Positions 1 through 33,454 of a stretch of DNA of 33,454 nucleotides are shown here, one piece after another. The position numbers and the translations under genes were made by a program. The notes below the pieces were generated by a model. The model ran no database searches. It saw only the letters and a list, made by a program, of their open reading frames with translations, and was not told the origin of the DNA. Source of the DNA: Candidatus Levyibacteriota bacterium (GTDB taxonomy: Bacteria > Patescibacteriota > Microgenomatia > Levybacterales > UBA12049). The stretch spans positions 1-33,454 of the forward strand of contig PRDT01000015.1 in NCBI GenBank assembly GCA_003173995.1, read 5' to 3'. Position 1 is the first letter of the stretch, and each line of letters starts with the position of its first letter.

Positions 1-252
1 GCAAAAAAAGCAACTTTTCTTCTTCTTGCCGACGCACTTGCTCCGGTTGTTGGAGTTTTATCAACATTTCTTTTTACTATTCCAACCAATGCACTTCTTC
101 TCTATTTAGGATTTTTTGCGGGATTTCTTCTCTACATTGGCGCAAGTGATTTATTGCCAGAAGCACATAGTCAACATAGCTCTTTCAAGATGATAGGGCT
201 TACTATTCTTGGTGCTGCTTTTATGTTTTTTATTACTCGATTTACTGGGTAA
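1..252 (+). CDS. ZIP-family divalent metal transporter, C-terminal fragment (5' end lies outside the window)
   Basis: Frame 1 is open from the window edge to TAA at 250-252. The translation ...LYLGFFAGFLLYIGASDLLPEAHSQHSSFKMIGLTILGAAFMFFITRFTG matches the last two TM helices and the DLLPEA-type motif of ZupT/ZIP transporters. Confidence 0.65.
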   Translation, partial: AKKATFLLLADALAPVVGVLSTFLFTIPTNALLLYLGFFAGFLLYIGASDLLPEAHSQHSSFKMIGLTILGAAFMFFITRFTG

Positions 253-312
253 GGAGTATTCTCCAAACAAATATCATTGACTTTTAGCTTCACTCATGTT
301 AGCTTTTATGAT

Positions 313-705
313 ATGGACCAAGTGCGAATGTTGATAGTTGAGGATGATCAGTGGCTTCGAGATTTATATTCAGATATTTTCAAAAAAGAAGGCTATCAAG
401 TCGAAGTTGCAGAAGACGGCTTGAAAGGCTTTGCAAAATTAAAGCAAGGTGGATGGACTATTGCTCTTTTGGACATTATTCTTCCTGGCATGAATGGTCT
501 TGAGATTGTAAAGCAAATCAAAAGCATTGGAGCAAATGCAGCTCATGTCATTCTTTTTATGACCAATCTGTATGAAGACGCGCAAAGTCGTGAAGCAGTA
601 ACTCTTGGTAATGGATATTTAGTAAAAAGTCAGTATACTCCAGATGCATTTGTCCAAGAAGTAAAAAAACATCTTGCCGCAATCCCTGTCGATGCTACTT
701 CGTAG
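313..705 (+). CDS. Stand-alone response-regulator receiver domain (CheY-like, no output domain)
   Basis: The ORF track starts at TTG 277. In-frame ATGs lie at 313 and 328, and 328 gives the typical M-LIVEDD start. Receiver hallmarks are the acidic pair VEDD, the phospho-acceptor context IALLDIILPGMNG, and a conserved Lys in YLVKS. Nothing follows the receiver domain. Confidence 0.85.
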   Translation: MDQVRMLIVEDDQWLRDLYSDIFKKEGYQVEVAEDGLKGFAKLKQGGWTIALLDIILPGMNGLEIVKQIKSIGANAAHVILFMTNLYEDAQSREAVTLGNGYLVKSQYTPDAFVQEVKKHLAAIPVDATS

Positions 706-2080
706 TTGGTACTGTTAAAGGAAGAGAAAAGGTAAACGTCGTACCTTGATTAAAGCCAGGGGAAGCAACACTAATTGTTCCTCCATGAAGCTCGATAATT
801 CGTTTGCATAAAAATAAACCAAGCCCTGTCCCTTGAGACAAATCACGTGTCAGATAATTACCTGCTATCATGCCAAACTTCTGGAATAATTTAGGTAAAT
901 CCTCTGGCTTGATACCTACCCCTGTATCAACAACACTGGTGAAAAGCATATTATCCTTCACTGCAAATGAAACAGTAATACTTCCATTTTCAGGAGTGAA
1001 TTTAAGAGAATTACCTATCAAGTTGGTCAGGACTTCTCTTATACGGCCACTATCAACAGGTATTTGTGGTAACTGAGCCTCCTGGCAAGTAAGGTGTAAC
1101 TTTCTTTCCGTAGCGGTTGCCACCATTTGTGAAATAACATCTTTTGCTAGTTGCAACATATCCGTTGGCTCTTTTGTGATAGTCATTCTCCCGGACTCAA
1201 TACGAGAAACATCCAACATATCATTAACAAGCGCAAGAAGTTGCTCACTTGCCTTGTATGTTCGATCAATATATTGCTTTTGCTTTTCTGTGAGAGGTCC
1301 CAAATCTTGATCTTGGGCTAAGACCAGCCATAAATAAGATCTAATTGCGGTAAGAGGTGTGCGAAGTTCATGTGAAGCAAGAGAGACAAATTCATCTTTC
1401 AATTTATCAAGACCTCTGAGTCTTTCATTTGCATCCTGGATCCTTTGATACAACAGTGCATTATCAATAGCAATTCCAACCACCTCAACGAGTCGTCCAA
1501 TTAAGTCTTTTTGATATTGAAATAATTCTTCTTCTTTACTACGACTATTAATAACAATGGCACCGATAATTTCTTCTCTTGTAACAAGAGGATAAATAAG
1601 AGATGACTGGATATCAGATGTTATTGGATTGGCGGTTTTAAAAAGTGCCTGAAGCTCATGCAATACATAGGGCTTTTTATCAACGATTGCTTTTACAACA
1701 ATATTTTCTTGCTCTGAAAGCTGTAAAACATCTACATAGATCTCTCTGCCAAGTTGTGCCTGGAGTGTCTGTAATGTTCGTGTATTTGAGACAGCAACTC
1801 TCTTAAGAGATTTACTTTCTTTATTTAATAAGTAAATAGCAACTCCTCCAAATTCTGCTTCATTTGCAACAGAATCTGCCACCTGTTGGGCTATCTGGGT
1901 AATATCCGTAACAGAGCTTAAAATAATTTCATCTATTTTTCGAAGAAGCGACAGTGTTCGATTTTTTTCTGCCAGCTCGAAATTTTTCTTATACATTTCC
2001 TGAGCTATATGGGCATTCTCATCAACAGGAGTTGGAGTAGGAGTAGTTGGCGCAGCTGGTGGATTGGCAGTATTATCCAT
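695..2080 (-). CDS. Cytoplasmic sensor histidine kinase with a GAF-like sensor region
   Basis: ATG at 2080. No TM helices. It has a Pro/Thr-rich N-terminus, a coiled-coil and a GAF-like segment. Kinase motifs are H-box SHELRTPLTAI, N-box NLIGNSLKFT, G1 DTGVGI and G2 GTGLGL. Confidence 0.9.
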   Translation of the reverse strand: MDNTANPPAAPTTPTPTPVDENAHIAQEMYKKNFELAEKNRTLSLLRKIDEIILSSVTDITQIAQQVADSVANEAEFGGVAIYLLNKESKSLKRVAVSNTRTLQTLQAQLGREIYVDVLQLSEQENIVVKAIVDKKPYVLHELQALFKTANPITSDIQSSLIYPLVTREEIIGAIVINSRSKEEELFQYQKDLIGRLVEVVGIAIDNALLYQRIQDANERLRGLDKLKDEFVSLASHELRTPLTAIRSYLWLVLAQDQDLGPLTEKQKQYIDRTYKASEQLLALVNDMLDVSRIESGRMTITKEPTDMLQLAKDVISQMVATATERKLHLTCQEAQLPQIPVDSGRIREVLTNLIGNSLKFTPENGSITVSFAVKDNMLFTSVVDTGVGIKPEDLPKLFQKFGMIAGNYLTRDLSQGTGLGLFLCKRIIELHGGTISVASPGFNQGTTFTFSLPLTVPTTK

Positions 2081-2094
2081 AATTTATTATATGA

Positions 2095-3825
2095 ATGCTT
2101 TCTATTGAAAGTAAAGAATATCTATATTTTCCTAATACGAAAGGCAAAAGTTTGTCTTATACTGCATATATGTTGTTGGCTGTAAAAAAGCTGTTTGGGG
2201 GAAATCAGACGTTTATTTTTTTTGTTGCAATCACTATTCTTGCATTTATTTTACGGCTGTGGATGTTAGGATCCGTTCCATATGGACTATCTAATGATGA
2301 ATCAGGATACATCTATAGCTCTTATAGCATTTGGCATACAAGCCATGATGTCGCAGGGAAATTCTTACCTCTTTCAATAAATTTAGATAATTCATTTTCT
2401 CCAGTCTATATCTATACTGATGCACCTTTTGTAGGAATTCTGGGACTCTCTCCCTTTGCGGGAAGATTGCCGTATGCCTTGATAAGTGTGTTGTGTATTC
2501 CCCTTCTTTTCTTTTTGACAAGACTTCTTACGAAAAACAATGCCATTGCTCTTTTAGCTGCTTTTGGGCTTGCTGTATCACCTTGGCATCTGCAACTTTC
2601 AAGAGGTGCACTTGATGCTGATTTTGCGCTATTTTTCTATTTACTTGGCATCTATCTCTTTTGCCTTAAACCATCGAAATTAAAATATATCTTTTTTTCT
2701 CTTATTGCATTTTTGCTAGGATTTTACAGCTACCATGCAACAAAAATCTTTTTTATTTTCCTTCTTCCAATTCTATTTCTTTACTATCAACAGCTATTAA
2801 GAAAACACAAGATGGTAACAGCACTTTTCCTTGTAGGATGCGTTAGTATCTTTCTTTCATTTATATATATATCCAAAACTCAAAATGTTACTCGCCAACA
2901 AGTACTCCTCTTTAGTGATACACAGACTGCAGCAAAAGTAGTCAATGCAGAAAGAGCGTATAATAATGCACCTGCTCTTTTGAAAACAATCTTCAGCAAT
3001 AAATTACTGTTTCAACTACGAATAGTGAGAGAAAATTATTTACAAGCATTCTCTCCACAATATTTATTTTTATATGGCGAGCCAAGTAGTCTCAAACAAC
3101 AGTATAGCTTCTTTACAAGTGGAGAGCTCTATATTCTTGAATTACCATTTTTACTTATTGGTCTCTATGCACTCTTCCGATATAAATACAGTAAATTTCC
3201 ACTGCTGATGCTCCTCATTGCACCTCTTCCATCTGCTTTTTCTCTTGATCTTTCCTATATCAATAGAAGTATCATGATGCTTCCATTTTTAGAAATTATT
3301 GTTGGCATTGGACTTTACACAAGTTATCAATATTTTGAGAGAAGAAAAAAATATACCATTGCTTTTATCAGTATCATTACTATCATCTTCTTATTTCTTT
3401 TTTCAGAATACCTCTATACCTACTATTTTCGTTATCCAAATTTTGGAGCAGAAGGATGGAGAGCTAGTAGTAAAGATATTTCTCAATATGTAGGATTAAA
3501 TCATGCAAAATATAAAGATGTTTACATAGTAAATAATGAAAGGATGTTTTTACTGCAATATGGCATTTGGAATACAATCGCTCCAGGAGCTATGCAAACT
3601 TTATGGAAGAATTTTGACACAAATGCTTCTTTGGGAAATGTCCACTTTATTACTTCTTGTCCAAAAGATCTTCAATTTTATACAAAGCAAAATACACTTC
3701 TGGTTACAAAAAATCCTTGTGAGCCTGATATGAAACCCACAGAAAAAATAGTAGATAAAGCAGAGACTTTGCGTACTATCTGGTATATATACAGACTTCA
3801 AGAAGAACCGCAATTACTTCAGTAA
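2095..3825 (+). CDS. GT-C fold membrane glycosyltransferase (ArnT/PMT-like, GT39/GT83 type)
   Basis: Roughly a dozen hydrophobic helices span the first ~430 aa, followed by a soluble ~140-aa C-terminal domain. An acidic SNDESGY motif sits in the first extracytoplasmic loop, as in ArnT/PMT enzymes. An alternative ATG at 2170 would relieve the 14-bp divergent spacing to the kinase gene. Confidence 0.75.
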   Translation: MLSIESKEYLYFPNTKGKSLSYTAYMLLAVKKLFGGNQTFIFFVAITILAFILRLWMLGSVPYGLSNDESGYIYSSYSIWHTSHDVAGKFLPLSINLDNSFSPVYIYTDAPFVGILGLSPFAGRLPYALISVLCIPLLFFLTRLLTKNNAIALLAAFGLAVSPWHLQLSRGALDADFALFFYLLGIYLFCLKPSKLKYIFFSLIAFLLGFYSYHATKIFFIFLLPILFLYYQQLLRKHKMVTALFLVGCVSIFLSFIYISKTQNVTRQQVLLFSDTQTAAKVVNAERAYNNAPALLKTIFSNKLLFQLRIVRENYLQAFSPQYLFLYGEPSSLKQQYSFFTSGELYILELPFLLIGLYALFRYKYSKFPLLMLLIAPLPSAFSLDLSYINRSIMMLPFLEIIVGIGLYTSYQYFERRKKYTIAFISIITIIFLFLFSEYLYTYYFRYPNFGAEGWRASSKDISQYVGLNHAKYKDVYIVNNERMFLLQYGIWNTIAPGAMQTLWKNFDTNASLGNVHFITSCPKDLQFYTKQNTLLVTKNPCEPDMKPTEKIVDKAETLRTIWYIYRLQEEPQLLQ

Positions 3826-4092
3826 GTTAGGAATTTGATTCGAAGGAATTTGAGATAAAAGTGCATTCACTGCTTCTTTGCATGCTTCAATTGATGCTTT
3901 GCCAAAAAGGTGTTCGTATTGCTCAATTAATTTTTCAACAACATCACTTTCATTACCATTAATTTCAATTTGATGCTTGCCCCAATCAACAGTAAGTCCT
4001 GGCACTTTCCTTGCCTGTTCTAAAGCGATAGGGCCAATAATGGTTTCTTGTTTTGCGATAATTTTTTCAACCATTACTGTAAATGTACTCAT
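3814..4092 (-). CDS. Hypothetical small soluble protein (92 aa)
   Basis: The ORF lies 5 nt downstream of the 8-TM gene on the same strand. It has no TM segment or signal peptide, and I recognise no family. Confidence 0.55.
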   Translation of the reverse strand: MSTFTVMVEKIIAKQETIIGPIALEQARKVPGLTVDWGKHQIEINGNESDVVEKLIEQYEHLFGKASIEACKEAVNALLSQIPSNQIPNLLK

Positions 4093-4097
4093 AGGTT

Positions 4098-4916
4098 TTA
4101 CGAACTTTTTCTTAGCTGCTTATATACCATGTCAAATTGAATTAACCCATACGCCATGATGGCATAGGAGAGAAGATATAAATAATCACCATATCCTCCA
4201 TTTACCCATGTTTGGTTATTGCTCTGGAATAAAAAGTTATAATCAGATAAATATTGCACAACAAAACCTACCAAAATAAAGAGAACTTTATTCTTCATAA
4301 TGCCACCCAAAAGTCCATTTGAAAGACTAAAGACAACAATTGCAATAGAGATATAAAGCGCTTGTCCCAGTGGATAGCCAAAATCTAAGAACATTTTTAA
4401 TGGATTGGAGAAATCAAACTTATAATCTTTCAGGAAAAAATAATAAGAAAGACTCAATCCAATTACTGGAATTGCAATGAATTGTAATTGACTCGTAAAT
4501 TTCTTAAGACTAAACTTTATCCCTGCAGCATATCCTAAATGAAGAACTCCCAAAACATAAAATGGAATATTGCCAAAAAACCCAATATCAGCAAGGGATG
4601 GATATGGAACTTCTACTTTTAGGAAAATATTGTAATAACTAAAGACTAATTGTCCAAATTCTTCCGCAAAAAGACCGAGTGAGAGAAAAATTAATGCTCT
4701 GCCAACAGTACTCTTCCATCCTCCCCATTTGTGGGCAATAATAAGACCCCATGTACCTCCTAAAAAGGCTAATATTCCGTAAACCGCAGCAAAGAAAAGA
4801 TTTTGTGATGTATCTTTAAAACCGAGATGAAGGAGAAAAAACCACCACCCTGTAAGAAGGAGATAAATGATAACTATTATTTGTGCAGTCCACTCTTTTT
4901 TCAGAGTTTCCAACAT
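4098..4916 (-). CDS. Hypothetical integral membrane protein (~8 TM helices)
   Basis: 272 aa, almost entirely hydrophobic helices rich in Gly and aromatics (e.g. GGWKSTVGRALIFLSLGLF). It resembles the membrane sensor modules found at the N-termini of some kinases, but it has no catalytic domain. Confidence 0.7.
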   Translation of the reverse strand: MLETLKKEWTAQIIVIIYLLLTGWWFFLLHLGFKDTSQNLFFAAVYGILAFLGGTWGLIIAHKWGGWKSTVGRALIFLSLGLFAEEFGQLVFSYYNIFLKVEVPYPSLADIGFFGNIPFYVLGVLHLGYAAGIKFSLKKFTSQLQFIAIPVIGLSLSYYFFLKDYKFDFSNPLKMFLDFGYPLGQALYISIAIVVFSLSNGLLGGIMKNKVLFILVGFVVQYLSDYNFLFQSNNQTWVNGGYGDYLYLLSYAIMAYGLIQFDMVYKQLRKSS

Positions 4917-5007
4917 AAGCTATAAGTATAGTATCTACTAGTATTGAAAAAAAAGTCAAGCCTCAGTATACTGAGAACACCAATGGTAAAAGTCAGCAGC
5001 ATATAAC

Positions 5008-5916
5008 ATGATTCCTCAATTTCCCCAATTCAAACAATTAGAGCTCGAGGACAAAGAAGCTATTGAATCAATTACTTCGTCTTATCCTCCGTATTCTGAC
5101 TATAATTTTGTCAGTATATACAGCTATAATACTGATAATTCTGCTCAAATTAGCTTACTCAATGACAACCTTGTTGTAAAATTTCCTCATTATATTTCAA
5201 CACAAGCTTTTTATTCTTTTTTTGGAACAAATAATATTGTTGAGACAGCCACAACCCTTCTGCAATTTGCTAAAGAAAAAAAAGATGATACTACCCTTCA
5301 ACTTATCCCTGAAGTGAGCATCTTGGCAGATCCCCTCTTGCAAGAAAAATTTATTGTTGAGGAGGACATTGATAATTTTGATTATGTACTTTCTGTCCAG
5401 GGACTTTCTCATCTTGAGGGGAAAGAATATGCCGTAAAAAGAAATTTCGTCAATAGATTTATTAAAAAATACCCTCATCATGTCGCAAAAGAATTAGATG
5501 TAGCAGATACCGATATTCATAAAGAAATTCATGATTTGTTTCAACTCTGGGGACAGAATGGTAACAAAACAGAAGATGAATCAGCCAACGAGCTAAAAGC
5601 AATAACAAGACTTCTTGACGCTGCTTCTCATTTTCAATTATTTTCTCTAGGCATTTATGTAGATGAAAAACTCATTGCCTTTTCTATTAATGAACTCGTT
5701 CAAGAAAAGTATGCAGTTATCCATTTTGAAAAAGCTGATATTTCATATGAAGGTGTATTTCAATATATGAAACATATTACCGCAAAAATGTTAGGCGAGA
5801 AAGAATATGTTTTTATTAATTATGAGCAGGACTTAGGACTTGAGGGACTCAGAAAGGCAAAGCAATCATATCATCCCGTATCTTTTTTGAAAAAGTTTAT
5901 TATCAAAGAAAAATAA
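5008..5916 (+). CDS. DUF2156 protein (homologue of the MprF/LysX aminoacyl-phosphatidylglycerol synthase C-terminal domain), stand-alone and soluble
   Basis: The N-terminal pattern FKQLELEDKEAIESITSSYPPYSDYNFVSIYSYN, the ~300-aa length and the two GNAT-like halves are typical of DUF2156. No TM flippase domain is attached. Confidence 0.7.
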   Translation: MIPQFPQFKQLELEDKEAIESITSSYPPYSDYNFVSIYSYNTDNSAQISLLNDNLVVKFPHYISTQAFYSFFGTNNIVETATTLLQFAKEKKDDTTLQLIPEVSILADPLLQEKFIVEEDIDNFDYVLSVQGLSHLEGKEYAVKRNFVNRFIKKYPHHVAKELDVADTDIHKEIHDLFQLWGQNGNKTEDESANELKAITRLLDAASHFQLFSLGIYVDEKLIAFSINELVQEKYAVIHFEKADISYEGVFQYMKHITAKMLGEKEYVFINYEQDLGLEGLRKAKQSYHPVSFLKKFIIKEK

Positions 5917-6799
5917 GGTATAAGCCAATAAATATTCCCAAAGTTGCAGTAAGCTTGATACCAATTGTTTTGGCAGATACTAATTCTTTAATAATCTTTG
6001 GAAGCCACAGAGATAAGGTAATCCCCTCTATAAGAAGAAATAATGGTTGAAAACCTTGAAATACACTAACAAGAGATGCAGGAAGTAAGAAAAGCGCATA
6101 ATAAAATGCATATCGCGAAACTCTATAAATAAACTCACTTACTGATAAATAGAAAAATACTTTTTTAGGCATTTGCTTAGTCTCTTTTTGAAGTCGTTTT
6201 CTATTTTTCCCATAAAAAACAATTGCGAGTGCTGCAAAGAAATTTCCCAAACCTTCATACGGAATTGCTTGCCAAAATCCAACTTCTTTTGCCCCAATTT
6301 TAAAAAGAATAGAAACAATAGCAAAAAGAAGACTTGAAATAACCATCCACCAAAATGCTTTATTGATGTGAATAATGCTATCTTTTTTGCGTCTCACTGA
6401 AAAAAGAAAGCCGCCAATAATGATAAACAAGCATCCGATATATTGTTTTGGAAGAAATCTTTCTTGCAGAAAAAGAAAACTTAAGATAATAACAAAAACA
6501 GGAATCAACTGAAAAAGCGATGCAACGCGAGAAGCCTCATCATGAGTCAATGCTTGAAAATAGGTAAGAAGAATAAATACACTGAGAAACCCTGAAATAA
6601 TAATAATACCAGCAGTCTGTATATCTATACTGTGGAAACCCATAAAAAGGAATACTAACGTTCCGGTAACAAAAGCAAAAAGACCGCTATAAATTGCAAG
6701 AATTGTTGTGCTGACTTCATACTTACTGAGAAGAAATTTATCAATGTAGTTATTGATGCTATCAAGAAATGGAGAAAATAATGCAAAAAAATAGCCCAT
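5903..6799 (-). CDS. EamA/DMT-superfamily transporter (10 TM)
   Basis: Two tandem five-helix EamA-like halves. Its ATG overlaps the stop of the upstream decarboxylase gene (TAATG on the minus strand at 6797-6801). Confidence 0.85.
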   Translation of the reverse strand: MGYFFALFSPFLDSINNYIDKFLLSKYEVSTTILAIYSGLFAFVTGTLVFLFMGFHSIDIQTAGIIIISGFLSVFILLTYFQALTHDEASRVASLFQLIPVFVIILSFLFLQERFLPKQYIGCLFIIIGGFLFSVRRKKDSIIHINKAFWWMVISSLLFAIVSILFKIGAKEVGFWQAIPYEGLGNFFAALAIVFYGKNRKRLQKETKQMPKKVFFYLSVSEFIYRVSRYAFYYALFLLPASLVSVFQGFQPLFLLIEGITLSLWLPKIIKELVSAKTIGIKLTATLGIFIGLYLIFL

Positions 6800-7206
6800 T
6801 AGTCTTCAAGATCTTTTGGAGGATACTTTTTCCCTCTCACAACTACTTCTAACTCTACATCTTTTGTCTTAAATAATTTTTTGAAATGCTCAATAATGGG
6901 CTTTGGGTCAAATTCTTTGCAGGAATAGACATCAATAGTGACGAATCTTCTTTTAATAAATGTATGAATACTGATGTGAGACTCTTGAATCATCACAAAT
7001 CCAGACCATCCACCAGGATCCTTAATACCATTTGGTTGTGCAAATAAAACAACAGGATCGATAAGCTTTCTCATTCCCATTTTGCCAGGAAGTGTGTCTA
7101 ATTCCTTTTGCACCAAATCCTTATCATCTAATGATTTTGGATCGCAGTTATACATATCCATCATTAAGTGAAGCCCAAACGGCTTACGCTTATTGAATAA
7201 ATTCAT
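6799..7206 (-). CDS. speD: Pyruvoyl-dependent S-adenosylmethionine decarboxylase proenzyme family (small bacterial/archaeal class 1)
   Basis: 135 aa with GLHLMMDMYNC near the N-terminus. The self-cleavage motif IQE|SHISIHTF is present, where the Ser becomes the pyruvoyl group. Substrate (AdoMet versus Arg/Orn) cannot be decided by eye. Confidence 0.8.
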   Translation of the reverse strand: MNLFNKRKPFGLHLMMDMYNCDPKSLDDKDLVQKELDTLPGKMGMRKLIDPVVLFAQPNGIKDPGGWSGFVMIQESHISIHTFIKRRFVTIDVYSCKEFDPKPIIEHFKKLFKTKDVELEVVVRGKKYPPKDLED

Positions 7207-7309
7207 ATCAAAACCGTATCATTACTTCTCATCCCTTGTCAAGGCAAAAGTAAACACAAAGTATTACTGTTATTTTTGGCTATGGATATGCTACGATGAA
7301 AAGAGTCCT

Positions 7310-8989
7310 ATGCTACTGCCCGATAGCCAGCTTAAATCGTTATTGCTCCAATCAAATACCTTGGACGCTCATTCACTAGAAGAGATCCAAAAATTTGCTA
7401 TTAATACACGTATTTCCTTGCAAGAAGCAGCAATTGAAAAGGACGCAATTTCTGATGAAAAATTAGGCCTTCTTATTGCCAATTATCTCAAGGTTCCATT
7501 TGTTACCCTTTCAAAAGTAACTGTCCCTGAAGCACTCTTTAGTATTGTCCCTGAAAGAATTGCAAGAAAATATAAAGTTGTTGCATTTGCTCGAGATAAT
7601 GAAGGGATCAAGCTTGCAATGGCAGATCCAACTAATAAAGAGCTCCAGCAGATGCTTGCAAAAAAAACACTTCAGAAAATAACTGCATATTTGGCAACAG
7701 AACGAGATATTGAGAATACTCTGCAGCTTTATAGAAAAGATCTGCAACAAACCTTCGATGCACTCTTGCAGGAGGCAATTGGTAATACAACAGGATCAGA
7801 TGATGCACCAATTGCAAAAATTGTTGACTTGCTTTTGACGTATGCATATCGAGATAAAGCCTCTGATGTGCATATAGAGCCAGAAGAAAAAGATTCACTT
7901 GTAAGATTTCGTATTGATGGTATTTTGCATGACGTATTGTATTTAGATAAAAAATTACATGACCGGGTGTTGACTCGTATCAAAGTCTTATCACGACTTC
8001 GAACTGATGAACATTTGAGCGCACAAGACGGAAAAATGCGTATGGAAGTTGACGATGATTTGCTTGATCTTCGTGTCTCTATTATTCCGATTGCTGAGGG
8101 AGAAAAAGTAGTCTTGAGACTTCTTGCTTCAAAATTCAGACAATTCTCACTTGTCGACTTGGGAATGAACGAGCGGGATTTACAAAAAGTGAATAGTGCC
8201 ATTAACAAATCTTATGGCATGATCCTCTCAACAGGCCCTACGGGTAGCGGTAAAACTACCAGTATATATGCAATTTTGAAAATTCTTAATACTCGCGAAA
8301 AAAATATCACAACGATTGAAGATCCAGTTGAATATCGTATTAAAGGGGTTAACCAAATCCAGGTAAATGTAAAAACCAATCTCACCTTTGCAAGTGGACT
8401 ACGAAGTATTCTAAGACAAGATCCAAATGTTATTTTCGTTGGAGAAATCCGAGATAGTGAGACAGCTGGTATTGCGGTTAATGCTGCACTCACCGGGCAC
8501 TTGGTGGTATCAACACTTCACACCAATGATGCAGCAACAGCACTTCCCCGTCTTATTGATATGAAGATAGAGCCATTTCTTGTTGCCTCAACTGTTAATG
8601 TCATCATCGCGCAAAGACTTGTCAGACAAATTTGTGAGGCTTGTAAAGCTCCTCGAACAATTAAAAGAATTGATCTGATCCAAAATATTCCTGAAGAAAC
8701 TGTTACCAAAAGAATGGGACATACAGAAATAATTAATGTCTTCCAAGGACAAGGTTGTAAAGTCTGTCACTTCACTGGCTACGCAGGACGTATTGGAGTC
8801 TTTGAAGTAATTGAGCTCACGCCAACAATTCGAAAGCTTATCAGTGAAAAAGCAGATTCAGATGCTATTGCAGTAGAAGCAGAAAAGGAAGGAACCACCT
8901 TCATGCTAGATGATGGACTTGAGAAAGTGAAAAAAGGTATGACAACAATTGAAGAAGTCCTGCGTGTCACAAAAGTGGAGTCTTTATAA
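7310..8989 (+). CDS. pilB: Type IV pilus/T2SS assembly ATPase (GspE/PilB family)
   Basis: N-terminal T2SSE_N-like domain, Walker A GPTGSGKTT, Walker B/Asp box IFVGEIRD, His box GHLVVSTLHTND, and a tetracysteine motif CEAC...CKVC. The track start (TTG 7193) overlaps speD, so ATG 7310 is more plausible. Confidence 0.9.
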   Translation: MLLPDSQLKSLLLQSNTLDAHSLEEIQKFAINTRISLQEAAIEKDAISDEKLGLLIANYLKVPFVTLSKVTVPEALFSIVPERIARKYKVVAFARDNEGIKLAMADPTNKELQQMLAKKTLQKITAYLATERDIENTLQLYRKDLQQTFDALLQEAIGNTTGSDDAPIAKIVDLLLTYAYRDKASDVHIEPEEKDSLVRFRIDGILHDVLYLDKKLHDRVLTRIKVLSRLRTDEHLSAQDGKMRMEVDDDLLDLRVSIIPIAEGEKVVLRLLASKFRQFSLVDLGMNERDLQKVNSAINKSYGMILSTGPTGSGKTTSIYAILKILNTREKNITTIEDPVEYRIKGVNQIQVNVKTNLTFASGLRSILRQDPNVIFVGEIRDSETAGIAVNAALTGHLVVSTLHTNDAATALPRLIDMKIEPFLVASTVNVIIAQRLVRQICEACKAPRTIKRIDLIQNIPEETVTKRMGHTEIINVFQGQGCKVCHFTGYAGRIGVFEVIELTPTIRKLISEKADSDAIAVEAEKEGTTFMLDDGLEKVKKGMTTIEEVLRVTKVESL

Positions 8990-10041
8990 TGATTACGAAA
9001 AAAATTACTATTTCAAATAATGATAAGCTCAGTCTGGTGAGCAATCTCTCCACCATGCTCTCAGCAGGTATTCCTATTTTAGAAACTGTTGATTCACTTC
9101 AAGAAGATGCCAAGGGTAATGTCAAAAAAATTCTTGATGAACTTTCAGAGGATCTTATTCAAGGAAGACATATGTATTCAACGTTTGAGAAATTTCCGTA
9201 CGTGTTTGATAAAGTCACGGTCAATATTGTGAAAGCCTCAGAAGAAGCAGGAACGCTTGAAACAACATTAAAGGACATGAAAGACCAAATAAAAAAAGGT
9301 ATGGAGTTTAATGACAAAATTAAAAGTGCTCTTACCTATCCAATATTTATTGGATTTGTCTTTATTGCTGTTATGTTACTAATCCTTGTCGTTGTAGTGC
9401 CAAAAATTTCAACTGTTTTTTCACGTCTGACAGTGACACTACCTCTTCCAACAAAAATACTTATTTTTGCTTCAGATTTAGTTGTCAAACAACCACTTCC
9501 AACATTTAGTGGTATTGCTATTGTTGTCGGAGGAATTGTACTCCTTTACCGCTCACAAAAAAGACTTTTCTTGAGATTTATTTTCCTTTTGCCGCTTGTT
9601 ACCAAATTGGTTCAGCAAATTGATCTGACACGATTTTCAAGAAGTATGTACCTTCTCTTAAGCTCAGGTATTACTATTACATCCGCACTTGAACTCGCTC
9701 AAGAAGTCGTTGTTAAGCCAGAAATTGCAGCTGCCATCAGTCACTCAAAAGAGATGATATTGGCAGGACGCAACTTATCGGAAGGATTTAAGGATAGAAA
9801 AAATGTTTTCCCTGGCGTCATTATAAAAATTATTGAAGCAGGAGAACGAACCGGAACACTTGATAAATCAATGCAAGATATTTCCGAGCATTTGGACTAC
9901 GAGGTTAATAATACGTTAAAAACATTAACAACAGTACTTGAGCCTCTGATGTTGGTAGTTGTTGGCGTGATGGTAGGTGGCATGATGCTTGCAATTATCG
10001 CTCCTATTTATAGTCTTATTGGATCCGTTGGAAATAGATAA
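8989..10041 (+). CDS. pilC: Type IV pilus platform protein (GspF/PilC family)
   Basis: Two T2SSF repeats with three TM helices (LSAGIPILETV..., LLSSGITITSALE...). The start overlaps the pilB stop (TAATG at 8987-8991). Confidence 0.9.
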   Translation: MITKKITISNNDKLSLVSNLSTMLSAGIPILETVDSLQEDAKGNVKKILDELSEDLIQGRHMYSTFEKFPYVFDKVTVNIVKASEEAGTLETTLKDMKDQIKKGMEFNDKIKSALTYPIFIGFVFIAVMLLILVVVVPKISTVFSRLTVTLPLPTKILIFASDLVVKQPLPTFSGIAIVVGGIVLLYRSQKRLFLRFIFLLPLVTKLVQQIDLTRFSRSMYLLLSSGITITSALELAQEVVVKPEIAAAISHSKEMILAGRNLSEGFKDRKNVFPGVIIKIIEAGERTGTLDKSMQDISEHLDYEVNNTLKTLTTVLEPLMLVVVGVMVGGMMLAIIAPIYSLIGSVGNR

Positions 10042-10043
10042 GT

Positions 10044-10538
10044 ATGGGAAAATATATACTTCGTGAGCAAAAGGGATATACATATCTTGAAGTCATTTTG
10101 GTCATGGCAGTGATGACTATTCTTTTGGGATTTATCACTATTAATTTATTAAATGCACATAAGTCTACTTCACAAAGTACTTCTATCACAGCCATTGCAT
10201 CAGACCTTCGCAATCAACAATTTAATGCAATGGTCGGAAGTACTGAAGGTCGAACAACTTCAGATAGTTACGGCCTATATATTACTCCAACCTCATATGT
10301 ACTTTTTCATGGCACAGCCTATTCTCCATCTGATACTTCCAATCTTACAGTCAATATCCAAAATGGCTTCCAACTTACTACAACACTTTCTAATTCCCTT
10401 ATTATTTTTTCTCATGGGAGTGGTGAGGTTAAAAATTATAATGCCAATAACAACACCATTACGCTTACTGATACGACAAATAATACCCAAAAAACACTCC
10501 GTATTAATCAATATGGTGTGGTTACACAAGTAAATTAA
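10044..10538 (+). CDS. Minor pilin / pseudopilin with a prepilin-type signal
   Basis: N-terminus REQKG|YTYLEVILVMAVMTILLGF: Gly at -1, Glu at +5, then a hydrophobic helix. Confidence 0.8.
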   Translation: MGKYILREQKGYTYLEVILVMAVMTILLGFITINLLNAHKSTSQSTSITAIASDLRNQQFNAMVGSTEGRTTSDSYGLYITPTSYVLFHGTAYSPSDTSNLTVNIQNGFQLTTTLSNSLIIFSHGSGEVKNYNANNNTITLTDTTNNTQKTLRINQYGVVTQVN

Positions 10539-10539
10539 T

Positions 10540-12459
10540 ATGAAAATTTTCTCATCACGCGGACAATCACTTGTTGAACTCTTAGTCACTATTGGTATTG
10601 CTGCAATACTTGTTCCAGCGTTATTTTCTGGATTTATGACTTCTCGCTCAGGAAAAGCACAACTTGAACAACGCATTGATGCTACTTCTATTCTTAAGCA
10701 AGCTGTTGAGGCAGTACGAGTCACACGGGAAAATTCATGGTCAAATGTCGCGACAAATGGTACATATCATCCAGTGATAAATGGCACAACGTGGTCCTTA
10801 GCAACAGGAAGTGCCACAACAAATGGCTATACAACCCAAGTAGTGGTTGGTGATGTATATAGAAATAATGGAGCTATTGTTTCAAATGGTGGGACATTAG
10901 ATACTTCAACCAAAAAGGTGACTATCAGTGTTAGTTGGGGAACTCCACTACCAACAGCAGTAAGTTCGACACTTTATTTTGCTCGGTATGTTAATACAAC
11001 TTATACCGAGACTTCACTTGCTGATTTTAATGATGCAAATGCAAGTAAAAGTGGTGTGACTGTTACGAATGTCTCAGGAGGAGAAGTTGTTTTGGGCGCA
11101 GGGGGAGGAGGAGATTGGTGTGCTCCCAATCTTTCCATTGCATCATATGATTTGCCCGGTCAAGGAATTACAACTTCTATCAGCGCCATTCAAGGACATG
11201 CATATACGACAACAGGCTATAACGCGTCTGGGAATTCTATGGATAGTGTCAATATTAGTAATACCAAACCTCCCGTTGCAAGTAATGGTGGTTCGTATAA
11301 CAATTTTAAAACCTATGGTATCTTTGCAGATACATCATATGTATATCTCACTTCCAATCACCCTGGTCTTACTGTTGATATTGTCCAAGTCACTAGCTCA
11401 CCATATACGCAAGTTGGCACTTTTAATGCTTCCGGTGGAGGAAATGGACAAAGTGTCTATGTCTCAGGAACTACTGGGTATGTCACAGCAGGAAGTTATT
11501 TATATGCATTTGATCTGACAAGTAAGAATGGGGCTCGTACACAACTTGGCAGAATTGCCCTTGCAGGGACAGGAAATAAAGTTATTGTGGTTGGATCGTA
11601 TGCCTATGTTGTAACCTCAAGTACCACAACGCAACTGCAAATTATTAATGTATCAAATCCAGCCAGTATGAGTATTGTGTCAAATATTAATGTCAATAAT
11701 AACCAAGGTGGCGTTGATGTTTTTGTTAATACCAGTGGCACGTTTGCCTATTTAGTAACAACCTATACATCTGGCAGTCCAGACTTTTTTATTATTGATG
11801 TTTCAAATAAAGCAAGTCCTGTCCTCAAGGGTACATACAGTACGAATGGTATGACACCAAAAGGAGTTACTGTTGTCCCAGGCAATCGAGCAATTATTGT
11901 TGGCTCTGGAGGTGAGCAATATCAAGTCTTGAATATTACTTCTGTCACCTCACCAACTCGTTGTGGAGGACTTACCAATCCGGATAGCTCAACAAGTATC
12001 AATGCCATTGCCTCAGTTCTTGAAAATGATGGGGATGCCTATTCATATATTTTGACTGATAATGCAAGTCAAGAGCTGCAAATTATCGAAGGAGGTCCAG
12101 GTGGTCAATATGCAGCATCTGGCACTTTTACCTCTCGCCCATTTAATGTAGGAAGTGAAGTGAGCTTTAATAGATTTAACACTACTTTTACTCAACCAGC
12201 CCAAACAACAATTCAATTCCAGGTGGCAGTAGAACATGCCAATAATGGGAGCTGTACAACAGGAGTTAATTATTCATTTGTTGGACCAGACGGGACAGCG
12301 AATACGAAATTTACCACTGGCTCTATGTTGCCATTAAGTAATGATGGGACTGGATATGAAAACCCCGGACAATGTCTCAAATATAAAGCTTTTCTCAATT
12401 CAACCGATACAACCCAAACACCAGAATTGGATGATATTACATTCAATTATTCATTATGA
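10540..12459 (+). CDS. Giant minor pilin: prepilin signal, seven LVIVD-type beta-propeller repeats and a beta-sandwich domain (candidate tip adhesin)
   Basis: N-terminus SSRG|QSLVELLVTIGIAAILV with Glu at +5. Residues ~193-518 carry seven repeats such as YAYVVTSSTTTQLQIINVSNPASMSIV and FAYLVTTYTSGSPDFFIIDVSNKASPVLKG. The C-terminal ~120 aa ends in KYKAFLNSTDTTQTPELDDITFNY. Confidence 0.8.
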   Translation: MKIFSSRGQSLVELLVTIGIAAILVPALFSGFMTSRSGKAQLEQRIDATSILKQAVEAVRVTRENSWSNVATNGTYHPVINGTTWSLATGSATTNGYTTQVVVGDVYRNNGAIVSNGGTLDTSTKKVTISVSWGTPLPTAVSSTLYFARYVNTTYTETSLADFNDANASKSGVTVTNVSGGEVVLGAGGGGDWCAPNLSIASYDLPGQGITTSISAIQGHAYTTTGYNASGNSMDSVNISNTKPPVASNGGSYNNFKTYGIFADTSYVYLTSNHPGLTVDIVQVTSSPYTQVGTFNASGGGNGQSVYVSGTTGYVTAGSYLYAFDLTSKNGARTQLGRIALAGTGNKVIVVGSYAYVVTSSTTTQLQIINVSNPASMSIVSNINVNNNQGGVDVFVNTSGTFAYLVTTYTSGSPDFFIIDVSNKASPVLKGTYSTNGMTPKGVTVVPGNRAIIVGSGGEQYQVLNITSVTSPTRCGGLTNPDSSTSINAIASVLENDGDAYSYILTDNASQELQIIEGGPGGQYAASGTFTSRPFNVGSEVSFNRFNTTFTQPAQTTIQFQVAVEHANNGSCTTGVNYSFVGPDGTANTKFTTGSMLPLSNDGTGYENPGQCLKYKAFLNSTDTTQTPELDDITFNYSL

Positions 12460-12962
12460 AAATTTTTGTTAAACGCACAATTTTATCTAAAGGCACCACA
12501 ATGGTGGAGATGCTTCTTTATATGGGCATCTTCTTGTTGTTACTCGGCACAATGATGCAACTTTTTTCATCCATCCTTGATGTCCGGCTTGAGTCAGATG
12601 CTACCTCGAGTGTGACACAAGATGGACGTTATATACTTGCTCGTTTTACCTATGACCTACAAAATGCACAAAGCATTGCTACTCCCGCTTCAGCAGGAGG
12701 AACTGCTCCAACGATGCAATTTGTCACGAGCGGCATAACATATACGTATTCGTTAGTAAGCGGTAATTTACAAGTAAGTGATGGCACAAATACTAATATT
12801 CTTAATAGCTATGATACGTCTGTAAGTAATGTTTCTTTCCAAAGACTTGGAAATACCAATGGGAAAAATACTGTTACCATATCATTTACACTCACCAGTG
12901 CAACAAAAAGAGTTAAGGGGTTTGAAGTGAAAACTTTCCAAGAGACAGCAGGACTGAGATAG
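12456..12962 (+). CDS. Minor pilin / pseudopilin with a prepilin-type signal
   Basis: N-terminus LSKG|TTMVEMLLYMGIFLLLLG with Glu at +5. ATGA overlap with the preceding gene at 12456-12459. Confidence 0.75.
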   Translation: MKIFVKRTILSKGTTMVEMLLYMGIFLLLLGTMMQLFSSILDVRLESDATSSVTQDGRYILARFTYDLQNAQSIATPASAGGTAPTMQFVTSGITYTYSLVSGNLQVSDGTNTNILNSYDTSVSNVSFQRLGNTNGKNTVTISFTLTSATKRVKGFEVKTFQETAGLR

Positions 12963-12963
12963 T

Positions 12964-13356
12964 ATGAAGAAAATTATTTTTCAACAAAAAGGCCAAGCAC
13001 TCGTAACACTTCTTTTCTTTATGGTTATTGCTGTTACTATTACATCAGCAGCAGTAGTCTTGATTGCTACTAATTCGCTTGCTGCAAGTAGATTTGAGCA
13101 AGGAACAGATGCTCTAGATATCGCAGAAAGTGGTGTAGAAAATGCACTACTTCGCTTAGATCGTGACCCTTCTTATACTGGAGAGACACTCAATGTGGGT
13201 ACAGGGACAGTAACCATTTCAGTGAGTCTTGGTAATCCAACTATTATTACCGCGACAGGATCTGCCAATCAAAATAATGCAACACGAACTATTCAAGTAA
13301 ATACTGTGTATAATAATGGTGCCCTAACTGTTACATCCTGGAAGGAGCTTTACTAA
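12964..13356 (+). CDS. PilX-N/GspK-like minor pilin lacking Glu+5
   Basis: N-terminus QQKG|QALVTLLFFMVIAVTITSAAVVL has Thr rather than Glu at +5. It is followed by LDIAESGVENALLRL, typical of PilX_N-type proteins. Confidence 0.7.
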   Translation: MKKIIFQQKGQALVTLLFFMVIAVTITSAAVVLIATNSLAASRFEQGTDALDIAESGVENALLRLDRDPSYTGETLNVGTGTVTISVSLGNPTIITATGSANQNNATRTIQVNTVYNNGALTVTSWKELY

Positions 13357-14165
13357 TGGCAAGACAAACATATCTGCTCTATGTTGAACCAGCTCGTCTG
13401 TTTTTTTACGCAGGTGCTACTGGAGCAGTGTTACAAGTACCAATTCCATGGGAAATCATGCATGACATGGAGATAACTGACAAAGAAAAATTGGCAGTCC
13501 TTCTTCAAACCTTTCTGAAAAATAATTCTATTGTTCCAGGCTCGGTAGTCATTGGTCTTTCACCACAAGTCACATTTGAAGGGACTATCTCTCCCCAACT
13601 GACAGCTGAGCAGCAAAAAGAGCAACTAGCACGTTTCTTGGATACAGTACCTTTTCAAAATGTCGCTTCCCAACTGGGAAAATTAGACAACGCTAATAAA
13701 GTCATTGCAGCAAATAAAGAAATGATCGATACCCTCAGGCACATTTTTGAAAAGCTAAAATTTTCTGTCTCTCATGCAATACCAGTGAGTGCTTTACAAG
13801 TAATGGCACCAGAACTGCAGACAAATTTAGATATGGGAACTATTTTGAGTAAAGCGGATCTCGCCCATCAATACAATTTAATTTCTCAATCTCCTGCTCC
13901 GGCACAGCAAAGTCCAAATGCACCCAAAACACCCCCTCCACCGATCATGAAAAATAAGCAGACACTGACGTTAATCGCAGTCTTTGGCGTATTAATGATT
14001 GTACTCGTCATTATGGTATTTACTGTACTTATCCCACAAAGCCAACCTGTAAAGAAGCCACCGCTCAGTGCACTCCCTGCTGTCCCTACTCCAACTCCAA
14101 TTAGTATTGCAAGTCAATCCGCCCAACTCAAGCCAGTAGTTACCTCAACAGTAGTTCCTCATTAA
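13356..14165 (+). CDS. Candidate pilus-assembly membrane protein (PilM N-terminal-half-like cytoplasmic domain, one TM helix, Pro-rich tail)
   Basis: Its start overlaps the previous stop (TAATG at 13354-13358). The ~190-aa cytoplasmic part loosely follows the PilM pattern (VVIGLSPQVTFEGTISPQLTAEQQKEQLARFLDTVPFQNV ... VIAANKEMIDTL...FSVSHAIPVSALQ). A TM helix LTLIAVFGVLMIVLVIMVFTVLI and a P-rich tail follow. The ORF is solid; the function is tentative. Confidence 0.5.
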   Translation: MARQTYLLYVEPARLFFYAGATGAVLQVPIPWEIMHDMEITDKEKLAVLLQTFLKNNSIVPGSVVIGLSPQVTFEGTISPQLTAEQQKEQLARFLDTVPFQNVASQLGKLDNANKVIAANKEMIDTLRHIFEKLKFSVSHAIPVSALQVMAPELQTNLDMGTILSKADLAHQYNLISQSPAPAQQSPNAPKTPPPPIMKNKQTLTLIAVFGVLMIVLVIMVFTVLIPQSQPVKKPPLSALPAVPTPTPISIASQSAQLKPVVTSTVVPH

Positions 14166-14547
14166 TAAACTCTTCTTAAAGTCATTTTGAACGTATAAGA
14201 AGTAGTTCTATATTGAGAGAAATTAAATAAAGTGCGTATCTTCTCTCTTTGCATGAAACAAAGAGCGTTAAGCTTTTCTAAATTAATGAGTCAGGGGGAT
14301 TCTCTACACACTTGTTAGAGAGGGGGTGAAATCACTCGACGAATTAACGAGGAAAAGTAGCTCGACTTTCTTTGCAAAAACTTTTTGGTTCTTTTTGAAA
14401 AAGGAATAGAAAAAGAATTTTTAAAATCTTTTGTCAAAAAATTTTCTAAAAATATCTGGAAAATACTTAGCCATGACACAGAAATTTTTCATTATTAAAA
14501 TTTCGTAAGATTTTTCTACAGGATAATTTTACGCACAAAAATGCTTA

Positions 14548-14577
14548 TTGACAACATATTTTTTTACATGCTAATGT
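14548..14577 (+). promoter_or_regulatory. Sigma70-type promoter candidate for the major pilin gene
   Basis: TTGACA at 14548-14553, an 18-nt spacer, and an extended -10 TGcTAATGT at 14569-14577, about 25 nt upstream of the pilin ATG at 14602. Confidence 0.4.
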
Positions 14578-14601
14578 AGATATAGAGTTAATTTAAAAGT
14601 T

Positions 14602-15129
14602 ATGACATCTGCCCGACAAACAATTAAAAATCAACAAGGTTTCACCCTCATCGAACTTCTTGTCGTTATCGGAATTTTAGCAGTTCTCCTTGCAATTACG
14701 CTTATCGCTATTAATCCAGCACGACAATTTGCACAAGCAAATAATACAAAAAGAAATAGTGACATCAATGCAATATTGAATGCGATTGGTCAATATGCTG
14801 CAGACAATCATGGTACATTACCAGCACAATCAACTGCTGGAGGAGCAAAAGCTTTGAATGCAACGAATTGTCCAACAGCTACTCCTTGTGCTATAACTGG
14901 AGTTATTGGAGCAGGAAATGTTGATCTTTGTCCAGATCTAGTTACAAATTATTTAGCAGCTTTACCTTCAGACCCACTCACAAATAATGGCACACCTGTT
15001 CAAACCTGCAATGCTACTTATACAACAGGCTACACTGTATCAGTAAGTGCAACCAACAATAGAGTTACAGTAAATGCTCCAGCAACTGAGATTCCTCCAG
15101 CCACAGCAGCGCTGACAGTAACTCGCTAA
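14602..15129 (+). CDS. pilA: Major type IV pilin
   Basis: N-terminus KNQQG|FTLIELLVVIGILAVLLAITLIAINPARQF is a canonical prepilin cleavage/methylation motif with Glu at +5. The globular domain has four Cys and a Thr/Ser/Ala-rich C-terminus. The gene has its own long upstream region. Confidence 0.88.
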   Translation: MTSARQTIKNQQGFTLIELLVVIGILAVLLAITLIAINPARQFAQANNTKRNSDINAILNAIGQYAADNHGTLPAQSTAGGAKALNATNCPTATPCAITGVIGAGNVDLCPDLVTNYLAALPSDPLTNNGTPVQTCNATYTTGYTVSVSATNNRVTVNAPATEIPPATAALTVTR

Positions 15130-15139
15130 CTCGATTAAC

Positions 15140-15391
15140 ATGAACGAGAAAAGTGTAAAAGCAATAATTTCCCTCCTGATAGTATTAATTTCTTTTTCTC
15201 TTTTTATGATCTTCTATAATAACCAAGAGAATCTGACTTCCCCATCAGTTTTCCCAATGTTTATGACACTTGCAGTTGTTGCAGCAGGACTTCTCGTCTC
15301 GCTCGTGTACTTAGTTAATAATAGTAAGCACCATGTCGCTAAGTCAGTTGCTAAGAAAGCCTCTAGCCCCTCAAAGAAAAAGAGAAAATAG
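15140..15391 (+). CDS. Small two-TM membrane protein with a Lys-rich tail (83 aa)
   Basis: Two hydrophobic helices (AIISLLIVLISFSLFMIF and MTLAVVAAGLLVSLVYLV) and the tail KKASSPSKKKRK. It starts 10 nt after the pilA stop. Confidence 0.55.
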   Translation: MNEKSVKAIISLLIVLISFSLFMIFYNNQENLTSPSVFPMFMTLAVVAAGLLVSLVYLVNNSKHHVAKSVAKKASSPSKKKRK

Positions 15392-15448
15392 TTCTTTTTT
15401 CATTGACACCATAACCATTCCCTGATATCGTTTTTGTAGAGAGAATTT

Positions 15449-17152
15449 ATGAGAGCCTTGCTGAAAAAGATTTCCCAACCATGTAACCAACTAACTGTTG
15501 GCGCACTTTTCTTTATTCTTTTCAGCTTTCTTGCCAATACCTTTCATGAGAAATACCCAGATGAATTCGATAATATTCTCGGAGGGTGGTTTGTTATTCA
15601 TGGTCATCCTCTCTATACAGGCTTTTTTACCCACCATGGACCGGTAGCGTATCTTCTTGCCGGAATAATTGAAATTTTTACTAGACGATCATTTGTTGCT
15701 TTTCGTATAGTCTATGCTCTTTTTCTTTTTGTTTTCTCTAGTGGCATCTATCTTTATTTTAAAAAAAGATTTGATGAAGTCAGTACTCGATTTTATCTTT
15801 TATTTCTTGTCTTCATTGGTCTTTCTACAACCTACTTCTGGGGTCATATGTTGCTCGCAGACTCACTTTCATCATTTTTGCTTACTCCAGTAGTGTTTCT
15901 CTTAACGCTTCTTACTCTAGAGAAGAAAAATCTTATGACAAAAGATATTTTCTTGATTTCTATCTTGACCAGCCTAGCTACTCTCGCTGCACTCACCTAC
16001 ATTTATTTTGCCGCAATTGTTTATTTGTATACTTTTTTTCTTATACTCAAAGAGAAAAAGGACGTATCTCACATAGCAAAGGCAATCGGACTTATGGCAA
16101 TTCCTTATGGTATCTTTCTTATCTATTTTCTCCTAACAGGCAGTCTTACTGCATACATTACTCAAGCGATTATTTTTAATGGCAAATATTATGCCTATAC
16201 CTATCCTGGTATTGGGCAAGGTCAATTTCTTAATCCATTCAAACAAATAGTTATTATTAGTCATGACTTCTTTATTAATTTTTACTTACTCCTTCGACAA
16301 GTAAAAGATTTGAATGTGAATTTTCCTTTTAATATCACTCTTGCAGTTGCTGATGTCGGATTTCTTATCTATCTTTGCCTAAGGAAAAAATTTAGTCTTG
16401 CACTATTTTTCTATTTACTTCTTACTTTTGCGAATGCGAGAAGTAATCCTCTTACATCAGGTGAAACAGACTACCAATCAGCAGTCTATATTACACTTTC
16501 TTTTGCTTCTTTAGCTTTTATTCTTTTTGCCTTCTGGGATTATCTTCAAGAGACACTAAGTCATCCAAAGCGTCTTATTGCCTCAGTAGTTTATATTATT
16601 GTCGCAATCTATGCATTCTTTGGTATTCTTTTTGTCGGACATAAATTCGTCAATCATGTGTATTTGAAATATATGCATCTTGAAGGAGGTATTAAAGATA
16701 CGCCACACATAGCACCAATTCTTAATTCACTCACAACAAAGAATGATTATATTTGGATAGGGCCATTCTCTTTTGAAGAGTTGTGGTATAGCAATGCAAA
16801 AGTTCCATCCAATTTTATTATTCTTTTACCAGAATTTCCTCATATTCCAGGAGTAACACAAAAAATGATGCAGGAATTTAATGAAAATAAACCGCTCGTT
16901 ATTTACTTCAATCAAGATCAAGGAGTACGAGGGTATGTACCATACAACTATGCACCATTTTTCATTGATTTTCTGAAGGAAAATTATGTGACGGTAGCCC
17001 AGTATAAAAAAGGCAAAACCACATATGAAAATACTATTCAGATTACAGGAGACTTGGATATCCAAAATAAGTTATTCTTACGAAAAGACCAAGCAGATGT
17101 ATTGATACAAAAGATGCTGCAATTAGGATATATTCATCAGAAAGAAAAATAA
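15449..17152 (+). CDS. Polytopic membrane protein, GT-C-like glycosyltransferase candidate
   Basis: About 12-13 TM helices in the first ~400 aa and a soluble ~170-aa C-terminal domain. An acidic YPDEFDNILGG motif follows TM1 directly, in the position of the GT-C DxD/ExD motif. No closer family recognised. Confidence 0.55.
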   Translation: MRALLKKISQPCNQLTVGALFFILFSFLANTFHEKYPDEFDNILGGWFVIHGHPLYTGFFTHHGPVAYLLAGIIEIFTRRSFVAFRIVYALFLFVFSSGIYLYFKKRFDEVSTRFYLLFLVFIGLSTTYFWGHMLLADSLSSFLLTPVVFLLTLLTLEKKNLMTKDIFLISILTSLATLAALTYIYFAAIVYLYTFFLILKEKKDVSHIAKAIGLMAIPYGIFLIYFLLTGSLTAYITQAIIFNGKYYAYTYPGIGQGQFLNPFKQIVIISHDFFINFYLLLRQVKDLNVNFPFNITLAVADVGFLIYLCLRKKFSLALFFYLLLTFANARSNPLTSGETDYQSAVYITLSFASLAFILFAFWDYLQETLSHPKRLIASVVYIIVAIYAFFGILFVGHKFVNHVYLKYMHLEGGIKDTPHIAPILNSLTTKNDYIWIGPFSFEELWYSNAKVPSNFIILLPEFPHIPGVTQKMMQEFNENKPLVIYFNQDQGVRGYVPYNYAPFFIDFLKENYVTVAQYKKGKTTYENTIQITGDLDIQNKLFLRKDQADVLIQKMLQLGYIHQKEK

Positions 17153-17154
17153 TT

Positions 17155-17700
17155 ATGGCTACCGAATTAGCAACATTTGGAGGAGGATGCTTTTGGTGCA
17201 CCGAATCAATTTTTAAAAGACTCAAAGGGGTTATTTCTGTCACTTCAGGCTACTCGGGTGGTACAACAGATAATCCAAATTGGGAAAGTGTCCATACTGG
17301 TACTACTGGACATGCAGAAAGCATCCAAATAGAATTTGACCCATCAATTATTCCTTTTGAAAAATTGTTGGACATCTTCTGGTATAGCCACAACCCAACA
17401 ACACTTAATCAACAAGGAGCTGATAAAGGTACCCAATATCGCTCTGCAATTTTTTACCATAATGACAAGCAGAAAGAGATCGCAGAAAAATCAAAAGAAG
17501 AGTTTGCTCATTCGGGTAAATATCAAGATCCTTTGGTGACGGAAATAACTCCCTTTACCAATTTCTATCCAGCTGAGGCAGAACAACAAAATTTTGAGGA
17601 AAAATATTCCAATTCTCCCTACTGCTTTTTAGTGATAGATCCAAAAATCCAAAAGCTCATGAAAGAATATGGCAATGACGTAAAAGAGGAGTATAAGTAA
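17155..17700 (+). CDS. msrA: Peptide-methionine (S)-S-oxide reductase
   Basis: The catalytic motif GGGCFWCTE lies at the N-terminus, with family-wide conservation (GHAESIQIEFDP, QGADKGTQYRSAIFY). No signal peptide. Confidence 0.93.
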   Translation: MATELATFGGGCFWCTESIFKRLKGVISVTSGYSGGTTDNPNWESVHTGTTGHAESIQIEFDPSIIPFEKLLDIFWYSHNPTTLNQQGADKGTQYRSAIFYHNDKQKEIAEKSKEEFAHSGKYQDPLVTEITPFTNFYPAEAEQQNFEEKYSNSPYCFLVIDPKIQKLMKEYGNDVKEEYK

Positions 17701-18093
17701 TTACTTTTTGCCAACAAATTGCCAGCAGTTACCTTCTGGGTCAAGAAAAGTACAGAAGTATACTTGATTGTCAGGAGTTGAAAAAGGTGCTAAAAATGGC
17801 TTGGCAACTATAGTAACTTCTGGAAGATCTTTTATTTTTTCATACCAATGCATGACGCCTTCTTCTGGATACAGGTTAAATAAATGTCTGAAATTTTCCT
17901 TGGCTTTACCTTTCACTTCTGAATGCTTCCCAAGCCAGACATTCAAATCTCCCACAACATGCATCATATATCCATAGTCTCCTGGGATATCAAGATGATT
18001 AAGCAGTTCAAATCCCAAGACGTCGCGATAAAAAGGCATGAGCGTATCTGGATTTTCTGAATAAATAAGAATTCTATAGTTAGTAAATGCCAT
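17701..18093 (-). CDS. VOC-family (glyoxalase/bleomycin-resistance fold) protein
   Basis: 130 aa. The N-terminal pattern RILIYSENPDTLMPFYRDVLGFEL and the C-terminal LDPEGNCWQF are typical of the glyoxalase/VOC fold. Confidence 0.75.
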   Translation of the reverse strand: MAFTNYRILIYSENPDTLMPFYRDVLGFELLNHLDIPGDYGYMMHVVGDLNVWLGKHSEVKGKAKENFRHLFNLYPEEGVMHWYEKIKDLPEVTIVAKPFLAPFSTPDNQVYFCTFLDPEGNCWQFVGKK

Positions 18094-18113
18094 ACAGTCT
18101 ATATAACAAAAAT

Positions 18114-19235
18114 TTAACCAAAGGTAAAGGTGAAAAGTTGAATTCCCGGCCCAAATTCCAGTTGGAGAGTATGTTCACCCGCTTTGCCATGAAGATTGAC
18201 TAAGTGATACAAGCGCTGTGAATCAACACTTACAGTACTTCCCTTTATATCTTCACCTGCATTTTCTGAAGTTATTTCTTTGCTATCGAGCAAAACATGA
18301 ACACTTCCATTCTTTTGATTGCCAGGACCCACCACCATATAGACGTTATTTGCTGTGAATTGATACTTCACAACTGCACTTGCTCCTGCTTGTGCATATT
18401 CATTGAGAATATTCCATCCACCACCAAAAGCAAACGTATTCAAAGGTACTGAAGTGGGGAGAGTAAAAGTCTGAATTCCAGTTGGAAGTGTTCCATTAGA
18501 AAAGAAATATGCCATACGGGATGCTCCAAAATAAGTCTCTGGCGATATCTCCTCATGGGGTGTTTGATCTGGCATATTTTCTATATTAGTAGCTACTTTT
18601 TGACCTGCTTCTTTAAGAAGTTGTTGAATTGCCTTTTCACTTTGATCATATTCTCCCTCTCCAAAATGAGTCCTTCTCACATTACCTTGTGCATCAATAA
18701 GATATTCTGCTGGCCAATACTCATTGGAATAATTTGTCCAAGTAGTGTAGTTGTTATCCTGCCCTACTGGATAATGAATACCAAATTGTTTAATTGCATT
18801 TTCAACATTCCCTGTATCTTTTTCAAAGGCAAATTCCGGAGTGTGTACTCCTATCACTACAAATCCCTTATCTTTATATTTGTCATACCACGCAGTCACA
18901 TGAGGAAGCGTTCGAATACAGTTAATGCAGGTATACGTCCAGAAATCAACCAACACCACTTTTCCTTTCAAATCTTTGAGAGAAAGCGATTTATCAGTAT
19001 TGAGCCATTTAGTAATTCCAACAAAATTCGGAGCAGAATAATTTGTATTGAAAAGAGCATTTGTATTAAATAAATGACTGCCCTGTTGATTGCGAATTTG
19101 TTGCAGTTGATTGGTTACAACATCGCTACTTTCAATGCCATTTAAAAAGTGTTGATATGAAGGGATCATATCCAACAATTTTGCCTCAACAACTTTATCA
19201 TAATTAGTCACAATGCCAAATGCAGCCAAAAGCAA
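18114..19235 (-). CDS. Thioredoxin-fold (TlpA/redoxin-like, CxxC) plus C-terminal beta-rich domain; distal part of a frameshifted DipZ-like gene
   Basis: VVLVDFWTYTCINCIRTLPH carries a CxxC redox motif in a TlpA/redoxin context, followed by a ~150-aa C-terminal domain as in DipZ. Its frame stays open upstream of the nominal TTG start and encodes the missing last helix of the CcdA domain (see findings). Confidence 0.8.
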   Translation of the reverse strand: MLLAAFGIVTNYDKVVEAKLLDMIPSYQHFLNGIESSDVVTNQLQQIRNQQGSHLFNTNALFNTNYSAPNFVGITKWLNTDKSLSLKDLKGKVVLVDFWTYTCINCIRTLPHVTAWYDKYKDKGFVVIGVHTPEFAFEKDTGNVENAIKQFGIHYPVGQDNNYTTWTNYSNEYWPAEYLIDAQGNVRRTHFGEGEYDQSEKAIQQLLKEAGQKVATNIENMPDQTPHEEISPETYFGASRMAYFFSNGTLPTGIQTFTLPTSVPLNTFAFGGGWNILNEYAQAGASAVVKYQFTANNVYMVVGPGNQKNGSVHVLLDSKEITSENAGEDIKGSTVSVDSQRLYHLVNLHGKAGEHTLQLEFGPGIQLFTFTFG

Positions 19236-19852
19236 AATGAAGCCAAATACTTGTTGGATTTTCCCAAGGTAGGGAGAAAAAATACGCGATTTGGTGAGAA
19301 GCCATTTCCCCCCAAAGTAAAAAAGAACAAGGGAATTCCAACACCGATAATATAGACAACTGTCACAAGAATAATCTCAATTGACACCTTTTGTGTTGAG
19401 GCAAGTGTTGCAATAGTGGCAAGAATTGGCCCTGCACATGGTGTCCATATAATTCCTAATGTCAAACCAGTCAAAAATCCTCCCCCAAATCCATTTGTCT
19501 TGTCTTGTTTTATCCCTATTGATCCACTCAACCTACTTACCATTGCTTCAAGGCGTGCTGAAAAAGCAGGTATCAAAAGTGACAAACCAAGAAGCGCAAT
19601 GATTGCAACAGCAAGATAGCGCAAAATATTCGGATCAAAAGGGATAATATGAATGATATAAGTCAGAAAAAGTGTCAGGAGTCCAAAACTTACACAAATG
19701 CCTATGGTTATTCCAAGAGGCTTTCTGTGTCCACCTGTTGTTGTACTAGATAACACAAGTGGTAAAAGTGGCCAAATACACGGTGCTGCAATTGTGATAA
19801 GCCCTGACAGAAATGCAAGAATGAGGAAAAGAAGCATATCTCTATTACACAT
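19208..19852 (-). CDS. CcdA/DsbD-family thiol-disulfide transporter membrane domain; proximal part of a frameshifted DipZ-like gene
   Basis: Two conserved membrane Cys motifs are present (ITIAAPCIWPLLP and IIWTPCAGPIL). The reading frame leaves the conserved sequence after ...FFFTLGG at the G6 run (plus-strand C6, 19308-19313). The likely true start is the Met of MLLFLIL at 19835-19837. Confidence 0.8.
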   Translation of the reverse strand: MCNRDMLLFLILAFLSGLITIAAPCIWPLLPLVLSSTTTGGHRKPLGITIGICVSFGLLTLFLTYIIHIIPFDPNILRYLAVAIIALLGLSLLIPAFSARLEAMVSRLSGSIGIKQDKTNGFGGGFLTGLTLGIIWTPCAGPILATIATLASTQKVSIEIILVTVVYIIGVGIPLFFFTLGGNGFSPNRVFFLPTLGKSNKYLASFCFWLHLAL

Positions 19853-19953
19853 CTATCGAGGCTAAATTGCAATACATATCTTACGTAATTCCTGTCTAAC
19901 TTTTATTTGCTTACAACACTGACAACCTATTATCCTTATTCATAATTCTTTAT

Positions 19954-20508
19954 ATGGCAAAATCCCCATCTAACAACAATACTCTGTTTACTCTTGAATT
20001 ACTTGGTGGTGGAGGTTTGCTGGTTTTGGGATTTCTTGCCCTCAATTATCAGCTCTTTACCGGTCTTCTTGCTACCTCGCTTTTTGGATGGATACTCCTT
20101 TTGGGAGGAATTGTTGGAATCGTTGTCTCATTTGGTACACGGAATTGGGGCGGATTTTTTCTTTATCTCATGACTGGTATTCTCAGCTTTGTGGCAGGAG
20201 CAGTCATTATTGCCAATCCTACAGAATCTCTTGCAACGATTACAGGTATTATTTCCATCATTTTAATTGCAGGAGGAATTTTCCGTTTTGTCACTGCACT
20301 TCTTATGCGATTTCCTCATTGGGGGTGGTCATTTGCGTATGGCCTTATTTCACTAGCACTTGGAGTTGCAATATGGAGACATTGGCCAACATCAAGTATT
20401 TACTTTATTGGTCTTTTTATTGGACTAGAATTTATTGTCAGCGGTCTTTCAACACTCTTTACAGCAATCTCCAACAGACATGTCACTTCAACACGAATGG
20501 CTTACTAA
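19954..20508 (+). CDS. HdeD/DUF308-family membrane protein
   Basis: Repeated Gly-rich TM hairpins (LLVLGFLALN, GWILLLGGIVGIV, GILSFVAGAVIIANP, IILIAGGIFRFV, LISLALGVAIW, GLFIGLEFIVSGL) are characteristic of DUF308. Confidence 0.75.
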   Translation: MAKSPSNNNTLFTLELLGGGGLLVLGFLALNYQLFTGLLATSLFGWILLLGGIVGIVVSFGTRNWGGFFLYLMTGILSFVAGAVIIANPTESLATITGIISIILIAGGIFRFVTALLMRFPHWGWSFAYGLISLALGVAIWRHWPTSSIYFIGLFIGLEFIVSGLSTLFTAISNRHVTSTRMAY

Positions 20509-21105
20509 CTATTTTTTCTTCAGAGGAATAATAACTACAGCAAGAAGTGAAGATAAGCAAGTAACAAGCCACCCAATCTTTGTCACTATTAATAAATTAG
20601 CTTCTCTTTTTTCTACTTCTCGCAGAGATCTGCCCACTAGTACATAACCATTTATATATTTTGTAACTACTGCTGCACTTCTCACACCACTTTCTGGTTG
20701 CCACGTAAACTTATCCTCTCCTTGATTTTTTGTGTAAGCAAATACGCCTTCCGGAATTGTTGGAATTTGTCCATGTAATATCGTATTTCCAGAAATAAAT
20801 TTACCATTTGCGTCAAAAATCATAAGGAAAGGTGATAGGCTCTCTGACATTTCTATTTTTTGAGAAGGAACAATTGAAGCAATTTCCTGATGCTCAGACA
20901 AACTTTTCGCTGTATCTTCTGCGATTTGAATTTGAGGGTCGTTTGCTCCTTGTCTGTAGAGTTGTTGGGCAGAAACATAGATAAGTCCTGATAGAAATGT
21001 TATGACAATGCCAAGTGGTATCCAAAGAAGTAATTTTTGTAACACAATCGCAGTATAACACGACTTGGACAGGGCATGCATGGCTGGGCCTTCCCAACCA
21101 TGCAT
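20509..21105 (-). CDS. Hypothetical membrane-anchored protein (N- and C-terminal TM helices, ~130-aa extracytoplasmic domain)
   Basis: Last gene of the minus-strand cluster, 5 nt after the cupredoxin stop. It contains an ...QGANDPQIQIAEDTA... motif but I recognise no named family. An alternative start is the Met of MHALSKS at 21081. Confidence 0.6.
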   Translation of the reverse strand: MHGWEGPAMHALSKSCYTAIVLQKLLLWIPLGIVITFLSGLIYVSAQQLYRQGANDPQIQIAEDTAKSLSEHQEIASIVPSQKIEMSESLSPFLMIFDANGKFISGNTILHGQIPTIPEGVFAYTKNQGEDKFTWQPESGVRSAAVVTKYINGYVLVGRSLREVEKREANLLIVTKIGWLVTCLSSLLAVVIIPLKKK

Positions 21106-21110
21106 GTCAT

Positions 21111-21623
21111 TTATTCAACAGTTAATGTACCGACCTGACCCATTTGCTTGTGGTTACCCACAGCGCAGTAATATTGGAATGTTCCGACTTTGTCAGCAAC
21201 AAATTGGACTGTTGAGGTGTCTCCATCTCGAGTAAGAGGCCCCCTTACATTGAATGCATCAATTGAAAAATTGTGCATCATACTGACTGCATGGAAAACA
21301 ATTTTTACTGTCTGACCCTTTTTCACTTTAATTTCACTTGGTTTAAAGTAAAAGGAACCTGCTTCGATATTCACAGTCACTGTATTTGTACTATTATCTG
21401 TTGTCATAGATGGCGTTGCAGAACCTGTTGCTGCTACAGTTGGTGAAGTGTGAACAGGCATATTGGTCATATGTTCTATAGCTTCATTTTTCACTTTATG
21501 CGCTGCTTTCTTTGCAACATATAAAACTCCTCCTGCGACAACTAAAACAACAAGAATAATTGCGGCTATAAGCATAGGATTGACCGAACTTTTTTTTGCT
21601 TCTTGTATCGTTGATTCTTCCAT
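21111..21623 (-). CDS. Membrane-anchored cupredoxin (type-1 blue copper domain, Cupredoxin_1-like)
   Basis: N-terminal TM anchor, a Thr/Ser/Ala-rich linker, then a ~100-aa beta domain. Candidate Cu ligands are H in MMHNFSID and C-x4-H-x2-M in YYCAVGNHKQMG. A GAGGTG Shine-Dalgarno lies 7 nt upstream of the ATG. Confidence 0.75.
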   Translation of the reverse strand: MEESTIQEAKKSSVNPMLIAAIILVVLVVAGGVLYVAKKAAHKVKNEAIEHMTNMPVHTSPTVAATGSATPSMTTDNSTNTVTVNIEAGSFYFKPSEIKVKKGQTVKIVFHAVSMMHNFSIDAFNVRGPLTRDGDTSTVQFVADKVGTFQYYCAVGNHKQMGQVGTLTVE

Positions 21624-21707
21624 TTTTATTCACCTCTCTTTCTTAGATATAACATCTACAAATAATTTCAGAGACTGTAGCTTATGAATTACGGTCTCTT
21701 TTTATCC

Positions 21708-22127
21708 TTACATACCAGTTGGTCTTCGCATCATTGTTGGATTCAATTGGATATTTTGTGCTGTCACACTTCCATCACTATTTGTCGTACCAAATACAGC
21801 AACTTTTTCTCCTGCCTTCAAATCACTTGCAGAACCTGTTGCTTGCTTATTGATGGCTGTTGTAGCTGAAAGTAAAACAATCTTACTACTTCCATCTGGC
21901 ATTTTAACAGTAATAGATTTCTCATCTTGACTGATAATATCTCCTGCTACAATTCCTCCAGAACCATTTGCACCAAATCGTCTTTGAAATTGCCCGTAAG
22001 CGAATTGAGCATTTCTTCCTCGCTGCATTTTTTGATATTGCATACCTCCGAAAAATCCTGCTCCAGCTGCTATAACAACAACAACAATCGTTATAATCCA
22101 CATTTTATTTTTCATTTTTCTCTTCAC
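21708..22127 (-). CDS. Small membrane-anchored/secreted protein (DUF5666-like beta domain, tentative)
   Basis: N-terminal TM/signal segment MWIITIVVVVIAAGAGFFGG, then GDIISQDEKSITVKMPDGSSKIVLLSATTAINK...DLKAGEKVAVFGTTNSDGSVTAQNIQL. An in-frame Met at 22103 would remove the overlap with the upstream gene. Confidence 0.6.
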   Translation of the reverse strand: MKRKMKNKMWIITIVVVVIAAGAGFFGGMQYQKMQRGRNAQFAYGQFQRRFGANGSGGIVAGDIISQDEKSITVKMPDGSSKIVLLSATTAINKQATGSASDLKAGEKVAVFGTTNSDGSVTAQNIQLNPTMMRRPTGM

Positions 22128-23010
22128 CTCCTTTCAAAAAATAGTCGTACACTGCTTTTGATATTTTTCCTATTGTGTCATTGGCATCATATGAATTAGT
22201 ACTTTTACTTAAAACAACAATTATATAGGGTCCATTTGGAGCGTACACAATTCCCGCATCATGAGAGAAAGAATCCAACTCTCCTGTCTTATGAGCAATC
22301 ACGGTATTACTTGGTAAATATTTAGGTAACTTTTCCTTGAATTGTTGGCTTTTCAATAAATCAATCATGTAACTCGTTGACGATGGATTTCCCAATTGTC
22401 CCTTATACAGCTTTTCTAGAAAAAGGCTAACATCAGATGCTGTTGAGACAGGAACACCATTTGTGCCACCTAGGTGTGAATAGCTTAATTTGTTATCAGT
22501 AAGAAATTTTGAGATTGCTTCTTCACTTATTTTTTGTGTCAAAAGAAGCGCTGCATAATTATGTGAAATAGTAACCATTTGTGTGAGTGCATCGTTGACA
22601 GAGAGAGTTATTGTTCCATCGGTCAAATCTGCATCTTCACTTGCAATGTGAAATTCCTGATTGAGATGATCTACGTCATCGCTTAGTATTTCATCTTTTT
22701 GTATTTTTCCTTTTTCTATTTCCTGAACCACTGTACTCATAACCCACAATTTATAAAGACTTCCTGTTGCAAAATATTTCCCACTATTAAAACCATATGA
22801 TTCTCCTGTTTTGAGATTTTTAATATAAATTCCAAAGGTACCACTTTTACTTTTGAGTACTTGTTGTACAGCATCTTGTAGCGAATGCTGGCCTTCTTTT
22901 TTCTGTGTATGTGAGTGAAAAATCCACACCAATCCTACTCCACATATAACAAGAACGAGGAGAATTAAAAGTCTTTGTAATACCTGTTGGGATCTTCTTC
23001 GACGTATCAT
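22105..23010 (-). CDS. Membrane-anchored serine hydrolase with a class-A beta-lactamase/penicillin-binding fold
   Basis: N-terminal TM anchor. The motifs appear in the canonical order: SxxK (TGSLYKL), SxN-like (ISHNYAA) and KTG (AHKTGEL). ATGA-type 4-nt overlap with the permease gene. Confidence 0.75.
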   Translation of the reverse strand: MIRRRRSQQVLQRLLILLVLVICGVGLVWIFHSHTQKKEGQHSLQDAVQQVLKSKSGTFGIYIKNLKTGESYGFNSGKYFATGSLYKLWVMSTVVQEIEKGKIQKDEILSDDVDHLNQEFHIASEDADLTDGTITLSVNDALTQMVTISHNYAALLLTQKISEEAISKFLTDNKLSYSHLGGTNGVPVSTASDVSLFLEKLYKGQLGNPSSTSYMIDLLKSQQFKEKLPKYLPSNTVIAHKTGELDSFSHDAGIVYAPNGPYIIVVLSKSTNSYDANDTIGKISKAVYDYFLKGGEEKNEK

Positions 23011-24221
23011 TCGTATCGTAAAGCCTCTATTGGCTGTAAATTAGCTGCACGTTGTGCTGGATACCACCCAAATAATATACCAATTCCTCCTGAGACAAGG
23101 ATAGCTAAAATAATTGATGAAAGTGAAATAACAAATGGTGAATGACTGAAAGATGAAATAATAAAAGACGTTGCAATACCAAGGAGCATCCCAAAGATTC
23201 CGCCAACTGATGTGAGAATAACTGACTCCAAAAGAAATTGCGTTACAATAATTTGTTTTTTTGCCCCAAGCGCTTTTCGAAGTCCTATCTCTCGTGTTCT
23301 CTCAGTCACGGTTACAAGCATGATGTTCATAATACCAATACCACCTACTAAAAGTGAAATTGCAGCAATACCAGAAAGAAGTGACGTAAAGCTTCCTGTT
23401 GTTTGGGAAGCAGTATTTAAAATATCTTGTTGAGAAAAAATACTAAAATCTGCATTTGTTGGATCACTTAATTTGTGTCTTGAGAGAAGCAAATAGCCAA
23501 CTTGATTTTCAGCATCTATCATCACTTCAGAACTTTTTGCTTCAAGTGCAATAGTATTCAAATAATCAATACCAAAGAGTTGCTTTTGAGCAGTTGATAA
23601 AGGCACATAGACAATATCATCTTGATTTTGGAATCCTGTTCCTCCTTTTGAGACAGTCATGCCGATAATAGTAAATGACTGACCACTGATACGGATATCT
23701 TGTCCAATTGGATCAGAACCATCTGGGAAAAGCGTACTTGCCACCTGAGGCCCAATAACAGCAACTTTTGTCATACCAGTTACATCTCGATCGGTAATAA
23801 AGGCTCCTTCATCCATACTAACTTTATGGACTATTAGATATGGAGCGGTTGCACCAATAACTTGCACATTCGTATTTGTCTTTACTGTTGCAACTTGAAG
23901 ACGTTTTGATACTTCTGGAGAGACATTTTGAATGGTAGTTACTGATGGATTTGCTTTTATTGCATTTGCATCATCGAGAGTAAGTGTTGTTCCACCTCCA
24001 AGAGCACCTCTCACGCCATTCGTATTTTGCGCACCAGGAATAACGGTGAGCAAATTTGCGCCGAGGGATTGGATTTGAGATTGGACTTGTTGTTGTGTTG
24101 CTTGCCCTAATGAGATAAGAGCAATGACACTGCCAATACCAATGACAATACCGAGAATGGCAAGTCCTGTTCGAAGCTTATTGATAGTGAGTGTTGACAG
24201 ACTTTCTAGTACTAATTCCAT
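23007..24221 (-). CDS. ABC transporter permease, MacB/FtsX family
   Basis: Shows MacB topology: TM1, a ~230-aa extracytoplasmic domain, then three C-terminal TM helices containing the FtsX-type motif ERTREIGLRKALGA. Confidence 0.9.
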   Translation of the reverse strand: MELVLESLSTLTINKLRTGLAILGIVIGIGSVIALISLGQATQQQVQSQIQSLGANLLTVIPGAQNTNGVRGALGGGTTLTLDDANAIKANPSVTTIQNVSPEVSKRLQVATVKTNTNVQVIGATAPYLIVHKVSMDEGAFITDRDVTGMTKVAVIGPQVASTLFPDGSDPIGQDIRISGQSFTIIGMTVSKGGTGFQNQDDIVYVPLSTAQKQLFGIDYLNTIALEAKSSEVMIDAENQVGYLLLSRHKLSDPTNADFSIFSQQDILNTASQTTGSFTSLLSGIAAISLLVGGIGIMNIMLVTVTERTREIGLRKALGAKKQIIVTQFLLESVILTSVGGIFGMLLGIATSFIISSFSHSPFVISLSSIILAILVSGGIGILFGWYPAQRAANLQPIEALRYE

Positions 24222-24937
24222 TATAAAATGATTGCTCCTTTCTTTGCTTTTTTCTGATGAGGATTTTTCTTGTCAGATAATACATTTCCATCACGAATCG
24301 TAATAATCCTCTTTGCATGATCTGCTATATCCAGCTCATGAGTAATCATGACAATAGTATGCCCCTCCTTTTCATTAATCTCTTGGAAAATTGCCATGAC
24401 CTCTTCGGCTTGTGCGGAGGCAATGTTGCCTGTTGGTTCGTCAGCAAGTAAAATGCTTGGATTCATCGCAAGTCCTCTTGCAATAGCAACACGTTGTTGT
24501 TGACCTCCTGAAAGCTGATTAGAGTAGTGTTCCATCCGCTCAGAAAGTCCCACCATCTTTAGATATTTTTTTGCTTTTTCTATACGCTCTTCATAAGGGA
24601 TACCTGCATATCGCATCGGAAGCATTACATTTTTGAGAGCTGATGTTCGAGGAAGTAAATTAAATGCCTGAAAAATAAAACCTATTTTTCTATTACGAAT
24701 ATCTGCTAAAGAATCATCGGTGAGCTTACTTACTTCTTCACCATCAAGTGTATAAGTCCCAGATGTGGGTGTATCAAGTGCTCCAAGGATATGCATAAGT
24801 GTTGACTTACCGCTTCCTGAGGGGCCCATGATAGCAACAAACTCTCCTTTTTTTATATTGAAAGAGACATCATGGAGTGCTTCTGTCTCAATGGTGCCAC
24901 TCTTGTAGATTTTCTTGATATGACTAACATTTATCAT
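24221..24937 (-). CDS. ABC transporter ATP-binding protein (MacB/LolD-type)
   Basis: Walker A GPSGSGKST, Q-loop, signature LSGGQQQRVAIAR, Walker B ILLADEPTGN, and H-loop ITHE. Confidence 0.93.
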   Translation of the reverse strand: MINVSHIKKIYKSGTIETEALHDVSFNIKKGEFVAIMGPSGSGKSTLMHILGALDTPTSGTYTLDGEEVSKLTDDSLADIRNRKIGFIFQAFNLLPRTSALKNVMLPMRYAGIPYEERIEKAKKYLKMVGLSERMEHYSNQLSGGQQQRVAIARGLAMNPSILLADEPTGNIASAQAEEVMAIFQEINEKEGHTIVMITHELDIADHAKRIITIRDGNVLSDKKNPHQKKAKKGAIIL

Positions 24938-26235
24938 TGTCCACGTCTAAATACTGCATTTCCGCCGCCAAATCCTCCGCCAGCTCGAAATCCACCAATA
25001 CCTGTTCCACTAAATGGAGAACTTGTTGCACCACTACTTCGTGTTGTATTAAGGATACTCGTCACAACAGTATCTCCTTCAGAAACTCCAGATGTTATGA
25101 CTGTCTCTGTATCATTTGCATCTCCCGGCGTAACATCAACTGATTGAAGCTGTCCATTTTTAAGAAGTCGTATTGTTGTACTTCCTCCCTGAGATTGAAG
25201 CGCAGTGGATGGAACCAATAGTACATTATCAGTAATAGCAGTAATAATTTTTGCACTAACAGCCATATTGGGATAGATGGTATTTGCTGCACTATCAAGA
25301 GCAATAATTGCTGGATATGTGGTAACACCCGAGCTGACAGATCCGGTGGTATCAATTGAAAGCACTTTCCCAGTAAATGTCTTATCAGGGAATGCATCCA
25401 AAGTAAGAGTCACTTTCTGCCCTGCTTGGACTTTTGTTACATCGATTTCTGATAAATTGACTGTTGCTTGGATTTGACTATTTGCAAGACTAATTGTTCC
25501 AACGGTCTGAGATGAATTTGTATTGGAATTAGCAGAATTGTTATTAGAATTCTGAGATGTTCCTCCCATAAGAGGAAGACCAACACTGAGGGATAGACTA
25601 TTTACTGTACCTGTCGCAGGGGATGTGATTTCTGGTGAAATCTGTTGATAGGAAAGCCATGCACTCGTAAGATTTGCCTGAGCTTGTGCGATAACATTTT
25701 GTTGATTTTTATATGCTGCTTCTGCTGCCAACCATTGTGCATTTTCCTCAATATATGTTGGATCATCTGTTGGCAAGTTACGTGCAACAGCATCATTAAT
25801 AAATTTTTGATTGGCAACAAATTCTGCCGATTGCAATGTATACAAATTTGTATTTGCACTATCGACTGCATTTTTAGCTTGCAAATAAGATGCCCATGCT
25901 GACGCCTGCTTCTGTTGTGCATTCTGATCAAGAGAAATATCTGCTATTTTTTCTCCTTGGGTAACCGAATCACCAGGTTTGACATAAACATCTGTCACAA
26001 CACCACTTGCACCTGTGGTAATGGTGGCATTACTACCAGATGAAATGGTACCTGATGCAGAGACTGTGGTAACAAGAGTCCCTTTTTCTACAGTTGCTGT
26101 TTGATATTGAGGAGATTGTTGTGCAGAACTTACCTTTGTCCAAATGAAAAATCCCAAAACAATAAGAATAATAGCTGCTATTGCCATCTGCTTCTTACTA
26201 AGATGTTTTATTTTCTCAAAAATAGTTCTTAACAT
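24934..26235 (-). CDS. Periplasmic adaptor / membrane-fusion protein (HlyD/MacA family)
   Basis: N-terminal TM anchor, a lipoyl-like motif (GVVTDVYVKPGDSVTQGEKIADI), a long coiled-coil hairpin, beta-barrel segments, an Asn/Ser low-complexity insert and a Gly-rich tail. Confidence 0.85.
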   Translation of the reverse strand: MLRTIFEKIKHLSKKQMAIAAIILIVLGFFIWTKVSSAQQSPQYQTATVEKGTLVTTVSASGTISSGSNATITTGASGVVTDVYVKPGDSVTQGEKIADISLDQNAQQKQASAWASYLQAKNAVDSANTNLYTLQSAEFVANQKFINDAVARNLPTDDPTYIEENAQWLAAEAAYKNQQNVIAQAQANLTSAWLSYQQISPEITSPATGTVNSLSLSVGLPLMGGTSQNSNNNSANSNTNSSQTVGTISLANSQIQATVNLSEIDVTKVQAGQKVTLTLDAFPDKTFTGKVLSIDTTGSVSSGVTTYPAIIALDSAANTIYPNMAVSAKIITAITDNVLLVPSTALQSQGGSTTIRLLKNGQLQSVDVTPGDANDTETVITSGVSEGDTVVTSILNTTRSSGATSSPFSGTGIGGFRAGGGFGGGNAVFRRGQ

Positions 26236-26279
26236 GATTTTATTAACTCTAATAGATATAACTGAGAATTAGCTTAAAT

Positions 26280-27320
26280 TTATTCAACAACAACCGGCAA
26301 TGTAATCGTGAAGGTTGTTCCTTTATTGAGGGTACTTTTAACAGATATCGTTCCATTATGTAAGTCGACAATTCTTTTGGCAATAGCAAGGCCAAGTCCA
26401 TATCCTGGAATTTCCTGCTTTGTACGAGATTTGTCTGCTCGATAAAATCTATCAAAGATATGAGGAATATCATCTTCTGCTATACCTTTTCCAGCATCTT
26501 GGACTCGAATAACAATATGTCCATCTGTTTTCTTGCCTTCAATAGTTACTTTTGTATTTTCAGAACTATATTTAATTGCGTTATCAAAAAGAATAGTAAA
26601 TAACTCAGTCAGACCCTTCTCCTCACCAATAATTGTGCTACTTGGTACTTTTGATATAAGAGTAATGTGTTTGGTCTTGGCAAGGGGTTCTACTTTTTCT
26701 TTTGCGTGCCTGACAACATTTGTTAATAAAATTTTTTGCTTAATATGCTCTGGCACAGGTTTTTGATATTGAGAGAGCTTAATGAGCTCATCTGAAAGAA
26801 CCTGCAAGTGCTCTACCTCTTCCAAGTTACTTTGTAGTGTTCCTTTTGCTTGTGATAATCCCAATCCTTTATCTCTTAAAGTTACCTCTATAGCAGTCCG
26901 AAGAGCAGTGAGTGGTGTATTTAATTCATGAGATGCATCTGTAATAAATCGATTTTGTTCATCAACCATATCCTGGATTGGTCGAAGTGTTCGCCCTGCA
27001 AGAAAATATCCTGAAAGTGCAGACAAAACAAAAATAATAAGATTGACACCTAAAAGACTTTCTATAACACGCATTTTTGCTTGCTCAATAACCTCTGGGT
27101 CAGGAGTAACATGTGAAGGAAGTTCATCAAGTTCCCAGGGAGGACGGGTAATTTGTTGCATTTGATATCCAGGGTGATCAATTCGGTACTTTTGCATACG
27201 CAGTATTCGATCAAATTCATTTGTTGCACCAAAATAAATAACAGCACTAAAGGCAATACTAATTGCCATGATAATAAGAAGATACCAAGCGGTTAATTTG
27301 AGACGTGTTGAATGAAACAT
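26280..27320 (-). CDS. Membrane sensor histidine kinase (two TM helices, ~65-aa external loop)
   Basis: TM1 [22 protein letters not shown] and TM2 [21 protein letters not shown]-box [12 protein letters not shown]-box DNAIKYS, G1 DAGKGI, G2 GYGLGLAI. It directly abuts the regulator gene. Confidence 0.9.
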
Positions 27321-28001
27321 TTATTCTTTCTCTCCTATTTTATACCCAAAGCCGCGTATTGTATGAATGAGAGGTTTTTCTTTTGGAAAAGGCCTGTCAA
27401 TTTTTGCTCGAAGATACCCAATAAATACCTCAACTGTATTTGGCAAAATATCCGCATCATAATTCCAAACATGACTGATAATCTGTTCTTTGGAGACTAT
27501 TTTATTGTGATGTCTCATCATATATTCAAGAAGAGCAAATTCTTTTGCAGACAAAACAATCCTTTTTCCACTCCGCACTACATCAAAGGTATCGGTATCT
27601 AAAGATAAATCGACAACTTCAAGTCGATGCCTTGTCATACCAGAAGGTCGTCTTGTCAGTGCCTTTACTCGGGCAAGTAATTCCTCAAATGCGAATGGTT
27701 TTGTTAAATAGTCATCTGCTCCTGCTAAAAGTCCTTCTACTTTATCCTGAACTTGTGTTTTTGCCGTAAGCATGAGGATTGGGGTATGTTTGCCTTCTTC
27801 ACGAAGTTGCTGACAAATAGCAACACCATCTAGCCCGGGGAGTAATCTATCTAGAATAAGAACATCATAGAGGCCTTCTGAAGCAAGATCGTATCCGGTT
27901 TTACCATCATAGGCAATGTCGACAACAAAATGCTCTTGTTCAAGGCCTTGCTTGATAGAATGGGCAATTTTATGTTCATCTTCGACAAGGAGGATTTTCA
28001 C
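27321..28001 (-). CDS. OmpR/PhoB-family response regulator (receiver plus winged-helix DNA-binding domain)
   Basis: MKILLVEDE..., phospho-acceptor DVLILDRLLPGLDG, LMLTAK, and a C-terminal wHTH ending ...IHTIRGFGYKI. The start codon is GTG at 27999-28001. Confidence 0.92.
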   Translation of the reverse strand: MKILLVEDEHKIAHSIKQGLEQEHFVVDIAYDGKTGYDLASEGLYDVLILDRLLPGLDGVAICQQLREEGKHTPILMLTAKTQVQDKVEGLLAGADDYLTKPFAFEELLARVKALTRRPSGMTRHRLEVVDLSLDTDTFDVVRSGKRIVLSAKEFALLEYMMRHHNKIVSKEQIISHVWNYDADILPNTVEVFIGYLRAKIDRPFPKEKPLIHTIRGFGYKIGEKE

Positions 28002-28007
28002 ATTGTG

Positions 28008-28016
28008 ATTATAACA
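28008..28016 (-). promoter_or_regulatory. Extended -10 promoter candidate (TGtTATAAT) immediately upstream of the regulator GTG start
   Basis: The minus strand reads TGTTATAAT-CACAAT-GTG, so only 6 nt separate the -10 hexamer from the start codon. No Shine-Dalgarno can fit between them. Confidence 0.3.
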
Positions 28017-28102
28017 GCAATTTGCTGAAAATCTCCTGAAAATGTTTTACTACAGCTAGGTGTTTACAGATCAGAGTAATTTTTCTATAGTAAAGATAGT
28101 CT

Positions 28103-28570
28103 ATGAAACACGAGCATATTTTATCGCTTTCTGAAATAGAATCCCACTTTCCATCACCTATTAATACCAACGAGGTTCACAAGAAGAAACTTTCATCGTC
28201 AAATAAAATAGCTCTTCTTGTTACTAACCATGTTGGCACGATGGGATTTTTTCTTATTGTAGTCATGTGGATTGCCTCTTGGGTTGCCTGGAATACTATT
28301 ATTCCTCAGGAATTTCGCTTTGATCCATTCCCTGCATTTGTCCTTCTTCTTTTTCTCACTAATATTTTAGGTCTTCTTTTGATGCCTCTTATTATGGTAG
28401 GACAAAACATACAAGGCAAACATGCCGAGCTTCGTTCAGCATACGATTATGAAGTCGATAAAAAATCAGAAAAAACAATTCAAACTATTTTGCTGCATTT
28501 AGAGAATCAAGAAGAAATACTGAAAGACCTACAAAATCGCCTCGACAAATTAGAGAAAAAAAGAAAGTAA
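28103..28570 (+). CDS. DUF1003-family membrane protein
   Basis: Two TM helices flank FDPFPAFVLLLFLTNILGLLLMPLIMVGQN, followed by a coiled-coil C-terminus. This is the typical DUF1003 layout. Confidence 0.75.
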   Translation: MKHEHILSLSEIESHFPSPINTNEVHKKKLSSSNKIALLVTNHVGTMGFFLIVVMWIASWVAWNTIIPQEFRFDPFPAFVLLLFLTNILGLLLMPLIMVGQNIQGKHAELRSAYDYEVDKKSEKTIQTILLHLENQEEILKDLQNRLDKLEKKRK

Positions 28571-28574
28571 TACA

Positions 28575-29111
28575 CTACTTTGCATTGAAAGCTTGTGACA
28601 CCTTATTAATAGTATTCCAATTTCTTGTCGTGATATTTTTGCCAAATGTTTTTTCTAAAAGACGCATCATATCAGTTGTCCCTGCCCCTTCAGTAAGAGT
28701 AACTGCAATACAAATTTCATTAGAGGTCAAACGGACTACTTGAAATGCTTTATCAAATGATACTTCAAAGAGAGAATTTTCTGAAAGAAATGTGATGTAG
28801 AGTCTTGTCTCAGGCGTAACTGCAATGGCACTGAAAGGATCAGCAGCAACTATTTTTTCTATTTCTTCTTTTGTTCGGATGATTACTGGAATACTATAGC
28901 CAAATTTTTTGAACAAATGAGCGGCAATATCATGCTGTAATGCATCCTTATTGGTTGATCGACTCTCAAACAGAACATTTCCACTGGCAAGAATTGTTTG
29001 GACGTTTTCCAAACCAATTTCTTCAAATGCTTTTTTGAGATCTTCCATTTTTATGGTATGTCCACTTAGATTAATCCCTCGAAGAAAAGCTACATAGAAA
29101 TGTTGATTCAT
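28575..29111 (-). CDS. DUF1697-family protein
   Basis: M-NQHFYVAFLRGINLSGHTIKMEDLKKAFEEIGLENVQTILASGNVLF is the characteristic DUF1697 N-terminus. The track ORF extends to 29153, but the Met at 29111 matches family starts. Confidence 0.75.
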   Translation of the reverse strand: MNQHFYVAFLRGINLSGHTIKMEDLKKAFEEIGLENVQTILASGNVLFESRSTNKDALQHDIAAHLFKKFGYSIPVIIRTKEEIEKIVAADPFSAIAVTPETRLYITFLSENSLFEVSFDKAFQVVRLTSNEICIAVTLTEGAGTTDMMRLLEKTFGKNITTRNWNTINKVSQAFNAK

Positions 29112-29233
29112 CTTGCTACTATTATAGATCACAAGATAAGAAAAATACGCCATAATAGCGAGATAAATTGCTATAAGGTATATTTTGTGACTCAGATCCT
29201 TGACAATGAATAAGCATTACTGATTTACTAAAA

Positions 29234-31090
29234 GTGAAGGTAATTTTTTACCGCCTATTAGTTAGTGATTTTATTGCCGTGATTAGATTTATTGGAACTG
29301 CCCAAAGAGGGAAACAATCTCTTTTATACTACAGCCAGAATGAAGGAGGATATGACTATCTCAAAGTTACTTCAAGTCATGATGGCTTTACTTTTTCTGA
29401 CAAATCCACCTATGTCTTTGTCTTTGATCTAGAACAAAAAGAGACACAAAATTATGATTGGAAAAGTGTCAGAATTACCAAGCAAGATTCACAATATCTC
29501 CTCACCTATAATACAGATGGCAAATTATCTGCTGCATTCTCATCTGATTTAGTCCGCTGGCAGCAAACAGGAGAAATTGAAGGTATTTCTGAGACAGCAA
29601 CCGTTGTCTCGGATTTCATGCATAACAATCAATATGTTATGTATTTTGGTGATAAAGATATTCGCATTGCCTATTCTTCAGACCTTCAGCATTGGACAGT
29701 TCAGGACGAAACATTACTCAGCCCTAGAGATGGATCTTTTGATAGTTCTAATTTAGAAGTTGGTAATGCATTTGAGCTGGAAGATGCAATTCTTGTCACC
29801 TATTATGTTAAAAAAGAAGTTAATGGACAGGACAGATATTTTGTAGGTGCTGCCTATTTTGACAAGACTAACCCATCAGTATGCCTCTGGCGATCTGAAT
29901 TGCCACTGTGGGAACAAGCCAATCAGCTCCAAGGAGAGAAGCTTATGCCACTTGGATCTGTCATCATGCATGATGAATTAGTCTTTTATTGGGTACTCAA
30001 TGAGAATACAATTTTTGCTGTATCTACTCAAATTCCAGAAATTCGAGATATCCCTGAAAGCAAGGCCTTTTCTGTCCTGGTGAAGAAGTTCCACAAGAAT
30101 CCTATTATTGCCCCTCGACCTGAAGTCCCATGGGAATCACGAGCAACATTTAATAGTGCAGCACTTTATGAAGACGGGAAAGTGCATTTTCTTTACCGTG
30201 CACTTGGCGATAAGGATTTATCAGTCCTTGGCTACGCAACAAGTAAAGATGGTCTAACAATTGATCACCGATCTGACATCCCAGCATATATTCCACGTGA
30301 ACCATTTGAGACTCCTGGTGGAAATGCCTTCAAAACATTCGCTGATCATTTTGCATCCGGAGGAGGGTATGGTGGAGTAGAGGATCCACGTATTACAAGA
30401 GTTGAAGACAGAGTCTATCTGACCTATGTTGCGTTTGACGGTGCTACACCACCTCGTGCTGCAATGTCTTCTATTCATATTGATGATTTCTTGGAAAATA
30501 ATTGGGAGAGATGGGATACTCCAAAATTAATTTCAGCACCTGGTATGGTAAATAAAAGCGCCGTTGTCTTACCACGAAAAGTAAATGGGAAATATGTAAT
30601 GCTTCACCGGGTTTATCCAAATATTTTAGTTGATTATCTTGATAACTTAGAATTTGATGAATATTTGCAAGGACACTATTTCATCCCACCACGAAAAAAT
30701 TTCTGGGATAGTAAGAAAGTAGGAGCTGGTGCTCCACCAATTGAGACAAAAGATGGATGGCTTCTTATTTATCAATCAGTTGGCTATCAAGATCCGTCTC
30801 GATATAAAATTGGTGCCATGATGCTTGATATCAACAATCCAGCAAAAGTATTGTATCGAACGCACATGCCAATTATTGAACCTGTTGAACCATACGAAAA
30901 TAATGGATTTAAATCAGGTGTTGTGTATCCTTGTGGTGCTGTTATTATGAAAGATAAGTTATACATTTACTATGGCGGCGCAGATTCGTATGTAAATGCA
31001 GCATCAGCAGATATAGATACTTTTTTGGATGAAATGAAGCACAATCAAGAACCAAAATTAACGACAGTAACCAGCGGATTATTTAATTAA
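29234..31090 (+). CDS. Two-domain GH130-type protein: degenerate beta-propeller N-domain plus GH130 (beta-mannoside phosphorylase/hydrolase family, DUF377) C-domain
   Basis: The C-domain (aa ~285-618) has NPIIAPRPEVPWESRATFNSAALYEDGKVHFLYRA, GVEDPRITRVEDRVYLTYVAFDG, and GAPPIETKDGWLLIYQSV...YKIGAMMLD...YYGGADS. The N-domain keeps blade-like S-x-D-x-x-x-W motifs (SSDLVRWQ, SSDLQHWT) but has no EDPR. The start is GTG, with no in-frame ATG for >120 codons. No signal peptide. Confidence 0.8.
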   Translation: MKVIFYRLLVSDFIAVIRFIGTAQRGKQSLLYYSQNEGGYDYLKVTSSHDGFTFSDKSTYVFVFDLEQKETQNYDWKSVRITKQDSQYLLTYNTDGKLSAAFSSDLVRWQQTGEIEGISETATVVSDFMHNNQYVMYFGDKDIRIAYSSDLQHWTVQDETLLSPRDGSFDSSNLEVGNAFELEDAILVTYYVKKEVNGQDRYFVGAAYFDKTNPSVCLWRSELPLWEQANQLQGEKLMPLGSVIMHDELVFYWVLNENTIFAVSTQIPEIRDIPESKAFSVLVKKFHKNPIIAPRPEVPWESRATFNSAALYEDGKVHFLYRALGDKDLSVLGYATSKDGLTIDHRSDIPAYIPREPFETPGGNAFKTFADHFASGGGYGGVEDPRITRVEDRVYLTYVAFDGATPPRAAMSSIHIDDFLENNWERWDTPKLISAPGMVNKSAVVLPRKVNGKYVMLHRVYPNILVDYLDNLEFDEYLQGHYFIPPRKNFWDSKKVGAGAPPIETKDGWLLIYQSVGYQDPSRYKIGAMMLDINNPAKVLYRTHMPIIEPVEPYENNGFKSGVVYPCGAVIMKDKLYIYYGGADSYVNAASADIDTFLDEMKHNQEPKLTTVTSGLFN

Positions 31091-31093
31091 ATT

Positions 31094-33025
31094 ATGGCAA
31101 CACTAACACGTATCCCCGATAATCCGATACTCATACCAAATCCTGAACAAGAATGGGAACATGATGGTGCATTTAATGGGTCTGTTGTCTTTGTGAACGG
31201 GGTTTACCACATGGTCTATCGCGCACTTTCCATGCCCCGCGAGCAAAATGGTGTCCACATGCAAGTTTCATCAGTTGGATACGCAACAAGTACAGATGGC
31301 GTACATTTTGGTGAGCACCGACAACTTATTGCTCCTTCTGAAGATTGGGAAATATATGGTTGCGAAGATCCACGTATCACCTATATGGATGGGAAATTCT
31401 ATATTTTCTATACTGCCCTTTCTGTCTATCCATTTGCAGCGTATGGTATAAAACTTGCTGTTGCTATCTCACATGATATGCAGACGTTTGAGAAGCATCC
31501 TGTAACAACATTTAATTCAAAAGCAATGGCACTTTTTCCAGAAAAAATTGGTGGCAAGTATGCTGCTCTTCTTACCATGAATACTGATATGCCACCTGCA
31601 AAAATTGCACTTGCAACATTTGACCGGGAAGAAGACATTTGGTCTCCTGCTTACTGGGCACAGTGGTATGAAAATGCCAACAACCATATTCTCCATTTAC
31701 TTCGCGATATGCGAGATCAAGTTGAATTAGGTGCGCCACCTATCAAGACCGAATTAGGGTGGGTCGTCGTCTATTCCTATATTAAAGACTATATGTCAAA
31801 TGATAAAAAATTTGGCATTGAGGCAGTACTGCTCGATTTAGAAAATCCTCTGAATGTTATTGGAAGGACACAACTTCCTATGCTTACCCCAGAAGAACCA
31901 TATGAAAAAGAGGGGATTGTCCCCAATGTCATTTTCCCATCAGGGGCACTAGTCCAAAATGATAGACTATTTGTTTATTACGGAGCAGCTGATACGCGAT
32001 GTGCTCTTGCAACAGTTCATCTGAATTCCCTTCTTGATCAGATAAAACCAGTTGGTGGGACCGTTGCAACACTCTCTACATCAGGTCCTCAAAAATTTGC
32101 TCGATTTGAAGGCAATCCTATTATTACTCCAGCACTTGAGCTGGACTGGCAAGTCACTACCTTTAATCCTGCAGCAATTTATGAAGGAGGAAAAGTCCAT
32201 ATTCTCTACAGATCACAAACGCATGATGGGACATCTGTCATAGGGTATGCATCCAGTAAAGATGGCCTCCATATTGATGAGAATTTAGACGCTCCCATTT
32301 ATACTCCGAGAGAAAATTTTGAAAAAAAATCTCATCCTCAAGGTAATTCAGGATGCGAAGATCCACGAATTACAAAAATTGGTGACCGGCTTTATATGAC
32401 CTACACCGCCTATGATGGAGCCAATCCGCCGAGAGTTGCACTCACATCAATTGCCATAGCAGATTTTTTGCAAAAAAATTGGGATTGGGAGAAGCCCAAA
32501 CTTATTTCTCCTCCTGGAGTTGATGATAAAGATGCATGTATTGTTAAAAAAGTACGAGGGGAAGGATATGTTGCATTTCATCGACTTGGAGATGCAATGT
32601 GGCTAGATTTCTTAAGAGATTTGGATTTTCCAGAGAAAAAATACCTCACAGGTGGTATTGTTGCACAAGCCAGACCTGATAAATGGGATAATGTAAAAAT
32701 TGGCATTGGGGCACCACCTATTGAAACAGATTATGGATGGCTTCTTTTATATCATGGTGTTTCTCAACCTGGTTTTGTGTATAAAGTTGGCGCAATGCTT
32801 TTGGATTATGATGACCCTCGCAATATTCTTGCCCGAACTGATGAACCAATTTTTGAACCTGAAAAATCATATGAATTAAAGGGCCAAGTACCAAATGTTG
32901 TCTTTCCATGTGGAGCAGTTGTCATGGAAAATGTTATCTATATGTATTATGGCGGAGCAGATTCGGTTGTGGGTGTTGCAACAATGCCACTGCAAACATT
33001 ACTTGATATTCTCCTTGGGAAATAA
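31094..33025 (+). CDS. Tandem GH130-GH130 protein (two complete GH130 beta-propeller domains)
   Basis: Domain 1 (aa 1-~318) has DNPILIPNPEQEWEHDGAFNGSVVF, GCEDPRITYMDGKFYIFYTA, and GAPPIKTELGWVVVYS...YYGAADT. Domain 2 (aa ~335-643) has GNPIITPALELDWQVTTFNPAAIYE, GCEDPRITKIGDRLYMTYTAYDG, and GAPPIETDYGWLLLYHGV...YYGGADS. No signal peptide. Confidence 0.85.
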   Translation: MATLTRIPDNPILIPNPEQEWEHDGAFNGSVVFVNGVYHMVYRALSMPREQNGVHMQVSSVGYATSTDGVHFGEHRQLIAPSEDWEIYGCEDPRITYMDGKFYIFYTALSVYPFAAYGIKLAVAISHDMQTFEKHPVTTFNSKAMALFPEKIGGKYAALLTMNTDMPPAKIALATFDREEDIWSPAYWAQWYENANNHILHLLRDMRDQVELGAPPIKTELGWVVVYSYIKDYMSNDKKFGIEAVLLDLENPLNVIGRTQLPMLTPEEPYEKEGIVPNVIFPSGALVQNDRLFVYYGAADTRCALATVHLNSLLDQIKPVGGTVATLSTSGPQKFARFEGNPIITPALELDWQVTTFNPAAIYEGGKVHILYRSQTHDGTSVIGYASSKDGLHIDENLDAPIYTPRENFEKKSHPQGNSGCEDPRITKIGDRLYMTYTAYDGANPPRVALTSIAIADFLQKNWDWEKPKLISPPGVDDKDACIVKKVRGEGYVAFHRLGDAMWLDFLRDLDFPEKKYLTGGIVAQARPDKWDNVKIGIGAPPIETDYGWLLLYHGVSQPGFVYKVGAMLLDYDDPRNILARTDEPIFEPEKSYELKGQVPNVVFPCGAVVMENVIYMYYGGADSVVGVATMPLQTLLDILLGK

Positions 33026-33039
33026 TACGGTTATACTAT

Positions 33040-33454
33040 ATGGATAAAAAGCCGTTAGTATTCACGCAGAAAGTTATGAGATATTTTTCATTTGTTGTTA
33101 TTCTCTTGTTTCTTTTTCTCAGCCAGTCAAGACCTCTTTTTGCCCAAGCTGCAAATACCAATACTTCTAATGTACAAGGAGCAGCCACTATGGGCGTTGC
33201 GACAATGGTCGAAGTTGATAGTAAGGATGTTAAAGATGGCAATGTCCTCTCTTCATCCAAAAAAGGAGCTATTCTTTCTACTACTCCTTATGATTCACAA
33301 GTATTAGGTATTGTCTCAAGAGATGCTGCTATTGTCTTTAGTACGCAAGCAAGTGAAAATGCAGTACCAGTTATTTCTGAGGGTATTGTCTATGTACTGG
33401 TCTCAAGCCAACAAGGAGCCATAAAAAAAGATGATCTTCTCGCTACTTCTACTA
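33040..33454 (+). CDS. Secreted hypothetical protein, N-terminal fragment (runs off the window)
   Basis: It is absent from the ORF track because no stop codon is reached. ATG 33040 (or ATG 33076) opens a frame that stays open to the window end. The signal-peptide-like segment is MRYFSFVVILLFLFLSQSRPLFAQA, followed by ...VEVDSKDVKDGNVLSSSKKGAILSTTPYDSQVLGIVSRD... Confidence 0.55.
   Translation, partial: MDKKPLVFTQKVMRYFSFVVILLFLFLSQSRPLFAQAANTNTSNVQGAATMGVATMVEVDSKDVKDGNVLSSSKKGAILSTTPYDSQVLGIVSRDAAIVFSTQASENAVPVISEGIVYVLVSSQQGAIKKDDLLATST

Follow-up and report, generated by a model that had tools for sequence, protein, structure and literature searches.

The window, by which we mean the whole stretch of 33,454 nucleotides that was analysed, carries a pilus gene cassette in the order pilB-pilC-m1-BIG-m3-m4-X-pilA. 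This order is collinear with GspE-F-H-I-J-K-L and also with comG, and all eight genes were found in the same order in 39 of the 45 loci with full flanks. Four consecutive minor-pilin genes (m1, BIG, m3 and m4) are conserved in order within it, and m4 never carries Glu at +5. In this study, we report the characterisation of BIG, a modular minor pilin encoded by the second gene past pilC (T2SSF, 8989-10041). The genes of the cassette are listed below.

7193..8989, forward strand: PilB/GspE-type assembly ATPase (T2SSE, E=8e-126; MshEN)
8989..10041, forward strand: PilC/GspF platform protein (T2SSF, E=1.6e-50)
10044..10538, forward strand: minor pilin m1, H position, GspH/ComGD-like (GspH E=1.2e-5, ComGD E=5.5e-5, each short of its cutoff; G/F..E motif, cleavage at the stroke)
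10540..12459, forward strand: whole BIG gene, modular minor pilin of 639 aa (ORF and its junctions with m1 and m3)
12456..12962, forward strand: minor pilin m3, J position (N_methyl in 6/7 orthologues; weak ComGF match)
12964..13356, forward strand: minor pilin m4, without Glu+5, K position (0/59 motif-matching orthologues with Glu at +5; weak PilX_N in 3/7)
13356..14165, forward strand: gene X, bitopic membrane protein (position conserved; very weak GspL match, E=0.18)
14602..15129, forward strand: major pilin PilA (N_methyl 38.3 bits; TIGR02532)

The BIG reading frame (10540..12459, forward strand, 639 aa) starts 1 nt past the stop codon of m1, and its end shares an ATGA overlap with the start of m3. 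BIG is 3.8-4.9 times the length of its pilin neighbours (164, 168 and 130 aa), which bears out what an earlier note on this DNA had said of the ORF, its place after pilC and its roughly fourfold size; the residue ranges given there for BIG were also correct to within a few residues. PilB orthologues are 560-561 aa long, and the true start of PilB is probably Met40, at nt 7310. The identity of PilA among orthologues is 55-63%, and gene X is a possible GspL/PilM-N-like assembly component. No prepilin peptidase (A24) gene was found among the scanned ORFs of the window. A 567-aa ORF lies downstream of pilA; searches yielded no assignment for it or for gene X. GH130 genes are present within the same window as BIG.

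Within BIG, the following segments were delimited.

10540..10563, forward strand: class III (prepilin) leader MKIFSSRG, with Gly-1 at its end
10564..10734, forward strand: alpha-1 helix, aa 9-65, with Glu+5 (E13) and the conserved Pro26
10735..10989, forward strand: beta-sheet of the pilin head, aa 66-150, which completes the lollipop
10990..11115, forward strand: predicted N-terminal jelly-roll strands, aa 151-192, closing with the Gly-rich connector LGAGGGGD
11116..12099, forward strand: LVIVD beta-propeller of seven blades, aa 193-520; C194-C475 is a probable disulfide stapling the ring
12100..12456, forward strand: main, C-terminal part of the predicted jelly-roll, aa 521-639; C572-C612 is a probable disulfide

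The N-terminus of BIG reads MKIFSSRG followed by QSLVELLVTIGIAAILVP, with cleavage predicted between G8 and Q9. G8, E13 and P26 are invariant in the alignment of 61 BIG homologues. In 80 loci from species representatives, G occupies position -1 in 76, A in 3 and S in 1, and position +5 is Glu in all 80. The AF2 model shows a helix at residues 7-65 and, after it, strands within residues 74-148 (pLDDT mostly 83-96). The pilin-type N-terminus claimed in the earlier note was thus supported by a motif conserved in 80/80 loci and by the lollipop fold of the model. Pfam N_methyl scored 17.2 bits on BIG, below its cutoff of 21.2 bits, and was matched at E<=0.01 in 20 of the 61 relatives, while the TIGR02532 profile scan reported no match for BIG. 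Position +1 is Gln, where Phe is usual.

The placement of BIG at the GspI/PilI/ComGE position of the tip complex rests on gene order and on sub-threshold profile matches, namely ComGE (E=0.022) and GspI (E=0.061), neither of which comes close to its cutoff; Pfam ComGE was matched in one of the 61 relatives. When profiles built from orthologues of m1, m3, m4 and the pilin module of BIG were compared with the PDB, they matched generic alpha-1 helices only, or nothing, so that specific H/I/J/K orthology is not demonstrable from them. In HIJK complexes the Glu5-less subunit forms the cap and the complex starts assembly (PMC10191384), and for this reason m4, rather than BIG, is probably the cap, the very top subunit of the tip complex.

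The strict LVIVD-like motif occurs five times in BIG, against 0.41 copies expected and a maximum of three in 2000 shuffles. Two degenerate copies bring the total to seven, with a spacing of 41-52 aa and motif strands at residues 234, 279, 320, 366, 416, 461 and 513. Pfam LVIVD (PF08309) scored 32.8 bits on BIG against a gathering cutoff of 20.2 bits (E=4.3e-8), with only 2/7 repeats scoring individually, and was matched in 60 of the 61 relatives (best E 2.4e-16). The AF2 model of BIG (pLDDT 90.2) places 28 strands between residues 197 and 518, that is, seven blades of four, and Foldseek searches with this model returned seven-bladed WD40 propellers, the best being 5nuv (TM 0.81). The seven-bladed LVIVD propeller recognised earlier from the sequence was therefore upheld by the Pfam score, the modelled strands and the match to 5nuv. 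A sequence search of full-length BIG against the PDB gave nothing meaningful.

The coupling 221-513, which joins the first and last repeats, ranks first. A reading of the 513-518/220-224 coupling as a velcro beta-ladder was dropped, as the raw pairs form a contact cluster and no clean ladder; going by the couplings, the first and last repeats touch, and nothing beyond contact is claimed. Podovirus nozzle proteins (P22 gp10 and Pa223) recurred among the Foldseek matches with TM 0.14-0.47 and high rmsd, and were set aside as generic propeller/jelly-roll likeness rather than homology.

All four cysteines of BIG are invariant in the 61 aligned homologues. In variants with two propellers, each propeller carries its own WCxP and CGGL cysteines. 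Because each propeller in these variants brings its own pair, the putative disulfides C194/C475 and C572/C612, the pairing already put forward in the earlier note, are supported, the first pair being co-duplicated with the propeller.

The segments on either side of the propeller appear to belong together. The strand 152-158 has its best coevolution partner at 630-636 (z=5.0, ~1220 registers) and the strand 182-189 at 622-629 (z=4.8, ~1220 registers). Among the top 100 couplings of BIG, three tie the N-terminal flank to the C-terminal region, and none ties it to the pilin head or the propeller. The N-terminal strands were modelled with pLDDT 81-91 and the C-terminal ones lie between residues 522 and 638. 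A chimera from which the propeller was deleted, retaining the N-terminal strands, folds at pLDDT 90.3; the pilin module had to be included in order to align the chimera correctly with full-length homologues. The best Foldseek matches of the chimera were CBM6, CBM61, CBM86, CBM22 and the PNGase C-terminal domain, a likeness at the level of fold only (TM 0.43-0.48 by target length, E 1e-5 to 3e-3, rmsd 5-9 A, 163-177 columns). Profile, Pfam and PDB searches with a flank-only chimera alignment matched no CBM family and no structure, so the sandwich cannot be named by sequence. The predicted jelly-roll region is aromatic-rich (about 12-14%).

Three independent, indirect lines of evidence, namely the coevolution, the confidently folding chimera with its CBM match and the contact between the first and last repeats, support a predicted insertion of the propeller into one loop of a CBM-like jelly-roll, with two Gly-rich connectors as the joints. 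The same lines lend indirect support to the earlier view of the propeller as lying between two halves of one beta-sandwich. The nesting and the disulfide geometry are both inferred. By computation, the pilin module of BIG is followed by an extracellular supermodule of ~490 aa, predicted to be an LVIVD propeller within a CBM-like jelly-roll, with one conserved pair of cysteines in each of the two domains.

At least 284 Microgenomates species-level genomes encode a relative of BIG, and literature searches found no description of this Microgenomates family. The identity of BIG is about 47-51%, compared with 36-48% for the other minor pilins, 58% for PilC and 65-66% for PilB; BIG is the best or joint-best conserved minor pilin, m4 being about equal to it in identity in the 80-locus survey. 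Conservation is uniformly high along the length of BIG, equal in propeller and stalk, and reaches its peak at the junctions between domains (181-210 and 511-540). The hypervariability that the earlier note had proposed looking for was therefore not observed. As BIG is not hypervariable, it behaves as a conserved core component and not as a rapidly diversifying determinant of host specificity. This pattern points to a core subunit of the tip complex whose ligand is conserved, rather than to a fast-evolving host-specificity factor. Such high and uniform conservation is unlike that expected of a host-specific adhesin, and would fit a structural or priming role equally well.

We consider it fairly probable that BIG is a modular core minor pilin of the Microgenomates (Patescibacteria/CPR) type IV pilus, with a head that likely binds a conserved ligand. 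BIG would be cleaved by prepilin peptidase and would then join m1, m3 and m4, the cap without Glu5; this m1-BIG-m3-m4 complex would prime filament assembly and end up at the pilus tip, with each pilus thereby showing one jelly-roll and propeller head. The most likely target of the head would be a conserved ligand of a host cell or a substrate; candidate ligands are a glycan, recognised by the CBM-like sandwich, and a protein or polymer, docking on a propeller face. The role of tip adhesin is proposed by analogy with TM7x PilX2, which is needed for host binding, and with S. sanguinis PilB and PilC, which are an adhesin and a lectin, and BIG is the likeliest part of Microgenomates pili to grip a host or surface. 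BIG would also unite roles that diderm T4aP divide among the PilHIJK minor pilins on one side and the propeller-bearing non-pilin PilY1/PilC on the other. A tentative extension, which we regard as possible and rather less than probable, is that an I-position pilin has absorbed a PilY1-like tip effector, so that one polypeptide would prime assembly and present a rigid lectin-like head, conserved across Microgenomatia.

The head may instead prime or structure the complex without specific adhesion, in the manner of PilY1, by nucleating or stabilising the complex, plugging or gating the envelope passage, opposing retraction or sensing force. The even conservation of the best or joint-best conserved minor pilin, the peak of conservation at the junctions 181-210 and 511-540, and the place of BIG among core HIJK-type genes, which are normally essential for assembly (PMC10191384), all agree with such a role. 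However, ~490 aa of lectin-like sandwich and propeller is a large cost for a reduced genome, and the comparable modules of PilX2, PilY1 and S. sanguinis PilB/PilC bind ligands (PMC11623550; PMC8179133); we judge a head without specific adhesion to be unlikely, while taking it seriously. Priming and adhesion roles of BIG are mutually compatible. A head serving as the DNA receptor of a competence-type (Com-like) pilus, catching extracellular DNA for uptake, is improbable. The minor pilins do match ComGD, ComGE and ComGF weakly, the operon is collinear with comG, and scavenging of nucleic acids is generally attributed to CPR bacteria, but both the propeller and the jelly-roll are acidic throughout the family (median net charge -12 and -6, pI about 4.3-4.8), which disfavours DNA binding, and Foldseek searches with the BIG model and the chimera returned no DNA-binding fold.

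We give still less credence to BIG being no pilus subunit at all, its N-terminus being the uncleaved anchor of a surface LVIVD protein that merely lies within a pilus operon. The N_methyl score below cutoff and the Gln in place of Phe at +1 point that way, and the usual description of LVIVD proteins places them on the cell surface (PMC2447325; PMC10210494); against this stand the small residue at -1 and the Glu at +5 in 80/80 orthologues, the pilin lollipop of the AF2 model and the place of the gene amid minor-pilin genes that lie close to it or overlap it. An enzyme displayed on the pilus, in which the propeller and/or the sandwich (as its CBM) would break down or alter a cell-wall polymer of the host, seems the most improbable reading. 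CBM-like sandwiches usually go with carbohydrate-active enzymes, some propellers are catalytic and GH130 genes lie in the window; yet no catalytic family was matched in the Pfam scans of BIG and its 61 relatives or in the PDB search with BIG, and no catalytic constellation was found, the invariant residues being mostly Gly, Trp, Tyr, Pro and Cys and structural-looking.

BIG is the sole large ligand-binding-looking surface module in the conserved Microgenomates pilus operon. No member of the Microgenomates is known in culture; BIG provides a concrete, expressible candidate for learning what these cells hold on to. If an I-position pilin has indeed absorbed a PilY1-like effector, a head conserved across Microgenomatia would imply a shared ligand, such as a common cell-envelope glycan, and the recombinant head could be used as bait to identify what these uncultured bacteria have as hosts or substrates. 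BIG leaves the general view of type IV pilus function unchanged.

Several known systems can be set beside BIG. Like GspI, PilI (PilV) and ComGE, it is encoded by the second of four minor pilin genes, between an H-like one and a Glu5-less K-like one. Known I-type subunits are the smallest pilins, about 100-120 aa and without an extra module, whereas BIG has 639 aa, and orthology is not established by sequence. In the T2SS, GspK carries an inserted domain. The CBM jelly-rolls (CBM6, CBM61, CBM86, CBM22 and the PNGase C-terminal domain) offer the best structural likeness of the joined flanks of BIG, but the BIG domain, as predicted, is split by a 328-aa insertion and has no sequence-level CBM match, and no residues for sugar binding were identified in it. 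With LVIVD proteins (PF08309/IPR013211), BIG shares a score above the gathering cutoff and seven repeats of ~42-50 aa modelled as a propeller. That family was described from proteins on the surface of archaeal and bacterial cells, their function being unknown (PMC2447325; PMC10210494), while the repeats of BIG ride on a pilin stalk.

In diderm T4aP, PilY1/PilC carries a C-terminal seven-bladed propeller at the tip via a PilHIJK-type complex and acts in adhesion and in the priming of assembly (PMC11623550; PMC8179133; PMC10191384). PilY1 is a non-pilin without a class III signal, whereas the propeller of BIG is covalently part of a minor pilin. The PilY1 propeller family is IPR008707 (PMC8179133); Pfam scans of BIG (E<=1) and of the 61 relatives (E<=0.01) matched only LVIVD, N_methyl, Beta_propel and ComGE, with no PilY1/PilC signature, and PilY1 was absent from the 50 Foldseek PDB matches listed for BIG. 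Closer in lineage, PilX2 of Nanosynbacter lyticus TM7x is likewise a Patescibacteria minor pilin with a seven-bladed beta-propeller and is needed for efficient host binding, and PilX1 of the same organism carries a beta-jelly-roll (PMC11623550). The PilX2 propeller is of the RCC1 type and that of BIG is of the LVIVD type, with no RCC1 Pfam match in BIG or its 61 relatives; moreover, TM7x splits the jelly-roll and the propeller between PilX1 and PilX2, whereas BIG has both in one polypeptide. Pilin genes are poorly conserved across Patescibacteria phyla (PMC11623550), and BIG and PilX2 together suggest that propeller-tipped pili arose more than once in Patescibacteria.

BIG belongs to the already recognised kind of modular type IV pilins described by Raynaud et al. 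(2021), exemplified in S. sanguinis by PilB (pilin and vWA) and PilC (pilin and ConA-like lectin), which act as adhesin and lectin (PMC8179133). Dataset S1 of that study already lists architectures of a pilin with LVIVD repeats (IPR012902-IPR013211), including an 860-aa Falkowbacteria protein with 12 copies. BIG has a pilin module followed by LVIVD, a signature found beyond T4P biology, and shares with these proteins an N-terminal pilin module and a grafted, non-T4P-specific module presumed to be exposed at the tip. It differs from them in that its graft is predicted to be a nested two-domain supermodule, where theirs is a single domain on a linker, and in that its carrier is a core pilin at an HIJK position. 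BIG adds a structurally distinct modular pilin, with a predicted domain-in-domain head on a core tip-complex pilin.

The gene for the 639-aa modular minor pilin (BIG) was confirmed at 10540-12459 on the forward strand, both coordinates and translation matching those of the earlier note, and it is, as also claimed there, the second gene past pilC. The neighbouring genes are as follows.

7193-8989, pilB, T2SSE/PilB ATPase
8989-10041, pilC, T2SSF/PilC, 3' of pilB
10044-10538 (+), m1, minor pilin, 164 aa
10540-12459 (+), BIG, minor pilin, 639 aa
12456-12962 (+), m3, minor pilin
12964-13356 (+), m4, minor pilin, 130 aa
13356-14165 (+), X, bitopic protein

BIG starts 1 base past the stop of m1 and, at its other end, shares an ATGA with m3 in which stop and start codons overlap, a packing which suggests that BIG is translationally coupled to the adjoining pilin genes. 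The mechanical ORF of pilB begins with TTG and encodes 598 aa; since its orthologues have 560-561 aa, translation probably begins at Met40, near nt 7310.

BIG begins with a class III signal, MKIFSSRG↓QSLVELLVTIGIAAILVP (the arrow marks the predicted cleavage site), in which G8, E13 and P26 are invariant across the 61 aligned BIG sequences. Orthologues without the G-x4-E motif were sought, and at 80 of 80 species-representative loci a small residue at -1 (G 76, A 3, S 1) was found together with Glu at +5, in agreement with the prepilin signal read earlier. Pfam N_methyl scored 17.2 bits with BIG, under its 21.2-bit cutoff, and matched 20 of the 61 relatives at E<=0.01. The AlphaFold2 model, generated from the same 61-sequence alignment (pLDDT 90.2, pTM 0.75), shows the lollipop shape of a pilin, its helix spanning residues 7-65 and its beta-sheet 74-148. 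BIG (window 10564) and most m4 orthologues (window 12994; His, Tyr, Phe or others in a minority) are predicted to begin with Gln once mature. In pilA, m1 and m3 this residue is generally Phe, although the window's own m1 has Tyr and its m3 has Thr. Such a +1 Gln is rare among pilins and, if unmethylated, could cyclise.

The seven-bladed LVIVD propeller proposed in the earlier note (residues ~193-518) was borne out by the profile search and by Foldseek. Pfam LVIVD matched BIG at 32.8 bits, above the 20.2-bit gathering cutoff, and also 60 of 61 relatives; PilY1/PilC and RCC1 profiles gave no match in Pfam scans of BIG or the 61 relatives. Five copies of the strict repeat motif h-x-h-h-[DNEQ]-h-[STG] are present, where 0.41 would be expected and 2000 shuffles gave at most three; two degenerate copies bring the number to seven, at a spacing of 41-52 aa. 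The model places 28 strands, or seven four-stranded blades, within residues 197-518, and Foldseek searches with it returned seven-bladed propellers of WD40 and DDB1, among which the WD40 domain of ATG16L1 was the best compact match (TM 0.81 by target length, rmsd 3.3 A).

That this propeller sits inside one beta-sandwich had also been suggested, and three indirect tests, coevolution, in-silico deletion and ring closure, support such a domain insertion. Mean-field DCA was performed on 227 full-length homologues (Neff 208). Of the top 100 couplings, three connect the N-flank (151-192) with the C-terminal region, and none connects it with the pilin head or propeller. When ~1220 registers were scanned, the best partner of strand 152-158 was 630-636 (antiparallel, z=5.0) and that of strand 182-189, independently, was 622-629 (z=4.8); known neighbouring strands, used as positive controls in the same scan, gave z=4.4-7.9. 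A propeller-deleted chimera, made by fusing residues 1-190 with 521-639 and aligned with intact homologues, was modelled with pLDDT 90.3, and both flanks kept the same strands. Foldseek matched its non-pilin part to jelly-roll CBMs and lectin-like domains (CBM6 2cdp, CBM61 2xom, CBM86 6sgf, PNGase C-terminal domain 2g9f, a gingipain adhesin domain), with TM ~0.35-0.48 (by target length); the alignments span 163-191 columns, exceeding the 119-residue C-terminal piece alone. The strongest coupling in the whole of BIG, 221-513, lies within a cluster (207-241 / 487-514) indicating that the first and last repeats touch and that the chain enters and leaves the propeller at nearby points. The two connectors, LGAGGGGD and GGPGG, are rich in Gly and belong to the most conserved segments of BIG. 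Insertion of the propeller in a jelly-roll sandwich is thus likely. The podovirus tail nozzle proteins of P22 (gp10) and phage Pa223 recurred at low TM in Foldseek searches with the full model and the chimera, and may, judging from these models, share the jelly-roll plus propeller arrangement with BIG.

All four Cys of BIG are invariant in the 61-sequence alignment, and exactly four are present in 165 of the 227 full-length relatives. In P0005, P0023 and P0035, homologues of ~1020-1070 aa, residues ~181-523 are tandemly duplicated to give two LVIVD propellers; the W-C-x-P and C-G-G-L cysteines are found in each propeller, and the C-terminal Cys pair is single. This co-duplication supports the two pairs predicted earlier, C194-C475 and C572-C612. 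One double-propeller locus (L002, 8001-11057) has an additional 302-aa gene between BIG and m3. In the window, a cluster 5-7 kb downstream of this secreted four-Cys pilin encodes MsrA (17155-17700), a thioredoxin/AhpC-like protein with a Thioredoxin_10 domain and a DsbD/CcdA-like membrane protein (18114-19235 and 19208-19852, both reverse strand), which may constitute an extracytoplasmic redox-maintenance set.

A word-indexed search gave 552 matches to BIG at ~44-59% identity, an exhaustive search of 50%-identity representatives gave 391 at E<=1e-30, and relatives are present in at least 284 species-representative genomes. Informatively titled records are Levy-, Gottesman-, Ames- or Roizmanbacteria or 'Microgenomates group'. 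Many species-representative records with the typical Microgenomates operon (L013, L017, L019, L020, L022 and others) are titled 'uncultured Gammaproteobacteria' or 'Pseudomonadales', and one 'Eisenbacteria'; these look like unreliable bulk-submission labels.

Identity of cassette proteins (mean pairwise over 7 loci; median to the window over 80 loci)
PilB: 66%; 65%
PilA: 63%; 55%
PilC: 58%; 58%
BIG: 51%; 47%
m4: 43%; 48%
m3: 41%; 42%
m1: 37%; 36%
X: 29%; 27%

The earlier note had raised hypervariability relative to pilB and pilC. With 47-51% identity (PilB 65-66%, PilC 58%), and a propeller as conserved (54% identity to the query) as the stalk (52-54%), BIG is not hypervariable, and these sequence comparisons favour a core component whose partner or ligand is conserved over a diversifying host-range determinant.

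Of 45 loci with full flanks, 39 had the whole set pilB-pilC-m1-BIG-m3-m4-X-pilA in this order, and the remaining six had collinear subsets of it. Profile matches were sub-threshold for m1 (GspH and ComGD) and weak for BIG (GspI and ComGE, with Pfam ComGE in 1 of 61 relatives) and m4 (PilX_N). In the window and in the orthologues of loci L001-L086, m4 reads G↓QALV(T/M/V/I)LL, and in none of them is +5 a Glu. Absence of this Glu is a hallmark of the GspK/PilK-type tip-complex cap, although m4 is the smallest pilin of its operon and GspK the largest. X is conserved in position and fast-evolving (27-29% identity). Its topology, an N-terminal domain of ~200 aa plus a single TM segment and a tail rich in Pro, is GspL-like, and the sole hint of its identity is a very weak match to the cytoplasmic domain of GspL (E=0.18). 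From the profile matches, the Glu5-less m4 and the topology of X, the order mirrors GspE-F-H-I-J-K-L and ComGA-GB-GD-GE-GF-GG, and by position BIG is the 'I' subunit of the four-subunit HIJK complex. A Glu5-less subunit caps the complex that HIJK minor pilins form at the tip and that initiates assembly (Pelicic's review, PMC10191384). The 'tip adhesin' proposed earlier would, by position, sit in such a complex, whose actual cap is probably m4.

Directly downstream of pilA lie genes for an 83-aa membrane protein (15140-15391) and a 567-aa polytopic membrane protein (15449-17152), neither with a significant Pfam or NCBIfam match. Their position resembles that of the pilin-glycosylation genes that adjoin pilA in some other bacteria, and the window encodes a PMT-family glycosyltransferase at 2095-3825. 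Tandem genes for ~620-640-aa proteins (29234-31090 and 31094-33025) each show GH130 (beta-1,4-mannooligosaccharide phosphorylase) matches in two stretches, and a GH130 gene is also located near the pilus locus in L004 (1-947). A MacB-type ABC set (23007-26235, reverse strand) comprises an FtsX/MacB_PCD permease (23007-24221), a 238-aa ORF that may be the ATPase (24221-24937, reverse strand) and a HlyD-family adaptor (24934-26235), the last notable in an organism presumed to be without an outer membrane.

The domain architecture of BIG, the conservation of its motifs, its place in the operon and its taxonomic breadth are established here; beyond them, a working mechanism can be proposed. BIG would be cleaved as a prepilin between G8 and Q9 and would join m1, m3 and m4 in a priming complex; each pilus tip would show one jelly-roll plus propeller head, and this head would bind a ligand. 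Both parts of the head are acidic, with family medians of -12 (propeller) and -6 (sandwich) for net charge and a pI of ~4.3-4.8, which argues against DNA capture, and the CBM-like fold of the modelled sandwich, with its aromatic content of ~12-14%, makes a glycan the leading guess. The main rival is a PilY1-like priming or structural role, which is compatible with ligand binding. The original observation is confirmed and its structural interpretation supported, and an adhesin role is, by analogy, plausible. BIG offers a concrete handle on the attachment targets of uncultured Microgenomates.

The general design of a pilin with a grafted module, including pilin plus LVIVD, is already known. Modular pilins were defined by Raynaud et al. 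(PMC8179133), whose Dataset S1 contains IPR012902-IPR013211 architectures, including a Falkowbacteria pilin of 860 aa in which 12 copies occur; IPR013211 is LVIVD (PMC10210494). Saccharibacteria TM7x requires its minor pilin PilX2, which bears a seven-bladed propeller of the RCC1 type, for host binding; its PilX1 has a jelly-roll (PMC11623550). L002, from a related genome, encodes ~4 kb downstream of BIG and just beyond the cassette a protein of 1302 aa or more (15221-19057), in which RCC1 repeats, the propeller type of PilX2, accompany a Peptidase_M23 domain. PilY1/PilC are propeller proteins that are not pilins and dock on the HIJK complex. Literature searches found no published description of the Microgenomates family of BIG. 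Three features set BIG apart: a propeller of the LVIVD family; both kinds of head, propeller and jelly-roll, combined in a single chain, domain in domain; and, as carrier, a core pilin in the I position whose prepilin signal is strictly conserved. BIG is a new, widespread, uncharacterised member of the modular minor-pilin class.

Follow-up and report, generated by a model that had tools for sequence, protein, structure and literature searches.

Two adjacent genes with paired GH130 domains

The window, by which we mean the whole 33,454-nt stretch of Candidatus Levyibacteriota DNA that was analysed, contains two co-directional genes that each encode two GH130-like domains and are separated by TAA plus 3 nt. 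The longest open reading frame of gene 1 spans 29234..31090 (GTG start, 618 aa). Five of six orthologues begin MIKF(I/V)G, further ones begin MI(K/R/T/N)xxG, and because these starts correspond to an in-frame GTG at 29279, the true start probably lies there and the protein would comprise 603 rather than 618 aa. The features of the pair, with the halves of each gene designated N and C, are as follows:

29279..31090, plus strand: gene 1 (the partner gene), a degenerate GH130-like N-domain followed by a phosphorylase-like GH130 C-domain; PF04041 matched twice
29279..30037, plus strand: g1N, a GH130-like domain judged catalytically dead (PF04041 41.6 bits; signature -YKSTF-YE; orthologue alignment)
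30077..31048, plus strand: g1C, a GH130 domain (PF04041 161 bits; signature NREDK-HR-K-Q-D; clade support 100)
31094..33025, plus strand: gene 2 (643 aa, ATG start), a phosphate-site-less GH130 domain followed by a canonical phosphorylase GH130 domain
31094..32050, plus strand: g2N, a putative hydrolase-type GH130 domain (residue map, own clade, AF2 model)
32051..32089, plus strand: linker between the two domains of gene 2, predicted to be disordered (AF2 pLDDT <50 at residues 319-331)
32090..33016, plus strand: g2C, a canonical β-1,2-mannoside phosphorylase-type domain (PF04041 206 bits; 7FIP/9FJ8 matches)

Scanned separately against the Pfam profile PF04041 (Glyco_hydro_130; gathering score 26 bits), all four halves exceed the cut-off, with 41.6 bits for g1N, 161.2 for g1C, 162.0 for g2N and 206.4 for g2C; the g1N match (E 9.8e-11) covers profile positions 55-264 only. 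A profile search of the whole genome returned these four domains as its only GH130 matches. Assignment to a different propeller family, GH43 or GH32, was considered and rejected since the matches are far weaker than those to PF04041: GH43 stays below its cut-off on every domain and GH32N rises slightly above its own on g2N (25.2-25.3 against 22.1 bits). AF2 models of the two genes (pLDDT 88.5 and, as the mean for gene 2, 91.7) support a five-bladed β-propeller fold, the top 30-35 Foldseek matches being GH130 structures throughout with TMt up to 0.90, while the arrangement of the two domains of gene 2 is not defined by its model (pTM 0.54). Inspection of the N-terminal sequences found no signal peptide in either gene. 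The original prediction, which had placed four GH130 domains in two adjacent, signal-less, two-domain genes, is upheld in each of these respects, also when the domains are judged one at a time by profile. The motifs that it quoted (NPII/L, EDPRIT, GAPPIxTxxGW, YYG(G/A)AD, and GAGAPPIETKDGWLLIYQSV compared with GIGAPPIETDYGWLLLYHGV) are present as quoted.

Active sites of the four domains

The residues of each domain were mapped onto published determinants (Li, 2020, PMC7660257; Cuskin, 2015, PMC4599007; Ladeveze, 2025, PMC12814180), among which a Glu/Lys pair at the +1 subsite predicts β-1,2 linkage (Li, 2020, PMC7660257; Cuskin, 2015, PMC4599007). g1C, g2N and g2C all have this pair, which does not vary among their homologues, and the same three domains keep the -1 subsite and the proton-donor Asp (D384, D92 and D423, respectively). 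It had been proposed that three domains retain the family signatures and that one is dead. This stands for the motifs of g1C, g2N and g2C but not for their phosphate sites: only g2C can be read as a canonical phosphorylase, because g2N lacks all three basic ligands and has gained acidic residues, and in g1C the His has become Gln.

The mapped residues of g2C are N358, R373, E422, D423 (the proton donor), K479, R497, K535, H554 and D623. It is the only one of the four domains to possess all three basic phosphate ligands (R497, K535 and H554). Its signature, NREDK-HR-(K/R)-H-D, recurs in 80/80 loci and in 120-121 of 121 homologues, and it matches 7FIP with E 6.6e-55 and 9FJ8 with E 2.3e-54. We propose that g2C acts as a standard β-1,2-mannoside phosphorylase, which would convert a mannoside and Pi to α-mannose-1-phosphate and a shortened chain.

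The C-domain of gene 1 had been described as a clear paralogue of that of gene 2, and the two are indeed 49% identical, with the g1C clade arising inside the g2C grade in the tree. As well as D384, g1C keeps the β-1,2 pair (E383/K441) and the phosphate ligands R459 and K495. The third ligand is Q514 in place of His (nt 30773-30775), leaving two of the three basic ligands; this Gln is invariant in six orthologues and is the majority residue (consensus IYQSVG) in a 21-sequence alignment. A 23-aa loop, ETPGGNAFKTFADHFASGGGYGG (nt 30308-30376), is inserted immediately ahead of EDPR. We suggest that g1C provides a second phosphorylase-type site with an additional loop close to the plus subsites, and its altered ligand and loop make a different chain-length, acceptor or donor preference probable, as in the Teth514_1788/1789 pair discussed below. 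The phosphate site differs by lineage (HR-K-Q, HR-K-H in more distant loci, and HS-x-H), and given this variation the activity of g1C is uncertain.

The loss of EDPR from the first domain of gene 1 had suggested that it is catalytically dead, and all of its catalytic residues prove to be missing. The N-terminal NPI entry strand is absent, and gap, Tyr, Lys, Ser and Thr stand where -1 Asn, R59, E103, D104 and K150 would be, so that K-S stands in place of the E-D of EDPR and K/T in place of the E/K pair at +1. The Ser at the proton-donor position varies among orthologues, and none of the three basic phosphate ligands is present. Many invariant structural positions are retained, the best class-HMM score is to the phosphorylase-type class, and the domain is predicted to be all-beta (AF2 pLDDT about 90). 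g1N has no catalytic residue yet is predicted to be well folded, and may serve as a non-catalytic scaffold or partner domain.

In g2N both subsites, -1 and +1, are intact (N28, R43, E91, D92, K143 and D300) and every phosphate ligand is lost, with T161 for Arg, Q209 for Lys/Arg and S228 for His. The Thr is found in 119/121 and the Ser in 112/121 homologues, and the class-wide pattern is (T/S/A), (Q/H), (S/C/A/G). Two acidic residues, D165 (nt 31586-31588; within a T-D-x-P-P loop insertion) and E211 (nt 31724-31726; within QVELG), are invariant across alignments at 43-77% identity, and this Asp/Glu pair occurs without the basic ligands in 80/80 loci. The domain also carries a helical insert (aa 181-198; nt 31634-31687). 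E211 aligns with E246 of 3TAW by MAFFT L-INS-i, MAFFT E-INS-i and hmmalign, in a column where all phosphorylases have Gly, and the 41-residue spacing of E205 and E246 in 3TAW equals that of E227 and E268 in the hydrolase BT3780, by which E211 corresponds to E268. The column of BT3780 E227 is occupied in g2N by N163, neither Glu nor Asp, and D165 follows two residues on, in the inserted loop. Loss of the basic ligands, an invariant Glu at a GH130 hydrolase base position and an invariant Asp nearby make it most likely that g2N is hydrolase-type: it would be unable to bind phosphate and would hydrolyse a β-1,2-mannosidic bond beyond the reach of the phosphorylases. The GH130 hydrolases known so far are mostly secreted. 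As a counter-point, hydrolysis squanders energy that phosphorolysis saves.

The same loss of every phosphate ligand, together with the lack of a column-for-column match at the first hydrolase base position, could instead mean that g2N is a non-enzymatic mannoside-binding domain, lectin-like or regulatory, that keeps hold of the chain or detects substrate and leaves the module with phosphorylase chemistry only. g1N sets a precedent for a non-catalytic GH130 domain within the module, and binding modules are typically fused to an active domain. We nevertheless regard this reading as unlikely, if possible: across phyla, the proton-donor Asp and all residues of subsites -1 and +1 are invariant in 80/80 loci, as are the class-specific D165 and E211, the latter in the hydrolase-base column, and conservation is similar to that of g2C (72% against 76%). 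Moreover, the class, which forms its own clade in the tree, also occurs as stand-alone proteins of ~325 aa, which would be odd for an accessory domain. By analogy with strict transferases of family GT108, g2N (or g1C of the HS-x-H lineages) might be a dedicated GDP-mannose glycosyltransferase, a reading that we hold to be very improbable; MTP1 and MTP2 of that family are such strict transferases with His replacing the phosphate Arg, and GDP-Man can be accommodated by the β-1,2 GH130 fold. Under the hydrolase-type assignment that we prefer, the four copies would be one standard phosphate-using enzyme, one variant, one domain without a phosphate site that resembles enzymes using water, and one folded but inactive domain.

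Conservation and possible role of the module

At least 584 species genomes, most of them from Patescibacteria, encode proteins of the gene 2 type, which fall into at least 120 homologue clusters at 68-78% identity, nearly all of 631-656 aa. In 73 of the 75 informative loci the gene directly upstream is a gene 1-type partner, a single ORF of one genome carries all four domains, and the two genes are adjacent in independent assemblies. An assembly artefact as the source of the two-domain fusion is ruled out by the homologue clusters, the number of species genomes and the independent assemblies, and the fusion is conserved, as the original prediction had supposed. The tree assigns g1C, g2N and g2C to three ancient paralogous classes, which show joint inheritance. 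The module is missing from 66/121 genomes of the order, and a genome of the same genus lacks it.

A link between the pair and two GT-C genes of the window had also been suggested. This is not supported: one is PMT-like (26.2 bits) but sits ~25 kb from the pair, whose flanking genes show no conservation between genomes. Among 129 flanking ORFs the most frequent neighbours are MPI (8) and PMM (3), no transporter linked to the pair was found among the flanking genes across loci, and a Man-1-P guanylyltransferase is encoded in the same genome. Judged from sequence, the pair is probably a cytoplasmic module that degrades β-1,2-mannosides to mannose-1-phosphate by means of phosphorylase domains and a probable hydrolase-like domain. 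Its two genes would be co-transcribed as a conserved unit, and the mannose-1-phosphate could enter GDP-mannose synthesis through the guanylyltransferase, or glycolysis via PMM and MPI. We know of no natural β-1,2-mannoside source for these organisms.

The lack of both signal peptides and a pair-linked transporter, the GDP-Man pathway enzyme in the genome and the constant joint retention of three differentiated active sites would also suit an anabolic or cyclic role, in which GDP-mannose- or Man-1-P-dependent synthase domain(s) build an intracellular β-1,2-mannan reserve like the mannogen of Leishmania and the other domains recycle it. The mannogen enzymes of GT108 have the same fold and are of bacterial origin (PMC10913872), and the GH130 β-1,2-mannoside phosphorylases tested all run reverse phosphorolysis and are also weak GDP-Man transferases, a side activity that Ladeveze et al. 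consider possibly irrelevant physiologically (PMC12814180). A β-mannan reserve was one of two options in the original prediction; we hold this reading to be doubtful. Evidence for a polymer of this kind is lacking in all of these organisms, the recurrent neighbours MPI and PMM are catabolic, and the patchy distribution, down to absence from a same-genus genome, suits accessory scavenging better than a core reserve. Structurally, the MTP4 model 6Q50 is only a distant Foldseek match to gene 2 (rank 36, E 9.3e-10, 12% identity, TMt 0.64) and is absent from the best 50 matches to gene 1. A wider proposal, which we hold to be similarly improbable, is that the g2N class is a cytoplasmic GH130 hydrolase that evolved independently from β-1,2-phosphorylase-like lineages, separately from GH130_3, and that with the two phosphorylase/transferase-type domains it runs a mannogen-like β-1,2-mannan reserve or a scavenging cycle typical of ultra-small prokaryotes that depend on hosts (CPR, DPANN, Dependentiae, Omnitrophota).

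The pair is of interest in several respects. GH130 is a model family for the interconversion of phosphorylase, hydrolase and transferase on a single fold, and canonical, altered, phosphate-less acid-bearing and dead sites within one operon form a natural series for asking which residue changes switch mechanism. This four-site operon is conserved across hundreds of genomes, mostly of small-genome microbes. The reduced genomes of Patescibacteria and comparable lineages contain very few other glycoside-active systems, for which reason the operon's substrate would tell something definite about what these organisms eat or store. Were g2N a hydrolase, hydrolysis would have arisen in GH130 a second time and independently, and the family would have its first natural fusion of a hydrolase with a phosphorylase. 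The question is accessible to experiment because one carrier, Arthrospiribacter ruber DPMB0001, is in culture.

Comparison with known GH130 and GT108 systems

In sequence and fold, g1C, g2N and g2C are best matched (E 1e-45 to 1e-55, TMt 0.85-0.90) by two GH130_6 enzymes of Thermoanaerobacter sp. X-514, the 1,2-β-oligomannan phosphorylase Teth514_1788 (9FJ8) and the β-1,2-mannobiose phosphorylase Teth514_1789 (7FIP), which are also the best Foldseek matches to the gene 2 model (TMt 0.87-0.90). The kinship with β-mannoside phosphorylases that had been proposed can thus be narrowed, the closest characterised relatives being β-1,2-mannoside phosphorylases. The Teth514 pair shares the Glu/Lys β-1,2 pair, the proton donor and the -1 subsite with the three domains, agrees with g2C in all three basic phosphate ligands, and is likewise made up of two neighbouring cytoplasmic GH130 genes that divide the labour. 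Its members, however, are single-domain homodimers of ~300 aa, whereas here each gene has two domains and only one domain in four is fully canonical. The Teth514 cluster includes an ABC transporter, a GH5 and a Man-1-P guanylyltransferase, in contrast to the transporter-less setting described above, and in the tree the Teth514 pair is placed outside all three classes. Neither gene reaches the 450-bit cut-off of NCBIfam NF052550 (β-1,2-mannobiose phosphorylase), gene 2 scoring 443.1 bits with its two domains summed and gene 1 282.8 bits, and they are therefore relatives rather than equivalogs of that enzyme.

The GH130_3 β-1,2-mannosidases BT3780 (5A7V) and BACOVA_03624 (3QC2), and relatives such as BDI_3141 (3TAW), resemble g2N in lacking the basic phosphate ligands and in having an Asp donor, a Lys/Glu pair at +1 and a Glu in the strand preceding G-(A)-P-P. 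g2N departs from them in its fusion to a phosphorylase, in having no signal peptide and in lacking a Glu at the E227-equivalent column. It is nearer to the phosphorylases (9FJ8, E 3.4e-50) than to GH130_3 (5A7V, E 2.6e-18), and the whole of gene 2 scores 221.7 bits with the BetMansidBT3780 HMM (NF058598), below its cut-off of 550; g2N falls outside the known hydrolase clade. If g2N is a hydrolase, its sequence points to an origin independent of GH130_3, and its class may constitute a "phosphate-site-less, hydrolysis-only" type, never described according to Ladeveze et al. (PMC12814180).

That characterised GH130 enzymes are single-domain proteins agrees with the literature, in which more than 99% are monomodular (Li, 2020, PMC7660257). 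The accompanying view that proteins with two GH130 domains fall outside the known pattern is correct for characterised enzymes, and we found no characterised GH130-GH130 protein in the literature, but CAZy already held four such bimodular sequences among 1592 in 2018, noted as rare (PMC7660257). These have the same two-module architecture as genes 1 and 2. Both modules of each fell within the same meta-node and received no further analysis (PMC7660257), whereas the modules here belong to different clades and differ in their active-site signatures. Finally, the GT108 enzymes MTP1-7 of Leishmania are single-domain proteins whose functional switch involved Arg to His plus distal mutations, as against the loss of all basic ligands in g2N; they have in common with the module a GH130-related five-bladed propeller, β-1,2-mannan chemistry and arrays of paralogues, some of them no longer active as phosphorylases.

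The GH130 gene pair and its distribution

Two co-directional genes, separated by a TAA stop codon and three bases, make up the GH130 locus:

29234..31090, forward strand: gene 1 (longest ORF), 618 aa, GTG start; domains g1N and g1C
31094..33025, forward strand: gene 2, 643 aa; domains g2N and g2C

The true start of gene 1 is probably GTG 29279 rather than GTG 29234, because orthologues begin at MIKF(I/V)G and the equivalent here is the in-frame GTG 29279 (M-IRFIGTAQ). The 15 extra codons of the longest ORF (window 29234-29281) are thus probably untranslated. When each gene half was scanned separately against Pfam, all four exceeded the gathering score of PF04041 (Glyco_hydro_130; 26 bits), with 161.2 bits for g1C, 162.0 for g2N, 206.4 for g2C and 41.6 for g1N, the last over profile positions 55-264 only. 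The original prediction of two ORFs with two GH130 domains each is therefore borne out. Assignment to another propeller family was rejected on the same scan: GH43 never reached its cut-off, GH32N passed its own by a narrow margin on g2N (25.2-25.3 bits against a cut-off of 22.1), and all these matches are far weaker than those to GH130. The top-ranked NCBIfam model is beta-1,2-mannobiose phosphorylase, with a score under its equivalog cut-off, and among solved structures the nearest are the beta-1,2-mannobiose and 1,2-beta-oligomannan phosphorylases of Thermoanaerobacter (7FIP, 9FJ8; E 1e-45 to 1e-55). The 964-kb assembly, which is 62% complete, has no GH130 match besides these four domains.

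Misassembly or a hidden stop codon between domains was rejected as a source of the fusions, because the same architecture recurs in hundreds of independent assemblies. Among the 120 clusters of gene 2 relatives listed at 68-78% identity, nearly all are 631-656 aa long (one is 586 aa) and many carry Patescibacteria or Levyibacteriota labels. An exhaustive search of 50%-identity representatives returned 559 proteins at E<=1e-30, including roughly a dozen gene 2-type clusters of full length; many others, proteins of ~600-650 aa, align through the C-domain only, which is the gene 1 pattern. Scanning species-representative genomes with g2N-specific patterns gave at least 584 loci, labelled as many Patescibacteria lineages, Dehalococcoidia/Chloroflexi, Omnitrophota, Babeliales and one Woesearchaeota archaeon; the cultured carrier among them is a single isolate, Arthrospiribacter ruber DPMB0001 (locus L062, NZ_RPHB01000008.1). 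Three contigs inspected directly have a 606-613 aa gene followed by a 643-654 aa gene in varying surroundings, and a second GH130 gene lies directly upstream on the same strand at 73 of the 75 loci with upstream sequence (from the 80 best loci). One genome (G018, contig C3, locus L014, 2136-5981, reverse strand) encodes all four domains in one 1281-aa ORF, which begins with a degenerate domain and an HR-K-H domain and continues with a phosphate-less domain and a second HR-K-H domain. Such a Rosetta-stone fusion is an argument for joint action of the products of genes 1 and 2. Within the window's order the module is patchy (55/121 genomes, 32/59 genera), and it is missing from the sole same-genus genome sampled (97% complete).

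In a tree of 110 GH130 domains, the g2N class forms one clade (SH-aLRT 94, inner nodes 96 and 98) and the partner-domain (g1C) class forms a separate clade with support of 100, around which g2C-type and stand-alone canonical domains form a grade. The characterised Teth514 enzymes fall outside all three classes. The domains of the module have been inherited, or transferred, together, because the same species groupings come back in each class. At the Woesearchaeota-labelled MAG locus (L089), all three domains cluster with Paceibacterota/Jorgensenbacteria homologues, pointing either to misbinning or to an inter-domain transfer of the entire module. Loci L017-L020, L023, L024 and L028, along with other third-party (TPA) records, are labelled 'uncultured Gammaproteobacteria bacterium' and carry a Patescibacteria-type module that is 63-77% identical to the one in the window; the organism names given to these assemblies look unreliable.

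Several architectural variants were also seen. A Doudnabacteria locus (L039, 2096-2983) has a third, small GH130 ORF between the two genes (296 aa, signature NREDK-VG-L-N-D), whose branch in the tree is very long. Protein P0126 (971 aa) has three GH130 domains including one of the g2N class, P0130 (645 aa) has the reversed order, canonical domain first and phosphate-less domain second, and P0128 (1029 aa) and the 1142-aa ORF at L072 2860-6285 carry about 400-460 additional C-terminal residues.

Phosphorylase-type and degenerate domains

The GH130 proton donor corresponds to D104 of Uhgb_MP and the -1 subsite comprises an Asn and an Asp; the +1 pair predicts linkage, with Glu/Lys denoting beta-1,2; and phosphorylases have three basic phosphate ligands, in place of which hydrolases have two Glu residues (E227 and E268 in BT3780) (Li et al. 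2020, PMC7660257; Cuskin et al. 2015, PMC4599007; Ladeveze et al. 2025, PMC12814180). Mapping these published determinants onto g2C gave a complete set (N358, R373, E422, D423, K479, R497, K535, H554, D623), which is invariant at 80/80 loci and in 120-121 of 121 close homologues. In g1C the donor and both subsites are intact, as are two of the phosphate ligands, Arg (R459) and Lys (K495), and Gln (Q514) stands at the His position. This Gln is found in 6/6 close orthologues and is the majority residue in a 21-sequence alignment; other lineages show HR-K-H, HR-K-Y or HS-(hydrophobic)-H in their partner domain. In addition, g1C has a 23-residue loop insert immediately before EDPR. The original prediction that three domains keep the family signatures thus holds for the donor and subsites of g1C, g2N and g2C, but residue mapping identifies only g2C as a canonical phosphorylase, and the accompanying interpretation as a whole is supported only in part.

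The g1N domain has no N-terminal entry strand and presents Y, K, S and T at the positions of R59, E103, D104 and K150, the D104 position varying among orthologues. From these substitutions g1N is predicted to be catalytically dead. Among orthologues it is far more divergent than g1C, yet many positions are invariant, and AF2 models it as a compact all-beta domain (pLDDT around 90); for these reasons we consider it a retained structural module. Its motifs YFGDKD and NLEVG resemble those of 3TAW, a GH130_3 hydrolase-group structure. The suggestion that g1N is a g2N-type relic of whole-gene duplication was not supported, since class HMMs favour the phosphorylase type (39.5 versus 23.0 bits; 18/21 sequences). 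Instead of g1N, the partner gene of many lineages carries only a short N-terminal extension. A word-based search with g1N alone retrieved only three relatives, which reflects fast divergence of the domain and not rarity of the gene. As to how the domains are arranged, the AF2 model of gene 2 (pTM 0.54, disordered linker) does not support a rigid intramolecular pseudo-dimer, and that of gene 1 (pTM 0.70) is ambiguous as to rigid domain pairing.

A domain class lacking the phosphate site

In g2N the donor (D92), both subsites and the Glu/Lys pair are retained and do not vary in any homologue. At the phosphate-ligand positions, however, the domain has T161, Q209 and S228 (Thr in 119/121 and Ser in 112/121 homologues). 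Where phosphorylases have HR, the class reads (L/I/V/F)(T/S/A) followed by an inserted loop, x-(T/S/P)-D-x-x-P-P, and where they have (K/R)(V/I)G it reads (Q/H)(V/I)E(V/L)G. Two acidic residues within these motifs, D165 and E211, never vary, either in alignments that cover 43-77% identity or at the 80/80 loci. The g2N-type domains form a coherent subfamily, members of which also occur as stand-alone proteins of about 325 aa. The AF2 model of gene 2 (pLDDT 91.7) has an extra helical insert in g2N at residues about 179-198.

With each of three alignment methods, E211 falls into the column of Glu246 of 3TAW, which belongs to the Bacteroidales hydrolase group. In 3TAW, E205 and E246 are 41 residues apart, as are E227 and E268 of BT3780 (5A7V). 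All phosphorylases have Gly in this column. Strand geometry predicts that E211, at i+2 from Q209, points to the side on which the missing basic ligand would lie. No equivalent of the first hydrolase Glu is seen in g2N, whose aligned column holds N163; D165 lies two residues on, in the inserted loop. The strict transferases of GT108 retain most phosphate ligands (PMC10913872). Compared with these, the loss of all basic residues and the gain of acids in g2N speak against a reaction that depends on phosphate or GDP-mannose, and a GDP-mannose transferase is disfavoured. We tentatively propose that g2N is a hydrolase, and put the likelihood of this slightly below even. If it is one, it would have evolved independently of GH130_3, because it is far nearer to phosphorylases (9FJ8, E 3.4e-50) than to known hydrolases (5A7V, E 2.6e-18). 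A putative cytoplasmic GH130 mannosidase of Dictyoglomus was set aside as a possible analogue; all three characterised GH130 mannosidases belong to meta-node C3 (Li et al. 2020, PMC7660257).

Mannose-phosphate metabolism and relation to known GH130 enzymes

Adjoining genes in the window are unrelated (DUF1697, DUF1003, a two-component system and a MacB-type exporter). Among 129 flanking ORFs of 80 loci the commonest families are mannose-6-phosphate isomerase (8), MarR (5) and phosphomannomutase (3), with no recurrent transporter. The genome encodes a 362-aa mannose-1-phosphate guanylyltransferase (contig C72, 23727-24581, reverse strand; TIGR01479, E 2.5e-65) that matches the guanylyltransferase part only, without the isomerase domain; RmlA-, GalU- and archaeal GlmU-like nucleotidyltransferases are also present. 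No match to PF02878 (phosphohexomutase) was found in this 62%-complete genome. The gap is most likely due to incompleteness, because 115/121 genomes of the order have one, and the idea of GH130 as the sole source of mannose-1-phosphate owing to phosphomannomutase loss was dropped on the same count. A route from beta-mannosides through mannose-1-phosphate to GDP-mannose or glycolysis has been proposed for Thermoanaerobacter. The context data fit such a route, in which cytoplasmic beta-mannoside cleavage would yield mannose-1-phosphate, which in turn would feed GDP-mannose or glycolysis.

The original prediction also drew attention to two GT-C-like membrane proteins in the window:

2095-3825: first GT-C-like membrane protein, PMT (Dol-P-Man protein mannosyltransferase) match of 26.2 bits, just over cut-off
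15449-17152: second GT-C-like membrane protein, without a Pfam match at E<=1e-4

In other genomes the GH130 pair shows no synteny with either of them, and a functional tie was abandoned. Elsewhere in the window, an ORF 14 nt 3' of gene 2 (33040-33453, running off the end) encodes a protein that starts with a signal/anchor and weakly matches XM1_gp53 (minor-capsid-like; 20.1 bits, under cut-off); its homologues of 266-271 aa lie after the pair and before F-type ATP synthase genes at L005 and L009. A 302-aa protein at 5008-5916 matches LPG_synthase_C (E 1.2e-28), the C-terminal domain of phosphatidylglycerol lysyltransferase, and lacks the membrane flippase region.

Overall, we moderately favour a catabolic reading, the breakdown of beta-1,2-mannosides. 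Over 99% of GH130 sequences have a single module, and the GH130-GH130 proteins listed in CAZy numbered four, none of them characterised (Li et al. 2020, PMC7660257). In a Microgenomates genome paper, "two enzymes of family GH130" are noted as lacking signal peptides, and we found no published analysis of these two-domain proteins in the literature. The pair is a widespread, uncharacterised variant of a known enzyme family, and the module is a conserved two-gene, four-domain GH130 set whose predicted roles are a canonical phosphorylase, an altered phosphorylase-type domain, a phosphate-less, probable hydrolase-type domain and a dead scaffold. A GH130 enzyme that cannot accommodate phosphate and lies outside the GH130_3 type "has never been described" (Ladeveze et al. 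2025, PMC12814180); judged by its residues, the g2N class is a candidate for such a type.
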